Shown here one piece after another: positions 1 to 64,000 of a stretch of DNA of 64,000 bases; within the stretch, counting starts at the first letter, position 1; the number at the start of each line of letters is the position of its first letter. The translations under genes were made by a program, and so were the position numbers. Source of the stretch: Burkholderiales bacterium (GTDB lineage Bacteria; Pseudomonadota; Gammaproteobacteria; Burkholderiales; SG8-39); NCBI GenBank assembly GCA_036274735.1, contig DASUFD010000027.1, positions 1,710-65,709 of the forward strand. The letters are read 5' to 3'. Below the pieces are notes generated by a model. It searched no databases. It was not told where the DNA came from and was given only the letters and a program-made list of their open reading frames with translations.

Positions 1-218
1 TGCTCGCCTACGCGGGCGACCCCGCGCGCTACGCCGGCGCCGGGGAGCCTTCGGAAGCGGCGCGTTCGGCCATCATCCGCGCCGCGTTGCGCACCTGGGA
101 CTCGACTCCCGAGGGCGCGCAAGCGCTGGTGCGGCTGCTGCGCTCGGTCGAGCGCCTCAGCCGTACCCGCGCTAGTCGAGCGCGGCCGCGATCTCGTCCG
201 GCGGGACGCGGACGCTGA
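1..218 (+). CDS. 3' end of an unidentified CDS entering from upstream of the window (partial)
   Basis: Frame 3 is open from the window edge to TGA at 216-218, with strong G/C third-position bias (...AIIRAALRTWDSTPEGAQALVRLLRSV...). No motif recognised. The tail overlaps the convergent gene at 172-1065. Confidence 0.3.
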   Translation, partial: LAYAGDPARYAGAGEPSEAARSAIIRAALRTWDSTPEGAQALVRLLRSVERLSRTRASRARPRSRPAGRGR

Positions 219-1065
219 TCCCCGCGCGCTCTTCCTGAAGCGTCATCGCCACGCGGCAGTCGCGCTCGGCCCAGCCTCGCTCGATCGCGCCGGCGAGCTC
301 GTCGAGCGCGACGCGTCCCACCCTCAAGGGGACACCGCAATCGCTCGCGAGCTCGAGCGCGAGCGCGACATCCTTGTGCGCGAGCCGCACGGTGAAATCG
401 GCCGGGTCGTAGCGACCGGGCAGGAAATGCTCGGCCAGGCGGTCGAAGGTGCGCTTGCGCCCGGTCGCGCCCTGGCGCAGCGCGCGAAATAGCGCCAGCG
501 GCTCGACCCCGCCTTTCACGCCGAGCGTGAAGACCTCGGCGAGCGCCGCCTGCACGGAAAAGCTCGCCAGATTGTGCGCAAGCTTCGCCACCGTGCCGGC
601 ACCGATCGGGCCGACGTAAAGCGGCTGGTCGCCGATCGCGCGCAGGAGCGGCAGGAAGCGCTCGTACACGGGGCGCTCCCCGCCCACCCAGACGGCGAGC
701 TTGCCCGAGCTCGCGCCCTTGGGCCCGCCGCTTACCGGCGCATCGAGAACGGGGATGCCCCGCTCGGCGAGCTGCGCATGCAGCGCGCGGATGCGCCGAG
801 GCGAATTGGTCGAGAGGTCGAACCAGGCGCTGCCGCGCGGTAGCGTGCGCGCCAAGCTTGCGGCCACCTGGTCCACTTCCGCCGGCCCTGGGAGCGATGT
901 GAACACGACCTCGCAGCCCTGCGCTGCTTCGGCGGCGCTCGCAAAAAAGTGGGGGAAGCCGGCCACCCGCCGCAAGTCGTGCGCGCGCACTTCGTGCCCG
1001 GCCGCCTGCAGGTTGCTCGCGATCGGCGCCCCCATGGCGCCAAGGCCGATGAAGCCAACTTTCAT
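172..1065 (-). CDS. NAD(P)-dependent oxidoreductase, 3-hydroxyisobutyrate/6-phosphogluconate dehydrogenase family
   Basis: 297 aa. N-terminal Rossmann motif MKVGFIGLGAMG. ATG at 1063-1065 overlaps the upstream stop (ATGA). Confidence 0.85.
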   Translation of the reverse strand: MKVGFIGLGAMGAPIASNLQAAGHEVRAHDLRRVAGFPHFFASAAEAAQGCEVVFTSLPGPAEVDQVAASLARTLPRGSAWFDLSTNSPRRIRALHAQLAERGIPVLDAPVSGGPKGASSGKLAVWVGGERPVYERFLPLLRAIGDQPLYVGPIGAGTVAKLAHNLASFSVQAALAEVFTLGVKGGVEPLALFRALRQGATGRKRTFDRLAEHFLPGRYDPADFTVRLAHKDVALALELASDCGVPLRVGRVALDELAGAIERGWAERDCRVAMTLQEERAGISVRVPPDEIAAALD

Positions 1066-1394
1066 TGCCCACGCTCCGCGAATACTTCCTTCGCCACGAG
1101 CGCCGCGCTGCCGGCGTTGGGCCAGCCGGCATAGAACGCGAGATGCGTAATGGCCTCGATGATCTCGTCCGGCGTGAGGCCGTTGTCAAGCGCCCGCCAG
1201 AGGTGGCCGCGCAGCTGATCCGCGCGGAACAGCGCGGTCAATGCGGCGACTGTGACCAGGCTGCGGTCGCGCTTGGACAGCCCCGGCCGCTCCCATACGT
1301 CGCCGAACACCACGCGGTCGGTGAGCTCGCCGAGCTTGGGGAAAACATCGCGCACCTGACCGATGGTCGAAGGCGGCGCAGCGCGCTTTGCCAT
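1062..1394 (-). CDS. carboxymuconolactone decarboxylase (CMD/AhpD-like) family protein
   Basis: Track ORF 1062..1958 trimmed to the internal ATG at 1392-1394 (MAKRAAPP...), giving 110 aa. CMD-like motifs RDRSLVTVAALTA and HLAFYAGWP. The upstream part of the ORF is Arg/His-rich junk. Confidence 0.8.
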   Translation of the reverse strand: MAKRAAPPSTIGQVRDVFPKLGELTDRVVFGDVWERPGLSKRDRSLVTVAALTALFRADQLRGHLWRALDNGLTPDEIIEAITHLAFYAGWPNAGSAALVAKEVFAERGQ

Positions 1395-1472
1395 GACAAC
1401 CTCCTCTCGTTTCGCTGGAAAAACCCGTAGCTTGCCCGCAAACGCGCGGCGTCGGGGTAACCTCGGCCGACC

Positions 1473-2702
1473 ATGGCCGCAGTGCGCAGCGAACCAGAGT
1501 CGACCTATGCCTGGCTGCGCCTGGGCGCCTCGCTCCTGCTCATGACCGTGGGCGGCGTCGGCATGTACATCATGTCGGTGGCGCTTCCCGCCGTGCAGGC
1601 CGAGTTCGGCAGTGCGCGCGGCGGCGCCTCCCTGCCCTACACGGCGACGATGATCGGCTTCGGCATCGGCGGCATCCTCATGGGGCGGCTCGCCGACCGC
1701 TTCGGCGTCGTGGTGCCGGTGATCCTCGGCGGGGTGTTCCTGGGCGGCGGCTTCGTGCTCGCCGGGATGGCGCAGACCCTCGGCCAGTTCACCCTCGCCC
1801 ACGGCCTGCTGATCGGCTTTCTCGGCTGCTCGGCCACCTTCGCGCCGCTCGTCGCCGATACGGCCCTGTGGTTCACGCGCCGGCGCGGCATCGCGGTGGC
1901 GATCTGCGCGAGCGGCAATTACCTCGCCGGGACCGTGTGGCCGCCGATCGTCCAGCACTTCTTTGCCGTTTCGGGATGGCGCGCGACGTATATCGGGGTC
2001 GGGATCTTCTGCATCGTGAGTATCCTGCTCCTCTCGCTCGCGCTGCGGCGCCGTCCCCCGTCACTCGCGCATCCTGGTGCAGCGAGCGGGCAGCGTCAGG
2101 CGGCAGAGCGGCCGCTCGGCCTTTCCGCGAACGCGCTCACCGCGCTACTCGCGCTCGCCGGCGTCGCCTGCTGCGTCGCCATGTCGATGCCCCAGGTGCA
2201 CATCGTCGCCTACTGCGGCGACCTCGGCTACGGCCCGGCGCGCGGCGCCGAGATGCTCTCGCTCATGCTCGGCTTCGGCATCGTCAGCCGGCTGCTCTCC
2301 GGGTGGATTTCCGACCACATCGGCGGTCTGCGCACGCTGCTCCTCGGCTCGACGCTCCAGGGCATCGCGCTCCTCCTCTTCCTGCCCTCGACGGGTCTCG
2401 CGTCGCTCTACGTCGTCTCCGCGCTGTTCGGTCTTTTCCAGGGCGGCATCGTCCCGGCCTATGCGCTGATCGTGCGCGAGCACTTCGACGTGCGCGAAGC
2501 CGGCACGCGCACCGCCATCGTGCTCATGGCAACGCTGTTCGGCATGGCGTTGGGGGGCTGGATGTCGGGCGAGGTCTTCGACCTCACCGGCTCGTACCGT
2601 GCGGCCTTCCTGAACGGCATCGCCTGGAACCTGCTCAACCTGTCGATCGCCTTCTGGCTGCTGCGCCGCTCGCCCCGCGAGCCCTCCCTAGCCGCGACCT
2701 AG
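1473..2702 (+). CDS. MFS transporter
   Basis: 409 aa, about 12 hydrophobic segments, with an MGRLADRFG-type loop motif between TM2 and TM3. Confidence 0.85.
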   Translation: MAAVRSEPESTYAWLRLGASLLLMTVGGVGMYIMSVALPAVQAEFGSARGGASLPYTATMIGFGIGGILMGRLADRFGVVVPVILGGVFLGGGFVLAGMAQTLGQFTLAHGLLIGFLGCSATFAPLVADTALWFTRRRGIAVAICASGNYLAGTVWPPIVQHFFAVSGWRATYIGVGIFCIVSILLLSLALRRRPPSLAHPGAASGQRQAAERPLGLSANALTALLALAGVACCVAMSMPQVHIVAYCGDLGYGPARGAEMLSLMLGFGIVSRLLSGWISDHIGGLRTLLLGSTLQGIALLLFLPSTGLASLYVVSALFGLFQGGIVPAYALIVREHFDVREAGTRTAIVLMATLFGMALGGWMSGEVFDLTGSYRAAFLNGIAWNLLNLSIAFWLLRRSPREPSLAAT

Positions 2703-3407
2703 CGCGCGCTTCTTCCACAGCTCCCACGGCCGCTCGAGCGTGCCTGCGTTGGACACCGTGGCGCGACGCCCCTCCTCGTCCGAGAGGAACTCGATCGGCC
2801 CTTCGAGCTGGCCCGCCTGCAGCTGCAGCCGCGCGTTCATTTCCGTGTAGATCGCCCGGAAAACGGCTTCCGGGATGCTGGCGCCGATGACGGTCATGCC
2901 GTGGCCGCGCATCAGCACGCAGTTGCACTGGCCGAGCGTCTGCGCGAGTGCCTTGCCGAGCGGGCGATCGCGCACGAGCAGGTCGTTCTCCTCGCGCACC
3001 TTCCGGATATCCCAGACCGGCGCGCCGCTCCAGAGGAACGAGCCCATGTGGTAGATGGGCCGCAGGCGCGTGCGCGTCACGCCGAAGGGGATGACCGAAG
3101 GCGAGTGGCTGTGCACGATCGCCATCACGTCCGGGCGCGCACGGTAGATCTCGCCGTGGATGTAACGCTCGATGAAGCCCTTGCGCCGGTCGCCGGCCGG
3201 CGCCTCGCTGTCGGCGTCGAGCGCCATGAGGTCGGCGGCCGCGACGAGCGCCGGCGCGCGCGAGCGCGACATGAGGAAGCGGTCGGCGCGCTTGTCGCTG
3301 CGCGCGCTGACATGGCCGTAGGCGTCGAGGACCTCGTGCGCGGCGAGGATGCGGCTCGCCGCGACGAGGTCGTCGACGAGGCCCTTGCTTGCCGGAAGCT
3401 TCTTCAT
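2688..3407 (-). CDS. class II aldolase/adducin family protein
   Basis: Track ORF 2688..4658 trimmed to the ATG at 3405-3407 (MKKLPASKG...), giving 239 aa. Metal-ligand-like HSHSPSVIPF and MRGHGMTVIG motifs. ATGA overlap with the upstream MFS gene. Confidence 0.85.
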   Translation of the reverse strand: MKKLPASKGLVDDLVAASRILAAHEVLDAYGHVSARSDKRADRFLMSRSRAPALVAAADLMALDADSEAPAGDRRKGFIERYIHGEIYRARPDVMAIVHSHSPSVIPFGVTRTRLRPIYHMGSFLWSGAPVWDIRKVREENDLLVRDRPLGKALAQTLGQCNCVLMRGHGMTVIGASIPEAVFRAIYTEMNARLQLQAGQLEGPIEFLSDEEGRRATVSNAGTLERPWELWKKRALGRG

Positions 3408-4606
3408 CGCTGGCGGATCTCCTTGATGACGGGGGAAGAGAAGTAGAGCAAGGCGAGCGTAACGAGGGCGGCGGCAGCGAGCACCGCCGCCGCGCCGCGC
3501 GCACCGAGCAGGTCGGCGAGCGGACCGGCCAGGAACGAGCCGGTGGAGATCATCGCGGGGTAGAGGAGCATCAGGCTCGCGATGCGACCGCGCATGGCTT
3601 CGGGCGCGGAAAGCTGCAACACCGCCATGTTGCTCGCCGTCAGCGCCATCTCCGCCACACCGCCGAAAAACGCGCAGACGGCGGCGACCGGCAGGGTCGG
3701 GCTCGCGGCCACGCCGAGGATCGCCGTCGCCATCGCCGCAATCCATGCCGCCTGCAGCAGGCCCTGGCGCTCGGCGCGCGCGAGCGCATTGGCGATCAGG
3801 CCGCCGAGGGTTCCACCGAGCCCGACGCTGGTGAGCAGGACGCCCAGCCCCTCCGGCCCGGCCGCGAAGACGTCTTTTGCATAGATGGGAAAGAGCGTCA
3901 CCCAGACCGGAACCAGCAGAAGGTAGGGCAAGGCGCCGAGCGCGAGCAGCATGCGCATGACCGGGTCGCGCACCGAGAAGCGAAAGCCTTCGGCCATGTC
4001 GGCGAGCGCCGAAGTGCGTGCCTTGGGCTGGCGCGGCGGCGGAATCGCCACGGTGAGGGCGACCAGCGCCGAGGCGCCGTAGAGCAGCGCGAGCACGAGG
4101 AAGGTGCCGGCGGCGCCCGCAGCGGCGATGAGATAGCCCGCGAGCGCCGGTCCGAGGACGCGCATCAGGGAGAAGCCGATGGTATTGAGCGCCATGGCCT
4201 TCGCCGCGATCTCCCGCGGCACGAGCTCGAACGCGCTGGTGAAGCGCGCCGGCCGGTCGATGACGTTCGAGGCGCCCATGAGGACGACGAACACGAAAAG
4301 CATCCACACGTCGACCCGGCCGAAGGCGAGTGCCGCGCCGAGGCCGGCGGACACGGCGCCCGCGAGCAGCTGGCTCGCCTGCAGCAGCCGCTTGCGATTG
4401 AACCGGTCCGCGGCGACGCCCGAGAGCGGCGCGAGCAGGATCATCGGCACGGCGCGCACGCCGAGCACCGCCCCGAGGAGCGCGCCGGAGCCCGTCACTT
4501 CGTAGACCACCCAACCCATTGCCGCCTGCTGGATCCACTGGCTGGACCACGACAGCACGGAGCTCGTCCAGAGGCGGCGGTACTGCGGGTACGCAAACGG
4601 CGTCAT
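3404..4606 (-). CDS. MFS transporter (EntS/MFS_3-like)
   Basis: 400 aa, multi-TM, with N-terminal YRRLWTSSVLSW and GVAADRFNRKRLL motifs typical of this MFS subgroup. Confidence 0.85.
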   Translation of the reverse strand: MTPFAYPQYRRLWTSSVLSWSSQWIQQAAMGWVVYEVTGSGALLGAVLGVRAVPMILLAPLSGVAADRFNRKRLLQASQLLAGAVSAGLGAALAFGRVDVWMLFVFVVLMGASNVIDRPARFTSAFELVPREIAAKAMALNTIGFSLMRVLGPALAGYLIAAAGAAGTFLVLALLYGASALVALTVAIPPPRQPKARTSALADMAEGFRFSVRDPVMRMLLALGALPYLLLVPVWVTLFPIYAKDVFAAGPEGLGVLLTSVGLGGTLGGLIANALARAERQGLLQAAWIAAMATAILGVAASPTLPVAAVCAFFGGVAEMALTASNMAVLQLSAPEAMRGRIASLMLLYPAMISTGSFLAGPLADLLGARGAAAVLAAAALVTLALLYFSSPVIKEIRQR

Positions 4607-4612
4607 GACCGA

Positions 4613-4650
4613 GCGCGCAGTTTACCGACTGGCATCGAGTAAACTCGCGC
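4613..4650. promoter_or_regulatory. inverted repeat (candidate operator) in a divergent promoter region
   Basis: GCGCGCAGTTTAC (4613-4625) and GTAAACTCGCGC (4639-4650). The core AGTTTAC-N13-GTAAACT lies between the divergent starts at 4606 and 4676. Confidence 0.3.
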
Positions 4651-4675
4651 CCTTTCACGGCACGAGGAGCGAAGC

Positions 4676-5233
4676 ATGGCGGATCTCAAGCTGCTCGGCA
4701 TCAGCGGCAGCCTGCGCAAGGGCTCGTTCAACACCGCGGCGCTTCGCACCTGCGCGCAGCTCCTGCCTCCCGGGATGACGCTCGGCTATGCGCGCATCGA
4801 CGACATTCCCATGTTCAACCAGGACGTCTTCGACGCGGGGCTGCCCGATCCGGTGAAGCGCTTTCGCGCCGAGGTCGCCGCGGCCGACGGCCTGCTCATC
4901 GCGAGCCCCGAGTACAACTTCTCCGTGACCGCGGCGCTCAAGAACGCGATCGACTGGGGTTCGCGCGCGCCGAACCAGGTGTTCCAGGACAAGCCGGTGG
5001 CGATCTTCTCCGCCACCACCGGTCCGGTGGGCGGCGTGCGCAACCAGTACGACCTGCGGCGCATCCTGACCCAGCTCTGGGCCTACGTGCTGCCGCGTCC
5101 CGAGGTGTTCATCGGCAACGCGGCCACCAAGTTCGACGCGCAGGGCCGGCTCACCGACGAGACGACGCGCAAGTTCCTGTCCGATCTGCTCGCCGGCTTC
5201 AAGGACTGGATCGTGCGGATGCAGAAGAAGTAG
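4676..5233 (+). CDS. NADPH-dependent FMN reductase
   Basis: 185 aa. LLGISGSLRKGSFN flavin-binding loop. GAGGAG Shine-Dalgarno upstream. Confidence 0.85.
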   Translation: MADLKLLGISGSLRKGSFNTAALRTCAQLLPPGMTLGYARIDDIPMFNQDVFDAGLPDPVKRFRAEVAAADGLLIASPEYNFSVTAALKNAIDWGSRAPNQVFQDKPVAIFSATTGPVGGVRNQYDLRRILTQLWAYVLPRPEVFIGNAATKFDAQGRLTDETTRKFLSDLLAGFKDWIVRMQKK

Positions 5234-5265
5234 CTTAGGATCGGGCGCTTTCAACGGAGGCAGCA

Positions 5266-5646
5266 ATGGACAGCAGGCCGAACAAGGAACGCGAGAAGGA
5301 CGGGCTGAAGACGCGCACGGAAGTGCTCGGCAAGGAATGGGTGGAGAAGTCGCAGAAGAACGTCGACGACTTCAACCGAGAGTTCAACGAGCTGCTGCAC
5401 ACCTATTGCTGGAACGACATCTGGAACCGGCCGGGACTCTCGCGCAAGATGCGCTCGGTGCTCAACATCGGCATGCTCACCGCGCTCGGCAAGGAGCACG
5501 AGCTCAAGCTGCACCTGCGCGGCGCGCTGAACAACGGCGTCACGAAGGACGAGATCAAGGAAGTGCTGCTGCAGACCGCCATCTATTGCGGCGTCCCGGC
5601 CGCGGTGGCCGCCTTCCGCTGCGCGAGAGAGGTATTCCAAAGTTAA
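5266..5646 (+). CDS. carboxymuconolactone decarboxylase family protein (PcaC-like)
   Basis: 126 aa. Motifs WNRPGLSRKMRSVLNIGMLTAL and QTAIYCGVPAA. GGAGG SD upstream. Confidence 0.85.
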   Translation: MDSRPNKEREKDGLKTRTEVLGKEWVEKSQKNVDDFNREFNELLHTYCWNDIWNRPGLSRKMRSVLNIGMLTALGKEHELKLHLRGALNNGVTKDEIKEVLLQTAIYCGVPAAVAAFRCAREVFQS

Positions 5647-5674
5647 GACGATCGCCTTCGTCGGCCTCGGCACC

Positions 5675-6538
5675 ATGGGGCAGCCCATGGTCGCGAACCT
5701 CGCGCGCGCGGGCTTCGCCGTGCAGTCCTTCGATGCCGCGGGCATGGGCAATCGCAAGTCGATACGCGAGGCGGCGACCGGCGCGGAAGCTCTCGTCACC
5801 ATGCTGCCGAACGGCGACGTGGTACGCGATGTGGTGCTCGAGGCCTTGCCCGCGCTCGCGCCCGGCGCCGTGGTGATCGACATGAGCTCCTCCGACCCGG
5901 CCGGCACGCGGGCGCTGGGCGTCGCCCTTTCTGCGAAAAAGATCGACATGATCGACGCGCCGGTTTCCGGAGCCGTCGGCAAGGCGCGCGACGGCACGCT
6001 CGCCATCATGGTCGGCGGCGAGAAGGACGTGGTGAGGAAAGTGGAGCCCGTCCTGCACGCCATGGGGAAGGAGATCTTCCACTGCGGCCCGCTCGGCGCC
6101 GGGCACGCCGTCAAGGCGCTGAACAACTACCTCGGCGCTGCCGGGACGATCGCCGGATTCGAGGCGCTGCTCGTCGCCCGGGCGTTCGGCCTCCAGCCCG
6201 AGCCGATGATCGACGCGATCAACGCCTCGACGGGGAAAAACAGCACCACCGAGCGGAAGATCCCGCAGCAGATCCTGACCGGCGCCTTCGCCTCGGGCTT
6301 CAAGCTCGCGCTGATGACGAAGGACGTCGGCATCGCCGCCGGGCTCGCCGACGACCTCGGCGTCGACGCGCCCTACCTGCGCGAGACGCTCAAGCTGTGG
6401 CGCGCCGCGCAGCGGAAGCTGCCGGCGCAGGCCGACCATACCGAGATGTATCGCTACCTGGAGCGATTGCAGCCTCCATCTCGCGCCGCGCGCGCACGGC
6501 GGTCGAACTTTCGTCGCACGCGACGTCGCGCCAGGTAA
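5675..6538 (+). CDS. NAD(P)-dependent oxidoreductase, 3-hydroxyisobutyrate dehydrogenase family (5' end uncertain)
   Basis: 287 aa from the first canonical ATG. The Rossmann motif KTIAFVGLGTMG begins upstream at 5645 in the same frame, where only ATC (5651) or ATT (5585) could serve as a start. See findings. Confidence 0.75.
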   Translation: MGQPMVANLARAGFAVQSFDAAGMGNRKSIREAATGAEALVTMLPNGDVVRDVVLEALPALAPGAVVIDMSSSDPAGTRALGVALSAKKIDMIDAPVSGAVGKARDGTLAIMVGGEKDVVRKVEPVLHAMGKEIFHCGPLGAGHAVKALNNYLGAAGTIAGFEALLVARAFGLQPEPMIDAINASTGKNSTTERKIPQQILTGAFASGFKLALMTKDVGIAAGLADDLGVDAPYLRETLKLWRAAQRKLPAQADHTEMYRYLERLQPPSRAARARRSNFRRTRRRAR

Positions 6539-7757
6539 GCGGCTGTCCGGCAGCCACGGGCCGCAGCACCTTCCAACCGTGCGCGAGCCCGAGCGGCAGG
6601 CACTGGCCCGCGAGCGAGTCTGCGGCGGGCATCAGCCGGCCGACGACGGTGTAGCCACCCTCCCCGTCAAGGATCTCTCCGGCTTTCAAATCGCGTTTGG
6701 CGACGGCGACGGCATCCGCGCGCCACCCCGTCGCGCAGCCGGTCGGCTCGCATCGCAGGCCCACCGAGGCGACCGAGATGCCGACCTCGAGACCGATCAG
6801 GTGCCAGCGCTTGTAAAGGCAGGCATAGCGGCCGGAAGGGTCGGTCTTCACTCCGTACTCGCTGAAGCAGCGCCGGATGTACTCGCTTTCTCCCTCGAAG
6901 ACGACGAACACGCCGAAGCGGATGTCGTAGTCGATCGGCGTGCCGTCGCCGCGAAGCGACGACACCACCTCCACCTGCCCCTTGTGGTGCAGCGTACCGC
7001 CCTCGCTGCGCGGGCGCATGAGCGAGGGAATCTCGTCGATCGCCCCGGGCGGGTAGCGCAGCCCTTCGGGCGCGGGCGTGAGGCCGGTCGCGTTGCATAC
7101 CGCGCTCGTCTCGATCGCGGGCTTCGAGCCGTCGAGGAAGGAATTGAACATCTTCGGGTTGAGCCCGCCGAGCTTCGCCTGCTCGGGCGTGAGGCCGTAG
7201 TAGCCCCACACCGTCTCCGGGGTGGACTGCGCGAAGTGCGGCAGCCACTTGTGTCCGCGGCCGGCGGCCACGACCGGAAAGCCGGCGGCGCGCGCCCAAT
7301 CCACCAGGTCGCAGATGAGCGCCGGCTGGTCCCCATAGGCGAGGCTGTAGACGACGCCCGCCTCCGCCGCCTTGCGCGCGAGCAGCGGCCCGCAGAAAGC
7401 GTCCGCCTCCACGGTCACCATCACTACGTGCTTGCCGTGCGCAAATGCGCCAAGCACATGCTCGACCGCGGCCATTGGATTGCCGGTCGCCTCGATGACG
7501 ATGTCGACCTCGGGCTGCTCGACGACCTTGCGCCAGTCCTCGGTGATGGGGGTGCGCTGCACGAGCTCCGCCGGCCAACCCACACGCTCGAGGTTCGCCC
7601 TCGCGTTCTGCGGCGCGAGATCGGCGATCGCGACCAGCCGCACGCCCGGCGTCTTGGGCACCTGCGCGAGATACATCGCCGCGAACTTGCCGGCGCCGAT
7701 CAGCCCCACGCGCAACGGGTTGTCCTTTCTCTCCTGCAACTTGGCGTACAGATTCAT
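6390..7757 (-). CDS. NAD(P)-binding oxidoreductase with C-terminal SAF domain (COG4091-type, homoserine-dehydrogenase-like)
   Basis: 455 aa. N-terminal RVGLIGAGKFAAMY Rossmann motif and a C-terminal SAF-like segment (KRDLKAGEILDGEGGY). Lies 3 nt downstream of the dioxygenase gene. Confidence 0.75.
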   Translation of the reverse strand: MNLYAKLQERKDNPLRVGLIGAGKFAAMYLAQVPKTPGVRLVAIADLAPQNARANLERVGWPAELVQRTPITEDWRKVVEQPEVDIVIEATGNPMAAVEHVLGAFAHGKHVVMVTVEADAFCGPLLARKAAEAGVVYSLAYGDQPALICDLVDWARAAGFPVVAAGRGHKWLPHFAQSTPETVWGYYGLTPEQAKLGGLNPKMFNSFLDGSKPAIETSAVCNATGLTPAPEGLRYPPGAIDEIPSLMRPRSEGGTLHHKGQVEVVSSLRGDGTPIDYDIRFGVFVVFEGESEYIRRCFSEYGVKTDPSGRYACLYKRWHLIGLEVGISVASVGLRCEPTGCATGWRADAVAVAKRDLKAGEILDGEGGYTVVGRLMPAADSLAGQCLPLGLAHGWKVLRPVAAGQPLTWRDVACDESSTAVRARREMEAAIAPGSDTSRYGRPAPAASAARRATA

Positions 7758-7760
7758 TGG

Positions 7761-8606
7761 CTACGCGGCTTTCAGCTGGCCCTGCAGTTCTTCGGCCGGC
7801 GTTCCGTCCTTCCAGGGAAGCGGCACGTCGTAGGGCTTGAGCAGGCAGTCGTCGGGCAGGCACCGGATCGGCGTGAAGTCGCGATGCGCGATGTAGCCCG
7901 GACGCTTGAAGCGCCGGATGTGGTTGGACACGGCGCACAGCGAGAGATATACGCTCACGCGGTTCCACGGCGAGAGGTTCGACGTAGAAGCGTGCACCAG
8001 GCAGCCGTGGAACAGGATCATCGAGCCGGCGGGCCCCTTGGGCGCGACGATGCCGCCCCGCTCGACCAGCTTGGCGATGGTGTCGTGATTGATCGTCCAG
8101 AGCGGGTAGCTGGTCGTGGTCAGGTCGTGCTCGGCCTCGAGCACGCCCAGCTTGTGGCTGCCCGGAATGAACATGAGCGGCCCGTTGAACTCGTTCACCT
8201 CGTCGAGAAAGATCGCGACATTCATGGCGCGCGCCTCGGGCATCTGGTCGTCGTTGCGCCAGGTGCCGTAGTCCTGGTGCCACTGCCAGACGTCGCCGTC
8301 GAAAGCGGCCTTGCCGTTGATCTTGAACTGGTGCATGTAGAGGTCCTCGCCGAAAAGCTGCTTCACCGGCTCGACCATGCGCGGATGGCGCGCCAGCCTG
8401 GCGAACGGAGCGCTGTACATGTGCGCGGCGAAATTGGTGCGCACCACATCGCCCGTTTTCTCGCGCACGTTTTCCGGCCGACGCTGCGCGTACAGCGCCG
8501 GCACCTCGTCGGTCAGGGCCTTGATCTCCTGCTGGGTGAAGAGCGACGGGAAGAAGAGATAGCCGTCGCGGTCGAACTGCTCGAGCTGCTGCGCCGAAAG
8601 CTTCAT
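7761..8606 (-). CDS. Fe(II)/2-oxoglutarate dioxygenase, phytanoyl-CoA dioxygenase family (ectoine-hydroxylase-like)
   Basis: Track ORF trimmed to the ATG at 8604-8606 (MKLSAQQLEQFDRDGY...), giving 281 aa. The WQWHQDYGTWRNDDQMP segment resembles the EctD signature. HxD plus a distal His are present. Confidence 0.8.
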   Translation of the reverse strand: MKLSAQQLEQFDRDGYLFFPSLFTQQEIKALTDEVPALYAQRRPENVREKTGDVVRTNFAAHMYSAPFARLARHPRMVEPVKQLFGEDLYMHQFKINGKAAFDGDVWQWHQDYGTWRNDDQMPEARAMNVAIFLDEVNEFNGPLMFIPGSHKLGVLEAEHDLTTTSYPLWTINHDTIAKLVERGGIVAPKGPAGSMILFHGCLVHASTSNLSPWNRVSVYLSLCAVSNHIRRFKRPGYIAHRDFTPIRCLPDDCLLKPYDVPLPWKDGTPAEELQGQLKAA

Positions 8607-8632
8607 GGCCGCCTCCTGCAGAAGCCGCAAGT

Positions 8633-8917
8633 CTAAGGCTTTTTCGCCGGCGGCTCGATCTGGAAGAACACCTCGTCGCGGCGGATCATGCCGAGCTCGG
8701 AGCGCGCCCGTTCCTCGATCGCTTCGGTTCCCGTCTTCAGGTCGCGCACATCGGCCGCAAGCGCGGCATTGCGCGCGGCGAGCTTCCGGTTCTCGGCTCT
8801 CCGGCCGTCCAGCTCGCCGGCGATCTGCCACACCCGCAGCCATCCGCCCTTGCCGAACCACAACGGATACTGGATCAGCACGATCAGGGCGACGAAGATG
8901 GCGGCGAGGATTTTCAC
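8633..8917 (-). CDS. ftsB: cell division protein FtsB
   Basis: GTG at 8915-8917 ([25 protein letters not shown]...), 94 aa. One N-terminal TM followed by a coiled coil. Conserved position directly downstream of eno. Confidence 0.8.
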
Positions 8918-8921
8918 GCGC

Positions 8922-14680
<5,759 letters not shown>

Positions 14681-14684
<4 letters not shown>

Positions 14685-15079
14685 TGCAGCCTCGCTCGGA
14701 TGGGATCGGGAATGCGCGCCGGCTTCTGCCGCGCCATGTCGATGAAAACCACGGTCGCCGCGCCGTCGGCGTAGAGCTCGCCGTCGATGCTCAGATCATA
14801 GAACGTCGGCACGCTCGATCCGCCCGGCGCGGCGGTGTAGACCTTCACCTCCACCGTCCCGGGGTAATTCATCGCGCGCTTGAAGTTGCACGAGGCATTC
14901 GCGATGACGATGCCGGTGTTCTTCCAGGCCTCGCCGCGCGGCAGCAGGGAGTCGAACCAGCCGATGCGCGCCTGCTCCATGAAGCGGAAGTACACCGTGT
15001 TGTTCACATGGCCCATCGCGTCCATGTCGCCCCAGCGGATGGCGATGCGCTCGGTATGCACCAGTCTTTTTTCGGCCAT
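14681..15079 (-). CDS. acyl-CoA thioesterase, 4HBT/YbgC-like hotdog fold
   Basis: Track ORF trimmed to the ATG at 15077-15079, giving 132 aa. Motif [28 protein letters not shown] overlap with the downstream ligase. Confidence 0.8.
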
Positions 15080-15086
15080 GAAACAA

Positions 15087-15100
15087 CAAATTATAATTTG
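15087..15100. promoter_or_regulatory. perfect 14-bp palindrome holding a TATAAT on each strand (shared bidirectional -10 or operator)
   Basis: CAAATTATAATTTG is its own reverse complement. It sits in the 25-bp gap between the divergent start codons at 15079 and 15105. Confidence 0.4.
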
Positions 15101-15104
15101 CCGC

Positions 15105-16727
15105 ATGCCTCGCGAATCGATGCAGTACGACCTCGTCGTCGTCGGCGCCGGCCCGGCCGGGCTCGCTGCGGCGATCCGCGCGAAGCAGCTCTCTCCCGAC
15201 GTTTCCGTATGCGTGCTCGAGAAAGGCTCCGAGGTCGGCGCGCATATCCTTTCCGGCGCGGTGATGGATCCGCGCGCGCTCGCCGAGCTTTTCCCCGACT
15301 GGAAAGAGAAAGGCGCCCCGCTCGACGTGCCCGTCGGGCGCGACCGCTTCCTGTTTCTTTCGGAAAAATCCTTCCTGGAAGCGCCGCACTGGCTGCTGCC
15401 CGCCTGCTTCCGCAACCACGGCAACTACGTGGTGAGCCTCGGCAACGTGTGCCGCTGGCTCGCGCAGCAGGCCGAGGCGCTCGGCGTGGAAATCTTCGCC
15501 GGCTTCGCCGCGGCCGAAGTTCTTTACGACGGCAGCAAGGTGAAAGGCGTCGCGACCGGAGACCTGGGCATCAACCGAAAGGGCGAGAAGACCGATGCCT
15601 ACCAGGAAGGCATGGAGCTCCATGGCAAGTACGTTTTCTTCGCCGAAGGCTGCCGCGGCCATCTCGGAAAGCAGCTCGAGGAGCGCTTCGGGCTGCGCGA
15701 AGGCGCGGATCCGCAGGTCTACGGGATCGGGCTGAAGGAGCTGTGGGAGGTCAGCCCCGAGCGCCACGACCCCGGGCTCGTCGTGCATACCGCCGGATGG
15801 CCGCTCGATCCGGGCACCTACGGCGGCTCCTTCCTCTATCACATGGACAACCGGCAGGTGGCGGTGGGCTTCGTCGTCGGCCTCGCCTACGAGAATCCCT
15901 ACCTTTCGCCGTACGAGGAGTTTCAACGCTTCAAGACGCACCCGGAGATAAGAAAATACTTTGCACAAGGCAAAAGAATCTCCTACGGCGCACGCGCCAT
16001 CGCCGCCGGCGGGCTGCAGTCCCTGCCGAAGCTCGTCTTCCCCGGCGGCGCGCTGCTCGGCGACGACGCGGGCTTCCTCAATGCCTCGCGCATCAAGGGC
16101 AGCCATGCCGCGATCAAGTCGGGCATGCTCGCCGCCGAGGCGGCCTGCGACGCGCTGAAAACCGGACGCGCCAGCGACGTGCTGGCGAACTATCCGGAGG
16201 CATTCCGGCAGAGCTGGCTCCACGACGAGCTCTACCGCGCGCGCAACTTCAAGCCGTGGATGTCGAAGGGTCTCTACACCGGCACGCTGATGGTCGGCGT
16301 CGACCAGGTGCTGTTCCGCGGCCGCGCGCCGTGGACGCTGCACCATCGCCACGCCGATCACGAGACGCTGAGGCGCAAGACGGAAGCGGCGCCGATCGCC
16401 TATCCCAAGCCCGACGGCGTGCTCACCTTCGATCGGCTCTCGTCGGTATTCATCTCCAACACCAATCACAACGAGGACCAGCCGGTGCACCTGCGGCTAA
16501 AGGATCCCTCGCTCGCCGTGCGCAACCTCGTCGAGTACGCCGGCCCCGAGCAGCGCTATTGCCCGGCGGGCGTGTACGAGTTCGTCGACGTCGAGACGCA
16601 CCCGCGCCTGCAGATCAATGCGCAGAACTGCGTGCACTGCAAGACCTGCGACATCAAGGACCCGCGGCAGAACATCGTCTGGGTCGCTCCGGAAGGCGGC
16701 GGCGGCCCGAACTACCCCAACATGTGA
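15105..16727 (+). CDS. electron transfer flavoprotein-ubiquinone oxidoreductase
   Basis: Track ORF trimmed to the ATG at 15105, giving 540 aa. FAD motif YDLVVVGAGPAGLAAA and C-terminal 4Fe-4S motif CVHCKTCDIKDP. Confidence 0.92.
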   Translation: MPRESMQYDLVVVGAGPAGLAAAIRAKQLSPDVSVCVLEKGSEVGAHILSGAVMDPRALAELFPDWKEKGAPLDVPVGRDRFLFLSEKSFLEAPHWLLPACFRNHGNYVVSLGNVCRWLAQQAEALGVEIFAGFAAAEVLYDGSKVKGVATGDLGINRKGEKTDAYQEGMELHGKYVFFAEGCRGHLGKQLEERFGLREGADPQVYGIGLKELWEVSPERHDPGLVVHTAGWPLDPGTYGGSFLYHMDNRQVAVGFVVGLAYENPYLSPYEEFQRFKTHPEIRKYFAQGKRISYGARAIAAGGLQSLPKLVFPGGALLGDDAGFLNASRIKGSHAAIKSGMLAAEAACDALKTGRASDVLANYPEAFRQSWLHDELYRARNFKPWMSKGLYTGTLMVGVDQVLFRGRAPWTLHHRHADHETLRRKTEAAPIAYPKPDGVLTFDRLSSVFISNTNHNEDQPVHLRLKDPSLAVRNLVEYAGPEQRYCPAGVYEFVDVETHPRLQINAQNCVHCKTCDIKDPRQNIVWVAPEGGGGPNYPNM

Positions 16728-18956
16728 TCAGGCCGCGGCGATGCGCTGCTGCAGCCCGGAATCGGTTCCCTGGCGCAGCAGCGCTTCGACGCCGTCGGCC
16801 GGCAGCGCCTGGCTCGCGTAGAAGCCCTGGATCTGATCGCAGCCGAGCTGCTTGAGCAGCCGCACCTGGTCGTCCTCCTCGACCCCTTCGGCGATGACTT
16901 TGAGGCCGAGCGTGTGCGCGAGCGAGACGATCATCGCGACGATGTTGCGCGGGTAGCCGGCGTCGCGCATGCGCACGACGAAGCTGCGGTCGATCTTCAG
17001 CGTATCCACCGGCAGCCGCGCGAGGTAGCTGAGCGAGCAGTAGCCGGTGCCGAAGTCGTCGACCGAGATCTCGATGCCGGCGCGCCGCACCGTCTGCAGC
17101 TTGCGCGTACTCTCCTCGATGTCGTCGACCAGCACGCTCTCCGTGATCTCCAGATCGAGCAGCGGGCGATCGTCGGTGGACAGCGCCTGCAGCACCGACT
17201 CGACGAAATCCTTCTGGCGGAGCTGGATCGCCGAGACGTTCACGGAGACGCGCGGCACGCTCAAGCCGAGCGAGCGCCAGTGGCGAATGTCGCGCGCCGC
17301 CTGGCGCAGCGCCCAGCGGCCGGCGGCGAGGATCATCCCGGTCTCTTCCATCAGGGTGACGAAGCGCGAAGGCGGCACCGCGCCGAGCTCGGGGTCGGTC
17401 CAGCGAATCAGCGCTTCCAGCCCCGCCACCGCCCCGCTCTTCATGTCGATCTTCGGCTGGTAGTGCAGCGAGAGCTGCCCGTCCTCGAGCGCGCGCCGGA
17501 GGCGATTCTCCATCGCCAGCGACTCGGCGACGCGCGCGTTCATCTCCGGCGCGTAGAAGAGATAGCGCTGGTTCGTCTGCTTCGCCTTGGAGAGCGCCGT
17601 CTCGGCGTTGCCGCACAGGGACTCGGTCGACTCGCCGTCGGTCGGAAAAACGGCGATGCCGGCCTTGAGCAGCACGCGCAGCTCCACGCCGTCGACGACG
17701 ATCGCCGGGCCGAAAGCGCGGTCGATGCGCTCGATCACCTCGTGGATCGTGTCGCCGGGCCGCGCGAACGGCGCCACTGCGAGCGCGAAGCGGTCGCCGC
17801 CGACGCGCGCCACGGTGTCCTGCTCGCGCGCCGCGGCGCGCAGGCGCATCGCGATCTGGCGCAGCAGGTCGTCGCCCGCCTTGCGGCCGAACGTTTCGTT
17901 CACCATGCGAAATCGCTCGACGTCGAGGAACACCGCCGCGGCAAACCGCTTCTCGCGGCGCGCCGCGTTCAGCGCCTGCGTCATGCGGTCGGTGAACAGG
18001 CTCCGGTTCGGCAGGTCGGTGAGCGAGTCGTGGTAGGCCAGGTAGTCCATCCTCGCCTTCTGCTCTAGGTGGTGCAGGGCGAACGAGACGTCGCCGGCGA
18101 GCTCCTCGAGCAGACGCATCTCCTCGGCATCGAAAAAGTCCGGCGAGCGCGCGTACAGGAGCAGCATGCCGGCGGGCTCGCGCCCGGCGAGCAGCGGCAG
18201 CGCGACGAACGGACCGCTCTCCGCGTCGTTCCATACGACGGCCTGCGTGCCGGGTCTGAGGCGCTGCAGGTCCCGGTCCGCCCCGCCCTCGCCCGCCGCC
18301 GCCGCACGCTCCAGTCGCGCGGCGCCCGGGACGGCGAGGCCGATCACGGCCAGGCGAAAGCCGCCCTTTTCCACGGCGATGCGGCAGGCCTCCTCGAGGA
18401 GCGCCTGGCGGTCCGAAGCGCGCACGATGAGAGCGTTCACCGCGGAAAGCATCTCGAGCGTGCGGTTGAGCCGACGGATGCGCAGCTGCTGCGCCTCGAG
18501 CACGCCGGTCTTCTCGAGGAGCTGGTCCACCATCAGGCGCAGGTGCTCCCGGTCGAGCCCTTCCGCTGCCTCCGGCGCGGCGCTCGGCCGCTGCGCCAGC
18601 ACCTCGGACACGGCGGCCAGGATGACGTCGTTCGGTGACGGCTTGACCAGGACGCGCGCGACGCCGAGCGCCTGCGCGAGGTCCTTGGCATCCTGGCCGC
18701 CGAAGTACGCCGTGTAAAAAAGGACGCTGACCCCGGCCGTCGCCGGATCGACCTTGAGCCGGCGCGCGAGCTCGTAGCCGTCCATGTGCGGCATGAGCAC
18801 GTCGGAAATGACGAGGTCGGGCGCCTGCTCCCGGGCTCGGGCAAGGCCTTCGCGGCCGTTCTCCGCGACCACGACCTCGTGTCCGGCGCTCTCGAGCAGC
18901 GCGGCGAGGGCGGTACGGTTGGCGCGGTGGTCGTCGGCGACGAGGATTTTCGCCAC
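16728..18956 (-). CDS. response-regulator receiver / GAF / degenerate GGDEF / EAL protein (probable c-di-GMP phosphodiesterase)
   Basis: 742 aa. REC domain (ILVADDH...DVLMPHMDG). GGDRF in place of GGDEF, with the REQD I-site kept. EAL domain motifs EALIRW, DDFGTGYCSLSYL and KIDRSF. Confidence 0.9.
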   Translation of the reverse strand: MAKILVADDHRANRTALAALLESAGHEVVVAENGREGLARAREQAPDLVISDVLMPHMDGYELARRLKVDPATAGVSVLFYTAYFGGQDAKDLAQALGVARVLVKPSPNDVILAAVSEVLAQRPSAAPEAAEGLDREHLRLMVDQLLEKTGVLEAQQLRIRRLNRTLEMLSAVNALIVRASDRQALLEEACRIAVEKGGFRLAVIGLAVPGAARLERAAAAGEGGADRDLQRLRPGTQAVVWNDAESGPFVALPLLAGREPAGMLLLYARSPDFFDAEEMRLLEELAGDVSFALHHLEQKARMDYLAYHDSLTDLPNRSLFTDRMTQALNAARREKRFAAAVFLDVERFRMVNETFGRKAGDDLLRQIAMRLRAAAREQDTVARVGGDRFALAVAPFARPGDTIHEVIERIDRAFGPAIVVDGVELRVLLKAGIAVFPTDGESTESLCGNAETALSKAKQTNQRYLFYAPEMNARVAESLAMENRLRRALEDGQLSLHYQPKIDMKSGAVAGLEALIRWTDPELGAVPPSRFVTLMEETGMILAAGRWALRQAARDIRHWRSLGLSVPRVSVNVSAIQLRQKDFVESVLQALSTDDRPLLDLEITESVLVDDIEESTRKLQTVRRAGIEISVDDFGTGYCSLSYLARLPVDTLKIDRSFVVRMRDAGYPRNIVAMIVSLAHTLGLKVIAEGVEEDDQVRLLKQLGCDQIQGFYASQALPADGVEALLRQGTDSGLQQRIAAA

Positions 18957-19009
18957 TAGCTACTGACCGACGCCCCGCACGAATGTTCCTACGCCGTACA
19001 ATCCGGACC

Positions 19010-19339
19010 ATGGCGGAAAAGACGGCGACGCAGAAAGCGCCTCCATACGCGCGTTTTAGGGATTTTTATCCGTTCTATCTATCGCAGCATGCCAACCGCA
19101 CCTGCCGGCGCCTGCACTTCGTCGGCACGAGCCTCGGCCTGCTCGCCCTGCTGCGCGCGCTCGCCACGCTGAACTTCTGGTGGTTGCTGGCCGGCGTCGC
19201 GGCCGGGTACCTGCTCGCCTGGGTCGGCCACTTTTTCTTCGAGAAAAACCGCCCCGCCACGTTCAGCCATCCGCTGTACAGCTTCATCGGCGACTGGGTG
19301 ATGTGGAAAGACATGATCGTCGGGCGTATCCGCTTCTGA
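19010..19339 (+). CDS. DUF962 (Mpo1-like) membrane protein
   Basis: FRDFYPFYLSQHANRTCRRLHFVGT motif. ATG at 19010 is preferred over 18983, which would leave only 26 bp to the divergent gene. Confidence 0.65.
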   Translation: MAEKTATQKAPPYARFRDFYPFYLSQHANRTCRRLHFVGTSLGLLALLRALATLNFWWLLAGVAAGYLLAWVGHFFFEKNRPATFSHPLYSFIGDWVMWKDMIVGRIRF

Positions 19340-19367
19340 TCCGCTGCCGATCCGCGCTTCCGAATCC

Positions 19368-20891
19368 ATGACCGAATCGGCGCTCCGGGCCGTGATGCAC
19401 TCCGAAGTGCCGTGGCTCGCCCTGCTCGCGCTGGTCGTGACCGGGCTGCTGCTGCGCTCGCGGCCGCACGAGCGGGCCGTGTTCCTGAATACGCTCTGGC
19501 TCTTTCTCTTCGGCGCCGCGGGCCAGGCGGCCGCTTGGGCGCTCGAGCAGCTCGCCGTGCCGGGCGCGGGTACGGTGGTGCATACCGTGTTCCGCATCAT
19601 CGCGGCCATCGCGCTCATCCGCCTGCTCGGCTTCGCGCTGTTTCGCCTGGTGCTCGCACGGCTGCGCGGCGAGCCGCCGCGCATCATCGAGGATTTGACG
19701 ATCGCCGCCGCGTACGTCGTATTCGCGCTCGCGCAGCTGCGCGTCGCCGGTGTCGACCTGTCGAGCATCATCACCACCTCCGCGATCCTTACCGCCGTGG
19801 TCGCCTTCGCCATGCAGGACACGCTCGGCAACGTGATCGGCGGACTGGCCATCCACATCGACAACAGCGTGCGCGTGGGCGACTGGGTGCGGGTCGACGA
19901 CGTCTCCGGGCGCGTGCGCGACATCGGCTGGCGCTCGACGACCATCGAGACGCGCAACTGGGAAACGGTCGTCGTGCCGAACAGCCTGATGATGAAGGGC
20001 CGCGTGGCGATCCTCGGCAAGCGCGAGGGCGGGCCGCTGCAGTGGCGGCGCACGCTCGCCTTCATGGTCGATCCCGGCGTGCCGCCGGCGCGGGTCATCG
20101 CCACGGTGAACGACGAGATGCGCGACGTGCCGATCGTCAACGTCGCGCGCACGCCGGCGCCGAACACCGTGCTGCACGGCTTCGAGGCCGGCAACCTGCT
20201 CTATCACCTGCGCTACTTCCTGACCGATCTGCTCGAGGACGAAGCGACCGACTCGATGGTGCGGGTACACCTCTTCGCCTCGCTGCAGCGCGCGGGCATC
20301 CGCATCGCCGAAGAGCAGCGCACCGTGCACGCGGTGAGCCGCGACGAGGCGCACGCCGACGCGGTGCGCAAGCGCGAGATCGGCCGGCGCCTCGAAATGC
20401 TGCGCGGCGTGGACCTCTTCTCGGTGCTTTCGGAAGACGAGATCGCCGAGATCGCCGAGCGCCTGCAGTACGCGCCCTTCGCACGCGGCGACATCATCAC
20501 TAAGCAGGGCAACGTCGCCCATTGGCTCTACATCGTCGCCTTCGGCGAGGTGGAAGTGCGCTACGAGCCGGCGAGCGGCCGGCCCCAGATCCTCGCGACG
20601 CTGCGCGCCGGGCAGTTCTTCGGCGAGATGGCGCTGCTCACCGGCGAAGCGCGCAGCGCCACCGTGACGGCGAAGACCGACGTCGAGTGCTACCGGCTGG
20701 ACCGCGCGTCGTTCCAGGGGCTGCTGCTTTCGCGTCCCGAGATCGCCGAGGCCATGAGCCGCATCATCAGCGCGCGGCGGCCGGAGCTCGAGAAGGTGCG
20801 CGAGGCCACCGCGGTCGCGCCTCTCGTCGCGCCGGTGGAATCGGCGGACCTACTGCGCAAGATCCAGCGCTTTTTTGGCATCCGCCGCTAG
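19368..20891 (+). CDS. mechanosensitive (MscS-family) channel with C-terminal cyclic-nucleotide-binding domain
   Basis: 507 aa. TM helices plus the MscS beta-domain (VRVGDWVRVDDVSGRVRDIGWRSTTIETRNWE). The cNMP phosphate-binding cassette reads FFGEMALLTGEARSATVTA. Confidence 0.85.
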   Translation: MTESALRAVMHSEVPWLALLALVVTGLLLRSRPHERAVFLNTLWLFLFGAAGQAAAWALEQLAVPGAGTVVHTVFRIIAAIALIRLLGFALFRLVLARLRGEPPRIIEDLTIAAAYVVFALAQLRVAGVDLSSIITTSAILTAVVAFAMQDTLGNVIGGLAIHIDNSVRVGDWVRVDDVSGRVRDIGWRSTTIETRNWETVVVPNSLMMKGRVAILGKREGGPLQWRRTLAFMVDPGVPPARVIATVNDEMRDVPIVNVARTPAPNTVLHGFEAGNLLYHLRYFLTDLLEDEATDSMVRVHLFASLQRAGIRIAEEQRTVHAVSRDEAHADAVRKREIGRRLEMLRGVDLFSVLSEDEIAEIAERLQYAPFARGDIITKQGNVAHWLYIVAFGEVEVRYEPASGRPQILATLRAGQFFGEMALLTGEARSATVTAKTDVECYRLDRASFQGLLLSRPEIAEAMSRIISARRPELEKVREATAVAPLVAPVESADLLRKIQRFFGIRR

Positions 20892-22663
20892 GCGGCGAGA
20901 AACTGCTCCTCCGAGAGCGCCAGCACTGCCGGCGCTCCCCTGACCACCGTATCGCGCAGCGCGGGCGCCTGGACGAGAACGTGGTCGGCGTAAAAGCGTG
21001 CGGTCGAGATTTTCGCCTCGAGGAACTGGCGGTCCGCGGCGCCGGCGAGCTTGCTCTCCGCGGCGAGCGCGGCGCGGGCGATCTGCCAGCCGCCCGCGAC
21101 GACGCCCATGAGCTTGAGGAACGGCACGGCACCGGCGAACACCCCTTTCACGTCCTTGCCGGCGTTGGCGACGATGTACTCCACTCCGTCAAGTACCGCC
21201 TGCACGCCTGCGGCGAAGATCGGCCGGATCGCCTGGATGTCGGGGTTCGTCGACTTCGACAGCTCGGCCTCGAACTTGCGCAGCTCGGCGATGTAGGCCT
21301 TCGCGGTCGCGCCGCCCTCGCGGGCGATCTTGCGGCCGACGAGGTCGCCTGCCTGGATGCCGGTGGTGCCTTCGTAGATGGTGGTGATGCGCGCATCGCG
21401 CAGATGCTGCGCGGCGCCGGTTTCCTCGATGAAGCCCATGCCGCCGTGCACCTGGATGCCGAGTGAAGCGACCTCGATGCCGGTCTCGGTCGACCAGCCC
21501 TTGACGACCGGGATCATCAGATCGACGAAGGCCTGATGGTCCTTTCTCCCGGTCTTGTGCGCGAAGTCCATCGCCGCGGCGACGACATATGCCAGAGCGC
21601 GCATCGCTTCGGTCTGGGACTTCATCAGCATCAGCATGCGGCGCACGTCGGGATGGCGGATGATCGGCACCGCGGCCGCGCCCTCGACGAGGTCGCGCCC
21701 CTGCAGCCGCTCCCTGGCGTAGGCGAGCGCGCGCTGGAAGGCGCGCTCGGCGATCGCCACCCCCTCCAGCCCGACGCTGAAGCGCGCTGCGTTCATCATG
21801 ACGAACATGTAGGACAAGCCCTTGTTCTCCTCGCCGACGAGATAGCCGACCGCCTTGTCGAACACCATGACTGCGGTCGGGCTCGCATGGATGCCGAGCT
21901 TGTGCTCGATCGAGGCGCAGCGCGCGCTGTTGCGCTCGCCGGGCGTTCCATCGGGCCCGGGAAGAAACTTCGGTACGAGGAAGAGCGAGATGCCTTTGAC
22001 CCCCTCGGGGGCGTCCGGGGTGCGTGCAAGCACGAGATGGACGATGTTCTCGGCCAGGTCGTGCTCACCATAAGTGATGAAGATCTTCTGGCCAGAGATG
22101 AGATAGTGGTCGCCGGCGCGCTCGGCCTTGGTGCGTACCAGTGCGAGGTCCGATCCCGCCTGGGGCTCGGTGAGGTTCATGGTTCCGGTCCACGCGCCGT
22201 GCACCATCTTTTCCAGGTAGGCGCGCTTCAGTGCGTCGGAGCCGCACAACTCGATCGCATGGATCGCCCCCTGGGTGAGCAGCGGGCAAAGCGAGAACGA
22301 CATGTTCGCCGAGGTCAGCATCTCCTCGACCGCGGTCGCGACCAGCTTGGGCAGGCCCTGCCCTCCCCAATGCGCATCGAACGGCAGCGCGGCCCAGCCG
22401 GCTTGCACATACTGGTCGTAGGCCTCCTTGAAGCCCCGGGGCGTGCGCACCGCACCGTCCTTCCAGACAGACCCTTCCTGGTCGCCGGAGTAATTGAGCG
22501 GGTCGAGCACCTCGGAGGCGAATTTCGACGCCTCCTCGAGGATCGCGTCCACCGTATCCGGGCTCGCTTCCTCGTAGCCCGGCAGCTTTGCCACCTCGGC
22601 CAGGCCCGCGAGCTCGTTCAGGACGAAGCGCATGTCCTTGAGCGGGGCCTGGTAGGCGCTCAT
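20888..22663 (-). CDS. acyl-CoA dehydrogenase (long form with C-terminal extension)
   Basis: 591 aa. Motifs GTMNLTEPQAGSDL and QVHGGMGFIEETG. ATGA overlap with etfA. Confidence 0.9.
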   Translation of the reverse strand: MSAYQAPLKDMRFVLNELAGLAEVAKLPGYEEASPDTVDAILEEASKFASEVLDPLNYSGDQEGSVWKDGAVRTPRGFKEAYDQYVQAGWAALPFDAHWGGQGLPKLVATAVEEMLTSANMSFSLCPLLTQGAIHAIELCGSDALKRAYLEKMVHGAWTGTMNLTEPQAGSDLALVRTKAERAGDHYLISGQKIFITYGEHDLAENIVHLVLARTPDAPEGVKGISLFLVPKFLPGPDGTPGERNSARCASIEHKLGIHASPTAVMVFDKAVGYLVGEENKGLSYMFVMMNAARFSVGLEGVAIAERAFQRALAYARERLQGRDLVEGAAAVPIIRHPDVRRMLMLMKSQTEAMRALAYVVAAAMDFAHKTGRKDHQAFVDLMIPVVKGWSTETGIEVASLGIQVHGGMGFIEETGAAQHLRDARITTIYEGTTGIQAGDLVGRKIAREGGATAKAYIAELRKFEAELSKSTNPDIQAIRPIFAAGVQAVLDGVEYIVANAGKDVKGVFAGAVPFLKLMGVVAGGWQIARAALAAESKLAGAADRQFLEAKISTARFYADHVLVQAPALRDTVVRGAPAVLALSEEQFLAA

Positions 22664-23598
22664 TTCTTCAGCTCCTGCACGAGCTGCGGCACGACCTGGA
22701 AGAGGTCGCCGACCAAGCCATAGTCGGCGACCTGGAAGATCGGCGCCTCCTCGTCCTTGTTAATGGCGACGATGACGCGGCTGTCCTTCATGCCGGCGAG
22801 GTGCTGGATCGCGCCCGAAATCCCGACTGCGACGTAGAGCTCCGGCGCGACGATCTTGCCCGTCTGCCCGACCTGCCAGTCGTTGGGCACGAAGCCCGCG
22901 TCGACGGCAGCGCGCGAGGCGCCCATCGCTGCCCCGAGCTGGTCGGCGAGCGGCTCGAGCACCTTCTTGAAGTTCTCTCCAGAGGCCATGCCGCGGCCGC
23001 CGGACACGATGATCTTGGCGCCGCTCAGCTCGGGCCGTTCCGACTTCGATACTTCGCGGCTCACGAACCGGGAGAGCCCGGCGTCGGCGGGCGCGGCGAC
23101 AGACTCGATCGGCGCGTTGCCGCCGCTCGCGGCGACCGCGTCGAACGCGGTGGTGCGCACGGTGATGATCTTGATCGGATCCTTCGATTTCACCGTCGCG
23201 AGCGCATTGCCGGCGTAGATCGGCCGCACGAAGGTGTCGGCGGACTCGACGGCGATGATGTCGGAGATCTGCTGCACGTCGAGGAGCGCGGCGACGCGCG
23301 GCATCACGTTCTTTCCGTTCGACGTCGCCGGCGCGAGCACGTGGCCGTAAGATTTGGCGAGATCGACAATCAGCGCCGCTACGTTCTCGGCCAGGAACTC
23401 GGCGAGTTGCGGCGCGTCGGCGTGCACGACTTTCGCCACCCCGGCGACCTGCGCGGCCTCCTTCGCCGCCCCTTGCGCCTGATGGCCCGCGATCAGGAGG
23501 TGCAGCTCCCCGCCGATTTTCTGCCCGGCGGCTACGGCATGCAGCGTCGCCTTGCGCAACGAGGCGTTGTCGTGCTCGGCCACGACCAGTACGGCCAT
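22660..23598 (-). CDS. etfA: electron transfer flavoprotein subunit alpha
   Basis: Track ORF trimmed to the ATG at 23596-23598, giving 312 aa. FAD-binding motif [19 protein letters not shown]. Confidence 0.93.
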
Positions 23599-24347
23599 CA
23601 GATCACCTTCGCTTCGTTGCGCAGCTTGTCGACCAGCGCCCTGGCATCGGCCACCTTGACGCCCGCCTTGCGCTTGGCCGGCTCGGTGACCTTGAGCGTG
23701 GCGAGCCGCGGCGCAACGTCCACCCCCAACGCGTCGGGCTTCAGCACCTCGAGCGTCTTCTTCTTGGCCTTCATGATGTTGGGCAGCGTGACATAGCGCG
23801 GCTCGTTCAGGCGCAGGTCCGTGGTCACCACGGCGGGCAGCTTGATCGACTCCGTCTCCAGCCCGCCATCGACCTCGCGCGTCACCGTCGCGCTGCCCTC
23901 GGCGATTCTCACCTTGGACGCGAACGTGGCCTGCGGCCAGCCGAGCAGCGCGGCGAGCATCTGGCCGGTCTGGTTCGAGTCGTCGTCGATCGCCTGCTTG
24001 CCGAGGATGACGAGCCCGGGCTTCTCCCTGCCGCATACCGCCTTCAGCAGCTTGGCGACCGCGAGCGGCTGCAGCTCTTCGCCGGACTCGACGAGGATCG
24101 CGCGGTCGGCGCCGATCGCCAGCGCCGTGCGCAAGGTCTCCTGGCAGGCCGGCACGCCGCAGGAGACGACGACGATCTCGCTCGCGACGCCGGCTTCCTT
24201 CAGCCGCACCGCCTCCTCTACCGCGATCTCGTCAAAGGGATTCATCGACATCTTTACGTTCGCAGTCTCGACGCCGGTCCCGTCGGCCTTGACCCGGACC
24301 TTGACGTTGAAATCGACCACGCGCTTGGCGCTAACGAGGATTTTCAT
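23598..24347 (-). CDS. etfB: electron transfer flavoprotein subunit beta
   Basis: 249 aa, starting [19 protein letters not shown]. Shares 1 nt with etfA (TGATG). Confidence 0.95.
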
Positions 24348-26403
24348 CGTCGAAAATTATACTTTCGACGAGTGCATCGAGCGCCGCCGCGCCCGTTTGA
24401 AACACGGCGACCGGATTGACGTCGACGGCGCAGACCCTGCCCTCCCAGCGCAGCATGGCCTCGCCCAGCCTCACCGCCATGCGGGCGAAGGCGGCGATGT
24501 CGCATGCCGCCTCGCCCCGCACGCCGTGCAGGAGCGGCGCGATGCGCAGCGCTTCGAGCTTCGCGACTACGTCCTGCTCTGAAAAGGGCGGCAGGAGCAG
24601 CCGGTAATCCTTCAGCGCCTCGAGATAGATGCCGCCGTCGCCGACCATGACGACCGGGCCGAAGCGCGGGTCGAGCCTCGCGCCGAGAGCCAGCTCGCGC
24701 GCCTTGCCCGCCTTGCGCGCCACGATCACGCCGTCGAACCAGCCGCCCAGCTCGCCGATGCGGCGGCGCAGGCGATGGAACTCCGCGACCGGATCGTCGA
24801 CCTGCAACGCGACGAGCCCGACGTCGCTCTTGTGCGCAATATCGCGCGAGCATCCCTTGAGCACGACCGATGTCCCGAGCGCCTTGCAGGCAGCCCGCAC
24901 TTCGTCTTCATCCCGGCACAGGCGATGCTCGATCACCGCGATGCCGGCTTGACCGAGCAGCGCCATGCCGGCCGCTTCGTCCAGCCGCCTCGCCGGGCCC
25001 GCGGCAAAGGCGCGCGGCACGGACGCCGGCGAACGGCGCAGCAGCGCCGCGTGGTCCGCGAGCTGCGCGAGAGCGTCCATCGCTTCGCGTTCGCGCGGGA
25101 ACGTGGCGATTCCCGCTTGAGAGAACGTTTCACGCACCGACGCCTGGGGCGCGGCGAGCGCCGCCGTGGCACCGTAGCGCTGCTGGAAGGAGGCCAAATC
25201 GCGCGCGAATCCCTGGACGTCGTAGCCCGTGCCGGCGACGGGAAGAGCGACCAGCACGAGCTCGCACTGAGCGTGTTCTCCGATGACCGGCAGCACGTCG
25301 CCGAATAGCCGGGGGTTGCCGAGCAGCGCGCCCGTGATGTCGATCGGGTTGTCGACCGCCGCGAACGTCGGCAGCACTGCGCGCAGGCGCGCGGCGGAAA
25401 CGGGGGCGAGCGGGATCGCACGCTCCTCGGCATAATCGGCGGCCATCACGCAGCTCGCCCCCGAGTTGCTGATGAACACCAGCCGGCGTCCAGCGGGGCG
25501 GCGCCCCTGTACATAGAGCTCGGCCGCGCTCACCAGCTCGTGCGGATCCGACGCGCGCCAGATCGCATGGCGCTCGAAGAAGGCATCGACGATGCGGTCC
25601 TCCGTGGCGAGCGCGCCGGTGTGCGAGCTCGCCGCCTTTTGGCCGCTGGCGGTGCGCCCGGCCTTGAGAGCGACGATCGGCAGGTCGCGACTGCGCGCAG
25701 CCTCGGCCGCGAGCGCGAGCGCCGCCGGATCCTTGATCGACTCGAGGTAGAGCAGGAGCAGGCGCACGCCGGGATCGGCCGCCACCGCGGCCGCAAGGTC
25801 GGCGACGGCGACATCGGCTTCGTTGCCGGTGGCGTGCACGTGGCGCACGCCCAGACCCCTGTCGCGCACGAGCTGGTAGATGGCCTGCGAGTTGGCGCCG
25901 CTCTGGCTGACGATCGCGACCGGACCGTCCCGTCCCTCCAGCTCGTGGAAAATGGTGGAAAAGTTCGCCACGGTGCCGGTGGCGAAATTCGCCAGCCCCT
26001 GGCAGTTGGGCCCGATCAAGCGCATGCCGGCGGCTTGCGCCGCCGCGACCATCCGGTTCTGCTTCGCCGATCCAGCTTCGCCCGTTTCCGCGAAACCGGA
26101 GGTCATCACCACCGCGACTTTCACGCCGCGCGCGGCGCAGGCCTCGACGGCCCGTACCGCTTCGTCACCCGCGACGGCGACGACGGCGAGATCCGGCGCA
26201 CGCGGCGTATCCTCGATCCCGGCGAACGCGCGCAAGCCCTGCACGGCGCTCCGCGCCGGGTTGATCGGATAGATCGCGCCGCGGTAGCCGTAGCGCTTGA
26301 GGTAGAGCAGCGGACGCCCGCCGACCTTGTGCGGATTGTCTGAGGCGCCGATGACGGCGATCGACTCGGGGTCCAGCGCGGCGTGCAGCATGGCGGCAGG
26401 CAT
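24331..26403 (-). CDS. ADP-forming acyl-CoA synthetase (acetate-CoA ligase family, CoA-binding plus ATP-grasp domains)
   Basis: 970-aa track ORF trimmed to the ATG at 26401-26403, giving 690 aa. Motifs [22 protein letters not shown] and the SSHTGALA phosphohistidine loop. The 3' end overlaps the etfB start by 17 nt. Confidence 0.85.
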
Positions 26404-26412
26404 AATAAGGCC

Positions 26413-27318
26413 ATGCTCGAAGGCAAGACGGTGCTCGTCACCGGCGCAGGCGGCGGGATCGGTCGGGATTTCGCGCTCGCCATGGCGGCCGCCGGCGCGA
26501 GCGTTCTGGTGAACGACCTCGGCACCTCGGTGGCGGGGGAAGGCGCGAGCGCCGGTCCGGCGCAGAAAGTCGCCGACGAGATCCGCTCGGCCGGCGGACG
26601 CGCGGCGGCGAGCACGGACAGCGTCGCCGACTGGGCCTCGGCGAACCGCATCGTGGAGGCCGCGCTCGACCATTTCGGACGGCTCGACGTCGTGGTGAAC
26701 AACGCCGGCATCCTGCGCGACCGGTTCTTCTTCAACATGTCCGTGGAGGAATGGCGCGCAGTCATCGACGTCCATCTCAACGGGTCGTTCTACGTTGCGC
26801 GCGCCGCCGCACCGCACTTCCGCTCGCAGCAATCGGGCTGCTATGTCCACATGACCTCGACCTCCGGCCTGGTCGGCAACCTCGGGCAGGCAAACTACTC
26901 CGCCGCCAAGCTGGGCATCGTGGGGCTCTCCAAGTCGATCGCCCTCGACATGGCGCGCTACCAGGTACGCTCGAACTGCATCGCGCCCTTCGCCTGGAGC
27001 CGCATGATCGGCTCCATCCCGACCGAGACGCAGGATCAGCAGGCACGCGTGGAGAAGATGAAGAGCATGCACACGGCGAAGATCGCTCCGCTTGCGGTCT
27101 GCCTTGCGGCCGATGTCGCGCGCGAGGTCACCGGCCAGGTCTTCGCGGTCCGGGGGAACGAGATCTTCCTGATGTCGCAGAGCCGGCCGCTTCGCTCCGT
27201 GCATCGCGCCGACGCATGGACGCCGGAGGCGATCGCGGCGCACGCACTCCCCGCTTTGCGCTCGAGCTTCTATCCTCTCGAGCGCTCCCAGGATGTCTTC
27301 AACTGGGATCCGCTCTAG
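26413..27318 (+). CDS. SDR-family oxidoreductase (MFE-2-type hydroxyacyl-CoA dehydrogenase-like)
   Basis: 301 aa from the ATG at 26413. Motifs KTVLVTGAGGGIGR, NNAGI and YSAAK. A GTG at 26383 is an alternative start. Confidence 0.85.
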   Translation: MLEGKTVLVTGAGGGIGRDFALAMAAAGASVLVNDLGTSVAGEGASAGPAQKVADEIRSAGGRAAASTDSVADWASANRIVEAALDHFGRLDVVVNNAGILRDRFFFNMSVEEWRAVIDVHLNGSFYVARAAAPHFRSQQSGCYVHMTSTSGLVGNLGQANYSAAKLGIVGLSKSIALDMARYQVRSNCIAPFAWSRMIGSIPTETQDQQARVEKMKSMHTAKIAPLAVCLAADVAREVTGQVFAVRGNEIFLMSQSRPLRSVHRADAWTPEAIAAHALPALRSSFYPLERSQDVFNWDPL

Positions 27319-27330
27319 CCGGCAACGCCG

Positions 27331-28614
27331 CTACGCGGCCTGGGCCAGCCGCCGATTGGACTCGGCCAGTCGTTCAATCAGGACTCGCATGCACGCCCTG
27401 TTGAGCGCTGCCTGGCAGGCGTCGGACGCCGCGCGCATGGCCGCGGCCTTCACTTCGAGCACGCCGATGTCGCGCCGCGCGCTGACGGTGGTGCTACGCG
27501 GTTGTTCGTGCTCCGAGAAGTACAGCATCTCGCCGAAGCATCGCCCGGCCTTCACCGTGGCGAGCAGCTTGCCGGAGAGCGTCACGTCGACCTCCCCATC
27601 GGCCAGGAAATAGAGCGCGTCCCCGGGCTCGCCTTCGCGCAGGACGACGCTGCCGGCGGCGATCGTCTTCCACGCGCCGATCCGCACCAGCTCCCACAGC
27701 GCGACATCGTTGAAGTCCGCGAAGAACGGCGATTCGCGCAGCTTGTTGAACCTTTCGGAGTCGGAGAGCACGCCGCCGGCCTGGCGCAGCGCCGCGAAGG
27801 CCTGCGAGAGGTCGCGACCGAAGTCGAGCCACGACGCGTAGCGCGCGGCCGGGTCCTTGGCGATGGCCCTCATCACTACTGAGTCGAGCAGCGCGGGCAG
27901 CTCGGGCCGCAGCTGTGCCGGGCGCTGCGGCTCGGCGTTCAGTATGGCGTAGGTGAGGCCCGCCTGGGTGGACGCGGCGAAGGGCAGGCGGCCGGTCACC
28001 AGCCGGTACATCGTGACGCCGAGCGAATAGATGTCGGTCTGGTGCGTGAGCGGCTCCATCCGGATCTGCTCGGGCGACATGTAGGCGGGTGACCCGACGA
28101 GGCTGACCTGCGTGGTGTCGAGCAGCTTCTGCTGGAACGACGCGCCGAAGTCCCCGACCTTCGTCTCGCCGCTCGCCGAAAGCAGGATGTTGCCGGGCTT
28201 GATGTCGCGGTGGATGACGCCGTGGCGGCAGGCGTACTCGAGCGCGCGCACGCACTTGAAGATGATCTCGACGACCTTGCCGAGCGGCAGGAGCGTCGGC
28301 GCCTCGGCGTGCGCCTCCAGAGTCGTGCCCGCGACGTACTCCATGACCAGGTAGCTGCGGTCCGGGTCGACCACGGCGTCGAAGATGTCGACGATGTGCG
28401 GATGGTTCAGCTTGCCGGCAAGCGACGCCTCGGCAACGAACGCCTTGTGCATCATCCGCTCCTCGTGCTCGTCGGCGTGCTTGTCGAAGAGGAACACCTT
28501 GATGGCCACCTCGCGCCCGGCGAAGGGGTCGCGCGCGAGATACACCTTGCTCGTCGCGCCCGCGCCGATCTCGCGCAGCACCGGATACTTGCCGATGCGC
28601 TCGGGCAGCGCCAC
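27331..28614 (-). CDS. Hanks-type Ser/Thr protein kinase fused to a cyclic-nucleotide-binding domain
   Basis: 427 aa. The GTG at 28612-28614 lies 2 nt after the chpA stop. Kinase motifs GAGATSKV, VAIKV, HRDIKPGNILL, DFG and SPAYMSPE. C-terminal cNMP cassette CFGEMLYFSEHEQPRSTTVSA. Confidence 0.88.
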   Translation of the reverse strand: MALPERIGKYPVLREIGAGATSKVYLARDPFAGREVAIKVFLFDKHADEHEERMMHKAFVAEASLAGKLNHPHIVDIFDAVVDPDRSYLVMEYVAGTTLEAHAEAPTLLPLGKVVEIIFKCVRALEYACRHGVIHRDIKPGNILLSASGETKVGDFGASFQQKLLDTTQVSLVGSPAYMSPEQIRMEPLTHQTDIYSLGVTMYRLVTGRLPFAASTQAGLTYAILNAEPQRPAQLRPELPALLDSVVMRAIAKDPAARYASWLDFGRDLSQAFAALRQAGGVLSDSERFNKLRESPFFADFNDVALWELVRIGAWKTIAAGSVVLREGEPGDALYFLADGEVDVTLSGKLLATVKAGRCFGEMLYFSEHEQPRSTTVSARRDIGVLEVKAAAMRAASDACQAALNRACMRVLIERLAESNRRLAQAA

Positions 28615-28616
28615 CC

Positions 28617-31600
28617 TTACCGCGCCGCGAAGGCAGCCACGTGCCGCACCAGCTCGGCCTCCTCATAGGGCTTGCCGAGGAACACGTCGACGCCGAGCTG
28701 CGCGGCCCGGCTGCGGTGCTTGGCCGCGGTGCGCGAGGAGATGACGATGATCGGGATGTCGGTGGTGCGCGGGTCGCCGCGCACGTTGCGCGCCAGGTCG
28801 AAGCCGTCCATGCGCGGCATCTCGATATCGACCAGCAACACCGCCGGCAGCTCGCCCTTGAGCTGCTCCAGCGCGTCGACCCCGTCCTTGGCGGTGAGCA
28901 CCCGGTAGCCCTCGCGCTCGAGCAGGCGGCCGGTGACCTTGCGTACCGTGATCGAGTCGTCGACGACCATCACCAGCGGCGCACGCACCTCCCGCGCTGC
29001 GAGCTCCGGTACGCCGGTGCGCGCGACGGGAAGGGCGGCGCGGCCGACGAGCTGGATCGGATTGACGATCAGCACGATGCTGCCGTCCGGCATCACGGTC
29101 GCACCTGCGACGCCGGGAATGCGGGCAAGCTGCGGCCCTATGTTCTTCACGACCATCTCGCGGCTGCCCACCAGCTCGTCGACATGGAGCGCGACGCGCT
29201 GCGTGCCGCTGCGAACCAGGAGCACCGCGTTGTAGTCGGCGATGTGCGTGGCGCCGCGGCTGCCGAACAGCTGGTGCAGGTAGTGGAGCGGATAGTCGCT
29301 CTCGCGGAAGACGACCTTCGCCGCTTCGTAGCACGCCACGAGCTCGTCGGCCTTGACGCGCAGCACCTGCTCGACCGCCGCCGAGGCGATCGCAAAGCGC
29401 TGCGTCCCGGCGCGAACCATGAGCGCCTGGGTGACCGCCAGCGTGAGCGGCAGATAGATGGTGAAGTGGGTGCCGCGGCCCGCGGCGGCGTCGGCCTCGA
29501 CCCGTCCGCCGATGGCGTTGACCTCGCTGCGCACCACATCCAAGCCGATGCCGCGGCCGGCCAGCTCGCTCACCGCTTCCGCGGTCGATAGCCCGGAGAG
29601 GAAGACGAGCTGCACGCATTCCTCTGGCGAAAGCGGCTGCTCGGCGGGAATGAGGCCCTTAGCCGCGGCACGCTCGCGAAGCCGCGCGCCGTCGATGCCG
29701 ATGCCGTCGTCGGCGAGGGCGATCACCAATTGATTGGCCTCCTGTCGCAGCGCGATGGAGATGCGGCCGCTTTCGGGCTTGCCGGCCGCGACGCGCGTCT
29801 CCGGGGCCTCGATGCCATGCACCATCGCGTTGCGCAGCATGTGCTCGAGCGGCGCGGCCATCCGCTCGAGGACGCCGCGGTCGAGCTCGACCTGGCCGCC
29901 GTCGATGGCGAGCTCCGCTTTCTTGCCCAGCTCGCGCGCCGCCTGGCGCACCACGCGATGCAGGCGCTCGGAGAGGCTGGAGAACGGCACGGCGCGCATG
30001 CGCATGAGGTCCTGCTGCAGCTCGCGGCTGATGCGCGCCTGCTGCAGCAGCGCGGCGTCGGTCTCGCCGACGCTGTGCAGGAGTGCCTGCTGGAGCGACG
30101 CGGCATCGCTCAGGCCCTCGGCCATCATGCGCGTCAGCTCCTGCAGGCGGGTGTACCGGTCGAACTCGAGCGGATCGAACTCGCCTTCCCGCTCTTCCAG
30201 GACGGCGCGGCGCGACTGCATCTGGCTGTCCGCCTGGATCTCGACCTCGCGCAGCTGCGTGCGCAGCCGCGAGACGCTTTCGCTCAGCTCGCCGAGCGCC
30301 TGCTTTACCTGGCGCAGCTCCGCTTCGATGCGCGATCGCGCGATTGCCGCCTCGCCCGCCTCGGTGATCAGCCGGTCGAGCCGCTCGGCGTTGATGCGCA
30401 GCATCGGCGTCGAAGCCGCAGCGGGCGCGGCCGCCGCGCCGGGTGCCCCGAGCTTCTCCAGGTCGGCGGACAGGCGATCCATCTTGCCTTCCAGGTCCTC
30501 GAACAGCTCGGTCGTGAGCTCGCCCGCCTCGAGCGCGAACTCGATGCGGCTCTCCATGAGGTGCGTGAGCTCGCCCAGGCGAATTGCCCCAGCCATGCGC
30601 GCGCTTCCCTTCAGCGTATGCAATGCGCGTTTCACCGCGTCGGCTGCGTGGCGATCCTCGGGCGATGCCTGCCAGTCGCGCAGGTCCCTGCCGAGCTGCG
30701 GCAGCAGCTCGCGCGCCTCGTCGAGGAACACCGGCAGCAGATGGGCGTCGATATCGTCGCGCACGGTACGCTTGTCCTTGCGGCGCGCCGGGACCTGCAA
30801 GCGGTCTTTCAGCGCCCGCAACGCGGCGAGCGCATCCTCGCCGCCGCGGCGCGCTTCCCCGCGGCCCGCGGCCTCGACCATCGCGGCCAGCGTGTCGACG
30901 CATTCGCCGACGACGGCGGCGTCGCCAGGCTCGCCGGTACGTGCGGCCAGGGCAAGCCATTGCTCGAGCGCGGCGGCGAGCGTCGCGATGTCCGGGAAGC
31001 CGGCGGTACGCGAGCTGCTGGCGAGCGTGTGCGCGGCGCGCATGAACTCCGGCGACGCCTCCGCAGGCGCCTGCTCGCGCCACGCGCCGTACTGCGCCTT
31101 CAACGTGGCGGCGTGCGCCGCGGCCTCCTTGAAGTAAATCTCTCGCATGCGCACGGCTGGATCGTCCTGCGCGCGCAGGCCGGCCGCGAGGCGACGCAGG
31201 GGTGCTGGATCGACGAGGGGCGACTCCCCGGCGCGCAACTGGGCGATCCAGGCGGAGAAGCGCTGATGCGCGAGCGCTACCAGCTCGAGCAGCTCGGCCG
31301 ATGCGGGCTGCTTCTGCTCCAGCCACTGATTCATGGCCCGCTCCACTTCCCACGCCGCCTCGCCGAGCTCCGTGAGCCCGACCATGCGCCCGCTGCCCTT
31401 CAGCGTATGGAAACCGCGCCGGATCGCCGCGAGCGCTTCCAGCTTCTCCGGCTCGGCGCGGCACGCCGCGAGCCCCGCTTCAACCGCCGCAACCACGTCC
31501 GCCGCTTCCTCGAGGAAGACCTGCAGTAGCTCGTCGGACGGCGCGCCCGCGCTCTGCGCGCCGGCCTTCTCGGGCATCGGCTGCTGCGCCGCCCGCGCGA

Positions 31601-33245
31601 GGAAGAGGTCGAGCGCCGCCTGCCGGGGCTCGCGTCCGTTCACGCAGGGGCTGATGAACAGCTCCAGGGCGCTGAGGCCTTCGGCCACCCAGTCCAGGCT
31701 CGCGCTGCCAGGCGAGAGCGTCGGCATCAGCGCCTCGCAACGCTCGAGCGCGGCGATGGCGCGATCCCAGCCGAGGACGGACAGCGCACCGTGGATCTGC
31801 CGCAGTTGCGGCGCCACGCCGCGCAGCTCGGCGAGCTCCTTCTGCCCCCGCGCGTAGCCGTCTAGCACCTGCTCGATCCGCTGCAGGTTCGCGAGCATTT
31901 CCTTGGCTACCTGGGAGCGAAGTTGCAGCGAGCTCACGTACTCGGTGAGCTCGCGGCGCAGGCCGGCCGGCGGCGCAACGGTCTTGCCCGCGCCGGCGGC
32001 GTCGGCAAGCCAGCGGCCGAGGAGGCTCACCTGCTCGTCGAGATCCGGCGCGGGATGAAGGAATGTCTCGAGGATGCTCTCGGCGAGCAGGAACGCGGAA
32101 GCCATCTCGGCGAGCATCGCTTCGCTGTCGGGCGGACGCGGGTCCGGCAGCGTCGCGGCCGCTTCGCCGACGGCTCGCAGGAGCGCGCTGAGCGGCGCGC
32201 TGGAGAGCGCGCCGACGCGCTCCTTCAGCGCCTGCACCCGCGCCCGGAAGGCCAGCGCGCCGCTCGGCTCGCCTTCCAGGTATTGCTGCCAGGTCTGCTG
32301 GGCGGCCTGGAGGCGCAGCCGCACGTCCTCGAGCACCGGTTGCAGCGTGTCGACATCCGGGCTGCGCGCGCCTTGCGCAGGCAGCAGGGCGTCGAGGCCA
32401 TAGAGGCGCTTGACGTCGCGCAGGCGTTGCGTGAGCGGCGCGCAGCAGGCGATGGCATAAAGCAGGTCGCGCAGCAGGGGCTCGTTGTCGGGGCTCGCGT
32501 CCCGCCCCTGCGCAAGCTGCCGAATGTAGATGTCGATCTTGTTCCACAGCGATCGCGCCTGCGCGAGGCGTTGCGGGTCGGTAGCGTTCGGCAGGCCATC
32601 GGCCAGGGCGCCGGCGACCCACCACAAGGCGCGGCGCTCGGGCAGCAGGTGCGCGACCGAATGGATGACGTCGAGCGTGGCGCGCATCTCGTCCAGCGCC
32701 TGGGGCTCGCGTCGGATCCAGCCGAGGATGGCCCGCTGCCAGCGCGTGCGCTGCGACTGCAGGAACGCCGGCAATTCCGCCGCCTCGATGGCGAGCGGCC
32801 GGGGGTGCGAGGGGGCGGGCGGCGTCAGGTCAGGGAAGAACAGCTCGATCTCCGAGCTGTCCTCGCGTCCCTGGAGCTGCGCGAGCTCCCGGTATACGGG
32901 GAAGAGCCGCGTCGGCGCGTTCGGCTGCCCGCGCGCCACGTCGTCGACGAACTGCCTCAGCTCGAGCACCGCCCGGTCGAGCACTGCCGCGCCCTGGGCG
33001 CCGGCATCCTCGAGCCCGGTCAGGCTTCTCTCCAGTGCCTCGCAAAAGCGCGTCGCGCCGCTCAGTCCGACCATGTTCAGCGCACCGCTCACCTGGTGCA
33101 GGTGCTCGGGACACGCGGCGAGCGGCGCGGCGTCGCCCGGCGCCGTCCGGTACGCGGCGAGCTGGCGGCGCACGCGCTCCAGCGCCTGGTCCACCTCGGC
33201 GGTGATCCAGGAAAGAATCGTCGTGTCGGCCATCAAGCCCGTCAC
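28617..33245 (-). CDS. chpA: ChpA/PilL-type hybrid CheA histidine kinase (multiple Hpt, HATPase, CheW-like, C-terminal receiver)
   Basis: 1542 aa. Canonical Hpt motifs GFHTLKGSGR (His613) and ALHTLKGSAR (His876), plus three degenerate Hpt-like sites. Kinase core HMLRNAMVHGIE...GRGIGLDVV, then a CheW-like region. REC domain VMVVDDS...LVDIEMPRMDG. Start is GTG 33245 or ATG 33233. Confidence 0.9.
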   Translation of the reverse strand: MTGLMADTTILSWITAEVDQALERVRRQLAAYRTAPGDAAPLAACPEHLHQVSGALNMVGLSGATRFCEALERSLTGLEDAGAQGAAVLDRAVLELRQFVDDVARGQPNAPTRLFPVYRELAQLQGREDSSEIELFFPDLTPPAPSHPRPLAIEAAELPAFLQSQRTRWQRAILGWIRREPQALDEMRATLDVIHSVAHLLPERRALWWVAGALADGLPNATDPQRLAQARSLWNKIDIYIRQLAQGRDASPDNEPLLRDLLYAIACCAPLTQRLRDVKRLYGLDALLPAQGARSPDVDTLQPVLEDVRLRLQAAQQTWQQYLEGEPSGALAFRARVQALKERVGALSSAPLSALLRAVGEAAATLPDPRPPDSEAMLAEMASAFLLAESILETFLHPAPDLDEQVSLLGRWLADAAGAGKTVAPPAGLRRELTEYVSSLQLRSQVAKEMLANLQRIEQVLDGYARGQKELAELRGVAPQLRQIHGALSVLGWDRAIAALERCEALMPTLSPGSASLDWVAEGLSALELFISPCVNGREPRQAALDLFLARAAQQPMPEKAGAQSAGAPSDELLQVFLEEAADVVAAVEAGLAACRAEPEKLEALAAIRRGFHTLKGSGRMVGLTELGEAAWEVERAMNQWLEQKQPASAELLELVALAHQRFSAWIAQLRAGESPLVDPAPLRRLAAGLRAQDDPAVRMREIYFKEAAAHAATLKAQYGAWREQAPAEASPEFMRAAHTLASSSRTAGFPDIATLAAALEQWLALAARTGEPGDAAVVGECVDTLAAMVEAAGRGEARRGGEDALAALRALKDRLQVPARRKDKRTVRDDIDAHLLPVFLDEARELLPQLGRDLRDWQASPEDRHAADAVKRALHTLKGSARMAGAIRLGELTHLMESRIEFALEAGELTTELFEDLEGKMDRLSADLEKLGAPGAAAAPAAASTPMLRINAERLDRLITEAGEAAIARSRIEAELRQVKQALGELSESVSRLRTQLREVEIQADSQMQSRRAVLEEREGEFDPLEFDRYTRLQELTRMMAEGLSDAASLQQALLHSVGETDAALLQQARISRELQQDLMRMRAVPFSSLSERLHRVVRQAARELGKKAELAIDGGQVELDRGVLERMAAPLEHMLRNAMVHGIEAPETRVAAGKPESGRISIALRQEANQLVIALADDGIGIDGARLRERAAAKGLIPAEQPLSPEECVQLVFLSGLSTAEAVSELAGRGIGLDVVRSEVNAIGGRVEADAAAGRGTHFTIYLPLTLAVTQALMVRAGTQRFAIASAAVEQVLRVKADELVACYEAAKVVFRESDYPLHYLHQLFGSRGATHIADYNAVLLVRSGTQRVALHVDELVGSREMVVKNIGPQLARIPGVAGATVMPDGSIVLIVNPIQLVGRAALPVARTGVPELAAREVRAPLVMVVDDSITVRKVTGRLLEREGYRVLTAKDGVDALEQLKGELPAVLLVDIEMPRMDGFDLARNVRGDPRTTDIPIIVISSRTAAKHRSRAAQLGVDVFLGKPYEEAELVRHVAAFAAR

Positions 33246-33252
33246 CGGCGCT

Positions 33253-35361
33253 TCACGCCAGCCTGAAGCCGGCCACCGACTTCTTCAGCCCGACGGCCAG
33301 CTCGGTCAGCTTGGTCGCCGAGAGCGCGGTCTTCTTCGTACCCTCGGTGGTGAGCTGCGTCACGCCGAGGATGATCTTCATCTTGCCCGCCACCTCGGAT
33401 GCCGAAGCCGCCTGCTGCTGGGTGGCGTTGGAGATCGCGCCGATCAGCTCCGCCAGCCGGTTCGAGATCTTCTCGATCTCGCGCAGCGCCTGGTCGGCTT
33501 CGTCAGCGGTGCGCGTCCCCTCCACGACTTCCCGGGTGCTGCGCTCCATCGCCTCCACGGCGTCCTGGGTGTCGCGCTGAATGCTTTTCACGATCGTCCC
33601 GATGTGCTTGGTGGCTTCCGCCGAGCGCTCGGCGAGGCGCTGCACCTCCTCGGCAACCACCGTGAAGCCCCGTCCCGCCTCCCCCGCCGAGGCCGCCTGG
33701 ATCGCAGCGTTCAGCGCGAGCACGTTGGTCTGCTCCGTGATGTCGGAGATCAGCTGCACGATCTCGCCGATCTCCTGCGAGCTCTCGCCGAGCCGCTTGA
33801 TGCGCTTCGAGGTCTCCTGGATCTGCTCGCGGATGTCGTTCATGCCGCGGATCGCGTTCTGCACCGCCTCGGCGCCCTTGCCCGCAGCGGCGAGGGACGA
33901 CTCGGCCACCCTCGCCGAGTCGTTGGCGCTCGCCGAAACCTGGTTCATCGACTGCGCCATCCGCGTCACCGACTGTCCGGTCGCCTGGATCTCCATCGCC
34001 TGCTTCTGCGTCGCCTGCAGGAGCTGCCCCGACACCGTCTGGGCCTCCTGGGTCGCCGCGTTCACCTGCTGCGCGGCGTTTGTGATGCCGGCCACCAGAC
34101 GCCGCAGCTCGTCGATCGTGTAATTGATCGAATCGGCGATCGCACCGGTCATGTGCTCCGTGACCCGTGCCCGCACCGTCAGGTCGCCGCTCGCGAGGTT
34201 GCCGATCTCGTCCAGCAGCCGCAGGATGGCGTCCTGGTTCTCGCGGTTCTGGCGCTCGCTCTGCTCGGCCCGACGACGGCTGTCGTCGATGTACGTCTTG
34301 CCGATGAGCAGCAGCACGGCGAAGGCGAGCAGCGACACCCCGAGCATCGCCGCGAAGTTGAGCCGCCGGGCGTTGAGCAGGCCGTCGTAGCCGGCAGCGA
34401 GCTGCTCCGTCGCGCCGAGCAGCTTCTCGCTATCGTTGAAGATGTCGCGGGTGGCGCGCTTCGCGTTCACCAGGCGCTGCATGTTGCCGAGGATCTGGCT
34501 CACGCCCGCCTGGTACTCCTTGAAGGTCGCCTGCAGCTCGGCAAGCTTGCCGCGGATCATCGGCTCGTCGACCCGATCGATACGCAGCGCGCGGTCGCCC
34601 TGGGCGAGGCCCTGCACCAGGTCGCGAAAGGTGTTGGTGTCCTTGCCGAGCAGGAACGCCACCTCGGGGTCGACGATATCGCCCGCCAGCATGGCATTGG
34701 CGTTCTTCGCCATGCGCTGGGTCAGCATCACGAGCTGCGCGGCAATCGCGTTCTGCCGGGCGCCACCGCCGGTCTGCACGCTGAACGCGGCCACCTCCTC
34801 GGCGTTCTCGAGCAGCACCGGGTTGTTCTCGTTGATGGTGCGCACCGCGCCTGCCAGCGCGACCAGGTTGCGCTCCTCGCCGATCACCAGCATGGCGTTG
34901 CGTTCGGTCTTGCGCCACTCCGTTTCCAGCGCGGCGAGCCTGGGGCGCACCGCGTCCGGGGTCGGCGGCAGGTCCACCTCGGCGGCGGTGCCTCCTGCCG
35001 CGAGCAGGTGGACGAGCGAGGCGAACTCGTCGCGGCTTTCGCGCAGCTGCTGGAAAGCCACCGGGTTGCCTTGCGAAGCCTGCTGCGCCGCCTTGGCCAG
35101 GCGCTGCGACAGCATGCGCAGCTTTCCGACGGTCGCGACGTAGAGCGTGTCGAAGGTCGCCTCACGAGCGTCGTAGACGACGACGCCGACGTCGATCGCG
35201 AGGAGCACGACGAGCAACACCATCAGGAACTGCAGTCGTCGCCCCGCGCCGCGCCGGGCGAGGCCGGCAAGCACCCCGGCCATGCCGCCGGAGGAGCGCG
35301 CTGCCCCCGCGGCGTCGCGCGCGATGAAAGGTATCTTGAAGAATTCGAGCCTGTTTCCCAT
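33253..35361 (-). CDS. pilJ: PilJ-type methyl-accepting chemotaxis protein
   Basis: 702 aa. Two PilJ/NarX-like periplasmic boxes ([13 protein letters not shown] and [13 protein letters not shown]). Signalling hairpin [31 protein letters not shown]. Confidence 0.9.
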
Positions 35362-35370
35362 GGCGACTCC

Positions 35371-36501
35371 CTAGCGCAGAAACTTGCCGTCGCGGGCGAT
35401 GATCGTCAGGTCAACGAACTTCGACGCGCTGTGATTGGTCGGCGAGAAGCCGACATAGAAGCCGCCGACGTCGACGTCGTTCATCCTCTCCAGCGTGGCG
35501 ATCAGCCGCTCGCGGGTGAGCTCGCGCCCGGTACGGCGCAAGGCTTCGACGAACACTTTCGCGGCGATGAAGCCTTCGATGGTGGTGAAGGTCAATTCCT
35601 TGTGGCCGGCGCGCCGCATCAAACCCTGATACTCGCGCACTACGGGGACCGCGGCGCCCCACGGGAAGGGCATCACCTGCGAAATCGCCACCCCGACGCC
35701 CTGCCCGCCGAGGTCGTCCGCGAGCGCCTTGCTGCCGACGAACGAGACGTTGTAGAACTGCGCGGCGCTGCCCTGCTTCTTCATCTGGCGGATGAACTCC
35801 GCGCAGGCCTTGTACGCGCCGATCATGACCACCGCGTCCGGCTGCGCGGCGTTCAAAGTTTTCACCGCGCGCTCCACCTTGACCGTGTTCCGCTCGAAGA
35901 TGCCCGTCGCCGAGATCTTCAGGTTGCGCCTCTCCATGGCGAGCTCGACCCCCTTGAGGCCCGCCTGCCCGTAGGCATCGTCCTGGTAGAACACGGCGAT
36001 GTTCTTCGAGCCGGTCGATACGAGCTGCTCGACGATCTTCTCCGTTTCGTCGTAATAGCTCGCTCTCACGTTGAAGATGTAGTGGTTCACCGGCTGGCGC
36101 AGCAGCTCGGCGCCGGTGAACGCGCCGAAGAACGGCACCTTCGCCTGTGTGAAAATCGGCAGCGCGGCCGCCGAGGTGGGCGTACCGACGTAGCCGAAGA
36201 GCGCGAATACCTTGTCCTGCTCGATCAGCCGCTTCGTGTTCGGCACGGTGCGCGAGGGCTCGTAGCCGTCGTCGAGCGTGATGAGCCGGATCTTGCGCCC
36301 GCTTACGCCGCCGCTCGCATTGACGTAGTCGAAGTAAACCTTCGCCCCGTTGCGCATCTCCGTGCCGAGAGCGGCCGCCGGACCCGTGAGCGCGACCGAC
36401 TGGCCGAGCACGATGGTGTCGGCGCTGACGCCGTTCTCGGCGAAGCTCGCAGGCGAGAAGAATCCTGCCGCGACGAGCAGGCAAGGAGCGATGCGCTTCA
36501 T
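35371..36501 (-). CDS. periplasmic substrate-binding protein, LivK/Peripla_BP_6 (branched-chain amino acid ABC type)
   Basis: Track ORF trimmed to the ATG at 36499-36501, giving 376 aa. Signal peptide MKRIAPCLLVAAGFFSPASFA. Motifs IVLGQSVALTGPAAALG and GYVGTPT. ATGA overlap with the pilI stop, with a GGAGG SD inside the pilI 3' end. Confidence 0.88.
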   Translation of the reverse strand: MKRIAPCLLVAAGFFSPASFAENGVSADTIVLGQSVALTGPAAALGTEMRNGAKVYFDYVNASGGVSGRKIRLITLDDGYEPSRTVPNTKRLIEQDKVFALFGYVGTPTSAAALPIFTQAKVPFFGAFTGAELLRQPVNHYIFNVRASYYDETEKIVEQLVSTGSKNIAVFYQDDAYGQAGLKGVELAMERRNLKISATGIFERNTVKVERAVKTLNAAQPDAVVMIGAYKACAEFIRQMKKQGSAAQFYNVSFVGSKALADDLGGQGVGVAISQVMPFPWGAAVPVVREYQGLMRRAGHKELTFTTIEGFIAAKVFVEALRRTGRELTRERLIATLERMNDVDVGGFYVGFSPTNHSASKFVDLTIIARDGKFLR

Positions 36502-37025
36502 AGGCTGGCCTCCAGGAAAGCGGGGTGTTCGACGAGGGCCGGGATGTCGAGCTCCCTCCACAGCTTGCCGTGCGCATCGGCGAAGACGCCGCGCACGAAC
36601 GCCGGCCGGCGCGGCGCGTTCTCGCCGTGCTGGCGCAGCGCCTCGGGATCGCGCAGACCGAGCGAGCGCTCGACGAGCAGCGCCGCCCCGGAACGAAAGC
36701 GCTCGTTGACGAGGAGCAGGCGGCATTGCTCGCCGGGCCTCGTGGGCGCTCCGCCGAGGAACGCCGCGAAGTCGGTCACGCAGTACAGGTTTCCGCGCAC
36801 ATTCGCCACGCCCTTGAACCAGGGGCGCGCGAGCGGCACGGCGGAGACTGCGGGCACGGGAATGACTTCGCCCGCCTCTGCGAGGTCGACCAGCCAGCCT
36901 TCGTCCCCGACCTGCAGCCCGAGCTTCGAGGCGATGCGCGCGCCCGCTTGGGCGCTCTGCAGGCGCTCGGAAAGCGCGAGCTGATACTCGCGCAGCGAGC
37001 CCGCTCGGGAGGCCGGCGTGGCCAT
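36498..37025 (-). CDS. pilI: CheW-like coupling protein PilI
   Basis: Trimmed to the ATG at 37023-37025, giving 175 aa. CheW-like core (VPLARPWFKGVANVRGNLYCVTDF). Shares 1 nt with the pilH stop. Confidence 0.85.
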   Translation of the reverse strand: MATPASRAGSLREYQLALSERLQSAQAGARIASKLGLQVGDEGWLVDLAEAGEVIPVPAVSAVPLARPWFKGVANVRGNLYCVTDFAAFLGGAPTRPGEQCRLLLVNERFRSGAALLVERSLGLRDPEALRQHGENAPRRPAFVRGVFADAHGKLWRELDIPALVEHPAFLEASL

Positions 37026-37390
37026 CAGCCGAGCGCGGCGATCTTGGCGAGCAGATCCGCCGGGTTGACGGGCTTGACGACATAGTCGCGCGCGCCCTGG
37101 CGCAAGCCCCACACCTTGTCGGTCTCCTGCCCTTTGCTGCTGCACAGTATGATCGGGATGCTCTTGGTGCTCTCGTCCCTGCTCAGGGCACGCGTCGCCT
37201 GGAAGCCGTTCTGCCCGGGCATCACGACATCCATCAGCACGAGGTCTGGGCGCGATGTTCTGAGCTTGGCCATCGCGTCCTCGGCGCTCTCGGCCGTGGC
37301 GACCTTGAAGCCGCTCTTGGACAGGATCTCGCTCAGGTACTGGCGGTCGGTAGGCGAATCGTCGACGACCAGGATGTTGGAAATAGCCAT
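37025..37390 (-). CDS. pilH: single-domain response regulator PilH
   Basis: Trimmed to the ATG at 37388-37390, giving 121 aa. Motifs ILVVDDSPTDR...LMDVVMPGQNG...KP. Confidence 0.9.
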   Translation of the reverse strand: MAISNILVVDDSPTDRQYLSEILSKSGFKVATAESAEDAMAKLRTSRPDLVLMDVVMPGQNGFQATRALSRDESTKSIPIILCSSKGQETDKVWGLRQGARDYVVKPVNPADLLAKIAALG

Positions 37391-37401
37391 GGCAATGCCT
37401 T

Positions 37402-37827
37402 TCAGTTGGAAACGGAAGAAGCTTTGACGTACTCGTTGACCGCCTCGACCAGGCCTTCCCGCGTGAAGGGCTTGGTGAGATAGCGATCGGAACCGGCCAG
37501 GCGGCCGCGCGCCCGGTCGAAGACGCCGTCCTTGCTCGAGAGCATGATCACGGGGGTCGACTTGAGGCGCGCGTTCTGCTTGATCAGCGCGCAAGTCTGG
37601 TAGCCGTCCAGGCGCGGCATCATGATGTCGACGAAAATGACGCGCGGCTGGTGGTCGGCGATCTTGGCGAGGGCATCGAAGCCGTCCTCGGCGAGAATCA
37701 CTTCGTAGCCGGCTTGGCGGAGGAACGTTTCGGCGCTGCGCCGGATGGTGTTGCTATCGTCGATGACAAGGACTTTGACCGGTCCTGTTCCTACCGTGAG
37801 CGGTCCGACCGTGGTCTCGTTCGTCAC
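37402..37827 (-). CDS. pilG: single-domain response regulator PilG
   Basis: 141 aa, GTG start with a GGAGGAG SD. VLVIDDSNTIRRSAETFL...FVDIMMPRLDGYQTCALIK...LSSKDG...YLTKPF closely resembles Pseudomonas PilG as I recall it. Confidence 0.92.
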   Translation of the reverse strand: MTNETTVGPLTVGTGPVKVLVIDDSNTIRRSAETFLRQAGYEVILAEDGFDALAKIADHQPRVIFVDIMMPRLDGYQTCALIKQNARLKSTPVIMLSSKDGVFDRARGRLAGSDRYLTKPFTREGLVEAVNEYVKASSVSN

Positions 37828-37890
37828 TTACGGGCTCCTCCTGAAACCTGGCTTCCTCTTACAAGTCTTGCACTTACTGAAACTTCTTTA

Positions 37891-37906
37891 AGTGAAATAA
37901 TTCATA
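37891..37906. promoter_or_regulatory. CRP/Vfr-like half-palindrome (candidate site)
   Basis: AGTGA-N6-TCATA against the consensus TGTGA-N6-TCACA, matching 4 of 5 bases in each half. Located in the AT-rich divergent pilG / citrate-synthase-like control region. Confidence 0.2.
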
Positions 37907-37917
37907 GGACGGCACAA

Positions 37918-38685
37918 TTGGACAACACGACAAAAAGCGTCGCCGAAGCACGACAAAAAAAGAAGAACCTTCGTTCCGATCTCGGCTGGTCGACGACCGA
38001 TCGCATCGTCGTGCGCGGCAAGGATCTCCCGGGAGAGATCCTCGGGCGGGTGAATCTGGGCGATATGGCCTTCCTCGAGCTGACAGGCCGCCTCCCCGAG
38101 CCTCGAGAGTCGAAGCTTTTCAATGCCATGGTCGTCACCCTGGTCGAGCACGGCATGACGCCCAGTGCCCTGGCGGCACGCCTTACCTACCTCGGCGCGC
38201 CGGAGGCGATGCAGGCGGCGGTCGCGAGCGGTTTGCTGGGCCTGGGCAGCGTGTTCGTAGGCTCGATGGAAGGCGCGGCAAAGCTTTGCAGCGAAGCTCT
38301 CGCCGAGGGTGAGGCGGACATCGTCGATATCCTGGCCCGATACAAGCGCGTGCCCGGCCTCGGCCATCCGCTGCACAAGCCGGTCGATCCCCGCAGCGCG
38401 AGGCTGTTCGAGATCGCCCGGGAAACCGGCTACTACGGCAAATACTGCCGCCTCATGGAAGACCTGGCGCAGCGCAAGCAGCTGACCTTGAACGCAACGG
38501 GCGCGATCGGCGCGCTGGCTTGCGAGCTCGGCCTCGACTGGCGATGCGTGCGCGGCCTGGGCGTGATGGCGCGCGCGATCGGGCTGGTGGGCCACATTCT
38601 GGAAGAGGCCCGCGATCCGATGGCCGGGGAAATCTGGCACCGCGTCGAGGAGGAGGCTTCGGCGCATCTCAGGGACGAGCGATGA
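37918..38685 (+). CDS. citrate synthase-like protein (citryl-CoA lyase / ACL C-terminal-like)
   Basis: Domain text RIVVRGKDL...MAFLELTGRLPEPRE...LVEHGMTPSA...VPGLGHPLHK. The only upstream ATG (37651) lies inside pilG on the other strand. The in-frame TTG at 37918 has an AGGAC SD 7 nt upstream. Confidence 0.7.
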   Translation: MDNTTKSVAEARQKKKNLRSDLGWSTTDRIVVRGKDLPGEILGRVNLGDMAFLELTGRLPEPRESKLFNAMVVTLVEHGMTPSALAARLTYLGAPEAMQAAVASGLLGLGSVFVGSMEGAAKLCSEALAEGEADIVDILARYKRVPGLGHPLHKPVDPRSARLFEIARETGYYGKYCRLMEDLAQRKQLTLNATGAIGALACELGLDWRCVRGLGVMARAIGLVGHILEEARDPMAGEIWHRVEEEASAHLRDER

Positions 38686-39833
38686 ACCTCGCGCGCGACA
38701 ACTATCCCGAGCTGCGCGACGCCGTGCGGGCGCTTTGCGGCCAGTTCGACTCCGCCTACTGGCAGGCGATCGACGAAAAGCGGACCTACCCGGAGGCCTT
38801 TGTCGAGGCGCTGACCCAGGCCGGCTGGATGTCGGCGCTGATCCCCGAGGAATACGGCGGCTCGGGCCTCTCGCTCACCGAGGCCTCCGTGATCATGGAG
38901 GAAGTCAGCCGCTCCGGAGGCAACCCCGGCTCCTGCCACGGGCAGATGTACAACATGAACACGCTGCTGCGTCACGGCTCGCCGGAGCAGAAGAAGAAAT
39001 ACCTGCCGAAGATCGCGCGCGGCGAGTTGCGCCTGCAGGCGATGGGCGTCACCGAGCCCGGCGCAGGCACCGACACCACGAAGATCAAGACCGTAGCGGT
39101 GCGCAAGGGCGATCGCTACGTCGTGAACGGCCAGAAAGTGTGGACCTCGCGGCTGCAACATTCGGAGCTGATGATCCTGCTCACGCGCACGACGCCGCTC
39201 TCGGAGTTGAGCCGCAAGAGCGACGGCATGTCGATCTTCCTCGTCGACACGAAAAGCCAGGGACTGGAAGCGCGGCCGATCCGCAACATGCCCAATCACG
39301 AGACCAACCAGGTGTTCATCGACAACCTGGAGGTGCCCGTCGAGAACCGGATCGGCGAGGAAGGCAAGGGCTTTCGCTACATCCTCGACGGCCTCAACGC
39401 GGAGCGCATCCTCATCGCCGCCGAATGCATCGGCGACGGCTATTGGTTCGTGGAGAAAGCGACCCGCTACGCCTCGGAGCGCGTCGTTTTCGATCGCCCA
39501 ATCGGACAGAACCAGGGCATTCAGTTCCCGATCGCCGAGAGCTACATGGAGATCGAGGCGGCGAACCTGATGCGCTACAAGGCGGCGGCGCTCTACGATG
39601 CGCACAAGCCGTGCGGCGCCGAGGCGAACATGGCCAAGCACCTCGCAGCCAAGGCCTCGTGGGAAGCGGCCAACGTCTGCCTGCAGACCCACGGCGGGTT
39701 CGGCTTCGCCGCCGAGTACGACGTGGAGCGCAAGTTCCGGGAGAGCCGGCTCTACCTCGTAGCGCCGATCTCGACCAACCTCATCCTCTCCTACGTCGCC
39801 GAGCACGTGCTCGGCCTGCCCCGCTCGTTCTAG
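38682..39833 (+). CDS. acyl-CoA dehydrogenase
   Basis: Trimmed to the ATG at 38682 (ATGA overlap with the upstream stop), giving 383 aa. Motifs GVTEPGAGTDT and QTHGGFGFAAEYDVERKFRE. Confidence 0.9.
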   Translation: MNLARDNYPELRDAVRALCGQFDSAYWQAIDEKRTYPEAFVEALTQAGWMSALIPEEYGGSGLSLTEASVIMEEVSRSGGNPGSCHGQMYNMNTLLRHGSPEQKKKYLPKIARGELRLQAMGVTEPGAGTDTTKIKTVAVRKGDRYVVNGQKVWTSRLQHSELMILLTRTTPLSELSRKSDGMSIFLVDTKSQGLEARPIRNMPNHETNQVFIDNLEVPVENRIGEEGKGFRYILDGLNAERILIAAECIGDGYWFVEKATRYASERVVFDRPIGQNQGIQFPIAESYMEIEAANLMRYKAAALYDAHKPCGAEANMAKHLAAKASWEAANVCLQTHGGFGFAAEYDVERKFRESRLYLVAPISTNLILSYVAEHVLGLPRSF

Positions 39834-39846
39834 CGACGCTCGCCTC

Positions 39847-41160
39847 TCAGCGCCCGAGCGCGGGGAGCCAGGTCGCGATGAGCGGGAAAGCGATGATGAG
39901 GGCGATCAGGAGGAGCACGCAGGAGATGAACGGCACCGCGGCGAGGTAGATCTCGCGCATCGTGGTGCCCGGCGGCGCGACGCCCTTCATGACGAACAGC
40001 AGCAACCCGAACGGCGGCGTCGTGTAGCCGATCTCGAGCGAGAGCAGCATGATCAGGCCGAACCAGGTCAGGTCGAAGCCCAGGGTCTTGGCGAGGGGAA
40101 AGAAGATCGGCGCGGTGAGCAGCATCATCGAGAGCTGGTCCATGAAGCAGCCGAGGAAAAAAATGATGCCGATCATGACGAGCAGCATGCCGAGGGACGA
40201 GAAATGGAAGTTCGTCGCCCAGGCGATGAGGCCGCTCGAGGCGCCCGAGAAGGCGAGGATCTGGCTGAACGTCGCCGAGCCGAGGATGATGAGGAAGGCC
40301 ATTACCGTGACGCGCAGCGCCGCATCCACCGAGCGGCGGAAGCTCCTCCACGAGAGCGCGCGGTAGCAGGCGGCGAGCACGATGACGCCGAGGCAGCCGA
40401 CGGCGGCGGCTTCGGTGGGCGTCGCGTAGCCGGCCACCATGACTCCGATGACGAGCACGATGACGGCGAACATCGGCAGGATGTCGACCAGCACGAGGCG
40501 CGCCTTCTCGGCGAGCGAGGCGCGCTGCGCCGCGTAGGCGGGCGCGGCCTTCGGGTCGACGACGGTCCAGACGAAGATCAGCGCCGCGTACATCGTCGCG
40601 AGGAGCACCCCGGGGACGACGCCGGCGAGCAGCAGCGCGCCGACGTCGCTTCGCCCGAGCGTGGCGAGCAGCACCGCGAGCGCCGAGGGCGGGATGATGA
40701 CCGCCAGGCCCCCGGTGCCCATGATCGGGCCGATCGAGAGGTACTTGCTGTAGCCGCGGCGCATCATCTCCGGGACCATCAGCGAGCCGAGCAGGGCCGT
40801 CGAGCCCATGCTCGATCCCGAGAGCGCGGCAAAGCCGGTCCCGCCGACCACGGTCACGTAGGCGAGGCGCCCAGGAACGTTGCCCATCAACCGGTCGATG
40901 GCGTTGAACATCCGCGCCGCGAGGCCGGTGTGATAGAACAGATCGCCCATCAGCAGGAACATCGGGATCGGCACCAGCGCGAAGCTCGTCATCGCGCCGA
41001 ACCCGCTGTTCAGCATCTGCGCGACCCCGAGCGTGCCGCCCATGAAGACGTGAGCCGCGACGATGTTCGCGGCGAGGAACGCCATGGCGACCGGCATGCC
41101 GACCAGCATGAGCGCCACCAGCAGGCCGAACAGCAGCGCGATTGCCCAGTACCACTCCAT
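39847..41160 (-). CDS. TRAP transporter large permease (DctM family)
   Basis: 437 aa, highly hydrophobic, with DctM-like motifs. Confidence 0.9.
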   Translation of the reverse strand: MEWYWAIALLFGLLVALMLVGMPVAMAFLAANIVAAHVFMGGTLGVAQMLNSGFGAMTSFALVPIPMFLLMGDLFYHTGLAARMFNAIDRLMGNVPGRLAYVTVVGGTGFAALSGSSMGSTALLGSLMVPEMMRRGYSKYLSIGPIMGTGGLAVIIPPSALAVLLATLGRSDVGALLLAGVVPGVLLATMYAALIFVWTVVDPKAAPAYAAQRASLAEKARLVLVDILPMFAVIVLVIGVMVAGYATPTEAAAVGCLGVIVLAACYRALSWRSFRRSVDAALRVTVMAFLIILGSATFSQILAFSGASSGLIAWATNFHFSSLGMLLVMIGIIFFLGCFMDQLSMMLLTAPIFFPLAKTLGFDLTWFGLIMLLSLEIGYTTPPFGLLLFVMKGVAPPGTTMREIYLAAVPFISCVLLLIALIIAFPLIATWLPALGR

Positions 41161-41163
41161 CGC

Positions 41164-41628
41164 CTACTCGCCGGCCGTCAGGCCCGACCCGTACGGGCTC
41201 TCCCCGCGCACGAGGAGCCGCAAGAACTCGATCGCCATCATGCCGAAGGACAGCGGCATGAAGGCCATCAGCATCCAGCGCGGCATGTCGAAGGAGCGCA
41301 CGTCCTTCTCGTTGCCGAGAAAATCCTGGACGGTGATGGCGCCACCGAACCAGGCGAGGATCCCGGCGACCGCGATGCAGGCGACGACGACCGCCAGCAG
41401 CAGGGCGCGCTGCGCGCGCGGCGGAACCGCCGAGACCACCAGCTCGATGTAGATGTGGCCCTTCTCGCGCACCAGCCAGGGCGCGCCCAGCAGCGGGATG
41501 AGCAGCAGGAAATACTCGGTGAAGGTGAAGAAGTGCGCCGAGCTCTGGAAGCCGAGGTTGCGCAGCGCGACGTCGCTGACGATCATCGCCAGCATCGCGA
41601 CCATCAGCAGACCGGCGAGCCACGCCAT
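41164..41628 (-). CDS. TRAP transporter small permease (DctQ family)
   Basis: 154 aa with 4 hydrophobic segments. Lies 3 nt upstream of the large permease. Confidence 0.85.
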   Translation of the reverse strand: MAWLAGLLMVAMLAMIVSDVALRNLGFQSSAHFFTFTEYFLLLIPLLGAPWLVREKGHIYIELVVSAVPPRAQRALLLAVVVACIAVAGILAWFGGAITVQDFLGNEKDVRSFDMPRWMLMAFMPLSFGMMAIEFLRLLVRGESPYGSGLTAGE

Positions 41629-41677
41629 CCCGTAGAGGACGGCGCGATACGCTTTGCCGATCAGGGCGCGGTCCCGG

Positions 41678-42682
41678 CTACTTCGGCAGCGGGCCCGGGG
41701 TGAAGAGCTCGACGATCCGCTCGAAGTTCTCCATGCCGCCCGCCTTCTGCATGCGCTCCTTCATGCGCGCCAGGCTCGCCGAGCGCGCGCCCTCGACGAA
41801 GCGCTTCGAGGCCTCCGGCGACTGGGCGATCGTCTTGATGCCGCGCCGCTCGAGCTCCGCCTTCTCCTTCTGCCAGAGCTGCTGCAGCGCCGCCTCGCTC
41901 GAGACCTCGTGCTCGATCGTCACGCGCTGCAGGATCTCGCGTGTCTTCGGCGAGAGCGCGTTCCACTTCTTCAGGTTGACGAGGATGTGCAGGTCGGTGG
42001 AGAAGAAGTCCGGCAGGATCCGGTACTTCAGATAGCGGTCCCAGTTCAGGTCCATGAGGCCGATCTGCGTCCACGCCGTGATCTCCACCGTGCCGCGCTC
42101 GAGGGCCGTATAGAGGTCCGGCGAGTTGACGTTGATCACCTGCGCGCCAAGGTAATTGGTGAGGAAGGCGTTGTAGATGGGATGGCCGCGGACCTTGAAG
42201 CCGCGGATGTCGATGTGGCCGGTCGAGTCGAGCTTGGGCTCCTTGGTCGACCAAAGGTCGAAGCGGATGCCGCTGTCCACCCAGCCGAGGTTGTAGACGC
42301 CGATGCGCTGCTGGTGGATCTTGTTGAGCAGATCCATGCCGCCGTTCTTGCGCGCCGTCGGGCCGTCGATCGTCGAGGCGGAGACCGCGTCGCACTCCGG
42401 GACCTGCGCCGCGTAGAAGGCGCAGGCGGTGTAGATCATGTCGACCACGCCGCTGCGCACCGCGCCCGGCTGCTCCATCATCGGGATCGCCTCCGGGCCG
42501 CCGCGCACCTGTATGCTGAACACGCCCTGGCCCGCCGCGTTCGCCTTCTTCACGAACTCGAGGAAGCTGCGCGAATAGACGAGCGAAGCCGGAAATACGT
42601 GCGTCGCCGTGATGGTGTCGGCAGCGAAGGCCGAGGCCGAGCAGGCCAGGCCGAGCGCCGCGACGAAGCGCAATGCCTTCAT
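41678..42682 (-). CDS. TRAP transporter substrate-binding protein (DctP family)
   Basis: Trimmed to the ATG at 42680-42682, giving 334 aa. Signal peptide MKALRFVAALGLACSASAFA. GGAGGGGG SD. Confidence 0.85.
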   Translation of the reverse strand: MKALRFVAALGLACSASAFAADTITATHVFPASLVYSRSFLEFVKKANAAGQGVFSIQVRGGPEAIPMMEQPGAVRSGVVDMIYTACAFYAAQVPECDAVSASTIDGPTARKNGGMDLLNKIHQQRIGVYNLGWVDSGIRFDLWSTKEPKLDSTGHIDIRGFKVRGHPIYNAFLTNYLGAQVINVNSPDLYTALERGTVEITAWTQIGLMDLNWDRYLKYRILPDFFSTDLHILVNLKKWNALSPKTREILQRVTIEHEVSSEAALQQLWQKEKAELERRGIKTIAQSPEASKRFVEGARSASLARMKERMQKAGGMENFERIVELFTPGPLPK

Positions 42683-42746
42683 TTCTCCCCCTCCGGTGGA
42701 ATGCCGAGTTGTCCTCGAGCCGCGCGGCATCTTACCATCCTGTCCG

Positions 42747-44216
42747 GTGACGACGGTCTTTACTGCGTTCGCGGAAACCGCCCGCGCGCACGGCGCCAAG
42801 CCATTCCTGCAAGTCCTCCCTGAAGAGGTCGAGCTCACGTACGGGCAGGCCTACGAGCGTGTCGAAGCGCTGGCGCGCCGTTACGCGGCGCGCGGCTTCG
42901 GCGTCGGCCACCGCGTCGCTCTCAAGCTGGCGAACTGCAGCGCTTTCCTGCTTCATTTCCTCGCGCTCAACCGCGTCGGCGCATCGGTGGTGCCGCTCAA
43001 CCCCGACTGCCGGCCGGCCGAGCTCGAGTACGTGCTCGAGCACAGCGAGGCGGTGCTGGTCGTCGACTCACCCGCCGTCGACGGCTTCGATCCGCCCCCC
43101 GCGCCGAAGCCCGGCGAGGCGAGCGAATGCGCGCTGCTTTACACCTCGGGGACCACGGGCAAGCCGAAGGGCTGCCTGCTCAGCAACTTCTACTTCCTCT
43201 ACGTAGGGCGTCGCTATGTGGAGGAAGGCGGGCTGTGCGAGCTGCGCTTCGGCGAAGAGCGCCTCATCACGCCCCTGCCGCTCTTCCACATGAACGCGCT
43301 CGCCGTGTCGACGACGGCGATGATCCTGACCGCCGGCTGTGTCGTCCAGCTCGATCGCTTCCACCCGCGCACGTGGTGGCGCGACGTGGTGCGCTCGCGC
43401 GCGACGATCGTGCACTACCTCGGCGTCATGCCCGCCATCCTGATGCGGCAGCCGGCTTCGGCCGATGAGCGCGCGCACGAGGTGCGCTTCGGCTTCGGCG
43501 CCAACGCCAACCCCGCAGACCACGCCGCCTTCGAGCAGCGTTTCGGTTTCCCGCTGATCGAGGCCTGGGCGATGACCGAGACCGGCGGCGCCGGCTACAT
43601 CGCCGCGAGCCGCGAGCCGCGGCACGTCGGCACGCGCTGCATCGGCTTTCCTCGCGACGATCTCGATTTCCGCATCGAGGAGGACACGGGCGAGCTGCTG
43701 GTGCGCCAGCGCGGCGCGGATCCGAGGCGCGGCTTCTTCTCGGGTTACCTGAAGGACGATCGCGCGACCGCGGAAGCGTGGCGCGACGGCTGGTTCCACA
43801 CCGGCGACTGCATGCGCCTGGGCGCCGACGGCGCGCTGCATTTCGTCGATCGGCGCAAGAACATCATCCGCCGCTCCGGCGAGAACATCGCCGCGCTCGA
43901 GGTCGAGGCCGCGCTCGCCGGCCATCCCGCCGTCGCGCAGGTCGCGGTCATCGCCAAGCCGGACGAGGTGCGCGACGAGGAGGTGATGGCGTGCGTCGTG
44001 CTCGCGCCCGAGCATGCGCCGACGCAGAGCACCGCGCTCTCCATCCAGGACTGGTGCCTCGAGCGCCTCGCCTACTTCAAGGCGCCGGGGCATGTCGCGT
44101 TCCTCGCCGAGCTTCCCGTGACCTCGACCAACAAGGTGCAGAAGGCGCGCCTCGCCGACTTCGCCATCGCGCCCGAGCGCAGCTTCGACCTGCGCTCGCG
44201 CAAGCGCCGCCCGTGA
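42747..44216 (+). CDS. AMP-dependent acyl-CoA synthetase/ligase
   Basis: Motif LYTSGTTGKPKG. The track start at 42609 overlaps the dctP 5' end. The GTG at 42747 (VTTVFTAFAETARAHG...) is preferred, with GTG 42696 as an alternative. Confidence 0.8.
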   Translation: MTTVFTAFAETARAHGAKPFLQVLPEEVELTYGQAYERVEALARRYAARGFGVGHRVALKLANCSAFLLHFLALNRVGASVVPLNPDCRPAELEYVLEHSEAVLVVDSPAVDGFDPPPAPKPGEASECALLYTSGTTGKPKGCLLSNFYFLYVGRRYVEEGGLCELRFGEERLITPLPLFHMNALAVSTTAMILTAGCVVQLDRFHPRTWWRDVVRSRATIVHYLGVMPAILMRQPASADERAHEVRFGFGANANPADHAAFEQRFGFPLIEAWAMTETGGAGYIAASREPRHVGTRCIGFPRDDLDFRIEEDTGELLVRQRGADPRRGFFSGYLKDDRATAEAWRDGWFHTGDCMRLGADGALHFVDRRKNIIRRSGENIAALEVEAALAGHPAVAQVAVIAKPDEVRDEEVMACVVLAPEHAPTQSTALSIQDWCLERLAYFKAPGHVAFLAELPVTSTNKVQKARLADFAIAPERSFDLRSRKRRP

Positions 44217-45373
44217 GCCGACGCGGCTACGAGGGGGTTGCCGTCGCGGCGCCGGTAACCGTGCCCTACGTGCGCTACTCGATCCGCGCCGCGCACTGGT
44301 GGCTGGCGAGGGCGCTCGCTTCGCTGTTGCAGGAGTCGGGTCTGGAGAAGGAAGAGCTGGACGGTCTCGCCGTGTCGAGCTTCACGCTCGCGCCCGATAC
44401 GGCGATCGGCCTGACCCAGCACCTGGGCCTCTCGCCGCGCTGGCTCGACCACGTTCCGTTCGGCGGCGCGAGCGGCGTGGTGATGCTCCGGCGCGCGGCG
44501 CGCGCCGTGCAGGCCGGCGACGCCGAGGTCGTCGCGTGTCTCGCCGGGGACACGAATCACGTCGATTCCTTCCGCCTCACGCTCGCGAATTTCAGTCAGT
44601 TCGCGCGCGACGCCGTATATCCCTACGGCGCCGGCGGGCCGAACGCGAGCTTCGCCTTCCTCACCGCCTATTACATGAGCCACTACGGCGCCACGCGCGA
44701 GGACTTCGGCAAGCTGTGCGTGGCGCAGCGGGCCAACGCGCTGAAATTTCCGCACGCGCTTTTCAAGAACCCGCTGACGCTGCAGGAGTACCTTGGCGCG
44801 CGGGCGATCGCCGAGCCCCTGCACCTCTTCGACTGCGTCATGCCCTGCGCCGGCGCCGATGCCTTCCTCGTCATGAGCACCGATCGCGCTCGCTCCCTGG
44901 GTCTCAAGTCCTGTCGCCTTTTGGCAACCATCGAACGGCACAACGCCTTTGCGGCCGACCCGGTGCAGATGCGCGCCGGATGGGCTCTCGATCGCGCCGA
45001 CCTCTACCAGCAGGCGGGTGCCGGCCCGCAGGACATGGACTTCGTCGAAACGTACGACGACTATCCGGTGATCTCGCTCATGCAGCTCGAGGATCTGGGC
45101 TTCTGCGGCAAGGGCGAAGGCGCCGCCTTCGTGCGTCGCCACAGCTTCACCTGGGACGGCAGCTTTCCCCTCAATACGTCGGGCGGACAGCTCTCCGTCG
45201 GTCAAGCCGGCGCGGCGGGCGGTTCGCTCGGCATGGTCGAGGCGCTGCGCCAGCTCACCGGGCAGGCGGCGGCACGCCAGGTCCAGGGCGCAAAGCTCGG
45301 CCTGGTCAGCGGCTTCGGCATGATCAACTTCGATCGCGGCCTCGGGTCGGGCGCCGCCATTCTTTCGTGCTAG
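44213..45373 (+). CDS. thiolase-like (SCP-x/Ltp-type) protein
   Basis: GTG at 44213 overlaps the ligase stop (GTGA), giving 386 aa. Thiolase-fold C-terminal motifs (NTSGGQLSVGQAGAAGG). The expected nucleophile position reads FGGASG rather than C-x-S/T-G. Confidence 0.8.
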   Translation: MSRRGYEGVAVAAPVTVPYVRYSIRAAHWWLARALASLLQESGLEKEELDGLAVSSFTLAPDTAIGLTQHLGLSPRWLDHVPFGGASGVVMLRRAARAVQAGDAEVVACLAGDTNHVDSFRLTLANFSQFARDAVYPYGAGGPNASFAFLTAYYMSHYGATREDFGKLCVAQRANALKFPHALFKNPLTLQEYLGARAIAEPLHLFDCVMPCAGADAFLVMSTDRARSLGLKSCRLLATIERHNAFAADPVQMRAGWALDRADLYQQAGAGPQDMDFVETYDDYPVISLMQLEDLGFCGKGEGAAFVRRHSFTWDGSFPLNTSGGQLSVGQAGAAGGSLGMVEALRQLTGQAAARQVQGAKLGLVSGFGMINFDRGLGSGAAILSC

Positions 45374-46602
45374 AGCGGCCCAAGCGCAAGAATCCGGTCC
45401 TGCGCACGCGCCTGCCGACGCTGCCGCCGGCGGCGCGCAGCCGCATCGCGCTCGGTTTGACGGCCGCGGCCGCGCTCGGACGTTTCGAGCTGCAGCAGTG
45501 CACAAGCTGCGGCACGGTGCAGTACCCGCCGCGCGAGGCATGCCAGAAGTGCCTTTCCGTCAAACTCGCCTGGCGGACGCAGCCGCAAGGCGGCGAGCTG
45601 CTCTCGGCAAGCGTCCTGCACCACAGCAACGACCTCTTCTTCCGCGAGCGCCTCCCCTGGCGGCTCGGCCTGGTGCGCCTTGACTGCGGACCGATCGTGG
45701 TCGCGCACCTGCACGAGGAAGTGGCGCCGGCGCCTTCGCGGGTCAACGTGCAGGTCAAGCTCGATCGCGCCGGCCAAGCGGTGATGGTGGCGCTGCCAAA
45801 CGAGGAGAATGCGAACATGGCCGAAGACCGCCAGCTGCGCGAATTCACCTGCGACCCGAAGTTCCGCAAGGTGCTCGTCACCGACGGCAAGACGCGGCTC
45901 GGCCAGTCCCTGGTCCATGCTTTCGCCGCCGCCAAGGCGGAGCTCATCTGGGTCGGCTACGCCGAGCCGTGGAAGAAGTTCGGCGGCTTCGACGAGCTGA
46001 AAAGCCTGCCGCAGGTCACGCTCCTGCCGCTCGACGTCACCGACTCGAAGAACGTGCGCGAGGTCGCAGGCGAGATCGGCGGCAAGGTCGACATCCTGGT
46101 GAACAATGCCGAGGTGCATCGCACCTATGGCATCGCCAACCGGCCCGGCGTCGATGCGGCGCGCGCCGAGATGGATGTCAACTACTTCGGCCTGCTGCGC
46201 CTCGCGCAGGAGTTCGGCCCGGCGATGCGCTCGCGCGGCGCCGACGGGCTGGCGAGCGCGGTCGCCTGGGTGAACGTGCTCTCGATCTATGCGCTCGCCA
46301 ACTTCCCGCAGCACGGCACTTTCTCCGCGTCGAAGGCCGCCGCCTACTCGCTCGCGCAGTGCCTGCGCGCCGAGATGCGTCCCGCGGGCGTGCGCGTGGT
46401 CAACGTCTTCCCCGGCCCGATCGACGACGAATGGAACCAGCTCCTGCCGCCGCCCAAGCTCGCGCCGGCCAATCTCGCCAATGCGATCGTCAAAGCGCTG
46501 CAGGAAGGCGTCGAGGATGTCTATCCGGGCGACGTCGCGCAGGAATGGCTCGCGCGATGGCGCGACAATCCGAAGGCTTTGGAAAGGGAACTCTCGACAT
46601 GA
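45367..46602 (+). CDS. DUF35 (Zn-ribbon/OB-fold) protein fused to an SDR-like domain
   Basis: GTG at 45367 overlaps the thiolase stop by 7 nt, giving 411 aa. Zn ribbon CTSCGTVQYPPREACQKC. No in-frame stop before the SDR-like half (KVLVTDGKTRLGQ...NNAEV...FSASK). Confidence 0.75.
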   Translation: MLERPKRKNPVLRTRLPTLPPAARSRIALGLTAAAALGRFELQQCTSCGTVQYPPREACQKCLSVKLAWRTQPQGGELLSASVLHHSNDLFFRERLPWRLGLVRLDCGPIVVAHLHEEVAPAPSRVNVQVKLDRAGQAVMVALPNEENANMAEDRQLREFTCDPKFRKVLVTDGKTRLGQSLVHAFAAAKAELIWVGYAEPWKKFGGFDELKSLPQVTLLPLDVTDSKNVREVAGEIGGKVDILVNNAEVHRTYGIANRPGVDAARAEMDVNYFGLLRLAQEFGPAMRSRGADGLASAVAWVNVLSIYALANFPQHGTFSASKAAAYSLAQCLRAEMRPAGVRVVNVFPGPIDDEWNQLLPPPKLAPANLANAIVKALQEGVEDVYPGDVAQEWLARWRDNPKALERELST

Positions 46603-47381
46603 GCGCGCTTGCGCAGCTCGCGCAGGGTCTCGCGACCGGCAAGATCAGGGTCGTCGACCTCACCGAGACCCTCTCGCCCGAGTTCCCCCACATCTCGCTG
46701 CCGCCCGAAATGGGCCAGGCCTGGCCCTTCCGCATCGAGGAGGTCTCGCACTACGACGAGCGCGGGCCGGCGTGGTACTGGAACAACTTCTCCTGCGGCG
46801 AGCATACCGGCACGCACTTCGACGCTCCCGTGCACTGGATTTCCGGCAAGGACCTGGCGAACAACGCGACCGACAGCATTCCGGTCGATCGCTTCATCGG
46901 CCCGGCGTTCGTCATCGACTGCAGCCAGGAGTCGGCGGCCGACCCCGACTTCCTGCTCACCAAGCCCTACCTCCTCGAGTGGGAAAAGCGGCACGCCCGG
47001 ATCGCGCCGCGCTCGTGGGTGCTCATGCGCACCGACTGGTCGAAGCGCAGCACGGATGCCGAGGCCTACCAGAACTACGACGAGACGGGTCAGCACACGC
47101 CTGGCCCCGACGCCGACGCCGTGCGCTTTCTCGTAGAGGAGCGCGACGTGCTCGGCTTCGGCACCGAGTCGATCGGCACCGACGCCGGCCAGGCGTACCA
47201 CCTTCGGCCGCCCTACCCCTGCCATTACTACATGCATGGCGCCGGCCGCTACGGCCTGCAGTGCCTTACCAACCTCGACAAGCTGCCGCCGACCGGCGCC
47301 GTCGTCTTCGCCGCGCCGCTCAAGATACGCAACGGAAGCGGCAGTCCGCTTCGGGTGCTCGCGCTAGTGGAGGAGAAATGA
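46599..47381 (+). CDS. cyclase-family metal-dependent hydrolase (kynurenine formamidase/isatin hydrolase-like)
   Basis: ATGA overlap, 260 aa. Motif CGEHTGTHFDAPVHW. Confidence 0.88.
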   Translation: MSALAQLAQGLATGKIRVVDLTETLSPEFPHISLPPEMGQAWPFRIEEVSHYDERGPAWYWNNFSCGEHTGTHFDAPVHWISGKDLANNATDSIPVDRFIGPAFVIDCSQESAADPDFLLTKPYLLEWEKRHARIAPRSWVLMRTDWSKRSTDAEAYQNYDETGQHTPGPDADAVRFLVEERDVLGFGTESIGTDAGQAYHLRPPYPCHYYMHGAGRYGLQCLTNLDKLPPTGAVVFAAPLKIRNGSGSPLRVLALVEEK

Positions 47382-48151
47382 GCAAGTACAGGATCTGGTT
47401 CCAAGGAGCCACCGACCGTGCGCTCATGGCGCCGTACATCGCCAAGGTCGAAGCGCATTTCAGGGCGGTGCTCGATCCGGAGTTCGACTTCACCTTCAAC
47501 ACGACGACGCCGCCGGCGACGACGACGCACGCGCTCACCGAGTACCGGGTCGGGCGCAACTTCATTCGCAATGCCGTGGAAGCGGAGCGCCAGGGATACG
47601 ACGTCGTGGCGGTCACGCACTTCCAGGATCCCGGGCTTGCGGAAGCGAAGTCCGCCGTCGACATTCCCGTGCTCGGCTTGGGCGAGACGACGCTGCATTT
47701 CTGCCTCACGCTCGGACGCAAGCTGGGGCTCGTCACGATCAATCCCGCCTTCATCCCCTGGCACGAGGACCAGATCGTCAAGTACGGGATGCAGGGCCGG
47801 GTGGTCGGCGTGCGCGCGGTCGACGCGAGCGTGCTCGACTACATCGCCGCCTTCGCGGATGCGGAGGCATTCAGGAAATTGAACCCGCTCTGGGAGCGCG
47901 AGTGCCGCGCCCTGCTCGACGCCGGCGCCGATGTCATCGTCCCCGCCGGCGGCATCCCGATGATGCTCTTTGGCGGCGCGCACGGCGCGAGCATCGACGG
48001 CGCGCCGATCGTCAACGGCATGACGGTCATGGCGAAGAGCGCGGAGCTGGCCGTCAAGCTCAAGCGTGACGCCGGCATCGCGGTGAGCCGGCGCTCGAAC
48101 TTTGCGCGCCCGCCGGAAAAGGCGCTCAACGAGTTCATGGAGCAGGGTTGA
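47378..48151 (+). CDS. Asp/Glu/hydantoin racemase-family protein
   Basis: ATGA overlap, 257 aa. VVAVTHFQDPGL...DIPVLGLGE...GADVIVPAGGIP resembles the hydantoin racemase fold. Confidence 0.75.
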   Translation: MSKYRIWFQGATDRALMAPYIAKVEAHFRAVLDPEFDFTFNTTTPPATTTHALTEYRVGRNFIRNAVEAERQGYDVVAVTHFQDPGLAEAKSAVDIPVLGLGETTLHFCLTLGRKLGLVTINPAFIPWHEDQIVKYGMQGRVVGVRAVDASVLDYIAAFADAEAFRKLNPLWERECRALLDAGADVIVPAGGIPMMLFGGAHGASIDGAPIVNGMTVMAKSAELAVKLKRDAGIAVSRRSNFARPPEKALNEFMEQG

Positions 48152-49389
48152 CTCCGCAAACCCTGGCGCAAAAACTCGTCGCCCGCGCCGCCGGCAAAGA
48201 GAGCGTCACGCCCGGCGAGATCGTCACCTGCAAGGTCGACCTCGCCATGGTTCACGACTCGAGCGGGCCGCGCCGCCTCAAGCCGGTGCTCGAGCGTCTC
48301 GGTGCGAAAGTGTGGGACCCCGCGAGGCTCGTGGTGATCACCGACCACTACGTCCCCGCCTACGACGAAGAGAGCCGCAAGATCCTGCGCATCGCGCGCG
48401 AATGGGTACGCGAGGCGGGCATAGAGCGCTTCCACGACGCCGAGGGCATCTGCCACGTGGTGCTGCCCGAGCGCGGCTATCTCCGCCCCGGCATGTTCGC
48501 CGTCGGCGGCGACAGCCATTCGCCGACCGGCGGCGCTTTCGCCGCGTACATGTTCGGCGTGGGTGCGACCGAGATGCTCGGCGTCGTGGTCACGGGCAAG
48601 ATCTGGCTCAAGGTGCCGCACACCATCGCGATGCATTTCGACGGCGCCCTCGCCGAAGGCGTGTGCGCCAAGGACGTCATGCTCTTCCTCATCGGCCGCT
48701 TCGGCATGGACGGGGGCGGCTATCACGCGGTCGAGTACCGCGGACCGGCGATCCGCAAGCTCGAAATGCAGGAGCGCATGACCCTGTGCAACATGACTGC
48801 CGAGCTCGGCGGCCAGACCGGCCTCATCGCCTCCGACGACGTGACCCGCGACTATCTGGGCGGCGAGATCGAGCTCTGGGACAGCGACCGGGACGCCGAG
48901 CTGCTGGCCGAGCACCGCTTCGATGCCGCGCACATCGAGCCGCAGGTCGGCGCGCCGCACAGCCCGGCGAACAGCCGCCCGGTGAGCGAGTTTCGCGAAA
49001 AGGTCGACGTGGCCTACATCGGCGCGTGCACCGGCGCGAAGCTCGCCGACCTGCGCATGGCGGCCCGCGTGCTGAAAAGCCGGAAGTCCCGGGCGAAGCT
49101 GCTCGTCGCCCCCGCGAGCGTGCGCGATCGGCAGGCGGCCGAGCACGAGGGCACGATCAAGGTCCTCCTCGAGGCCGGCGCCGAGCTCCTGCCCAGTTCG
49201 TGCGGTATGTGCGCGGGCTACGGCGAGCAGCTGCTCGCCGAGAACACGGTGGCGATCTCGAGCACCGCGCGCAACTTCAAGGGGCGCATGGGCTCCGCCT
49301 CGGCGCAGGTCTACCTCGCCTCCCCGTACACCGTCGCCGCCTCGGCCCTCGCCGGCCGCATCGCCGACCCGCGCGAGGTGCTGGCGTGA
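48148..49389 (+). CDS. aconitase-family dehydratase large subunit (LeuC/homoaconitase-like)
   Basis: TTG start overlaps the preceding stop (TTGA), giving 413 aa. Motifs VDLAMVHDSSGP, GGDSHSPTGGA and the Fe-S cysteines in IGACTGAK and SSCGMCAG. Confidence 0.88.
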   Translation: MTPQTLAQKLVARAAGKESVTPGEIVTCKVDLAMVHDSSGPRRLKPVLERLGAKVWDPARLVVITDHYVPAYDEESRKILRIAREWVREAGIERFHDAEGICHVVLPERGYLRPGMFAVGGDSHSPTGGAFAAYMFGVGATEMLGVVVTGKIWLKVPHTIAMHFDGALAEGVCAKDVMLFLIGRFGMDGGGYHAVEYRGPAIRKLEMQERMTLCNMTAELGGQTGLIASDDVTRDYLGGEIELWDSDRDAELLAEHRFDAAHIEPQVGAPHSPANSRPVSEFREKVDVAYIGACTGAKLADLRMAARVLKSRKSRAKLLVAPASVRDRQAAEHEGTIKVLLEAGAELLPSSCGMCAGYGEQLLAENTVAISSTARNFKGRMGSASAQVYLASPYTVAASALAGRIADPREVLA

Positions 49390-49874
49390 AGGCATGGGTC
49401 TTCGGCGACAACGTGGATACCGACGCCATTGCGCCCGGCCGCTACATGAAGCTCGGCATCGAGGAGATCGCGCGGCACAGCATGGAAACCGTGTTGCCGG
49501 AATTCGCCTCTTCGGTGAAGAAAGGCGATTTCGTCGTCGCCGGACGCAATTTCGGCGCCGGGTCCTCGCGCGAGCAGGCGCCCGAAGCGCTCAAGCACCT
49601 GGGCATCGCGGCGCTCATCGCCGAATCCTTCGCCGGCCTCTTCTATCGCAACGCCATCAATCTCGGCCTGCCGGCGCTCGTCTGCGCGCGGGCGAAGCGC
49701 ATCCGGGCCGGCGACGAGCTCGAGCTCGACTGCGCGCGCGGCGAGCTCAGGAACCTGAGCACCGGTGAAGAGCTCGGCTGCGAGCCGATTCCGGCGTTCC
49801 TCATGACCCTCATTCGCGACGGCGGCCTGGTGCCGCATCTCGAGAAAAGGCTGCGATGCAATACGACCTCCTGA
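49386..49874 (+). CDS. aconitase-family dehydratase small subunit (LeuD-like)
   Basis: GTGA overlap, 162 aa. Motifs GDNVDTDAIAPGRY and GRNFGAGSSREQAPEAL. Confidence 0.85.
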   Translation: MKAWVFGDNVDTDAIAPGRYMKLGIEEIARHSMETVLPEFASSVKKGDFVVAGRNFGAGSSREQAPEALKHLGIAALIAESFAGLFYRNAINLGLPALVCARAKRIRAGDELELDCARGELRNLSTGEELGCEPIPAFLMTLIRDGGLVPHLEKRLRCNTTS

Positions 49875-51316
49875 TCAAGAACGTTCGCGTTGCGCGCCCC
49901 GGTGACTCCGTGGTGCGCGAGGCGGACATCGGCATTACCGGCGGAACGTTCGCCGGCATCGGCCCGAACCTCGGCACGGCGGCCAAGACGGTCTACGACG
50001 GCAAGGGCCGCCTCGCCTTCCCCGGGGTAGTCGACGCGCACATGCACTGCGGCATCTACTCGCCGCTCGCCGAGGACGCGGTGAGCGAGAGCCGCGCCGC
50101 CGCGCAGGGCGGCGTCACCTCGAGCCTGAACTACTTCCGCACCGGCCAGTACTACCTGAACAAGGGCGGGCCCTATCTCGATTTCTTCCCCGAAGTGCTG
50201 CGGATCTCGGAAGGACGTTTCCACGTCGACTACGGCTACCACCTCGCGCCGATGGATCGAGCGCATATCGCCGAGATCCCGGCGTTGATCGAGAAGCACG
50301 GCGTCGCATCCTTCAAGATCTTCATGTTCTACGGCTCCCACGGCCTGCACGGGCGCTCGGACAGCCAGCGCGACTTCCTCATGATCGCGCCGGAAGAGCG
50401 TTACGACCTCGCGCACTTCGAGTTCATCATGCGCGGCCTGCAGGCGGCGCGCGAGCGCTTCCCCGGCAAGGCCTCGCAGCTCAGCCTTTCGCTGCACTGC
50501 GAGACGGCGGAGATCATGACGGCCTATACGCGCATCGTGGAAACCGAGCGCAAGCTCGACGGGCTCGCCGCCTATCATGCCGCTCGCCCGCCGCACTCCG
50601 AGGGCCTTGCCGTGTTCATCGCCGCTTACCTCGCCAACGAGGCGGCGCTGCCGACGATCAACCTGCTGCACCTCTCCTCGCGCAAGGCGCTGCACGCGGC
50701 GCTGCAGATGGCCGAGGTCTTACCGCACATCGACTTCCGTCGCGAGGTCACCATCGGCCATCTCGTTCTCGATGTGAATTCCCCTTCGGGCGTGCTGGCC
50801 AAAGTAAACCCGCCGATCCGGCCGCGCGAGGACGTCGAGTACCTTTGGGAACAACTGCTCGCCGGCAAGGTCGACTGGGTGGTGAGCGACCATGCGTGCT
50901 GCCGGCACGAGACCAAGGCGGCGAAGAATGCCCTGGGCAACATCTGGCTGGCGAAGTCGGGCTTCGGCGGCACGGAATACCTGCTGCCCGCGCTGGTCTC
51001 CGAAGGGGCGAAGCGCGGCCTCTCGTACAACCGCATCGCCGAGCTCACCAGCCGCAACCCGGCGCGCCGCTTCGGGCTCAACTCGAAGGGCGACATTGCC
51101 GACGGGCTGGACGCCGACCTCGCGCTCGTCGACCCGCGCGAGTCCTGGACCGTGCGCGCCGCCGATTCCCAGTCCACCCAGGGCTATACGCCGTTCGAAG
51201 GAGTCGAGCTGGGCGCTAGGGTGAAGGCGACGTTCCTGCGCGGCGAGCTGATCTGCGAGAACGGGAACGTTCTCGGCAAGCCGCGCGGCCGCTATCTGCA
51301 CCGGCCGACCCGCTGA
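49856..51316 (+). CDS. cyclic amidohydrolase (dihydropyrimidinase/hydantoinase family)
   Basis: 486 aa. Motifs GVVDAHMH, SFKIFM (carbamylated-Lys context), LHCE and VVSDHACC. The 5' end overlaps the LeuD-like gene by 19 nt. Confidence 0.88.
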   Translation: MQYDLLIKNVRVARPGDSVVREADIGITGGTFAGIGPNLGTAAKTVYDGKGRLAFPGVVDAHMHCGIYSPLAEDAVSESRAAAQGGVTSSLNYFRTGQYYLNKGGPYLDFFPEVLRISEGRFHVDYGYHLAPMDRAHIAEIPALIEKHGVASFKIFMFYGSHGLHGRSDSQRDFLMIAPEERYDLAHFEFIMRGLQAARERFPGKASQLSLSLHCETAEIMTAYTRIVETERKLDGLAAYHAARPPHSEGLAVFIAAYLANEAALPTINLLHLSSRKALHAALQMAEVLPHIDFRREVTIGHLVLDVNSPSGVLAKVNPPIRPREDVEYLWEQLLAGKVDWVVSDHACCRHETKAAKNALGNIWLAKSGFGGTEYLLPALVSEGAKRGLSYNRIAELTSRNPARRFGLNSKGDIADGLDADLALVDPRESWTVRAADSQSTQGYTPFEGVELGARVKATFLRGELICENGNVLGKPRGRYLHRPTR

Positions 51317-52185
51317 TGGAAGGCAAGCGCAAAGCGCTGGCGGAGCGGCTGCGCAAGCCCGGGCTGGTCGTGGCGCCGGGCGTCTTCGACCTCATCTCGG
51401 CGAAGATCGCCGACCGCATGGGATTCGACTGCCTGTATGCGACGGGGTATGGCATCGTCGCTTCCTATCTCGGCCTGCCCGACGCCGGGCTCGCCACGTA
51501 CACCGACATGGTGGCAAGGGTCGCGCAAATCGCCGCCAGGACGAGCACCCCGCTCGTCGCCGACGCCGACACCGGCTACGGCGGCCTGCTCAACGTCCAG
51601 CACACGGTGCGCGGCTACGAAGACGCGGGCGCCTGTGCGATCCAGCTCGAGGACCAGGAATTCCCGAAGAAGTGCGGGCACATGCTCGGACGGCGAGTGC
51701 TCGCCACCGAAGAGATGGCCGCCAAGGTGCGCGTGGCCGTGGAGAGCCGCCGGGATCGGGATTTCCTCGTCGTGGCGCGCACCGATGCGCGCACCTCGCT
51801 CGGGCTGGACGAGGCGCTGCGCCGCGGCGAGCGCTACCTGCGCGCGGGCGCCGACGTGCTTTTCATCGAGTCGCCGGAATCGCTCGAGGAGATGCGCCGC
51901 ATCGGCCGGGCGTTCGAAGGGGTGCCGCTCCTCGCCAACATGGTGCACGGCGGCGGCCGCACTCCGCTCGTAGACCGGGCGACGCTGCGCGAGCTCGGCT
52001 ATCGCATCGCCATCTACCCGGCGCTCGGCTTCCTCGCCGTGGCCGCTGCCTTCGAAACGGCATTGCAGGAGCTGAAGGCGGACAAGGCGGTGTCGCTGCA
52101 GTTGTACGACTTCAAGGCCTTCAGCGCGCTCATGGGCTTCGATTGGGTGAGCGAGTTCGACCGACGCTACCGGGACGCGGACTGA
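51316..52185 (+). CDS. isocitrate lyase/PEP mutase-family enzyme (methylisocitrate / dimethylmalate lyase-like)
   Basis: 289 aa. TGATG junction. Motifs DADTGYG and EDQEFPKKCGHM. Confidence 0.88.
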   Translation: MEGKRKALAERLRKPGLVVAPGVFDLISAKIADRMGFDCLYATGYGIVASYLGLPDAGLATYTDMVARVAQIAARTSTPLVADADTGYGGLLNVQHTVRGYEDAGACAIQLEDQEFPKKCGHMLGRRVLATEEMAAKVRVAVESRRDRDFLVVARTDARTSLGLDEALRRGERYLRAGADVLFIESPESLEEMRRIGRAFEGVPLLANMVHGGGRTPLVDRATLRELGYRIAIYPALGFLAVAAAFETALQELKADKAVSLQLYDFKAFSALMGFDWVSEFDRRYRDAD

Positions 52186-53165
52186 TGCAGATCCGTGACG
52201 GCCTGGTAGAGGCGATCGGCCACACGCCGCTCATCCGGCTGCGAGGAGCTTCCCAGCAGACCGGGTGCGAGATCCTGGGCAAAGCCGAGTTCCTCAATCC
52301 GGGCGGCTCGGTGAAGGACCGCGCGGGGCTGTACCTGATTCTCGACGCCGAGGAGCGTGGCCTTCTCGAGCCGGGGGGTCTGATCGTCGAGGGCACTGCG
52401 GGGAATACCGGCATCGGGCTCACGCTGGTCGGCAACGCGCGCGGCTATCGCACGCTGATCGTCATTCCCCAAACGCAGAGCCAGGAAAAGAAAGACATGC
52501 TGCGCCTCTGCGGCGCGGTGCTGCGCGAGGTCCCGGCGGTGCCCTACAAGGACCCGAGCAACTATGTGCACGTGTCGGAACGGCTTGCGAAAGAGATGGG
52601 CGCGTTCTGGGCGAACCAGTGGGACAACACCGCGAATGCCGACGGTCACTACCGCAGCACCGGCCCCGAGATCTGGGAGCAGACGGGCGGCAAGGTCGAC
52701 GGCTTCACCTGCGCGATCGGCACCGGGGGAACGCTGGCCGGCGTGAGCTGCTTCCTCAAAGAAAAGAATCCCCAGGTGAAAATCGCGGCCGCGGACCCGA
52801 TGGGCGCGGCGATGTACGGCTGGTTCAAGCACGGCGAGCTGAAATCCGAAGGCTCCTCGATCACCGAAGGCATCGGCCAGGGACGCGTGACGAAGAACGT
52901 GGCGATGGCGAAGGTCGACGACGCCTACCGCATTGCGGACAGCGAAGCGCTGCCGGTCATCTTCGACCTGGTGCGCGAAGAAGGGCTGGTGCTCGGCGGC
53001 TCGAGCGGCATCAACGTCGCCGCCGCGATCCGCCTCGCGCGCGACCTCGGTCCCGGGCACACCGTCGTGACGATCCTCGCCGACTCCGGCACGCGCTACC
53101 AGTCGAAGCTCTTCAACCGCGCCTTCCTCGAGAGCAAGGGGCTGCCTGCCCCCGCCTGGCTCTAG
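52185..53165 (+). CDS. PLP-dependent cysteine synthase/cystathionine beta-synthase-family enzyme
   Basis: Trimmed to the ATG at 52185 (TGATG junction), giving 326 aa. Motifs NPGGSVKDRAG, TAGNTGIGL and GTGGTLAG. Confidence 0.88.
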   Translation: MQIRDGLVEAIGHTPLIRLRGASQQTGCEILGKAEFLNPGGSVKDRAGLYLILDAEERGLLEPGGLIVEGTAGNTGIGLTLVGNARGYRTLIVIPQTQSQEKKDMLRLCGAVLREVPAVPYKDPSNYVHVSERLAKEMGAFWANQWDNTANADGHYRSTGPEIWEQTGGKVDGFTCAIGTGGTLAGVSCFLKEKNPQVKIAAADPMGAAMYGWFKHGELKSEGSSITEGIGQGRVTKNVAMAKVDDAYRIADSEALPVIFDLVREEGLVLGGSSGINVAAAIRLARDLGPGHTVVTILADSGTRYQSKLFNRAFLESKGLPAPAWL

Positions 53166-53452
53166 GCGGCGCCCTCGACGATCACCATGTTGAAGTCGGC
53201 GGCGCCGACCCGGTGGCTGCGCGCTTCCTGGTATTCGGGCGAGTGGTAGTAGCGCTTCGCGCTCTCCACGTCCTTGAATTCCGCGACCACGATCCTCGAG
53301 AACGGGATCTCGCCCTCGAGCGGGTGCTTCGCGCCGCCGCGCACGAGGTAGCGCCCGCCGTACTTCGCCGCGGCCGGGCCGGCGCGTTTCGCGTATTCCT
53401 GGTACTTCTCGGCGTCGCGGACGTTGATCTGGGCGATGATATAGGCGGGCAT
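53162..53452 (-). CDS. DUF1330 domain protein
   Basis: 96 aa. MPAYIIAQINVRDAEKYQEYA...FKDVESAKRYYHSPEYQ is typical of DUF1330. Confidence 0.8.
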   Translation of the reverse strand: MPAYIIAQINVRDAEKYQEYAKRAGPAAAKYGGRYLVRGGAKHPLEGEIPFSRIVVAEFKDVESAKRYYHSPEYQEARSHRVGAADFNMVIVEGAA

Positions 53453-53488
53453 TGCGCTTTCCTTTTTTCAGAGGGACGGGAAATCTAG

Positions 53489-54217
53489 ATGGATCTCGGC
53501 TTGAAGGGCAAATCGGTCCTCGTCACCGGCGGCTCGAAAGGCATCGGCCTCGCGTGCGCCAAGGCATTCGCCGGCGAGGGATGCCGCGTGCACATCGCTG
53601 CTCGCGACCCGCAGCGATTGAAGAGCGCCCGCGAAGAGATCCTGGGCGAGGCGACCGCGCATTCGGTGGACCTGCGGGACGGCGCGGCGCTGCGCCGGCT
53701 CGCCGCGGATTGCGCGGAGGTCGACATCCTCGTGAACAACGCCGGCGACATCCCGGGCGGCACGCTCGAGACGGTCGACGAGGCGAAGTGGCGCCATGCC
53801 TGGGAGCTCAAGGTGTTCGGCTTCATCAACCTCTCGCGCGAGCTCTACTCGCGGATGAAGGCGCGCAAGAGCGGCGTCATCGTCAACGTGATCGGCATGG
53901 CCGGGGAAACACATCCGTTCGAGTACATCTGCGGCGCGGTCGGCAACGCCGGGCTCGCCGCATTCACCAAGGCGCTCGGCAAGGGCGCAAAAGAGAGCGG
54001 CGTGCGCGTGGTCGGCGTGCATCCGCCCTCGACGCGCACCGACCGCATCGTCACGCTGATGAAGGCTTCGGCCAGGGCAAGGTTCGGCGACGAGAGCCGC
54101 TATGCGGAGCTGATGGGCAATGTGATCGAGCCCGAGCAGGTCGGCGACATGGTGGCCTTCCTTGCCTCGCCGAGGGCCGGGCAGCTTTCCGGCGTCGTCG
54201 TCAACCTCGGCGCCTAG
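53489..54217 (+). CDS. SDR-family oxidoreductase
   Basis: 242 aa. Motifs KSVLVTGGSKGIG and NNAGD. Confidence 0.85.
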   Translation: MDLGLKGKSVLVTGGSKGIGLACAKAFAGEGCRVHIAARDPQRLKSAREEILGEATAHSVDLRDGAALRRLAADCAEVDILVNNAGDIPGGTLETVDEAKWRHAWELKVFGFINLSRELYSRMKARKSGVIVNVIGMAGETHPFEYICGAVGNAGLAAFTKALGKGAKESGVRVVGVHPPSTRTDRIVTLMKASARARFGDESRYAELMGNVIEPEQVGDMVAFLASPRAGQLSGVVVNLGA

Positions 54218-55005
54218 TGCTTGGGCGGCGGGCGCTTCTCGAGGAAAGCGTCCATGCCCTGCCGGCCCTCGTCGTGCGCGAAGCTCGCGGAGATGGCGCA
54301 CGAGGCGAGCTCGTAGGCCTTCGCCGCGCCGAGCTCGAGCTGCTCGTAGAAGGCGCGCTTGCCGGTCGCCACGGTCACCGGCGGCTTCTCGGCGATCTTG
54401 CGCGCCAGCGCCTCGGTCTCGCGCACGAGGTCTTCCGCAGGCACGACGCGGTTCACCAGGCCCCATTCCAGCGCCTGGCGCGCGTCGACGAGCTCGCCGG
54501 TGAGCAGCATCTCCATCGCGCGCTTGCGCGAGACGTTGCGCGCTACGGCGACGCCCGGCGTCGAGCAGAAGAAGCCCCAGGTCACGCCCGGCGTGGTGAA
54601 CTTCGCGGCCTCCGAGGCGACGGCGAGATCGCACTGCGCGACGAGCTGGCAGCCGGCGGCGGCGGCCGCGCCCTGGACGCGGGCGATGACGGGCTGCGGC
54701 AGCGACGTGAGGGTCTGCATCATCCGGCTGCACTTCGCGAACAGCGCCTCGATCTTCGGCAGCTCCTCGAGCGCGCGGATCTCCTTGATGTCGTGACCGG
54801 CGCAGAAGCCTTTGCCCGCCGCGGCGAGGATGACGACGCGGATGCTCGTGTCTTTCTCGATGCTTTCGAGGGCCTGCTGGAGCGAGGAAAGCATCTCGCT
54901 CGTGAGCAGGTTCATCTGCGCCGGACGGTTCATCGTCAGCGTGCAGATGCTGTCGCGATCCTCGCGGAGCAGGATCGCCTCTTCCGTCTTTGGTATTGCG
55001 CTCAT
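54214..55005 (-). CDS. enoyl-CoA hydratase/isomerase (crotonase) family protein
   Basis: Trimmed to the ATG at 55003-55005, giving 263 aa. Motif AAAGKGFCAGHDIKE. ATGA overlap with the upstream ligase. Confidence 0.9.
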   Translation of the reverse strand: MSAIPKTEEAILLREDRDSICTLTMNRPAQMNLLTSEMLSSLQQALESIEKDTSIRVVILAAAGKGFCAGHDIKEIRALEELPKIEALFAKCSRMMQTLTSLPQPVIARVQGAAAAAGCQLVAQCDLAVASEAAKFTTPGVTWGFFCSTPGVAVARNVSRKRAMEMLLTGELVDARQALEWGLVNRVVPAEDLVRETEALARKIAEKPPVTVATGKRAFYEQLELGAAKAYELASCAISASFAHDEGRQGMDAFLEKRPPPKH

Positions 55006-56654
55006 GTATCGATCGCCGTGGCGGACTTCGCCTTCTCGCGCAGCAAGAACTTCTGGATCTTGCCCGTGGAGGTCTTCGGCAGCTCGCCGAACACCACCGC
55101 GCGCGGCGCCTTGAACCTCGCGAGCTGCGCGCGGCAGAACTCGATGATCTCCTGCTCCGACACCGCTGCGCCGGCCTTCAGCTCGACGAAAGCGCAGGGC
55201 GTCTCGCCCCACTTCGCATCGGGCTTCGCCACCACGGCCGCGCCGAGCACGGCGGGATGGCGGTACAGCACGTCCTCGACCTCGAGCGACGAGATGTTCT
55301 CGCCGCCGGAGATGATGATGTCCTTGGAACGGTCGCGGATCTTCACGTAGCCGTCGGGCTGCATGACCGCGAGGTCGCCGGAATGGAACCACCCGGCGCG
55401 GAAGGCCTCTTCGGTGGCCTTGCGGTTCTTCAGGTAGCCCTTCATCGTGATGTTGCCGCGGAACATGATCTCGCCCATCGTCTCGCCGTCCGCCGGCACC
55501 GGCCGCATGCTCTGCGGGTCCATCACCGCGAGGCCTTCCTCGACGTGGTAGCGCACGCCCTGCCGCCCGTTGAGGCGAACCTGGTCGGCGAGCGGCAGCG
55601 CCTGCCATTCCGGGTGCTTCGCGCACACGGTGGCCGGGCCGTAGACCTCGGTGAGGCCGTAGACGTGCGTCAGGTTGAATCCCATCTTCTGCATGCCTTC
55701 GATCATCGCGGCGGGCGGCGCGGCCGCGGCGACCAGCGCGCTCACCTGGTGGTCGATGCCGCGCTTCATCTCCTCGGGCGCATTGATCAGCGTCTGGTGG
55801 ACGATCGGCGCGCCGCAGTAATGCGTGACGCGATGCTGGCGGATCAGGTCGAAGATCGCTTTCGCCTCGACCTTCCTCAGGCAGACGTTGGTCCCGGCGT
55901 TCGCCGCCATGGTCCAGGGGAAGCACCAGCCGTTGCAGTGGAACATCGGCAGCGTCCACAGGTACACCGAGTGGTGCGGCATGCCCCAGACGAGGATGTT
56001 GCCGACGCCGTTGAGGTAGGCGCCGCGATGGTGATAGACCACGCCCTTCGGGTTACCGGTCGTGCCGGAGGTGTAGTTGAGCGAGATCGCCTCCCATTCG
56101 TCGAGCGGCCAGCGCCAGGCGAATTGCGGATCGCCCTCCTCGAGCAGCGCTTCGTAGGTCGTCTCGCCCAGCCGCTTGCCGCCGCGGAACTGCGGGTCTT
56201 CCGCGTCGATCACCGGGATCTTCCTTTCCAGCAGGCCGAGCGCCGCTTCGACGATCGGCGAAAACTCGCGGTCGGTGATCAGCAGGCGCGCCTCGCCGTG
56301 CTCCAGCATGAAGGCGATCGCCTCGGGGTCGAGGCGCGTGTTGAGGGTGTTCAGCACGGCGCCCGCCATCGCCACGCCGAAGTGCGCCTCGTACATCGCC
56401 GGCGTGTTGGGCAGCATGGCCGCCACGGTATGGCCGACGCCGACGCCGCGACGCGCGAGCGCCGAGGCGAGGCGTCGCGACCGCGCGTAGGTCTCGCGCC
56501 AGGTGTAGCGCTGCTCGCCGTGGATCACCGAGACGCGGTCGGGATAGACGTAGGCGGCGCGCTCGAGGAAGGAAAGCGGCGTGAGCGGCGCATAGTTCGC
56601 CGGGGTCTTGGGCAGATCCTGCTCGAAAATGTTACGCGCAGCGTCGGCGGGCAT
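55002..56654 (-). CDS. AMP-dependent acyl-CoA synthetase
   Basis: 550 aa. Motifs NYTSGTTGNPKGV, YGLTE and GWFHSGD. Confidence 0.9.
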   Translation of the reverse strand: MPADAARNIFEQDLPKTPANYAPLTPLSFLERAAYVYPDRVSVIHGEQRYTWRETYARSRRLASALARRGVGVGHTVAAMLPNTPAMYEAHFGVAMAGAVLNTLNTRLDPEAIAFMLEHGEARLLITDREFSPIVEAALGLLERKIPVIDAEDPQFRGGKRLGETTYEALLEEGDPQFAWRWPLDEWEAISLNYTSGTTGNPKGVVYHHRGAYLNGVGNILVWGMPHHSVYLWTLPMFHCNGWCFPWTMAANAGTNVCLRKVEAKAIFDLIRQHRVTHYCGAPIVHQTLINAPEEMKRGIDHQVSALVAAAAPPAAMIEGMQKMGFNLTHVYGLTEVYGPATVCAKHPEWQALPLADQVRLNGRQGVRYHVEEGLAVMDPQSMRPVPADGETMGEIMFRGNITMKGYLKNRKATEEAFRAGWFHSGDLAVMQPDGYVKIRDRSKDIIISGGENISSLEVEDVLYRHPAVLGAAVVAKPDAKWGETPCAFVELKAGAAVSEQEIIEFCRAQLARFKAPRAVVFGELPKTSTGKIQKFLLREKAKSATAIDT

Positions 56655-56714
56655 GGTCCAAGTATAGCGGCCCGGCGCATTGACGCTTCACATGGCCGGC
56701 GCTCAAATCGGCGC

Positions 56715-57452
56715 ATGCGAAAAGGCGTCTACGTCCTGCTGCTCGCCATAGGCCTCGCGGCATTCGCGCTCGCCGCGCTCGCCGCACAGCTTTTCTCCGC
56801 GCCCGCGTGGCTGCCGCTCGGCCTGTCGCTCGCCGCGCTCGGCGTCGCCATCGCGGCGCTCGCCAAGATCCGGCTCTTCGAGTTCGCGCCCGAGGTGCTG
56901 GCCGGCGACGTGATCCTGCCGCGCTCGAGCCGCACCGCGGGCGACGCGCGCTTCCTGCTGCCGCTGCAGTTCACCAACGCCGGCGCCGCGGACGGCATCG
57001 TGGAATGGGTCGCGGTGCGCCTGACGATCGACGGCGACACGCAGCATTCGGTGCTCCTCTCGCCGATCGCCGAGATCGACATGCAGCGCTTCCTGCAGGC
57101 GAAGCGCCGCCTCGACCCGGACAACGTGCTCGAGCCCTTCACCGCCTTCGCGCTCGAGGGCCGGCGCTCGGCCGCCAAGTTCGTGCTCTTCGACCTCGCG
57201 GAGAAGGGCCGCACCCCGCCGCTGCATCTCGCCCCCGGGCGCTACGGCTTCGAGCTCTTCGTCAAGTCCACGGCGCACCGCGCGCCCAAGCTCGAGCGGA
57301 CCTTCGAGCACGTGCTCGATGCGAAGCAGATCGAGGAGTACCGCAACGACGCGAGCGTCTACCTGATCAACTACCAGATCAGCCTGCCGAGCGCGCGCCG
57401 CGAAATCGGCGGCGGCGAGTGGCTGCCGCGCGCCGCGCGCCTCTCTAGCTAG
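56715..57452 (+). CDS. hypothetical membrane protein (two N-terminal TM helices plus a soluble domain)
   Basis: Trimmed from an 820-aa shadow-containing ORF to the ATG at 56715, giving 245 aa. Normal amino-acid composition and G/C3 bias. No motif recognised. Confidence 0.55.
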   Translation: MRKGVYVLLLAIGLAAFALAALAAQLFSAPAWLPLGLSLAALGVAIAALAKIRLFEFAPEVLAGDVILPRSSRTAGDARFLLPLQFTNAGAADGIVEWVAVRLTIDGDTQHSVLLSPIAEIDMQRFLQAKRRLDPDNVLEPFTAFALEGRRSAAKFVLFDLAEKGRTPPLHLAPGRYGFELFVKSTAHRAPKLERTFEHVLDAKQIEEYRNDASVYLINYQISLPSARREIGGGEWLPRAARLSS

Positions 57453-58152
57453 CCGCGAGCTTTCGCCACAGCGCCGGCCCCTTCGCCTCCTTCTCCATGG
57501 CGTCGAGGTAGCGCTCGTGCAGCGCCACCTCGTCGGCTGCGGCGGGCAGGACGATCAGGTTGGCGACGTCGATCCGCAGGGCGGCGAGGGCCGCGGCCGC
57601 CGCGGCCGGGGTTTCGAGCTCCATGACCAGGCTCTCCTGGCCGCGCGTCATGGCGAGATAGCACTCGGCGAGCAGCCGCGCGTCGAGCAGCGCGCCGTGC
57701 AGCTGGCGGTGCGCGTTGCTCACGAAGTAGCGCTCGCAGAGCGCGTCGAGCGAGTTCTTGCGGCCCGGGTGCAGCTCGCGCGCGAAGGCGAGCGTGTCGG
57801 TCACCTTGAGGACGTGCTCGGCGAGGCGCCCGAGTCCGGCCCGCGCGAGCTCCGCGTCGAGGAACTCGACGTCGAAATCGGCGTTGTGGATGAGGAGCTC
57901 GGCGCCCTGCACGAAGTCCAGGAACTCGCGCGCCACCGCGGCGAATTTCGGCTTCGCCGCGAGGTCCTCGCGCGTCAGGCCGTGCACCCGCGTCGCGCCG
58001 AGATCGACCTCGCGCTCCGGATTCAGGTACACGTGAAACTGCCGCTCGCTCACCCGCCGCGAGAGGATCTCGATGCAGCCGATTTCGATGATGCGGTCGC
58101 CGAGCTTGGGGTTGAGGCCGGTGGTCTCGGTGTCGAGGACGACTTGGCGCAT
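57445..58152 (-). CDS. dnaQ: DNA polymerase III subunit epsilon
   Basis: 235 aa. Exo motifs VLDTETTGL, HNADFDVEFL and HGALLDARLLAECY. Confidence 0.93.
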   Translation of the reverse strand: MRQVVLDTETTGLNPKLGDRIIEIGCIEILSRRVSERQFHVYLNPEREVDLGATRVHGLTREDLAAKPKFAAVAREFLDFVQGAELLIHNADFDVEFLDAELARAGLGRLAEHVLKVTDTLAFARELHPGRKNSLDALCERYFVSNAHRQLHGALLDARLLAECYLAMTRGQESLVMELETPAAAAAALAALRIDVANLIVLPAAADEVALHERYLDAMEKEAKGPALWRKLAAS

Positions 58153-58187
58153 GTTCTTCTTCTCTTCCCTGTGCTGTCCACTTCGTC

Positions 58188-58207
58188 GCCCCCGCGAAAG
58201 CGGGGGC
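58188..58207. other. GC-rich hairpin with GAAA tetraloop between rnhA and dnaQ
   Basis: GCCCCCGC-GAAA-GCGGGGGC, a perfect 8-bp stem. No adjacent T/U tract on either strand. Confidence 0.35.
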
Positions 58208-58215
58208 CTGCGTCC

Positions 58216-58662
58216 CTAGCTCGGTATCCCCTTGTTCGCGAGCGCGTCCGCCCGCTCGTTCTCCGGGTGCCCGGCGTGACCGCGCACCCAGTGCCACTCT
58301 ACCTCATGTCGCGCCGCGAGCTCGTCGAGGCGCTGCCAGAGGTCGGCGTTCTTCACCGGCTTGCGCTCGGCGGTGCGCCAGCCGTTGCGCTTCCACTGGC
58401 GGATCCAGGCCGAGATGCCCTTATGCACGTACTGCGAGTCCGTATAGAGCCGCACCCGGCTCGGCCGCTTCAGCGCTTCGAGGGCGCGGATCACCGCCGT
58501 CAGCTCCATGCGGTTGTTGGTGGTCGACGCCTCCCCGCCCCAGAGCTCGCGCTCCGCGCTGCGCGTCGCGCTCTTCAGCCTGAGCAGCGCGCCCCAGCCG
58601 CCCGGACCGGGATTGCCCCGGCAGGCGCCGTCGCTGTATATCTCCACCAGCTCATCGCGCAT
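58216..58662 (-). CDS. rnhA: ribonuclease HI
   Basis: 148 aa. Motifs [23 protein letters not shown] and [15 protein letters not shown]. Confidence 0.95.
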
Positions 58663-59437
58663 GCGGGTGATGATGGTGGTTCTTGTGCGTTCTCTGGGTC
58701 ACGGGCGCCAACGCACGGCGCCGCGCCCGCTCCTTGCGCCAGGCCGGCGTGACGAGCCGCAGGCCGGCGACGCGCTTCACCGCGCGCACCACGTAGACGC
58801 CGCCGAGCACCGGCCACCAGCGCGCGCCGGCCTTGTCCATGAACGCGAAGCGCTCGAGCCACACCTTGCTCGCGACCGGCGGGACGTAGCAGCCGATCTT
58901 GCCGCCGTTCAGCTCGAAGCCGAGCACGCGCAGCCAGTCGCGAAGCCGCAGCAGGCCGATGAAGTGGGCGTCCCACGGCGCGCCGGCCTTCTCGAGGAAC
59001 GGCGTGAGCTGGCGCAGCCGCCAGAGCGACGCGGTATTGAAGCCCGAGACGATGACGTGCCCTTCCGGGCGCAGCACGCGCTCGGCCTCGCGCAGCACCT
59101 GGTGCGGATTGGCGTGGAACTCGAGTACGTGCGGCAGCACCACGAGGTCGAGGCTCTGCGACTCGAGCGGCAGCTGCAGCGGGTCCGCGGCGAGCGCGGC
59201 GCCCGGCTCGAGCGCGAGCGTGAAGCGGAACTGGATGCGGTTCTGTCGCAGGAAGTCGACCTCGGGTAGTCCGACCTGCACGGCCCGGTAACCGAATACA
59301 TCGTCAACCGCGCTGTCAAACTGGGCGCGCTCCCAGCCGAGCACATAGGCTCCCTGGGGCGTCGCCAGCCAGGCGGAAAGCGACGAGCGCTCCCCGTTAT
59401 ACTTTTGCGATCCGTTCTGCAAGAAGGACTGCCGCAC
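58652..59437 (-). CDS. class I SAM-dependent methyltransferase (YafS-like)
   Basis: 261 aa from the GTG at 59435-59437, though the start is uncertain (an in-frame TTG lies 5 codons downstream). Conserved position between gloB and rnhA. The 3' end overlaps rnhA by 11 nt. Confidence 0.8.
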
Positions 59438-59438
59438 G

Positions 59439-60218
59439 ATGCTCGCCGAAGTCGGTTATGAAGTCGCCGCAGTCAGGGCGTTCAAGGACAACTACGTCTG
59501 GACGCTGCGCAACGCCACCCATGCGGCGGTGGTCGATCCGGGCGACGCCCAGCCCGTGCTCGATTATCTCGCGCAGGAGAAGCTTGCGCTCGCCGCGGTG
59601 CTCGCGACGCATCACCATCCGGACCACGTCGGCGGCATCGCCCGCCTGCTCGAGCGCTGGAGCGTCCCGGTGTACGGGCCGCGGGGCGAGCCCATCGCCA
59701 CGGTGACCCGGCCGGTTTCGCAGGGCGACACGGTGGAGATCGGGCAGCTCGGCGCCCGCTTCTCGGTGCTCGACATTCCCGGCCATACGCGCGCGCACAT
59801 TGCCTATTATGGCGGCGGCGCCCTCTTCTGCGGCGACACGCTCTTCGCCTGCGGCTGCGGGCGGCTCTTCGAAGGCACGCCGGAGCAGATGTTTGCGTCC
59901 CTCGAGAAGCTGCGCGCCCTTCCCGACGACACGAAGATCTATTGCGGGCACGAATACACGCTCGCCAACATCGGCTTCGCCAGGGCAGTGGAGCCCGGGA
60001 ACGCGGCGCTCGAGCGGCGCGAAGCGCGCGACCGGCGCCTGCGCGAAGCCGGTCGCCCTACCCTTCCCTCGACGCTCGGCGACGAAAAGGCCACCAACCC
60101 GTTCCTGCGCTGTCGCGAGACGGCGGTCATCGAGTCGGCGAACAAGTATCTCGGCGCGCGCATCGCCGATCCGGTGCGCGTATTCGCCGCCATCCGTGAG
60201 TGGAAGAACCGGTTTTGA
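59439..60218 (+). CDS. gloB: hydroxyacylglutathione hydrolase (glyoxalase II)
   Basis: 259 aa. Motifs THHHPDHVGG, GHT and CGHEYT. Confidence 0.93.
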   Translation: MLAEVGYEVAAVRAFKDNYVWTLRNATHAAVVDPGDAQPVLDYLAQEKLALAAVLATHHHPDHVGGIARLLERWSVPVYGPRGEPIATVTRPVSQGDTVEIGQLGARFSVLDIPGHTRAHIAYYGGGALFCGDTLFACGCGRLFEGTPEQMFASLEKLRALPDDTKIYCGHEYTLANIGFARAVEPGNAALERREARDRRLREAGRPTLPSTLGDEKATNPFLRCRETAVIESANKYLGARIADPVRVFAAIREWKNRF

Positions 60219-61708
60219 CGGCGCGCCTGCGAACCCTCGCCCTCGCCTGCCTCAGCGCGCTCCTGTACGCCTGCGCCTCGCCGCCGCCTGCTTCGCCACC
60301 CCTCCCCGTTCCGGAACCGCCGCCGCCCGCAGCACAGACCACTGCCCCAGCGCCGGCGGCGGTCGCGCCGCCGCCCGCTCCGCGCGGCGAGCCCACCGCC
60401 GTGGTGGTGCCGCCGGCCAAGCCGGCGCCGCCGATCGACATCGCGAAGCTTCCGCCTTTCAAGGGCGAGCGCGAAGTCGTGCCGCCGCGCCTGGCGGTCG
60501 CGACCGTCGACCGCACCGTTCCCGGCGTCGACGACCTGTGGCAGCGCGTGCGCAAAGGGTTCGCGATGCCCGACCTCGACAACCGCTACGTGCGCCAGCA
60601 GACCGCCTACTACGTCGGGCATCCGGAGTACCTGCAGCGCATCTTCGACCGCAGCCGCCTCTACCTGTATCACATCGTCGGCGAGATCGAGCGGCGCGGC
60701 CTGCCCACCGAGCTCGCGCTGCTCCCCATGGTGGAGAGCGCCTTCAATCCGATGGCGTACTCGCGAGCGCACGCCACCGGCCTGTGGCAGTTCATCCCCG
60801 GCACCGGCAAGCGCTTCGAGCTCGACCAGAACTGGTGGTACGACGAGCGGCGCGACATCGTCGATTCGACGAGCGCGGCCCTCGATTACCTGACGAAGCT
60901 GCACGAGAGGTACGGCGACTGGCAGCTCGCCCTCGCTTCGTACAACTGGGGCGAAAACGGCGTGGCGCGCGCGATCGCGCGCAACAAGAAGCTGAAGCGG
61001 CCGACCGACTACTCGCACCTGCGCATGCCGCGCGAGACGCGCTACTACGTGCCGAAGCTGCAGGCACTGAAGAACATCATCCTCGATCCCGAGCGCTACA
61101 AGGTCGACCTCGAGCCCATTCCGAACGAGCGCTACTTCGTCACGCTCGCCGAAACACCGGACATGGATCTGCAGCTCGCGGCCAAGCTCGCCGAGATGCC
61201 GATCGAGGAGTTCATCGCGCTCAATCCCGGCTTCAAGCGGCCGCTGATCCGCTCCTCGGCGCAGCCGCGCCTGGTCCTCCCGGCGGAGAAGGTCGAGGTG
61301 TTCTACGACAACCTGGAGAAGTACGACGGCGATTCGCTGGTGTCGTGGGAGGTCTATCACCCCAAGCATGGCGAGACGTTCGGCCGGCTGGCGAAGAAGT
61401 TCCGGGTGACGATCGCCGAGCTGAAGAAGGTGAACGGCGTGCCGGCGCGCTCCTGGCGGGTGCCGAAGGTCCTGGTCGTGCCGATGAGCGCGGAGGCGCG
61501 CGAAGCGGTGAAGCTGCCGGTCATGTATCGCCCGCCGATTCCGGTCTACGGATCGGTGCGGGCGGTGCACCGCGTGAAGCGCGGCGAGACGCTGAGCGGC
61601 ATCGCCAAGCGCTACCACGTGAGCGTTGCCCAGCTCAAGCGCTGGAACCGCGTCGGCAAATATCTCCACGTGGGTCAGAGAATCTACATTCACAAGAGGA
61701 CCTTTTAG
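60200..61708 (+). CDS. mltD: MltD-like lytic murein transglycosylase lipoprotein, two LysM domains (copy 1)
   Basis: Lipobox LLYAC. Pro/Ala linker. SLT core LLPMVESAFNP...GLWQFIPGTG...ASYNWGENGV. Two C-terminal LysM-like segments. Start is GTG 60200 or TTG 60215. Confidence 0.88.
   Translation: MEEPVLTARLRTLALACLSALLYACASPPPASPPLPVPEPPPPAAQTTAPAPAAVAPPPAPRGEPTAVVVPPAKPAPPIDIAKLPPFKGEREVVPPRLAVATVDRTVPGVDDLWQRVRKGFAMPDLDNRYVRQQTAYYVGHPEYLQRIFDRSRLYLYHIVGEIERRGLPTELALLPMVESAFNPMAYSRAHATGLWQFIPGTGKRFELDQNWWYDERRDIVDSTSAALDYLTKLHERYGDWQLALASYNWGENGVARAIARNKKLKRPTDYSHLRMPRETRYYVPKLQALKNIILDPERYKVDLEPIPNERYFVTLAETPDMDLQLAAKLAEMPIEEFIALNPGFKRPLIRSSAQPRLVLPAEKVEVFYDNLEKYDGDSLVSWEVYHPKHGETFGRLAKKFRVTIAELKKVNGVPARSWRVPKVLVVPMSAEAREAVKLPVMYRPPIPVYGSVRAVHRVKRGETLSGIAKRYHVSVAQLKRWNRVGKYLHVGQRIYIHKRTF
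60503..61475 (+). repeat. tandem duplication unit A (mltD core)
   Basis: Colinear with 62033-63002 at the protein level, from TVDRTVP... to ...VVPMS. Long identical runs such as PTELALLPMVESAFNPMAYSRAHA and GDWQLALASYNWGENGVARA. Confidence 0.7.
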
Positions 61709-61753
61709 CAGGCGCAACGGCGCGTCCTGTGCCACTATGCGGGCCGCACTGCG

Positions 61754-63133
61754 ATGGCCAAGACCGTCTACTGCCTCACCGCCTGTTTGGTCCTCCTCGG
61801 CGCCTGCGCCTCGCCGCCGCCCACGGTGGTGCCCGCGGAAACGCCCGCAGTGCCGGCCACACCTGAAGAAGCGAGCCCAGCGCCTGCCACACCGCCTGCC
61901 GCGCCTGCGCCCGCGGCCGTGACGCCACCGGCGCCGGCACCGCTCCCCTCGGCGGCAACGATGCCCGACACGACGCCGCTGCCGCCCTTCGACGGTCTGA
62001 ACACCGTCCTCGCGCAGCCGCCGGCGGTCAAGACCATCGATCGCACCGTGCCGCCGGTCGACCTCTGGCAGCGCGTGCGCCAGGGCTTCGCCATGCCGGA
62101 CCTGACCGGGCCCCTGGTGCGCGAAAAGATGGCCTACTACGCGGCGCGCCCCGATTACCTGCAGCGCGTCTTCGATCGCAGCCGGCTCTACCTCTTCCAC
62201 ATCGTCGAGGAGCTGGAGAAGCGCAACATGCCCACCGAGCTCGCGCTGCTGCCGATGGTCGAAAGCGCCTTCAACCCGATGGCCTACTCGCGCGCGCACG
62301 CCTCGGGGCTCTGGCAGTTCATCCCGGGAACCGGCAGGCGCTGGGAGCTGCAGCAGAACTGGTGGTACGACGGTCGGCGCGACATCGTCGACTCCACCAA
62401 CGCGGCGCTCGACTACCTTGCCTATCTCTACGAGATGCACGGCGACTGGCAGCTCGCCCTCGCCTCGTACAACTGGGGCGAGAACGGCGTGGCGCGCGCC
62501 ATGGCGAGGAATCGCGCCGCCGGCAAGCCGGCCGATTTCGAGCACCTCTCGATGCCGCTCGAGACGCGGCACTACCTGCCGAAGCTGCAGGCGCTGAAGA
62601 ACATCATCCTCAATCCCGAGGCGCTCGGCATCACGCTCGAGCCGATCCCGAACCAGCCCTACTTCGCGACCACCACCAAGCTGCGCGACATCGACATCCG
62701 TCTGGCCGCGCAGCTCGCCGAGATGCCCGTCGACGAGTTCATCGCCCTCAATCCGGGCTTCAGCCGGCCGCTCATCCGCGCCTCGGTCACGCCGCGCATC
62801 GTCCTGCCGGCCGACAAAATCGACGTCTTCCACGAGAACCTCGAGAAGCTCGACGAGGGCTCGCTCGTCTCCTGGAAGAGCTACACGCCGCGGCGCGGGG
62901 AGGGGCTCGAGTCGATCGCGAAGAAGTACGGCATGAGCGTCGCCCAGCTCAAGGAAGTGAACGGCATCCCGGCGCGCAGCCGCGTCGTGCCGCGGCTGAT
63001 GGTCGTACCCGTGAGCAGCCACGCCGCCGCGGAGATGGGCAAGCTGCCGATCATGTACGCGCCGCCGATCGTCGCGAAGGGCAAGCCGCGCGTGCGGCCC
63101 AGGAGCAAGGCGAAAAGGACGGCTAGTCGATAG
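61754..63133 (+). CDS. MltD-like lytic murein transglycosylase lipoprotein, one LysM domain (copy 2, tandem paralog)
   Basis: 459 aa. Lipobox LLGAC. Same SLT core strings as copy 1. Single LysM-like segment and a basic C-terminal tail. Confidence 0.88.
   Translation: MAKTVYCLTACLVLLGACASPPPTVVPAETPAVPATPEEASPAPATPPAAPAPAAVTPPAPAPLPSAATMPDTTPLPPFDGLNTVLAQPPAVKTIDRTVPPVDLWQRVRQGFAMPDLTGPLVREKMAYYAARPDYLQRVFDRSRLYLFHIVEELEKRNMPTELALLPMVESAFNPMAYSRAHASGLWQFIPGTGRRWELQQNWWYDGRRDIVDSTNAALDYLAYLYEMHGDWQLALASYNWGENGVARAMARNRAAGKPADFEHLSMPLETRHYLPKLQALKNIILNPEALGITLEPIPNQPYFATTTKLRDIDIRLAAQLAEMPVDEFIALNPGFSRPLIRASVTPRIVLPADKIDVFHENLEKLDEGSLVSWKSYTPRRGEGLESIAKKYGMSVAQLKEVNGIPARSRVVPRLMVVPVSSHAAAEMGKLPIMYAPPIVAKGKPRVRPRSKAKRTASR
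62033..63002 (+). repeat. tandem duplication unit B (mltD core)
   Basis: Paralogous to 60503-61475. See unit A. Confidence 0.7.
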
Positions 63134-64000
63134 CCGGCACCGCAGCGAGCAGCTCGCGCGTGTAGGGATGCTTCGGCCGGCGCAGCACCTCGTCGACTCC
63201 GCCGTGCTCGACGATCTTTCCGCGGTACATCACCGCCACCTCGTGCGCGAGATACTCGACCACCGCGATGTTGTGCGTGATGAAGAGGTAGGCGAGGCCG
63301 CGCCGCTCCTGCAGAGTGCGCAGCAGATTGAGGATCTGCGCCTGCACCGAGACGTCGAGGGCGCTGGTCGGCTCGTCGCAGACGATGAGCTGCGGCGCGA
63401 CCGCGAGCGCGCGCGCGATCGCCAGGCGCTGGCGCTGGCCGCCGGAGAACTCGTGCGGGTAGCGCGCGAGGGCCTCCGCCGGCAGCCCGACCTCCTGCAG
63501 CAGCTCGGCGAGGCGACGCAGGCGTGCGGCGTCGTCGTCGAGGACGCGCAGGCTGCGCATGCCCTCGAGCAGGATCTCCGAGACGCGCAGGCGCGGGTTC
63601 AGCGAGCCGTACGGATCCTGGAAGATGATCTGCAGCGCGGCGCGCTGCGCGCGCATCGCGGCGCGCGGCAGGCCGGTCAGCTCGACCCCGGCGTGCTGCA
63701 CGCTGCCCGCCGTCGGCTCGATCAGCCGCAGGAGCGCCTTGCCGGTGGTGGTCTTGCCGCAGCCCGACTCGCCCACCAGGGCGAGCGTACGGCCTTCGCG
63801 CAAGGCGAACGAGACGCCGTCCACGGCCTTCACATGGCCGACGGTGCGGCGCAGCAGCCCGCGGCGGATCGGGAAATACACCTTCAGGTCCTTCACCTCG
63901 AGGAGGACCGCCGCCTGCGTCGCTTCCGGCGCGCCAGCGCCGGTTTCAACGGACGGCTCGGCGCGCGGGCCGGCCGCGCCCGCTTCGCGAAGGTGGCAGC
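63123..64000 (-). CDS. ABC transporter ATP-binding protein, oligopeptide/dipeptide (DppF/YejF-like), probably 5'-partial
   Basis: Walker [10 protein letters not shown], signature FSGGQRQR, Walker [13 protein letters not shown] and C-terminal HPYTRELL. The frame stays open from the GTG at 63896 to the window edge, so this may be the second half of a fused two-domain ATPase. Confidence 0.85.

Follow-up and report, generated by a model that had tools for sequence, protein, structure and literature searches.

One of the closest described relatives of the locus analysed here is the Pil-Chp system of Pseudomonas aeruginosa, encoded by pilGHIJK-chpABCDE, in which a route from a periplasmic binding protein (SBP) to the chemoreceptor PilJ has been hypothesised (PMC10896506). 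A smaller form, pilGHIJ-chpA without the methyltransferase PilK or the methylesterase ChpB, is carried by Acinetobacter baylyi and A. baumannii, for which neither an SBP gene nor a Ser/Thr kinase gene is listed in the operon (PMC9596432, PMC8088505). Secreted SBPs that present a ligand to a transmembrane chemoreceptor are known from the pairs MBP-Tar (Escherichia coli), BasB-BasT and GltB-McpN; BasB is a Peripla_BP_6 protein encoded beside its transducer BasT in Halobacterium salinarum, and GltB binds the PilJ-type sensor domain of McpN (PMC8050422). The receptors of these three pairs direct flagellar or archaellar taxis.

The operon described here lies in a 64-kb window, by which we mean the whole stretch of DNA that was analysed, and its host lineage is a large group of uncultured soil Burkholderiales. 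It shares with P. aeruginosa PilG, PilH, the CheW-type PilI, a PilJ with a PilJ-type periplasmic domain, a ChpA in which many Hpt-like repeats are combined with a receiver at the C-terminus, and an identical core gene order. It differs in lacking PilK as well as ChpB, ChpC, ChpD and ChpE, and in carrying two more genes, one for an SBP between pilI and pilJ, the other, after chpA, for a Ser/Thr kinase with a cNMP-binding domain (STK-CNB, here STK). What an earlier note on this DNA proposed for the identities and order of the genes, for the tight junctions and for the operon ends was borne out by the ORFs, their coordinates and Pfam searches, which confirmed the family of each of the seven ORFs (Table 1).

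Table 1. Coordinates of the operon genes (window positions 27331-37827), the PilJ sensor domain and the upstream region.
Feature	Position	Strand	Description
Upstream intergenic region	37828-37917	minus	Common to pilG and the divergent gene
pilG	37402-37827	minus	141 aa, GTG start; CheY-like single-domain response regulator with short N-terminal extension; Pfam Response_reg 5.2e-27, residues 19-131
pilH	37025-37390	minus	121 aa; CheY-like single-domain response regulator; Pfam Response_reg 7.3e-31
pilI	36498-37025	minus	175 aa; CheW-type coupling protein; Pfam CheW 8.1e-19
SBP	35371-36501	minus	376 aa; secreted periplasmic binding protein; Pfam Peripla_BP_6 1.2e-62
pilJ	33253-35361	minus	702 aa chemoreceptor; Pfam PilJ N-terminal domain (2 stretches) and MCPsignal 3.4e-40
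PilJ periplasmic sensor domain, type A	34357-35172	minus	PilJ aa 64-335
chpA	28617-33245	minus	1542 aa, GTG start (alternative ATG start at 33233); CheA-type hybrid histidine kinase
STK-CNB	27331-28614	minus	427 aa; cytoplasmic Hanks-type Ser/Thr kinase with C-terminal cNMP-binding domain

Junction sizes in the window were taken straight from the ORF coordinates. The spacing from pilG to pilH is 11 nt, pilH and pilI have 1 nt in common (TGATG; median -1 nt across 67 loci), pilI and the SBP gene overlap as ATGA (median 14 nt across loci, with the ATGA overlap in 15), and the gaps from the SBP gene to pilJ, from pilJ to chpA and from chpA to STK are 9 nt (median 10 nt across loci), 7 nt and 2 nt, respectively. 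For the last of these junctions the median across loci is -4 nt and the form seen most often is a start/stop overlap of 4 nt, suggesting that chpA and STK are translated in a coupled manner. Both extra genes, lineage-specific additions, appear from their junctions to be translationally coupled to the core. Upstream, the pilG ribosome binding site is AGGAGGAG, 7 nt ahead of the GTG start; scanning for consensus promoters gave no sigma-70 site upstream of pilG, and the divergent gene, which is citrate-synthase-like, begins near 37918 with TTG rather than ATG as its putative start. At the other end a convergent short-chain dehydrogenase gene (26383-27318, plus strand) has its stop codon 12 nt from that of STK. 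A 1484-aa plus-strand ORF at 32530-36984 was rejected as an antisense artefact of high GC. PilG orthologues from related loci are 78-92% identical. For ChpA, Pfam assigned four Hpt domains, H-kinase_dim, HATPase_c, CheW and REC, and internal repeat analysis revealed about eight Hpt-like repeats followed by the dimerisation domain, ATPase, CheW and C-terminal receiver; its orthologues gave FimL_2nd and FimL_C matches.

The absence of CheR/CheB-type enzymes (PilK/ChpB) claimed in the earlier note was upheld, as the operon has no gap big enough for a methyltransferase or methylesterase gene, and E. coli CheR and the CheB catalytic domain, used as queries, matched nothing, either in the window or across the 160 loci related to it (1.7 Mb altogether). 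No strict methylation-consensus motif of the kind reported for P. aeruginosa PilJ (PMC10896506) was found in PilJ. The core is a minimal form of Pil-Chp without methylation-based adaptation; the absence is real, but with the Acinetobacter precedent it is not a novelty.

Conservation was assessed in two samples, 80 species-level genomes retrieved with PilJ and 80 metagenome contigs retrieved with the SBP, all of the organisms compared being represented by metagenome-assembled genomes. The SBP gene lay between pilI and pilJ in 54 of the 80 genome loci, and the order pilI-SBP-pilJ was present in 52/80 metagenome contigs. The kinase directly followed chpA in 41/80 genome loci. Both extra genes were present in 33/80 genome loci in which both sides could be assessed (36 by gene extraction), and in a further 17/80 the SBP was present but the locus was truncated on the side of the kinase. 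The two genes have been gained and lost independently, since the kinase occurred without the SBP in four loci and the SBP without the kinase in one.

The SBP has a Sec signal peptide ending at ASFA|EN, signal peptides are conserved, and the ligand-binding motifs are intact. The nearest solved structures are 4kv7, 3lop and 4m88. Its description as 'LivK-type' holds at the superfamily level but not beyond, as it scored 60 bits against a LivJ/K model with a cut-off of 477 bits, and in this family Ser occupies the position of LivJ Glu226, which we take to be the residue that holds the amino group. The SBP tree is discordant with those of PilJ and ChpA, and some close SBP relatives adjoin dnaK-dnaJ.

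PilJ has predicted transmembrane helices (hydrophobic segments) at aa 45-63 and 336-354, which flank the periplasmic sensor domain. The presence of the SBP co-varied with the type of this domain. All SBP-linked PilJ sensors were of type A (54/54 genome and 50/50 metagenome loci, about 104), with identities of 62-81% in the former and of 60% or more in the latter (median 71%). Seven loci had a type-B sensor, only 32-34% identical, and the SBP was absent from all seven, yet their cytoplasmic PilJ domain (77-83%) was as conserved as in type-A loci. One of them, L074, was sister to L032 in 200/200 bootstraps when the tree was computed with the sensor domain left out. The two are 93% identical in PilH, 88% in cytoplasmic PilJ and 84% in STK but only 31% in the sensor domain; L074, nested in the clade and lacking the SBP, has swapped its sensor type. 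The other type-B group was sister to the type-A loci plus L074 (all other non-type-C operons) in 23/200 bootstraps, and its apparent placement inside the type-A clade has moderate support. Three lineages (L014; L038 and L043) retain a sensor of type A but have no SBP gene next to it.

In STK the kinase domain spans aa 11-258 and the cNMP-binding domain aa 316-395 (Pfam Pkinase 1.1e-49 and cNMP_binding 3e-15). The 41 orthologues conserve VAIK, HRDxKxxN, DFG, the activation-loop TTQ and FGE...R.tT, the catalytic motifs and the Gly-Glu...Arg phosphate-binding cassette being invariant. The protein has the canonical core of PknB-type Hanks kinases (PknB is the best solved match, 1e-44) but no transmembrane or PASTA part. 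It resembles PKG in having a cNMP-binding domain with the Gly-Glu...Arg cassette fused to the kinase in the same polypeptide; compared with PKA and PKG, however, the domain order is reversed, with a single predicted nucleotide-binding domain at the C-terminus.

We consider that the locus is, on balance, probably a seven-gene operon of the Pil-Chp class in which the SBP provides a chemical input to PilJ and STK a second-messenger-gated branch. That the window is a metagenome-assembled contig raises the idea of a chimeric assembly or of an insertion unique to a single genome, but dozens of assemblies made independently in different projects show the same order, the same seven genes appear in independent ENA and JGI gene calls, and composition is even throughout the region; this explanation, to which we give practically no credence, is already refuted by the conservation data. 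The SBP might instead be an ordinary binding protein of HAAT-family (branched-chain amino-acid) ABC transport, with its permease and ATPase encoded elsewhere and no part in PilJ signalling, placed in the operon merely for co-regulation or by chance. Peripla_BP_6 is a transporter-dominated family, one nested non-pil copy of the SBP (L125) adjoins a LivF-like fragment, and within type-A loci SBP and sensor distances showed no correlation beyond that due to phylogeny (partial Mantel r = 0.09; 272/2000 permutations at or above this value). With regard to the link between SBP and sensor type, the SBP gene lies directly 5' of the sensor-coding part of pilJ, so that a single recombination tract would exchange the two regardless of any interaction between them. 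Nevertheless, LivFGHM homologues are absent from the 64-kb window and from 157/160 loci, lying several kb away from the SBP in the only two loci that have them; the slot between pilI and pilJ, with junctions of 9-14 nt, is kept in more than 100 loci, in strict co-occurrence with one sensor type; in the sister SBP clade, the divergent neighbour is a histidine kinase whose double sensor domain is of PilJ type and closest to type A; and SBPs encoded beside signalling genes are typically dedicated to signalling (reviewed in PMC8050422). We regard this ordinary transport role as unlikely.

For the kinase, the alternative is possible though still doubtful: it may be a general cNMP-dependent Ser/Thr kinase with targets outside Pil-Chp, merely co-transcribed after landing behind chpA. 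The two-domain architecture is widely shared: of the best 150 matches (50%-identity cluster representatives), many are proteins of similar size, about 430 aa, that align over their full length. Four more distant relatives that were looked up (at 59, 54, 53 and 47% identity) have unrelated neighbourhoods, with clpB, Sox/molybdopterin genes or rhodanese-TusA beside them, and chpA adjoins none of them, so that Pil-Chp is not necessarily a target of the kinase, whose link to the system is a lineage-specific recruitment. Related operons without STK also exist (types B and C, L047). Against this, STK is directly behind chpA in 41/41 loci that have it, the overlapping junction implies coupled translation, and the gene was kept where the SBP or the sensor type changed (L014, L038, L043, L074). 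The proposal of a kinase/cNMP addition to Pil-Chp stands for the protein families and the position after chpA, but is qualified by the breadth of the family and the location of its relatives; STK may be an output of the system, as its presumed co-transcription suggests. Finally, the operon could be a Pil-Chp-derived pathway with a non-pilus output, such as second-messenger or exopolysaccharide control, as the scanned genes of the window included none for type IV pili and the accessory genes are unusual. Since the operon has every hallmark of the pilus class (a PilJ with its N-terminal domain, the PilG/PilH pair, and a multi-Hpt ChpA that includes FimL-like regions as well as a receiver), we regard this as quite improbable.

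In the scheme that we prefer, that of a Pil-Chp operon with an added input and an added branch, the secreted SBP would most likely bind a small ligand in the periplasm, probably a carboxylate-bearing one, and dock on the type-A periplasmic domain of PilJ, giving the pilus receptor an indirect chemical input comparable to those of MBP/Tar and BasB/BasT. Here, however, the putative partner is a single receptor of the pilus class and the SBP gene is inside the chemosensory operon. LuxP-LuxQ offers a further likeness, in that the SBP gene is linked to a gene for a signalling protein and not to a transporter, as also in the sister clade with its histidine kinase, although the SBP family and sensor fold differ. 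STK, on binding cAMP or cGMP, would most likely phosphorylate Ser/Thr residues of a Pil-Chp or pilus component or of another shared target, and so may supplement the His-Asp relay with a branch or feedback gated by a second messenger. Pfam identified no nucleotide cyclase among the window genes scanned, and a connection of the operon to cAMP and CyaB may be supposed by analogy with Pseudomonas.

No paper that we found describes a Pil-Chp operon into which an SBP or a cNMP-binding Ser/Thr kinase is built, in agreement with the earlier note, which knew of no precedent. The operon is a real, conserved variant of a known system, previously undescribed with these two genes. As its SBP is matched to one version of the PilJ sensor, the long-suspected sensing of chemicals by PilJ through a helper protein becomes directly testable.

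The seven minus-strand ORFs that an earlier note had read from the sequence as a Pil-Chp operon with two extra genes are contiguous over 27331-37827. Pfam searches bore out the family given there for each of the seven, the junctions read from the ORF coordinates agree with those given there (1 nt shared for pilH-pilI, an ATGA overlap, then gaps of 9, 7 and 2 nt down to the kinase gene), with 11 nt between pilG and pilH, and the seven-gene arrangement as a whole was confirmed. The extra genes encode a secreted Peripla_BP_6 binding protein (SBP), between pilI and pilJ, and a Hanks-type Ser/Thr kinase with a C-terminal cNMP-binding domain (CNB), directly after chpA. On either side lie the end of a convergent gene and the start of a divergent one, the latter with TTG as its predicted start codon. 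The window has a GC content of ~69%, at which consensus scans for promoters and terminators are uninformative; no consensus promoter was found in it, terminator-like sites were not in excess over shuffled sequence, and an Rfam scan gave no match. The long plus-strand ORF opposite pilJ and the SBP gene was rejected as a high-GC artefact and not a gene.

Features of the window, with domain matches from Pfam where a model or E-value is named
Feature	Position	Strand	Description
pilG	37402-37827	minus	one receiver domain (Pfam)
pilH	37025-37390	minus	one receiver domain (Pfam)
pilI	36498-37025	minus	CheW (Pfam)
SBP gene	35371-36501	minus	Peripla_BP_6, 1.2e-62
pilJ	33253-35361	minus	two PilJ N-terminal domains, PF13675, 2.3e-22; MCPsignal, PF00015, 3.4e-40
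chpA	28617-33245	minus	four Hpt, H-kinase_dim, HATPase_c, CheW, C-terminal Response_reg (Pfam)
kinase gene	27331-28614	minus	Pkinase, 1e-49; cNMP_binding, PF00027, 3e-15
degenerate Hpt-like repeat of ChpA	about 31926-32045		ChpA aa 401-440
convergent gene	end 27318		short-chain dehydrogenase
divergent gene	start near 37918		citrate-synthase-like
rejected ORF	32530-36984	plus	1484 aa
receiver-GAF-GGDEF-EAL gene	16728-18956	minus	c-di-GMP turnover
MscS-cNMP gene	19368-20891	plus	MscS-type channel with cNMP-binding domain
first SLT-LysM gene	60200-61708	plus	lytic transglycosylase (SLT) and LysM
second SLT-LysM gene	61754-63133	plus	lytic transglycosylase (SLT) and LysM

By every sequence feature tested, the core of the operon is a pilus-class chemosensory system. 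The single-domain CheY-like regulators PilG and PilH and the CheW protein PilI are encoded upstream of the receptor gene pilJ, PilJ has two transmembrane segments, ChpA carries about eight Hpt-like repeats by self-profile as against the four Hpt stretches recognised by Pfam, and ChpA orthologues gave matches to FimL_2nd and FimL_C. In the repeat at aa 401-440, the position of the phospho-accepting His is taken by Thr in the window ChpA and by Thr, Ser or Val in its orthologues, an arrangement that recalls the Spt/Tpt domains found in ChpA of P. aeruginosa. The idea that the kinase targets such Ser/Thr-type Hpt repeats gained no support, since the repeat is equally present in operons without the kinase.

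With E. coli CheR and the CheB catalytic domain as queries, no homologue of either enzyme was found in the window and the 160 loci compared with it (1.7 Mb), and the contiguous genes of the operon leave no space for a CheR (PilK) or CheB (ChpB) gene. The strict methylation-consensus motif is absent from the window PilJ and from 46 of 74 orthologues. No pilus or nucleotide-cyclase gene was seen among the window genes scanned. The lack of CheR and CheB stated in the earlier note was thus confirmed by search. The minimal form, pilGHIJ-chpA without pilK or chpB, is already known from A. baylyi and A. baumannii (PMC9596432, PMC8088505). Because these accepted Acinetobacter members are also without them, CheR and CheB do not strictly define a Pil-Chp system, and a minimal Pil-Chp system without adaptation enzymes is not the novel part of the finding.

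A PilJ-based scan with one genome per species gave 80 loci (L001-L080), all from uncultured MAGs (one a single-cell genome) and nearly all labelled Burkholderiales or Betaproteobacteria. Presence or absence of the seven genes was scored by tblastn of the window proteins. At 33 loci where both sides could be assessed (36 by gene extraction) the SBP gene lay between pilI and pilJ and the kinase gene directly after chpA, and at 17 the SBP gene was present and the kinase side lay beyond the contig end. The kinase gene occurred without the SBP gene at four loci (L014, L038, L043 and L074) and the SBP gene without the kinase gene at one (L047); neither was in the operon at the more distant of the 80 loci. 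The junctions were again tight, with medians of 14 nt for pilI-SBP (n = 52 loci; an ATGA overlap in 15), 10 nt for SBP-pilJ (n = 54) and -4 nt for chpA-kinase (n = 41), and no internal stop was present in the SBP or kinase orthologues. In the reverse test, the SBP used as query on metagenome contigs gave another 80 loci at 64-87% identity, of which 52 had pilI and pilJ on the two flanks and nine more had one of them, the other flank being beyond the contig end. Two further contigs, whose genes were called by ENA and JGI, carried these seven genes too, with matching synteny downstream. The neighbourhood comparison proposed in the earlier note thus rules out a one-off insertion, because the same arrangement recurs in both the genome and the metagenome loci. 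It is genuine and conserved, and it abounds in metagenomes from soil.

The SBP had been called LivK-type. It is indeed a Peripla_BP_6 protein with a signal peptide, which is conserved among its orthologues, but it scores 60 bits where the LivJ/K model NCBIfam PRK15404 requires 477, and its identity to LivJ and LivK is low; by these measures it is not a LivJ/K orthologue. We take the ligand-contact residues of LivJ to be Ser79, Thr102, Tyr150, Tyr202 and Glu226, the last presumably holding the amino group of the ligand. In a low-identity alignment with E. coli LivJ and LivK, Ser79 was replaced by Thr, Thr102 and Tyr150 were kept, and Glu226 was replaced by a Ser that falls in an invariant SBP motif, NVSFVG. 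A Ser at this position suggests a ligand other than that of LivJ, and the ligand may be a carboxylate other than an alpha-amino acid. Among solved structures the nearest (4kv7, 3lop and 4m88) are structural-genomics entries. Homologues of Liv-type permeases or ATPases were absent from the 64-kb window; only two of the 160 loci had them, at a distance of several kb from the SBP gene.

Division of PilJ into its periplasmic sensor domain (aa 64-335) and its cytoplasmic part (aa 360-702) separated three versions of the sensor. Relative to the window protein, which is of type A, other type-A sensors were 62-81% identical and their cytoplasmic parts 76-92%, and all 54 genome loci with an SBP gene in the operon were of this type. 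Type B (seven loci; sensor 32-34%, cytoplasmic part 77-83%) never had the SBP. Type C (six loci; sensor 46-52%, cytoplasmic part 71-76%) had no SBP gene in the operon; two genes lie divergently upstream of pilG instead, one for FIST and one for an orphan Peripla_BP_6 protein (42-44% identity). Every metagenome locus with enough of pilJ after the SBP gene was likewise type A (50/50; median identity 71% to A versus 32% to B). The SBP gene is thus linked to the receptor gene and co-varies with its sensor domain.

In an operon tree built from PilG, PilH, PilI, cytoplasmic PilJ and ChpA, with the sensor domain left out, the type-B locus L074 and the type-A locus L032 paired as sisters in all 200 bootstraps. 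The two are 93% identical in PilH, 88% in cytoplasmic PilJ, 84% in the kinase and 72% in ChpA, and only 31% in the sensor; in that domain L074 shares 63% identity with the otherwise more distant locus L077. This sister relationship combined with a type-B sensor indicates that at least one replacement of sensor type coincided with absence of the SBP. A second type-B group (L073, L077 and L079) is probably also nested in the type-A clade, but in 23 of 200 bootstraps it was sister to all other non-type-C operons; given this moderate support, only the swap at L074 is claimed as well supported.

Relatives of the SBP outside the operon formed two sister clades to the pilus-linked proteins. In one of them the SBP gene comes after dnaK-dnaJ and forms a tandem with another SBP gene: at L141-L143 (e.g. 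L142, 105-6322), L147, L148 and L136, two orphan Peripla_BP_6 genes stand in tandem behind grpE-dnaK-dnaJ, and it is the first gene of the two that belongs to this clade. The dnaK-dnaJ genes also lie a few kb upstream of pilG at several genome loci. In the other clade the SBP gene divergently adjoins a gene for a sensor histidine kinase (L149, 1-3884; L151; L134) in which two GAF domains come after a double PilJ-type periplasmic domain and the core is HisKA/HATPase, and this periplasmic domain scores 162-202 bits to type A versus 110-118 bits to type B. The SBP of this pair is 66% identical to the window SBP and about 70% to other pilus-linked SBPs. Among related operons without an in-operon SBP gene, a FIST-domain gene divergently adjoins pilG at L061, L063 (5411-8019), L064, L067, L070 and L076, and also at L073, L075 and L078; at the six type-C loci the orphan Peripla_BP_6 gene sits between the two, with no transporter genes nearby. 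The type-C protein, a possible orthologue of the in-operon SBP, branches just outside the clade of the latter, at an identity about equal to that of the planctomycete structure 4kv7 (estimated by eye from the alignment).

The chemical input proposed in the earlier note is plausible, and better supported than before by the co-variation with sensor type and by the pairing in the sister clade. The SBP gene lies directly against the end of pilJ that encodes the sensor, however, so that one recombination tract would move both, whatever their function. The SBP tree conflicts with those of PilJ and ChpA, which suggests that the SBP gene has been exchanged between lineages; the window SBP, for instance, shares 84-85% identity with its counterparts at L072 and L051 but only 63-66% with those at L001-L010, where PilJ identity is 76-84%. 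In three lineages (L014, L038 and L043) the type-A sensor persists with no SBP gene next to pilJ, and one nested SBP copy lies directly after a LivF-like fragment. Within type A, a mirror-tree comparison of SBP and sensor distances at 35 loci gave a partial Mantel r of 0.09, with 272 of 2000 permutations at or above the observed value; this gave no signal of fine-scale co-evolution beyond shared phylogeny. Weighing the recombination tract, the SBP-less type-A lineages, the missing co-evolution signal and the LivF-like neighbour, we favour the predicted signalling from SBP to PilJ by a modest margin only.

The kinase has the Gly-rich loop, VAIK, HRDIKPGN, DFG, an activation loop with TTQ, and SPE, its catalytic motifs being at least 95% conserved over 41 orthologues; its cNMP domain has the Gly-Glu...Arg phosphate-binding cassette, in which FGE and the Arg are invariant across the same proteins. 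These conserved motifs make an active, nucleotide-binding enzyme likely. The residue after the cassette Arg, which we take to influence preference for cAMP or cGMP, varies among the 41. No transmembrane segment was found in the protein, and the best solved match to its core was PknB (1e-44). The kinase-plus-CNB architecture of roughly 430 aa is common in a library of 50%-identity representatives. Four relatives that could be placed (59, 54, 53 and 47% identity) lay beside clpB, Sox/molybdopterin genes or rhodanese-TusA, or on a short contig; chpA was beside none of them, the short contig having no ChpA match. Kinase-CNB relatives at L164-L169 (47-54% identity) are near sulfur-metabolism genes, one group with rhodanese-TusA immediately downstream and the other near SoxYZ, molybdopterin oxidoreductase and DsrE-like genes. 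As the family is wide and these four relatives lie away from chpA, the association with Pil-Chp is a recruitment that occurred in this soil lineage specifically. Translational coupling, predicted from the chpA junction, argues for a functional link of the kinase to Pil-Chp; the Ser/Thr output suggested in the earlier note is plausible but remains weakly supported.

The rest of the window encodes housekeeping metabolism, and among the genes scanned (all but a few small ORFs) there was none for CheR, CheB, a nucleotide cyclase, PP2C, an FHA protein or a Liv-type transporter. The MscS-cNMP gene lies ~6.4 kb from the kinase gene and recurs in identical synteny on another contig (L163, 18475-19290); the channel and the kinase, as predicted proteins, together point to active cNMP signalling in the lineage. 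The receiver-GAF-GGDEF-EAL gene adjoins the channel gene, and the two SLT-LysM genes are in tandem.

Pilin, surface tension or chemicals, sensed directly or via a helper, are the candidate inputs of PilJ. The SBP part of the operon would resemble known indirect sensing by chemoreceptors. Its closest precedents are two: in BasB-BasT the SBP is of the same family (Peripla_BP_6) and its gene is linked to that of the receptor, and GltB binds a PilJ-type domain (PMC8050422); in P. aeruginosa a periplasmic SBP, not identified, was proposed as a possible intermediary for PilJ (PMC10896506). Like the earlier note, which was aware of no precedent, we found no description of an SBP or a cNMP-binding kinase in a Pil-Chp operon in the open-access literature. 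What is new is that both are built into the operon; the core and its minimal form were already known.

In the fullest scheme, a dedicated SBP would read a soluble compound for PilJ, the SBP and the sensor domain having co-evolved as a module; signalling from ChpA to PilG would change cAMP, cAMP would activate the co-translated kinase, and this would phosphorylate PilJ, ChpA or a pilus motor or regulator and so reset or redirect the output. That PilJ is a true chemoreceptor through such a module, and that a cNMP-gated Ser/Thr phosphorylation loop has at the same time replaced adaptation by methylation, we consider improbable as a joint claim.

In more than 100 loci the SBP gene stays next to a pilJ of sensor type A, and it is absent where another type is encoded; the SBPs of a sister clade pair with a histidine kinase whose sensor is of the same kind. 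A candidate PilJ partner encoded inside the operon offers a defined protein pair with which the question of PilJ input is directly testable, and the kinase suggests a possible route for cyclic-nucleotide feedback on pilus chemosensing, through Ser/Thr phosphorylation rather than transcription. Every carrier of the arrangement is uncultured and, the lineage being abundant in soil metagenomes, the system may shape the surface motility of common uncultured soil bacteria.

Follow-up and report, generated by a model that had tools for sequence, protein, structure and literature searches.

Genes at the Pil-Chp locus

The window, which is the whole 64,000-nucleotide stretch of DNA analyzed here, comes from an uncultured soil bacterium and carries on one strand, in this order, pilG, pilH, pilI, a gene for a periplasmic solute-binding protein, pilJ, chpA, and a gene for a protein kinase fused to a cyclic-nucleotide-binding (CNB) module (Table 1). 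The Pil-Chp set pilG, pilH, pilI, pilJ, and chpA is complete in one cluster (pilG to chpA, 28617-37827). PilG was 88% identical to its orthologues in the related loci L001 and L002, PilH was 79 to 88% identical to them over residues 1-121, and the length of PilI was set from orthologues of 169 to 176 aa. The solute-binding protein gave LivK/UrtA-like NCBIfam matches, its orthologues carry Peripla_BP_5/6, residues 1-376 were aligned to L002 by tblastn, and the gene was found in most related loci. The chemoreceptor combines the Pfam PilJ N-terminal domain (E 2.3e-22) with MCPsignal (E 3.4e-40).

In ChpA, four Hpt stretches, the H-kinase_dim (dimerisation), HATPase_c, and CheW domains, and a C-terminal REC domain were recognized. 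The histidine is present in three Hpt domains (H613, H739, and H876), and a FimL-like domain lies at the N-terminus; the orthologues in L001 and L002 also matched Pfam FimL_2nd and FimL_C. Ser/Thr-type Hpt domains of ChpA were considered as targets of the kinase and ruled out, because all three Hpt motifs carry His. Genes for PilK (CheR) and ChpB (CheB) were absent between pilG and the kinase gene in the window, L001, and L002.

The GTG of the kinase-CNB gene at 28614 is the first in-frame start and lies 2 nt past the chpA TAA (28617-28619), the spacing given in an earlier note on this DNA. No terminator-like site was found in the scan between chpA and the kinase gene, and the promoter and terminator scan gave nothing over the shuffled background. 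A convergent short-chain dehydrogenase gene is next downstream and marks the 3' boundary of the operon, so the kinase gene is the last gene of the Pil-Chp cluster; with same-strand genes upstream, the terminal position proposed for it stands. Only some of the related loci have the dehydrogenase gene in this downstream position.

Table 1. Position of the Pil-Chp genes, the kinase-CNB gene and its domains, and the neighboring gene in the window
Feature	Coordinates	Strand	Description
pilG	37402..37827	-	Single-domain response regulator, first operon gene; Pfam Response_reg E 5e-27
pilH	37025..37390	-	Single-domain response regulator, 121 aa; Pfam Response_reg
pilI	36498..37028	-	CheW-like coupling protein, ~176 aa; Pfam CheW E 1.4e-18
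Solute-binding protein gene	35371..36501	-	Periplasmic, ~376 aa, signal peptide; between pilI and pilJ
pilJ	33253..35361	-	PilJ-type methyl-accepting chemoreceptor, 702 aa
chpA	28617..33245	-	ChpA-like hybrid histidine kinase, 1542 aa
Kinase-CNB gene	27331..28614	-	427 aa, GTG start, TAG stop 27331-27333
Kinase domain	27841..28584	-	Hanks-type (PknB-like) Ser/Thr kinase, residues 11-258; Pfam Pkinase
CNB module	27334..27762	-	C-terminal cyclic-nucleotide-binding module, residues 285-427
FGEMLYFSEHEQPRSTTV	27484..27537	-	Phosphate-binding cassette, residues 360-377; G361, E362, R373, S374
Short-chain dehydrogenase gene	26383..27318	+	Convergent, outside the system; Pfam adh_short E 8e-43

The GC content at the three codon positions of the kinase-CNB open reading frame (0.69/0.46/0.91) is typical of real genes in a window of 69% GC. 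More than 100 orthologues (identity 76 to 87%) share the same two-domain architecture, so it is not a chance open reading frame. The protein has no transmembrane segment (highest Kyte-Doolittle 19-residue mean, 1.34) and is soluble and cytoplasmic.

Kinase domain

The Pfam search proposed in the earlier note returned both domains above their cutoffs, Pkinase (PF00069) with E 1.1e-49 (169.7 bits versus a cutoff of 31.7) and cNMP_binding (PF00027) at residues 316-395 with E 3e-15 (56.4 bits versus 27.5). The observation of a Hanks kinase with a C-terminal CNB module closing the Pil-Chp cluster was thereby confirmed.

All of the kinase motifs previously described as intact were found, namely, VAIKV (with K39), HRDIKPGNILL (residues 135-145), DFG (155-157), and SPAYMSPE (175-182). 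The catalytic set is complete (K39, E62, H135-R136-D137, N142, D155-F156-G157, and E182 of the APE motif), and the catalytic residues were invariant in 40/40 chpA-linked orthologues. The activation loop carries T167/T168, and activation-loop threonines are also present in PknB-type kinases. The best PDB sequence match of the domain was PknB (E 1e-44), and the AlphaFold2 model of the protein (mean pLDDT 83.4) showed a bilobal kinase fold with a Foldseek TM-score against PknB of 0.81 to 0.88, normalised to the target. The Foldseek search with the full model gave kinase matches only.

From these residues, the kinase is predicted to be catalytically competent. Its glycine-rich loop reads GAGATS, with Ser22 at the third glycine position of the canonical GxGxxG motif. 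This substitution is the one feature that would suit a pseudokinase or a scaffold without phosphotransfer, for which there was otherwise no positive evidence, and the presence of K39, E62, the HRD aspartate, N142, DFG, and APE, conserved as described above, makes that alternative highly improbable.

CNB module and its putative ligand

DSSP assignment on the model gave helices at residues 285-294 and 303-312, strands within 314-389, and helices at 390-395 and 398-426, corresponding to a canonical CNB beta-barrel (314-389) followed by a 29-residue C-helix (398-426). The phosphate-binding cassette falls inside the segment at about 27331-27735 in which it had been placed from the sequence. G361, E362, and R373 were invariant in 51 close homologues and in 40/40 chpA-linked orthologues, and among 59 diverse representatives of the kinase-CNB family the glycine was kept in 59, the glutamate in 57, and the arginine in 53. 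Position 374 is Ser in the window protein and Thr in 39 of 40 orthologues.

Aligned by sequence, the module matched CNB domains from three proteins, Plasmodium PKG, MloK1, and the PKA regulatory subunit; those of Plasmodium PKG were the best match of solved structure (E ~6e-22, summed over repeats). Residues 316-425 were matched by positions 26-138 of the NCBIfam CRP model, a stretch that we take to include the CRP dimerisation helix. The CNB domain looks canonical and is predicted to bind a cyclic nucleotide, cAMP or cGMP.

Among the ~45 genes in the 64-kb window, there were none for an adenylate or guanylate cyclase, CRP/Vfr, a PP2C phosphatase, or an FHA protein, and no pilus structural gene was present in the window. 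The link of CyaB/Vfr to Pil-Chp is known from Pseudomonas. The earlier note had tentatively carried the cAMP output of Pil-Chp over to this lineage, a transfer for which the window offers neither a cyclase nor a Vfr/CRP gene. An MscS-type channel with a canonical CNB domain is encoded nearby (19368-20891); this second CNB protein suggests that the organism uses cyclic nucleotides.

The CNB-fold domain might instead bind another ligand, or only dimerise or autoinhibit, with the kinase answering a different signal. CooA, for example, has the CNB fold and binds haem in the cAMP pocket (PMC2246266). Relative to PKA and PKG, the cassette of the window protein has 2 extra residues, the model pLDDT falls to 67 across cassette residues 361-370, and the lack of a cyclase gene in the window points the same way. 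We consider this explanation unlikely, since the residues holding the ribose-phosphate (G361, E362, R373, and S/T374) show little or no variation within the kinase-CNB family, families with noncanonical ligands characteristically lose the cassette arginine (PMC2246266), and the nearby channel carries a canonical CNB domain.

Linkage of the kinase to chpA in related loci

In total, 80 related chpA loci were recovered from metagenomes in a scan seeded with the ChpA N-terminus, with motifs taken from the window clade's own ChpA. The earlier note had named absence of the fusion next to chpA in any related genome as evidence against its proposal, and this check did not refute it: the kinase gene directly followed chpA in 48/48 loci in which chpA is complete and 500 bp or more of downstream sequence is available, a set that includes near-duplicates and amounts to about ten sublineages, not 48 independent tests. 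Across these loci, ChpA identity ranged from 51 to 75% and kinase identity from 66 to 86%. An initial limit of the linkage to proteins at least 75% identical to that of the window was overturned, as chpA-linked kinases reach down to 66%.

Two apparent exceptions were resolved. The overlap of the kinase start with chpA was the sole reason for scoring L105 as a locus without the kinase, and L165, taken as a locus without the CheA core, proved on translation to carry a normal chpA that is cut off by the end of the contig. In 38 of the 50 loci with a scorable junction, the kinase start and the chpA stop share 4 nt, which points to translational coupling of the kinase to chpA in this clade. The same operon was found in L001 to L003. 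The genes flanking the operon, after the kinase and before pilG, differ between sublineages, with the chpA-kinase junction constant; as both flanks vary, the kinase travels with the operon.

Family spread and origin of the linkage

The chpA-linked kinases formed one clade (78% bootstrap, 156/200) nested inside a clpB-linked grade. Their nearest relatives outside the clade (58 to 69% identity) were always divergent from clpB, on six distinct contigs, and among the matches listed relatives at 38 to 47% identity adjoin argS, ribH-nusB-thiL-pgpA, and other housekeeping genes. A scan of genomes with the kinase motif [VIL][IVL]HRD[IV]KPxN gave at least 10 true family members among the matches listed, and 9 of these 10 were not chpA-linked. 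The family of ~430-aa kinase-CNB proteins is generic and widespread; among the loci covered, it is wired into Pil-Chp only in this uncultured Burkholderiales lineage. With relatives beside clpB, argS, and ribH-nusB-thiL-pgpA, the idea of a Pil-Chp-specific family was not sustained.

Only 2 diagnostic residues, at positions 48 and 64, separate the chpA-linked from the clpB-linked proteins, so no Pil-Chp specialisation is visible in the kinase. The linkage has the appearance of a general kinase relocated or duplicated in this lineage rather than of a part built specifically for Pil-Chp. Neither a second kinase copy nor clpB was found in the 64-kb window.

The clpB and housekeeping neighbors of the relatives, the nesting within the clpB-linked grade, and the 2 diagnostic substitutions all favor a general kinase responsive to cyclic nucleotides that was relocated or copied from an ancestral site beside clpB and is co-transcribed with Pil-Chp, in a role unrelated to pili or chemosensing. 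Such a bystander role is possible, though on balance we doubt it: the junction was kept in 48/48 loci even though ChpA diverged to ~51% identity, the 4-nt start/stop overlap was retained in most scorable loci, and the operon flanks vary on both sides, so the kinase moves with the operon.

Comparison with known systems

CNB control of a Ser/Thr kinase is a feature of the eukaryotic PKG and the PKA holoenzyme. Like the window protein, these combine a CNB domain bearing the Gly-Glu...Arg-Ser/Thr cassette with a Ser/Thr kinase, in PKG within one polypeptide. Their CNB domains are N-terminal or on a regulatory subunit and usually in tandem, whereas the window protein has a single C-terminal CNB domain; no tandem CNB domains and no pseudosubstrate segment were identified in it. 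Their kinase is of the AGC type, in contrast to the PknB-like window kinase with best matches to PknB, PknA, StkP, and Stk1, and Plasmodium PKG matched only residues 62-216 of the kinase domain. In comparison to PKG, the CNB module of the window resembles bacterial CRP, long C-helix included.

The closest relatives of the kinase domain were PknB and PknA of M. tuberculosis, Stk1 of S. aureus, and StkP of S. pneumoniae (sequence E 1e-44 to 1e-35; TM-score 0.8 to 0.88 on the target). These kinases are anchored in the membrane and have extracellular sensors (PASTA domains or others), whereas the window kinase is soluble with an intracellular CNB sensor.

The P. aeruginosa Pil-Chp operon (pilGHIJK-chpABCDE) has the same order of pilG, pilH, pilI, pilJ, and chpA as the window, and in both systems the receptor has a PilJ-type domain, and ChpA carries multiple Hpt domains and ends in a REC domain. 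The P. aeruginosa operon includes pilK and chpB (CheR/CheB) and is not known to include a protein kinase gene, and cAMP acts through Vfr. In contrast, the window cluster has no CheR/CheB gene, a solute-binding protein gene before pilJ, the CNB-kinase gene after chpA, and a ChpA that has three Hpt domains with His and none of the Ser/Thr type.

The mycobacterial cAMP-regulated protein acetyltransferase Rv0998/MSMEG_5458, a CNB domain fused to GNAT, is likewise a bacterial single polypeptide with a CNB domain gating an enzyme that modifies proteins; its output is lysine acetylation, not Ser/Thr phosphorylation, and it is not known to have a chemosensory operon context. Automated annotation already labels the kinase-CNB family as "serine/threonine protein kinase" or "CRP-like cAMP-binding protein". 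A survey of Ser/Thr kinases in Planctomycetota names the cyclic nucleotide-binding domain as one of the domains associated with kinases (PMC11032199), and a 2007 classification of CNB domains gives bacterial fusions to HisK, AAA, CBS, channels, and oxidoreductases, with Hanks kinases not listed (PMC2246266). Full-text literature searches returned no study characterising the kinase-CNB family and none on the chpA-kinase link.

Proposed role of the kinase

The reading we put forward is a CNB-regulated Hanks kinase, co-encoded with Pil-Chp, that serves as an accessory output or feedback arm of the system, and we give it an even chance. The kinase would be produced along with ChpA, its gene being the final cistron of the operon and coupled to chpA in translation; this is the reason for proposing an accessory output or feedback arm. 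Its activity would be set by cAMP or cGMP bound to the C-terminal CRP-like CNB domain, and the cyclic-nucleotide level would be converted into Ser/Thr phosphorylation alongside the His-Asp relay. We infer that nucleotide binding would shift the B/C helices of the CNB domain and that the signal would pass via the linker at residues 259-300, probably also by dimerisation through the long C-helix, by analogy with CRP. Trans-autophosphorylation of the conserved activation-loop T167/T168 would follow, as in PknB-type kinases, and Pil-Chp or type IV pilus proteins are the candidate substrates.

Protein kinases that depend on cyclic nucleotides are regarded as a eukaryotic trait, and bacterial cAMP is usually thought to act via CRP-type transcription factors. 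By its domain composition, the kinase-CNB protein may be a bacterial counterpart of the cAMP/cGMP-dependent protein kinases. The full claim, of a bacterial one-polypeptide cyclic-nucleotide-dependent kinase that is widespread in Beta-/Gammaproteobacteria and hard-wired to Pil-Chp in one soil Burkholderiales lineage, is offered tentatively and as rather less probable than not. The protein is small and soluble, so recombinant binding and activity assays would be straightforward even though the host is uncultured.

If the claim is true, Ser/Thr phosphorylation of pilus or chemosensory proteins would be a direct readout of the second messenger from pilus signaling, and a posttranslational feedback loop would run alongside the transcriptional route through cAMP and Vfr. 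The stable, coupled place at the end of Pil-Chp would offer an entry to the cross-wiring of His-Asp, second-messenger, and Ser/Thr signaling during surface sensing, and also to Pil-Chp function outside Pseudomonas. Widespread, conserved CNB-gated Hanks kinases in bacteria would, if active, change the CRP-centred view of cAMP.

The kinase gene and its operon

The reading frame at the 3' end of chpA is a real gene, with codon-position GC of 0.69/0.46/0.91, a true-gene signature in a window of 69% GC (see table). In Pfam, residues 11-258 matched a protein kinase domain (E = 1.1e-49) and residues 316-395 a cyclic-nucleotide-binding (CNB) domain (E = 3e-15), each match being well over the curated threshold, and by every testable criterion the product belongs to both the Hanks kinase and the CNB domain families. 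The phosphate-binding cassette FGEMLYFSEHEQPRSTTV and the kinase motifs VAIKV, HRDIKPGNILL, DFG and SPAYMSPE, all quoted in the earlier note, were found in the encoded protein, and the GTG it had taken as the start, 2 nt past the chpA stop codon, is the first possible in-frame start. The protein lacks any hydrophobic stretch of membrane-spanning length and is intact, conserved and soluble, with an intact-looking nucleotide pocket.

The same-strand cluster comprises seven genes with overlaps or few-base gaps between them. It is of the Pil-Chp type but has no CheR/CheB (pilK/chpB) genes within it, and carries in addition a binding-protein gene and the kinase. At its N-terminus the window ChpA is FimL-like, and none of its Hpt domains was found to be a Ser/Thr-type variant. 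Since a convergent short-chain dehydrogenase gene comes after the kinase (12 nt stop to stop), the kinase is the last cistron, the position already proposed for it.

The remainder of the window holds mostly acyl-CoA and central metabolism genes, and none of the window genes was found to encode a nucleotide cyclase, CRP/Vfr, a PP2C phosphatase, an FHA protein or a structural component of the pilus. About 6.4 kb away from the kinase gene a second cyclic-nucleotide receptor is predicted, the MscS-type channel; its gene is syntenic in the related loci L001, L120, L121, L123, L124 and L139, and an MS_channel plus cNMP_binding gene lies at the contig edge of L002. No orthologue of the REC-GAF-GGDEF-EAL protein was seen in the related loci examined. 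The 970-aa CoA-ligase/ATP-grasp frame is over-extended (orthologues, 678-698 aa), its extra 5' part overlapping the convergent dehydrogenase (adh_short) gene.

Positions, strands and products of features in the window
Feature	Position	Strand	Description
kinase-CNB gene	27331-28614	-	427 codons, GTG start
codon of residue 374	27493-27495		residue after the cassette Arg
Pil-Chp cluster	28617-37827	-	
pilG		-	single-domain receiver
pilH		-	single-domain receiver
pilI		-	CheW protein
solute-binding protein gene	35371-36501	-	periplasmic, LivK/UrtA-like, signal peptide; between pilI and pilJ
pilJ		-	MCP with PilJ N-terminal domain
chpA		-	1542 aa; three His-containing Hpt domains, CheA core, CheW, C-terminal receiver
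REC-GAF-GGDEF-EAL protein	16728-18956	-	predicted c-di-GMP turnover under two-component control
MscS-type channel	19368-20891	+	mechanosensitive; C-terminal cNMP_binding domain
970-aa ORF	24331-27243	-	CoA-ligase/ATP-grasp
adh_short gene	26383-27318		convergent
two neighbouring genes	60200-63133	+	each SLT lytic transglycosylase domain, then LysM

Linkage of the kinase to chpA

An alignment covering the N-terminal part of ChpA (patterns LSWITAEV and CPEHL[HN]QV) served as seed for a metagenome scan, which yielded 80 chpA loci, with N-terminal regions 44-74% identical to that of the window. The earlier note had made its reading depend on the fusion standing beside chpA in relatives. Of these loci, recovered with this clade's own motifs, 48 had chpA complete and 500 bp or more of sequence after it, and in every one of the 48 the kinase-CNB gene directly followed chpA (identity of ChpA, 51-75%; of the kinase, 66-86%). 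Several loci are near-duplicates, so the set represents roughly ten sublineages. Two candidate exceptions were rejected: in L105, taken as kinase-less, the kinase overlaps the chpA stop, and L165 is truncated inside chpA.

The kinase start and chpA stop overlap by 4 nt (ATGA/GTGA), the classic layout for translational coupling, in 38 of 50 scorable junctions, the window counted, which itself has a gap rather than the overlap. ChpA and the kinase are encoded together, and their co-translation is probable. Its 3' neighbour varies by sublineage (the convergent dehydrogenase, same-strand ETF genes or unrelated genes), as does the gene upstream of pilG. Since both flanks vary, operon and kinase travel as a unit. 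The solute-binding protein gene, present in most of the 80 loci and missing from one sublineage (L143, L144, L148 and L151), encodes a protein that could bring a ligand to the PilJ receptor.

Family contexts and origin of the linkage

The kinase-CNB architecture of about 430 aa is common: among 1.8 billion cluster representatives scanned, dozens of full-length 50%-identity clusters were recovered; hosts among the matches listed were Gallionellaceae, Usitatibacter, Azoarcus, Methylibium, Rhizobacter, Steroidobacteraceae and Woeseiaceae. CNB domains appear among bacterial kinase partners in a genomic survey (PMC11032199), and the 2007 CNB classification has no bacterial Hanks-kinase fusion among its entries (PMC2246266). 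In the full-text literature searched, with most subscription journals outside it, neither a characterization of the family nor a link to chpA was found.

Genomic context varied with distance from the window protein. Members of 38-47% identity, among the matches listed, lay away from Pil-Chp, next to argS, ribH-nusB-thiL-pgpA, a heptosyltransferase and others; those of 58-69%, on six distinct contigs, were all solitary and divergent from clpB, near moaE/mobB; and three contigs found via the kinase (75-78%) have the window's operon. The relatives L083-L089 (58-69%), the nearest ones outside the chpA-linked clade and always with a clpB-divergent kinase, have moaE-moaD-moeA-mobB close by. The distant members L007 (uncultured proteobacterium) and L011 (Woeseiaceae), where the gene is the last on the same strand after ribE-ribBA-ribH-nusB-thiL-pgpA, provide another, independent example of a conserved gene string that ends in the kinase.

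In a neighbour-joining tree (200 bootstrap replicates), the 40 chpA-linked kinases formed one clade (78%) nested among clpB-linked sequences, with the clpB-linked L087 and L088 as sisters (86% for the clade with these two). Support was 100% for chpA-linked and clpB-linked sequences together and 4% for the clpB-linked ones as a clade of their own. Neither clpB nor a second kinase copy was found in the window. On these sequences, the simplest reading is that a general kinase would have been relocated or duplicated once to the chpA 3' end and then kept. The main rival, that the kinase retains a general role and lies where it does by an accident since inherited, is possible though the less probable view: only alignment positions 48 and 64 distinguish chpA-linked from clpB-linked kinases, and set against this is the retention in each of the 48 loci with chpA complete. 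The proposal of a cyclic-nucleotide-regulated effector or feedback arm of Pil-Chp is partly supported: architecture and conserved operon linkage are solid, although the linkage is limited to one lineage.

Domain structure, ligand and predicted action

The kinase domain is PknB-like by sequence (E = 1e-44 against solved PknB structures) and by predicted fold (TM-score 0.81-0.88 against PknB chains; model pLDDT 83.4). Among 59 diverse family representatives, 37-59% identical to the window protein, K39, H135, D194, R258 and G361 were invariant, the catalytic Asp, Asn, DFG and E362 were kept in at least 90%, and R373 in 53; all these kinase and cassette residues were invariant in 40 of 40 chpA-linked orthologues. 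With such conservation, a pseudokinase is highly improbable.

Every element of a CNB domain is present in the C-terminal module (N-terminal helices, beta-barrel, phosphate-binding cassette and B/C helices), which aligns with CNB domains that bind ligand, namely those of the MloK1 channel, Plasmodium PKG and PKA regulatory subunits. The cassette Gly-Glu and Arg-Ser are in register with theirs, though the cassette is longer by a 2-residue insertion. A CNB fold that binds no cyclic nucleotide seems unlikely. The last helix, 398-426, is long, and the NCBIfam CRP model matches up to model position 138, a stretch that in CRP takes in the dimerization helix. Residue 374 is Ser in the window and Thr in 39 of 40 chpA-linked orthologues (R-T-T/S-T). 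In PKG and CNG channels, Thr after the cassette arginine is the residue that favours cGMP, and for this reason the ligand may not be cAMP.

As in PKG, the CNB module is predicted to gate the kinase within one chain, but the protein is not a PKG family member: a kinase domain of the PknB type comes first and a single CRP-like CNB domain after it, the reverse of the PKG order. Binding of a cyclic nucleotide would move the B/C helices and, via the linker and probably C-helix dimerization, allow autophosphorylation of the conserved activation-loop T167/T168, a step modelled on PknB-type kinases. The active kinase would then phosphorylate targets that, in view of the operon it belongs to, are likely Pil-Chp or pilus components. 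In Pseudomonas, cAMP is the established output of Pil-Chp. A role for the kinase as a cAMP effector in this lineage is plausible.

Follow-up and report, generated by a model that had tools for sequence, protein, structure and literature searches.

A binding protein encoded between pilI and pilJ as a candidate co-receptor of the pilus chemoreceptor PilJ

In a type IV pilus chemosensory (Pil-Chp) operon of a Burkholderiales bacterium, we identified a gene for a solute-binding protein (SBP) which, as judged from its sequence and genetic context, probably encodes a dedicated periplasmic co-receptor of the pilus chemoreceptor PilJ. The SBP has no transporter of its own, its gene and the sensing domain of PilJ are passed on jointly, and the protein therefore probably detects a chemical signal for PilJ. 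According to a 2025 review, there is, despite a crystal structure, no evidence for a PilJ ligand or binding site, and SBP input is a hypothesis only (PMC12632253; also PMC10896506). A full-text literature search found no SBP previously described in a pil-chp cluster, and SBP-dependent chemoreception is apparently undescribed for Pil-Chp systems.

The SBP gene and its operon

The window, i.e., the whole stretch of 64,000 nucleotides analyzed here, carries on its minus strand an operon with the order pilG-pilH-pilI-SBP-pilJ-chpA-Ser/Thr kinase, and an acyl-CoA dehydrogenase gene lies upstream of pilG. Its features are the following.

37402 to 37827, minus strand: pilG, single-domain response regulator of the CheY type, at the head of the operon (Pfam Response_reg, E = 5e-27)
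37025 to 37399, minus strand: pilH, second CheY-like response regulator (Pfam Response_reg, E = 8e-31)
36498 to 37025, minus strand: pilI, CheW-like coupling protein (Pfam CheW, E = 8e-19)
36509 to 36513, minus strand: Shine-Dalgarno sequence GGAGG of the SBP gene, read directly, inside the 3' end of pilI and 7 nt before the ATG
35371 to 36501, minus strand: SBP gene, 376 aa, Peripla_BP_6 (type I, LivJ-like fold), without a linked transporter
36439 to 36501, minus strand: SBP signal peptide (residues 1 to 21), Sec type as judged by rule
35362 to 35370, minus strand: 9-nt spacer GGAGTCGCC between the SBP stop codon TAG and the pilJ ATG, containing GGAG
33253 to 35361, minus strand: pilJ, methyl-accepting chemoreceptor (MCP) of 702 aa (Pfam PilJ, in two stretches, and MCPsignal)
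34351 to 35166, minus strand: periplasmic LBD of PilJ (residues 66 to 337), the proposed docking partner of the SBP
28617 to 33245, minus strand: chpA, hybrid CheA-type histidine kinase of 1542 aa (Pfam multiple Hpt, HATPase_c, CheW, and receiver)
27331 to 28614, minus strand: Ser/Thr kinase with a C-terminal cyclic-nucleotide-binding domain (Pfam Pkinase, E = 1e-49; cNMP_binding, E = 3e-15)

With pilG, pilH, pilI, a pilJ encoding a PilJ-type LBD, and a chpA encoding multiple Hpt domains and a receiver, all clustered and ordered as in relatives, this is a Pil-Chp cluster; the position of pilG is likewise conserved in relatives. By hydropathy, PilJ comprises TM1 (residues ~45 to 65), a periplasmic region (~66 to 337), and TM2 (~338 to 358), followed by the signaling domain, and its LBD matched the solved PilJ LBD structures 7ZJR and 8WDF over its full length (E ~1e-36). 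chpA begins 7 nt after pilJ, and the Ser/Thr kinase gene, the last of the operon, begins 2 nt after chpA and occupies the same place in L001, L003, L108, L118, L132, L147, and L163. Among the genes adjoining pilJ, chpA, and pilG, we found none for the adaptation enzymes PilK (CheR) and ChpB (CheB), which may be encoded outside the cluster.

The SBP gene is tightly inserted between its neighbors. At the pilI/SBP junction (minus strand, CTGGAGGCCAGCCTATGAAG), its start codon overlaps the TGA stop of pilI in an ATGA, and at the SBP/pilJ junction (CTGCGCTAG-GGAGTCGCC-ATG), TAG is followed by 9 nt and the pilJ ATG, with a GGAG immediately 3' of the stop. The junction sequences thus bear out what the initial annotation had described, namely, the ATGA overlap, the GGAGG in the 3' end of pilI, and the 9 nt separating the SBP stop from pilJ. 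A scan of the operon for promoters and terminators gave nothing exceeding the shuffled expectation. The GC3 of the SBP frame was 0.91, similar to that of the neighboring genes, while two long alternative open reading frames (ORFs) on the same DNA had values of 0.46 and 0.60. We counted the ATGA overlap, the 9 nt to pilJ, the native codon usage, and the lack of a terminator above chance in favor of the co-receptor reading. A foreign origin of the gene was rejected on account of its GC3. We also discarded a 570-aa in-frame ORF (35371 to 37083): its 194 extra residues are 68% R/A/P/G and overlap the true, CheW-matching pilI frame, and we consider this upstream extension noncoding for these reasons.

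By a profile search, the protein was placed in the type I family Peripla_BP_6 (PF13458; E = 1.2e-62; 213 bits against a cut-off of 31.7; residues 29 to 363), which confirms the 376-aa SBP of LivK/Peripla_BP_6 type that had been annotated without mention of its minus-strand orientation. Its N terminus consists of MKRIAPCLLVAAGFFSPASFA, followed after the predicted cleavage point by ENGV. Our rule-based reading (n-region MKR, hydrophobic core of 12 residues, S-F-A at positions -3 to -1 before E, no lipobox) agrees with the cleavable signal peptide proposed earlier, and the predicted cleavage junction, A followed by E/Q-x-GV, is conserved among SBP homologues. Cleavage at this point would leave a soluble mature protein of 355 residues (residues 22 to 376). 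A lipoprotein was rejected, the lipobox being absent and Cys7 being preceded by I-A-P and located before the hydrophobic core.

Distribution and joint inheritance with the PilJ sensing domain

Homologues of the SBP were located in a Pil-Chp cluster at 23 of the 80 best species-representative genome loci with a homologue, in 20 cases in the order pilH-pilI-SBP(-pilJ), and this SBP gene was found between pilI and pilJ in 6 of 67 metagenomic pilI-pilJ loci. Orthologous pilI-pilJ pairs in 20 species-level genomes and 6 metagenome contigs hence carry the same insert, a point that the initial annotation had left to be checked, and co-encoding with an MCP gene rather than with a transporter is conserved at no fewer than 26 loci. 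The gaps flanking the gene in relatives ranged from -4 to +42 nt toward pilI and were mostly 9 to 12 nt toward pilJ. The gene was intact and tightly coupled even where the PilI proteins had diverged to ~60% identity, and the mean column identity of the SBP was 76 to 82%. All carriers found were uncultured (metagenome-assembled genomes or a single-cell genome). Around 60 other, more distant pilGHIJ-chpA clusters lacked this SBP.

The association also occurred in other gene arrangements. In L019, the SBP gene precedes pilG-H-I-J in the same direction; in L013, it is divergent from pilG; and in L068, pilI is followed by an unrelated Phosphonate-bd SBP, a copy of the SBP described here, and then pilJ. 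These three copies have their nearest relatives among the other SBPs linked to pil genes. On the full data, all pil-linked copies grouped in one clade, but with a bootstrap of just 26 to 32%, whereas the core clade had 84%. In L153, the pilI-pilJ slot is held by a periplasmic binding protein of unrelated type, Phosphonate-bd fused to Rhodanese, which is a case of convergence. Furthermore, in four representative proteins, an MCP signaling domain is fused to a domain 41 to 45% identical to the SBP that has kept the pocket motifs.

Judging by sequence comparison, the SBP gene and the PilJ sensing domain are inherited jointly. The argument for their exchange as a block comes from one clean pair of loci, L008 and L147, whose DNA is 86 to 88% identical in two segments, one running from dnaJ almost to the end of pilI and the other beginning at PilJ residue ~342 and continuing through chpA (identities at the protein level of 91% for PilG, 94% for PilH, 92% for the C-terminal part of PilJ, and 81% for ChpA). 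In L008, the intervening block consists of the SBP gene, PilJ TM1, and the LBD, whereas in L147, the same block encodes a different LBD (36% identity) and lacks the SBP gene. The LBD of L147 most resembles the LBDs of L138 and L150, two clusters without the SBP. Where the SBP occupied the pilI-pilJ slot and the cytoplasmic domain was at least 77% identical, all LBDs were 61 to 78% identical to that of the window, and a group of clusters with LBDs 50 to 56% identical had no adjacent SBP. In L118, an LBD sharing 71% identity with that of the window occurs in a cluster without this type of SBP; the cluster carries only a paralogous type, upstream of pilG.

A mirror-tree analysis of 25 loci detected no SBP-LBD coevolution beyond shared ancestry (r = 0.49; partial correlation of 0.04 given the cytoplasmic domain), and the SBP tracked the pil genes less well than the pil genes tracked one another. 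Similarly, no residue marking the pil-linked SBPs (present in ≥85% of these and ≤10% of others) distinguished them from dnaJ-linked members. Since the pocket is also invariant in both groups, no PilJ-specific surface is marked in the sequence. The proposal of the initial annotation that PilJ senses a small molecule indirectly through the SBP is strongly supported by synteny, the several independent arrangements, the exchange of the SBP with the LBD, and the MCP fusions, but it found no support in the coevolution test and remains an inference.

Transporter linkage, binding pocket, and alternative readings

The initial annotation had also noted that no ABC partner is adjacent. This held for the window, in which tblastn with E. 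coli LivH/M/G/F detected no Liv-type permease or ATPase in 64 kb; the sole weak match was an unrelated ABC ATPase (63123 to 63896) 27 kb distant, and a nearby TRAP transporter (39847 to 42850) has its own DctP binding protein. The same search found no Liv-type transporter at 57 non-pil loci of the SBP family. It did not hold for four pil-linked relatives (L011, L015, L031, and L016), in which a complete Liv-type transporter lies just upstream of pilG. With the exception of these four loci, a Walker A/LSGGQ pattern search and the LivHMGF tblastn were negative, and a hidden adjacent transporter partner was rejected. Genetic linkage to permease and ATPase genes, as in a Liv-type ABC importer, is missing for the SBP.

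These data bear on the reading that the SBP is an ordinary transport binding protein of a distant ABC importer, comparable to E. coli LivJ with LivHMGF, which is placed in the pil operon for coregulation or which signals secondarily, as maltose-binding protein does with Tar. We regard this as unlikely. It would fit a family of Liv-type transport binding proteins, a pocket identical to that of dnaJ-linked homologues, which have no signaling neighbors, and the lack of specific SBP-LBD coevolution at the 25 loci. It would also fit the four loci with a transporter near pilG; however, that transporter carries its own binding protein between livF and livH, and in L016, two opposite-strand genes separate it from pilG. 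The absence of LivHMGF from the window and from beside the 57 non-pil family members speaks against a transport role. Moreover, transport SBPs usually have promoters of their own and are made in large excess, as opposed to being coupled translationally to a CheW gene on one side and an MCP gene on the other. Finally, coregulation leaves unexplained both the exchange of the SBP and PilJ LBD as a block and the MCP fusions.

We then considered what the binding site suggests. The AlphaFold2 model (pLDDT of 87, pTM of 0.85) is built of alternating strand-helix elements and gave Foldseek TM-scores of 0.84 with 4KV7, 0.82 with 3LOP, and 0.81 with 4M88. According to this model, the SBP is a standard two-lobe Venus-flytrap binding protein with a predicted fold near 4KV7. 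4KV7 (Rhodopirellula baltica, structural genomics) is 39% identical to the SBP and has the pocket motifs VGTPT, FTGA, YG, and VSFVG in common with it; a literature search for ligands of 4KV7, 3LOP, and 4M88 found nothing relevant. LivJ and LivK have the same fold and belong to the same Pfam family, but the SBP is without a LivHMGF partner. In LivJ, we take Ser79, Thr102, and Tyr202 to hold the carboxylate and Glu226 to hold the amino group. In an alignment at ~18% identity, in which register shifts of one residue are possible, the carboxylate-binding equivalents were kept in the SBP (T107, T129/G130, and A229/Y230), while S253 aligned with Glu226 and L45 aligned with Tyr18. The SBP hence lacks the LivJ-type set of amino-acid-binding residues, and the earlier suggestion that the ligand may be an amino acid is not supported, an invariant serine standing at the position that holds the alpha-amino group in LivJ. 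With low confidence, the pocket pattern points to a small carboxylate without an alpha-amino group.

All ten aligned LivJ-pocket positions were invariant or nearly so in 84 family members, pil linked and dnaJ linked, which argues for selection for binding of one defined small ligand. This conservation, together with the standard two-lobe predicted fold, makes it quite improbable that the SBP, although a partner of PilJ, is a constitutive structural or regulatory subunit that would set basal kinase activity or report the state of the envelope or pilus (pilin, peptidoglycan fragments, or mechanical load) and bind no diffusible chemical. Such a subunit would share all of the genetic evidence for a partnership with PilJ; the binding proteins of TorT-TorS and CBP-ChiS stay on their sensors without ligand (PMC8050422), and Pil-Chp also senses surface and mechanical cues (PMC12632253).

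That the SBP is a mere passenger, i.e., a copy of the dnaJ-linked gene that was inserted into the pilI-pilJ slot of a single lineage and is functionally unrelated to PilJ, would suit the confinement of the insert to one part of the PilJ tree, with ~60 other pilGHIJ clusters lacking it, and the grpE-dnaK-dnaJ-SBP locus that adjoins the pil cluster of L008 and L147 as an obvious local source of duplicates, but it is extremely improbable given a gene that is intact, conserved (76 to 82% column identity), and tightly coupled across diverged lineages, whose association with pil was re-created in other gene orders and which was exchanged jointly with the LBD.

Comparison with known sensor systems and proposed mechanism

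Among the closest parallels to a co-receptor of this kind is BasB-BasT of Halobacterium salinarum, in which BasB, also a Peripla_BP_6 protein, is encoded directly upstream of its MCP and not with a transporter, and in which loss of basB impairs chemotaxis in much the same way as loss of basT (PMC8050422). The SBP shares two hallmarks of this type, being co-encoded with an MCP in the absence of a transporter, the MCP having its periplasmic domain between two transmembrane helices. However, the archaeal BasT has a dCache-like domain and controls swimming, whereas the receptor here belongs to a bacterial Pil-Chp system, of which it is the only MCP, and its domain is PilJ/HBM-like. Because the LivJ-type ligand of the amino group is missing in the SBP pocket, there is no ground for supposing that the SBP shares the specificity of BasB for branched-chain amino acids.

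In MBP-Tar, RBP/GBP-Trg, and DppA-Tap of E. coli and PstS-CtpL of P. aeruginosa, a ligand-loaded SBP docks on the helical bundle of an MCP, which is what we propose here. Unlike the SBP, these binding proteins are transporter components whose genes accompany ABC systems instead of the receptor gene (PMC8050422). Among SBP-activated receptors, an HBM domain is present in CtpL and an HBM-like one in TorS (PMC8050422), and the fold of the PilJ LBD has been described as HBM-like (PMC12632253). As PilJ thus has the same or a similar kind of domain as CtpL and TorS, we counted this for the co-receptor reading.

Signaling-dedicated SBPs that adjoin a membrane sensor and have no transport role are also found in LuxP-LuxQ, TorT-TorS, and AioX-AioS, and AioX is a Phosphonate-bd protein (PMC8050422), the family that we found in the pilI-pilJ slot of L068 and L153. 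These systems differ in that their output is through two-component histidine kinases controlling transcription rather than through an MCP/CheA array and in that they use other binding-protein families (Peripla_BP_4, Peripla_BP_1). In GlnH-GlnX-PknG of Mycobacterium, a co-encoded SBP acts via a helical-bundle membrane protein on a Ser/Thr kinase (PMC8050422), and the operon studied here likewise ends with a Ser/Thr kinase gene; however, GlnH belongs to the SBP_bac_3 family, an MCP signaling domain is absent from GlnX, and there is no CheA/CheW/CheY module. As for the P. aeruginosa Pil-Chp system (pilGHIJK-chpABC), it has pilG, pilH, pilI, pilJ, and chpA in the same order, but the cluster of the window lacks pilK (CheR) and chpB (CheB) and has in addition the SBP gene and, after chpA, the gene for the cyclic-nucleotide-binding Ser/Thr kinase. 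For the PilJ of P. aeruginosa, SBP input has only been hypothesized (PMC10896506, PMC12632253).

We propose the following mechanism. The fold, family, operon organization, lack of a linked transporter, conservation, and joint inheritance with the PilJ LBD are seen in the data, and export, ligand binding, docking, and the effect on signaling are what the proposal adds. Translational coupling would hold SBP synthesis at a fixed ratio to that of PilI and PilJ, and the protein would then leave the cytoplasm via the Sec pathway and lose its signal peptide. A small ligand would be bound in the cleft between the two lobes, and the SBP, in a ligand-dependent conformation, would dock on the periplasmic helical-bundle domain of PilJ. 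Docking would alter the activity of the ChpA kinase through PilI and, in turn, the phosphorylation of PilG and PilH, which set pilus polarity and the direction of twitching. Docking may also have an effect on the cyclic-nucleotide-binding Ser/Thr kinase, the product of the last gene of the operon.

The SBP gene of the operon may be just the part that shows of a broader system. In the species-representative genome collection, 586 stretches contained the SBP subfamily; outside pil clusters, its members mostly sit right after dnaJ without a transporter, and the positions aligned with the pocket were invariant or nearly so in the 84 members compared. It is conceivable, if decidedly doubtful, that the subfamily serves PilJ-type receptors throughout Betaproteobacteria as a general co-receptor encoded apart from them and that the SBP and the PilJ sensing domain form a sensor cassette moved between Pil-Chp operons by recombination. 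If so, pilus chemosensory systems would gain a defined chemical input. With an operon-embedded SBP that is passed on along with the sensing domain of PilJ, the lineage described here opens a direct route to the signal of this receptor. The partnership of SBP and PilJ, if true, would give a type IV pilus chemosensory system its first defined pathway of chemical input, and it would show that two-gene sensor modules, consisting of a binding protein and a receptor domain, can be exchanged as a unit.

The solute-binding protein gene and its surroundings

The type IV pilus chemosensory (Pil-Chp) operon of the window carries a gene for a solute-binding protein (SBP) and is organized as follows.

Genes of the Pil-Chp operon
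37402-37827, minus strand, pilG (CheY-like)
37025-37399, minus strand, pilH (CheY-like)
36498-37025, minus strand, pilI (CheW)
35371-36501, minus strand, SBP, ORF of 376 residues
33253-35361, minus strand, pilJ (MCP)
28617-33245, minus strand, chpA (CheA-type kinase)
27331-28614, minus strand, Ser/Thr kinase with a C-terminal cNMP-binding domain, starting 2 nt past chpA

The initial annotation had placed a secreted Peripla_BP_6-type protein between pilI and pilJ, and its presence and placement were confirmed by ORF, Pfam, and junction analyses. The profile search returned Peripla_BP_6 (E = 1.2e-62); the NCBIfam matches, to Liv and urea binding proteins, were all weak and below threshold. Since the GC3 of the SBP ORF (0.91) matches those of pilJ (0.92) and chpA (0.90) and is low in two long alternative ORFs overlapping the same DNA (0.46 and 0.60), we consider the frame real and the gene native in composition. 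The N terminus, MKRIAPCLLVAAGFFSPASFA followed by ENGV, has the predicted layout of a Sec signal peptide, no lipobox was found in it, and the junction at the predicted cleavage site (A followed by E/Q-x-GV) is kept across homologues. The gene junctions were also as first described: a Shine-Dalgarno-like GGAGG lies 7 nt upstream of the SBP ATG, the pilI stop and the SBP start overlap as ATGA, and the SBP TAG is followed by 9 nt (GGAGTCGCC) and the pilJ ATG.

Likewise, the reported lack of an adjacent ABC partner held across all 64 kb, where tblastn with E. coli LivH/M/G/F detected no Liv-type transporter. On its flanks the operon has genes of acyl-CoA metabolism and those of a TRAP transporter carrying its own DctP, and the window's Pil-Chp cluster contains no CheR or CheB gene. 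The cNMP-binding kinase is also found 3' of chpA in loci L001, L003, L108, L118, L132, L147, and L163 of relatives and upstream of pilG in L012; it suggests a cAMP-responsive kinase branch in this Pil-Chp variant. Because L147 has the kinase without an SBP, the two are separable accessories. Two further genes lie 6 to 10 kb from the operon, one for a fusion of an MscS-type mechanosensitive channel with a cNMP-binding domain (19317-20891, plus strand) and one for a receiver-GAF-GGDEF-EAL protein (16728-18959, minus strand). Together with the kinase, they make up a local grouping of genes for second-messenger signalling. Two neighbouring paralogous lytic transglycosylases (SLT and LysM, with Ala/Pro-rich N-terminal regions) lie at 60200-63133 on the plus strand.

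Distribution of the insert and exchange of the PilJ sensing domain

The order pilG-pilH-pilI-SBP-pilJ-chpA-kinase is kept in Burkholderiales MAGs, with SBP homologues 72 to 87% identical. A scan limited to a single genome per species detected relatives of SBP encoded in 586 stretches, and among the best 80 loci, 23 lay inside a Pil-Chp cluster and 57 outside. In pil-linked loci, the pilI-to-SBP gap was -4 to +42 nt (ATGA overlap in 10/26), and the SBP-to-pilJ gap was mostly 9 to 12 nt. All SBP-carrying sources found were MAGs or one single-cell genome; the MAG records of L011, L015, L024, L029, and L064 are titled Enterobacteriaceae, Clostridia, or Lysobacter, their loci clearly belong to the betaproteobacterial type of the other loci, and mislabelling or contamination of the bins is probable.

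A reverse metagenome scan from PilJ gave 80 loci, 67 of them with both pilI and pilJ. SBP lay between the two in 6 of the 67 (PilJ 74 to 79% identical to that of the window), one (L153) had another binding protein in the slot, with a Phosphonate-bd domain fused to Rhodanese, and in about 60 pilJ directly followed pilI. The insert is therefore an accessory found in one part of the Pil-Chp family and not general.

The strongest evidence for a link between SBP and PilJ came from comparing L008, which has the SBP, with L147, which lacks it. Their DNA is 88% identical from dnaJ to 51 nt short of the pilI end and 86% identical from PilJ residue ~342 (start of TM2) through chpA, and the proteins outside the variable block agree (DnaJ, 91%; PilG, 91%; PilH, 94%; PilJ 346-702, 92%; ChpA, 81%). 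The block itself is 2.25 kb in L008, comprising the SBP gene, PilJ TM1, and the periplasmic ligand-binding domain (LBD), and 1.14 kb in L147, with an LBD 36% identical to that of L008 and no SBP gene. The LBDs nearest to that of L147 (L138 and L150, 53 to 55%) likewise come without SBP. Furthermore, in every cluster where the pilI-pilJ slot holds this SBP and the PilJ cytoplasmic domain is 77% or more identical to that of the window, the LBD was 61 to 78% identical, whereas L147 PilJ has 81% in the cytoplasmic domain and 34% in the LBD. This exchange and the identity pattern across loci indicate that SBP and the receptor sensing domain travel together, as would a two-part sensor cassette.

In both L008 and L147, grpE-dnaK-dnaJ-SBP-paralogue is divergent from pilG, the two clusters standing back to back (L008 1-4449; L147 1-4395), and this adjoining locus is a plausible local source of the SBP copy now in the pil operon. 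The association of SBP with pil genes recurs in other arrangements, namely SBP-pilG-pilH-pilI-pilJ (L019), SBP divergent from pilG (L013), and pilI, Phosphonate-bd SBP, Peripla_BP_6 SBP, pilJ (L068). Neighbour-joining on the full data, with paralogues as the root, placed all pil-linked SBPs in a single clade; the core 23 had a bootstrap value of 84%, L013 plus L019 one of 93%, and all together 26 to 32%. Given the last value, the linkage may have arisen once and then been rearranged, or pil clusters may have recruited the gene repeatedly; either implies selection for the linkage.

Further binding proteins were seen near these clusters. Phosphonate-bd (PF12974) proteins occupy the pilI-pilJ slot in L153 (4589-5782) and L068 (5105-5908). 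In L036 a rhodanese gene lies immediately 5' of the SBP-family gene, and this may hint at sulfur compounds. A TctC/Bug-family protein (L138 3454-4476) lies on the same strand 80 nt upstream of pilG in a cluster without Peripla_BP_6 SBP, possibly by chance, since Burkholderiales encode very many Bug proteins.

Several observations speak against a partnership. On 25 loci, a mirror-tree test gave no sign of SBP-LBD co-evolution other than that due to phylogeny (r = 0.49; partial correlation, 0.04). L118 has an LBD 71% identical to the window's, and the only SBP gene in its cluster lies upstream of pilG and is of the paralogous SBP2 type. Some clusters whose LBDs are 50 to 56% identical have no adjacent SBP, and at four pil-linked loci a complete Liv-type transporter, including its own SBP, adjoins pilG.

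Binding pocket and wider family of SBP

The AlphaFold2 model of SBP (60 homologues; pLDDT, 87; pTM, 0.85) predicts the strand-helix alternation typical of a two-lobe binding protein. The top structural and sequence matches were 4KV7 (39% identity; TM-score, 0.84), 3LOP, and 4M88, followed by aromatic-acid, amino-acid, and urea binders. The motifs VGTPT, FTGA, YG, and VSFVG are common to SBP and 4KV7 and not in 3LOP. The LivJ pocket, its residue identities verified against the E. coli sequence, was mapped onto the SBP family.

LivJ pocket residues and their SBP counterparts
Y18: L45
L77-C78-S79: V105-G106-T107
A100-A101-T102: F128-T129-G130
Y150: Y177
Y202: A229 (Y230 next to it)
E226: S253

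These SBP positions vary little or not at all among 84 family members. In LivJ, the hydroxyl/tyrosine positions hold the ligand carboxylate and E226 the alpha-amino group. The former look retained in SBP and the glutamate is not kept, so the amino acid ligand suggested by the initial annotation is not supported. As a low-confidence guess, the ligand would be a carboxylate lacking such an amino group.

When 1.84 billion cluster representatives were searched exhaustively, 2,217 matched SBP (E <= 1e-30). Among the best 150, the bacterial proteins P0215, P0218, P0255, and P0264 combine an MCP signalling domain with an SBP-like domain at the C terminus, 41 to 45% identical to SBP with the pocket motifs kept. 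Because the SBP-like domain has no signal peptide and no membrane segment lies at the junction, the four are genuine fusions rather than two gene calls run together, and they hint at independent support for an SBP-receptor link. Their order (N-terminal membrane anchor, MCP domain, SBP domain) is reversed, and all domains are apparently cytoplasmic. P0121, P0122, P0125, and P0151 are giant proteins (1,100 to 3,000 aa) with two to seven tandem SBP-type domains; both of those scanned against Pfam (P0125 and P0151) are eukaryote-like and have a class-C GPCR 7TM domain.

The non-pil homologues (56 to 68% identity) mostly lie in a hemH-grpE-dnaK-dnaJ-SBP(-SBP2(-SBP3))-cysS context, with DnaJ directly 5' in 30/57 loci and unrelated housekeeping genes beside the others. 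None of the 57 adjoins ABC transporter genes; the whole subfamily thus has no linked transporter. In this conserved betaproteobacterial locus, tandem paralogues often fill the interval from dnaJ to cysS, again free of transporter genes (L014, L018, L020, L023, L029, L034, L035, L039, L055, L066, L074, and L082), as in L014 (SBP1-SBP2, 6001-7125 and 7261-8313) and L020 (three copies). We found no residue separating pil-linked from other SBP copies. This would fit dnaJ-linked copies that serve the same function as the pil-linked ones from elsewhere in the genome; a transport role shared by pil- and dnaJ-linked SBPs fits equally well.

SBP as a candidate indirect sensor for PilJ

Activation of MCPs by binding proteins is established (MBP-Tar and PstS-CtpL), and in BasB-BasT, LuxP-LuxQ, TorT-TorS, AioX-AioS, and GlnH-GlnX-PknG the binding protein is encoded with its receptor, not with a transporter (PMC8050422). 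BasB is a Peripla_BP_6 protein (PMC8050422), as is the window SBP. The window PilJ LBD matches the solved PilJ LBD structures 7ZJR and 8WDF over its full length, a fold described as HBM-like (PMC12632253), and CtpL (HBM) and TorS (HBM-like) are both switched on by binding proteins (PMC8050422). For Pil-Chp, SBP input is a hypothesis only, and the PilJ ligand is not known (PMC10896506, PMC12632253); full-text literature searches turned up no earlier account of a pil-chp cluster with an SBP gene in it.

Indirect sensing by PilJ, the main point of the initial annotation, was strengthened by the joint exchange of SBP and LBD, synteny, and the fusions, and lost its amino acid ligand. We consider it reasonably probable that SBP is a dedicated indirect sensor for PilJ. 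SBP in Pil-Chp is the established SBP-receptor concept in a new variant, and its interest is moderate to high, as a soluble SBP makes the question of PilJ's signal directly testable.

Follow-up and report, generated by a model that had tools for sequence, protein, structure and literature searches.

Orthologues of iadG and iadH encoding a cysteine-less thiolase-fold protein and a DUF35–SDR fusion in a Burkholderiales bacterium

Described retro-aldolases and the iad pathway

In Comamonas testosteroni, the retro-aldolase for the bile-acid C5 side chain combines CtSal, a protein of thiolase fold, with the DUF35 domain of CtShy (PDB 9MYR; PMC12329534). The TcLtp2–ChsH2(DUF35) aldolase of Thermomonospora curvata (PDB 6OK1), which acts on the steroid C3 side chain, is also built from a Cys-less thiolase fold and a DUF35 domain, and converts a β-hydroxyacyl-CoA bearing a tertiary hydroxyl into a ring ketone and a short acyl-CoA. 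In the benzoylsuccinyl-CoA thiolase BbsAB (PDB 7PXP, where BbsB is named the thiolase subunit), the DUF35 protein BbsA again partners a thiolase-fold enzyme.

The iad locus of Variovorax paradoxus CL014, which encodes a pathway for degradation of the auxin indole-3-acetic acid, has been described in PMC9613470, PMC10374108, PMC12633357 and PMC12852158, the last of which tabulates the gene order iadA–K2. In this literature IadG is labelled a ketothiolase and IadH an alcohol dehydrogenase; DUF35, the missing cysteine and the degenerate SDR are not mentioned in these four papers. Deletion of iadF, iadG, iadH or iadI leads in each case to accumulation of C10H9NO4 (dioxindole-3-acetate), and the compounds detected downstream were C8H7NO3, whose formula is that of isatinate, and C7H7NO. 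The IadFGH product is given as C8H7NO2 (isatin plus two hydrogens), which accumulates in a strain expressing iadCDEFGH_JK2 and in ΔiadI, and the step is termed "reductive" (PMC12633357).

Organization of the locus and orthology with iadFGHI

The window, that is, the whole stretch of 64,000 nucleotides that was analysed, contains a cassette of four genes encoding a CoA ligase, a thiolase-like protein, a DUF35–SDR fusion and an isatin hydrolase, with a TRAP transporter encoded divergently:

39847–41160, minus strand: dctM, TRAP transporter gene (Pfam DctM)
41164–41628, minus strand: dctQ, TRAP transporter gene (Pfam DctQ)
41678–42682, minus strand: dctP, TRAP transporter gene (Pfam DctP)
42747–44216, plus strand: IadF-like AMP-forming acyl-CoA synthetase (Pfam AMP-binding and AMP-binding_C; start codon checked)
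44213–45373, plus strand: IadG-like thiolase-fold protein, 386 aa (Pfam Thiolase_C_1, E=8e-36)
45367–46602, plus strand: IadH-like DUF35–SDR fusion, 411 aa (Pfam zf-ChsH2, OB_ChsH2_C, adh_short)
45463–45759, plus strand: DUF35 module of IadH, C4 zinc ribbon and OB fold (Pfam)
45802–45819, plus strand: internal Shine-Dalgarno-like GAGGAG (45802–45807) and ATG (45817–45819), from anti-SD duplex energy
45868–46599, plus strand: SDR-fold domain of IadH with degenerate sites (Pfam adh_short, 9e-24; Foldseek)
46599–47381, plus strand: IadI-like isatin hydrolase (Pfam Cyclase)

Start and stop codons overlap throughout the cassette: TGA and GTG at the iadF/iadG junction (GTGA), the iadH GTG and the iadG TAG (GTGCTAG), and the iadI ATG and the iadH stop (ATGA). 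The thiolase-like gene lies beside the DUF35–SDR gene, again with overlapping start and stop, in every locus examined.

The thiolase-like gene is the orthologue of iadG and the DUF35–SDR gene that of iadH, and the cassette as a whole is orthologous to Variovorax IadF-G-H-I at 50–75% identity. The window proteins IadF, IadG and IadH are 50, 69 and 72% identical to those of Variovorax, and the IadI-like protein is 69–78% identical to its counterparts in Variovorax-type loci and matches isatin hydrolase A (PDB 5NNB/5NNA/5NMP) over its full length (E=4e-111). In the V. paradoxus locus of our set the order is iorA-iorB-reductase-Rieske-(beta)-AMP ligase-thiolase-like-DUF35/SDR-cyclase-SDR-binding protein (locus L055), in agreement with the published iadA–K2 order; it shares with the window both the F-G-H-I order and the motif states of IadG and IadH. 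The F-G-H-I cassette is retained in 69–77 of 80 loci, and in 75 of the 80 the fusion gene is followed by the IadI-like gene. The gene-level function of the pair is thus already known genetically. The original prediction knew of no description of a DUF35–SDR fusion; indeed we found no paper that describes such a fusion, the two genes themselves being the published iadG and iadH.

Unlike the Variovorax locus, the window has its cassette apart from iadCDE/J and joined to the TRAP transporter and five other enzymes. It sits in a different ten-gene operon, whose context comprises the TRAP transporter, a racemase-fold protein, a LeuCD-like dehydratase, an amidohydrolase and an ICL/PEP-mutase lyase. 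This operon context is conserved within the window's clade. The TRAP genes, a candidate importer of the carboxylate substrate, adjoin the cassette in 13–14 of the 80 loci, all belonging to that clade.

No linked iadCDE oxygenase, iadJ or MarR regulator was found in the window or in its MAG (78.5% complete), nor an IadD orthologue in the MAG. Since the cassette is not beside iadCDE/J and IadD was not found, the substrate could be a related compound, such as a different 3-hydroxy-3-substituted lactam acid brought in by the TRAP transporter. The different operon and its conservation in the clade, the low identity of IadF (only 50%) and the lack of an IadD match would fit this idea, which we nevertheless consider unlikely: IadI matches characterised isatin hydrolases, IadG and IadH are some 70% identical to the Variovorax proteins, and in five same-genus genomes, all with IadH, IadD-E-J orthologues (61–66% identity) lie on other contigs, whereas three same-genus genomes without IadH have none of them. 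Also against this idea stand the incompleteness of the MAG and the fact that contig C42 terminates within an IadA-like gene.

The cysteine-less thiolase-fold protein IadG

In HMMER alignments of IadG to true thiolases (7YVY and BbsB of 7PXP), the nucleophilic Cys of the "aCASG" motif of 7YVY aligns with Gly85 in the GGASG of IadG (44462–44476), bearing out the by-eye observation that the 386-aa protein reads FGGASG where thiolases carry their acyl-accepting cysteine. The thiolase HDAF motif aligns with Y281-D-D-Y284 (45053–45064), and Gln331, within GGQLSVGQAG (45182–45211), replaces the His of the thiolase G-H-P motif. These alignments reveal no shifted Cys or His in IadG that could substitute for the lost residues. 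The motifs of GG[AG]S (GGASG) type and GQAG are conserved across 76 orthologues, and YDDY is present in 75 of 75 orthologues and in every examined thiolase-like partner of a DUF35–SDR gene.

The best solved relatives of IadG are the DUF35-dependent retro-aldolases CtSal (E=3e-54) and TcLtp2 (E=9e-41), with BbsB behind (E=1e-27), so that the precedents originally proposed, Ltp2–ChsH2 and BbsAB, were apt. BbsB differs from IadG in that its aligned portions still carry the catalytic motifs HDAF and GHP. With CtSal, IadG shares the thiolase fold, the Gly at the nucleophile site, the Tyr of the YDxY motif (Tyr281, aligned with CtSal Tyr302 and TcLtp2 Tyr294) and equivalents of Gln347 and Gln352; the DUF35 partner is in both cases encoded adjacently and fused to another domain. 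CtSal, however, has YDCY with an essential Cys304, a position taken by Asp283 in IadG, and acts on a steroid, whereas the substrate proposed for IadG is an oxindole. The more distant TcLtp2 has YDHF and a second catalytic residue, Tyr344, at the position of Gln331. As this second catalytic residue (Cys304 of Sal, Tyr344 of Ltp2) is absent, IadG falls in neither described clade. Its absence, like the retention of Ser306 and Lys323 in IadH, counts against the reading that we prefer.

This reading, to which we assign a probability of about 65%, is that IadG and IadH form the retro-aldolase of the iad pathway, with DUF35 as an anchor and a non-catalytic SDR half. IadF would convert dioxindole-3-acetate (3-hydroxy-2-oxindole-3-acetate) to its CoA thioester, which IadG, devoid of any thiolase catalytic residue, would split by a retro-aldol reaction of the Sal/Ltp2 type into isatin and acetyl-CoA; IadI would then hydrolyse isatin to isatinate. 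Tyr281 is the likely base, with Asp283 standing where Sal has its Cys acid. The proposed reaction rests on the substrate chemistry, the isatin hydrolase and the mutant metabolites, and follows the logic of TcLtp2. Because dioxindole-3-acetate carries a tertiary alcohol at its β-carbon, neither oxidation to a 3-oxoacyl-CoA nor cleavage by thiolysis is possible.

It is on this last point, among others, that a true ketothiolase (EC 2.3.1.16), acting after oxidation of a 3-hydroxyacyl-CoA to the 3-oxoacyl-CoA by IadH, appears highly improbable. Database and literature annotation and the thiolase fold speak for such an enzyme, but the nucleophilic Cys, the His and the Cys of HDCF are missing in all orthologues, IadG scores far under the cut-off of every NCBIfam thiolase model, and the SDR catalytic site of IadH is degenerate. 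The ketothiolase reading is thus already contradicted by the sequence. Taken together, the motif states of the two proteins indicate that the published labels "ketothiolase" for IadG and "alcohol dehydrogenase" for IadH are wrong.

The DUF35–SDR fusion IadH and a candidate internal start

Pfam places zf-ChsH2 at residues 33–64 of IadH (3e-11), OB_ChsH2_C at 69–131 (6e-11) and adh_short at 168–356 (9e-24). The zinc ribbon is formed by CTSC (45499–45510) and CQKC (45541–45552), whose cysteines C45, C48, C59 and C62 are invariant in 30 diverged representatives, in keeping with the predicted CxxC...CxxC ribbon and OB fold. In the AF2 model (mean pLDDT 92.3, pTM 0.92) the DUF35 region, residues 41–144, is all-beta and the whole protein is one rigid body. 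CtShy differs in its C3H1 ribbon (C4 in IadH), its fusion to a MaoC hydratase instead of a C-terminal pseudo-SDR, and its flexibly linked domains. By analogy with the binding of ChsH2-DUF35 to Ltp2 and of Shy-DUF35 to Sal, the N-terminal DUF35 module would bind IadG, and IadH would be its obligate partner.

That DUF35 reads in frame into an SDR-like domain holds in all homologues examined. The fusion is full-length, as continuous ORFs, in more than 120 homologues at 82–94% identity, and unbroken in 81 orthologues from species genomes and in 30 distant representatives with identity down to 34%, which excludes a sequencing error or assembly artefact hiding a stop between the halves. Among Burkholderiales the fusion is widespread, occurring in at least 484 genomes of species.

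The altered SDR motifs are present as originally read: TDGKTRLG (45880–45903), NNAE (46102–46113) and FSASK (46321–46335). The last lies 13 residues past Ser306 (46282–46284), the classical Ser–Tyr spacing, so that Phe319 occupies the place of the catalytic Tyr, with Ser306 and Lys323 kept. TDGK[TS]xxG and NNAE are common to the 81 orthologues: the first Gly of TGxxxGxG is Asp in 81/81, only one of its three glycines remains, and NNAG has Glu in place of Gly. The catalytic Tyr site has Phe in 72 (71 FSASK, 1 FSASM) and Tyr in 9. The degeneration extends across the family, the Gly-rich loop being missing in 27 of the 30 diverged representatives and the YxxxK site reading FSASK, YSAAE, ADASH or HSAAH. 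ADASH belongs to a locus of 52% identity that has G-H-I. Loci in which the thiolase-like, fusion and cyclase genes stay together include some with neither Tyr nor Lys (ADASH, HSAAH, SAASQ), and both residues are missing from many members of the family. The SDR half is nonetheless under strong constraint, with a mean identity among orthologues of 77% against 70% for the DUF35 half.

Foldseek retrieved many SDRs at probability 1.00 with the SDR half. The best was 5U4S (TM 0.93 normalised to 5U4S), a stand-alone SDR of Burkholderia cenocepacia from the NCBIfam PRK08264 group, which is the closest relative in fold and sequence (34% identity) and also lacks the catalytic Tyr (LSASK). It differs from IadH in having no DUF35 fusion, retaining NNAG and binding NADP; its N-terminal cofactor loop does not align with IadH. 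As 5U4S was crystallised with NADP, loss of the Tyr alone is no proof of lost cofactor binding.

The SDR half could be a functional if atypical oxidoreductase, dependent on NAD(P)H, that interconverts isatin and dioxindole right after or before the C–C cleavage, so that the IadFGH step is truly reductive, as PMC12633357 proposes. Besides 5U4S, the retained Ser and Lys, the strong conservation of the domain and the reported accumulation of C8H7NO2 point in this direction, as do two distant fusions (P0159 and P0166) with fully canonical TGxxGGIG, NNAG and YCASK and a YDDY thiolase-like partner, which make a pair of aldolase and carbonyl reductase plausible as the ancestral logic. We regard activity as improbable, however, in view of the invariant Asp and lost glycines of the cofactor loop, the change to NNAE, the free exchange of Phe with Tyr, and the loss of both Tyr and Lys where the trio of genes persists. 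Moreover, with an isatin hydrolase encoded next and C8H7NO3 fitting isatinate, reduction of isatin would run against the pathway. C8H7NO2 may be explained by the canonical SDR IadJ in the producing strain or by host reductases; taken at face value, it and the "reductive" step would suit an active reductase and count against our preferred reading.

We infer instead that the SDR half is conserved but non-catalytic: NAD(P) binding and redox activity would have been lost, leaving a structural or assembly role. BbsC of the BbsCD dehydrogenase is a catalytically inactive SDR subunit, but the Bbs system has its DUF35 protein in one complex (BbsAB) and its pseudo-SDR, a distinct protein, in another (BbsCD), unlike IadH.

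Within iadH, GAGGAG is followed 9 nt later by an ATG corresponding to Met151, with an anti-SD duplex of −8.9 kcal/mol. The mean duplex energy is −7.9 at this element in 75 orthologues versus −2.1 at 465 other internal ATGs. In orthologues of the E-G-S type the element is retained through the rare codons GAA-GGR-AGY, the Gly codon being GGG or GGA in 39 of 40 versus 17% gene-wide. Given this conserved Shine-Dalgarno-like element, Met151 may be a second start, yielding a free SDR-like protein of 261 aa in addition to the fusion. The original prediction had raised independent initiation of the SDR half near this ATG as an objection to the fusion; this is borne out in part by strong, if indirect, evidence for a conserved ribosome-binding site ahead of 45817, but since no orthologue has a stop between the halves, an internal start would add a second product without abolishing the fusion.

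Gene cassette and pathway assignment

Both open reading frames, the one for the thiolase-like protein and the one for the DUF35-SDR fusion, were confirmed, and they lie in a region of about 68% G+C within a cassette of four genes:

42747-44216, AMP-forming CoA ligase (IadF), sharing GTGA with the start of the iadG-like gene
44213-45373, forward strand, IadG-like thiolase-fold protein, 386 aa
45367-46602, forward strand, IadH-like DUF35-SDR fusion, 411 aa, with a GTG start overlapping the TAG of the iadG-like gene (GTGCTAG)
46599-47381, isatin hydrolase-like cyclase (IadI), 260 aa, with an ATGA overlap with the stop of the fusion gene

The overlap at every junction suggests translational coupling. 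When the neighbour genes of the window were searched by tblastn against 80 fetched loci, the fusion was recovered in 80/80, the thiolase-like gene in 77/80, the cyclase in 75/80 and the CoA ligase in 69/80. The gene order in V. paradoxus NBRC 15149 (iorA, iorB, reductase, Rieske alpha, (beta), ligase, thiolase-like, fusion, cyclase, SDR, binding protein) is exactly that listed for iadA-K2 of V. boronicumulans (PMC12852158). The protein of the cyclase family aligns end to end with crystallised isatin hydrolases (5NNB, E=4e-111). The two window genes are already known genetically as iadG and iadH, and the gene context rules out a steroid side-chain or a benzylsuccinate pathway. To our knowledge, the chemistry of the side-chain removal step of the iad pathway has never been explained.

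Through the iad pathway, Variovorax and related bacteria reduce auxin around roots, and engineering of the pathway into other root bacteria is under way (PMC12633357). According to Jiang et al., deletion of iadF, G, H or I leads in each case to accumulation of C10H9NO4 (dioxindole-3-acetate), and C8H7NO3 and C7H7NO are found downstream; with the annotation-based labels 'ketothiolase' for IadG and 'alcohol dehydrogenase' for IadH, the two proteins together are assigned a 'reductive removal' of the side chain to give C8H7NO2 (PMC12633357). DUF35, a missing Cys or an aldolase is mentioned neither there nor in Ma et al. 2023 or Conway et al. 2022. Relative to the literature searched, what the sequences imply would be new: a cofactor-free YDDY retro-aldolase, a pseudo-SDR carrying a DUF35 anchor and, possibly, a second product.

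The thiolase-like protein and a proposed retro-aldol cleavage

The sole Pfam match of IadG is the C-terminal thiolase domain model Thiolase_C_1 (8e-36), and all NCBIfam thiolase and lipid-transfer models score far under their cut-offs. Its closest solved relative is CtSal, the bile-acid side-chain retro-aldolase with its Shy DUF35 bound (9MYR, E=3e-54), followed by 4U4E, labelled 'Thiolase' and no more (E=5e-45), and by TcLtp2 with ChsH2-DUF35 (6OK1, E=9e-41); next come 7YVY, in which the nucleophile Cys is kept (aCASG, E=1.7e-36), and BbsB, the named thiolase subunit (7PXP, E=1.3e-27). The Ltp2/ChsH2-type DUF35 aldolases, named as a precedent in the original prediction, thus rank above BbsB.

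HMMER alignments to 7YVY and 7PXP place Gly85 at the position of the nucleophile Cys, Y281-D-D-Y284 opposite HDAF and Gln331 opposite the His of G-H-P. Across 76 IadG orthologues the nucleophile site reads GGASG or a near variant, with Cys never found at the Gly85 position, so that the loss of the nucleophile, at first read by eye, is borne out. YDDY is present in 75/75 orthologues and GQAG in nearly all of the 76 (GQPG in one); the other conserved cysteines (C109, C169, C208, C212, C298) are judged to occupy non-catalytic positions. In CtSal the catalytic residues are Tyr302 and Cys304 of YDCY, Gln347/Gln352 support Cys304, and Gly occupies the thiolase nucleophile position (PMC12329534). In IadG the Tyr and the two Gln are conserved, Asp283 takes the place of Cys304, and the second Tyr of Ltp2 is missing. 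From these residues IadG fits the retro-aldolase branch of the superfamily, yet outside both described clades.

Dioxindole-3-acetyl-CoA is a beta-hydroxyacyl-CoA with a quaternary hydroxyl carbon, so that it cannot be oxidised to a 3-oxo compound and thiolysis is impossible; the same problem is solved by Ltp2 at steroid C17. A literature search for retro-aldol cleavage of this compound found none. In the mechanism that we propose, IadG would cleave dioxindole-3-acetyl-CoA to isatin (C8H5NO2) and acetyl-CoA in a balanced, cofactor-free reaction, the isatin hydrolase would open isatin to isatinate (C8H7NO3, a formula that was detected), and C7H7NO and anthranilate would arise from isatinate via decarboxylation and oxidation. 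On this scheme the reported C8H7NO2 (dioxindole) would come from an off-pathway reduction of isatin by IadJ or host reductases when IadI is missing. Should IadG prove to be a retro-aldolase, side-chain removal requires no NAD(P)H and no free CoA, isatin is the true product, and the requirement for iadH is accounted for by its DUF35 module as an anchor; in the Ltp2, Sal, BbsAB and archaeal thiolase/HMG-CoA synthase systems, the thiolase-fold subunit is bound by DUF35, which shapes the cleft of that subunit (PMC12329534). It would also be the first extension of Ltp2/Sal-type aldolases beyond steroids, with YDDY as a new catalytic motif, and a clear natural case of a dehydrogenase domain retained as a structural part, and hundreds of entries named 'acetyl-CoA acetyltransferase' or 'SDR family NAD(P)-dependent oxidoreductase' would probably be misnamed.

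The DUF35-SDR fusion and a probable internal start

Pfam assigns to IadH a ChsH2-type zinc ribbon (residues 33-64), an OB fold (69-131) and adh_short (168-356), and all these domains are found in every one of more than 120 full-length homologues (407-420 aa, 82-94% identity). Searching 1.8 billion cluster representatives without a profile returned dozens of full-length fusions with identity down to 34%, and a locus search seeded with 7 sequences identified a relative in at least 484 species genomes; most of these are Burkholderiales, and many cultured Variovorax are among them. The open reading frame is unbroken in every homologue; DUF35 therefore does run into the SDR-like domain, and a stop hidden between the halves by a sequencing error is excluded. 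The AlphaFold2 model (mean pLDDT 92.3, pTM 0.92) predicts both halves as a single rigid body. A literature search for a described DUF35-SDR fusion found none, in line with the view originally taken.

The altered SDR motifs noticed in the window (TDGKTRLG, NNAE, FSASK) prevail among 81 orthologues: the cofactor loop is T-D-G-K-[TS]-x-x-G, with Asp for the first Gly in 81/81, the NNAG site is of the NNAE type, the Ser of the SDR site is retained, and the YxxxK site reads FSASK in 71, YSASK in 9 and FSASM in 1. A shifted Cys in the thiolase-like protein or a shifted Tyr in the SDR half that would rescue catalysis, as envisaged in the original prediction, is rejected on the HMMER alignments to true thiolases and on a Ser-to-Tyr spacing fixed at 13 residues. 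The best superposition of the SDR half is with 5U4S, a B. cenocepacia SDR crystallised with NADP (TM 0.93 normalised to 5U4S, 34% identity). This stand-alone SDR, aligned to window positions 46009-46566, has Leu at the catalytic Tyr position (LSASK), so that loss of the Tyr may be older than the fusion or may be found among free PRK08264-group SDRs. Since 5U4S binds NADP without the Tyr, the case against cofactor binding leans mainly on the conserved Asp and Glu at the two glycine positions, which from what is generally known of SDRs would disfavour it.

Among 30 diverged representatives, the Gly-rich loop is missing from 27 and the Tyr/Lys pair drifts (YSAAE, ADASH, FSAVQ, HSAAH, SAASQ and others), canonical TGxxGGIG, NNAG and YCASK being confined to a small clade (P0159 and P0166). 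The fusion bearing ADASH is still flanked by a YDDY thiolase-like gene and a cyclase gene, and the catalytic residues are thus dispensable for that module. The SDR half is moreover better conserved than the DUF35 half (mean identity 77% vs 70%). Taken together, the degenerate motifs, the ADASH locus and this conservation of the SDR half are characteristic of a pseudo-enzyme that has kept a structural role; a decaying pseudogene remnant is excluded by the higher conservation and the confident fold. That the thiolase became an aldolase when the SDR died is unsupported, as the canonical-motif fusion P0159 already lies beside a Cys-less YDDY partner.

Two loci (L086, 2949-9574, and L087) carry, in this order, a thiolase-like gene with YDDY and no nucleophile Cys, a distant fusion whose SDR motifs are fully canonical, a family III CoA-transferase and a TctCBA transporter. 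Here the two-gene module seems to serve another, uncharacterised pathway, in which the reductase may be active.

Independent initiation of the SDR half at the internal ATG had been considered as an alternative to a true fusion. The ATG of Met151 (45817) is preceded by GAGGAG at 9-nt spacing, and in 75 orthologues the anti-Shine-Dalgarno duplex before this codon has a mean of -7.9 kcal/mol (89% at or below -6), compared with a mean of -2.1 kcal/mol for 465 in-frame ATGs elsewhere in these genes and a median of -5.3 kcal/mol at the 5' start of iadH genes. Where the element encodes the peptide E-G-S, it does so by GAA-GG[G/A]-AG[T/C]: the Gly codon is GGG/GGA in 39/40, while GGC/GGT make up 83% of Gly codons gene-wide, and the Ser codon is AGT in 26/36, while AGT makes up 6% of Ser codons gene-wide (binomial value 3e-29, which overstates independence as the loci are related). 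Even so, the synonymous sites of the internal element are clearly constrained; the element is weaker or absent in more distant fusions. As no stop lies between the halves, translation must still yield the full fusion, and a free 261-aa SDR-like product is probably made besides it.

On a wider reading, to which we give about one chance in four, iadH would be programmed to make two products as part of a channelled IadFGHI assembly: the DUF35-SDR chain, translated by coupling to iadG and docking on the dimeric aldolase, and free pseudo-SDR subunits of 261 aa, started from the internal ribosome-binding site that rare codons keep. The free subunits would join the tethered domains, or the active SDR IadJ as in BbsC/BbsD, to complete dimers or tetramers of the SDR type, and the resulting metabolon would hand reactive isatin directly to the hydrolase. 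Within this reading the decayed Rossmann fold could instead have been re-used to hold the ADP part of CoA.

Genomic setting and an apparently split iad pathway

The window cassette lies away from iadCDE/J and faces a TRAP transporter, and iadI is followed by five genes:

47378-48151, racemase-fold protein
48148-49389, LeuC-like, forming a LeuCD-like dehydratase with the next
49386-49874, LeuD-like
49856-51316, amidohydrolase
51316-52185, PEP-mutase/ICL-family lyase

The starts and stops of the first four overlap or abut. Only in the window's own clade are these genes found with the cassette (racemase in 17/80 loci, the others in at most 10/80), and they are missing from Variovorax iad loci.

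No IadD orthologue was found in the window's MAG (78.5% complete). Its contig C42 (3124 bp) carries at 2553-3122 an iorA-like gene that is cut by the contig end and shares 66% identity with Variovorax IadA over the first 200 residues of the latter. An assembly gap has probably removed the remainder of an iad-type locus. In five same-genus genomes, IadD-E-J orthologues (61-66%) are found on other contigs, IadH being present in 5/5, and this genus thus seems to have its iad pathway divided between two or more loci. The IadD, IadE and IadJ orthologues lie together at L085 (7990-10459 of contig C5 of a relative genome), L081 and L084, on contigs without iadFGHI. In one same-genus genome (96% complete) IadH is present but no such IadD, and three genomes have neither IadH nor an IadD-type orthologue.

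Downstream of the operon, a canonical SDR of 242 aa (53489-54217) is not among the best own-genome matches to Variovorax IadJ. An acyl-CoA dehydrogenase gene (38520-39833) lies upstream of the TRAP genes. The arrangement of TRAP and five genes is common to the closest MAGs, and the TRAP system possibly takes up oxidised auxin catabolites directly.
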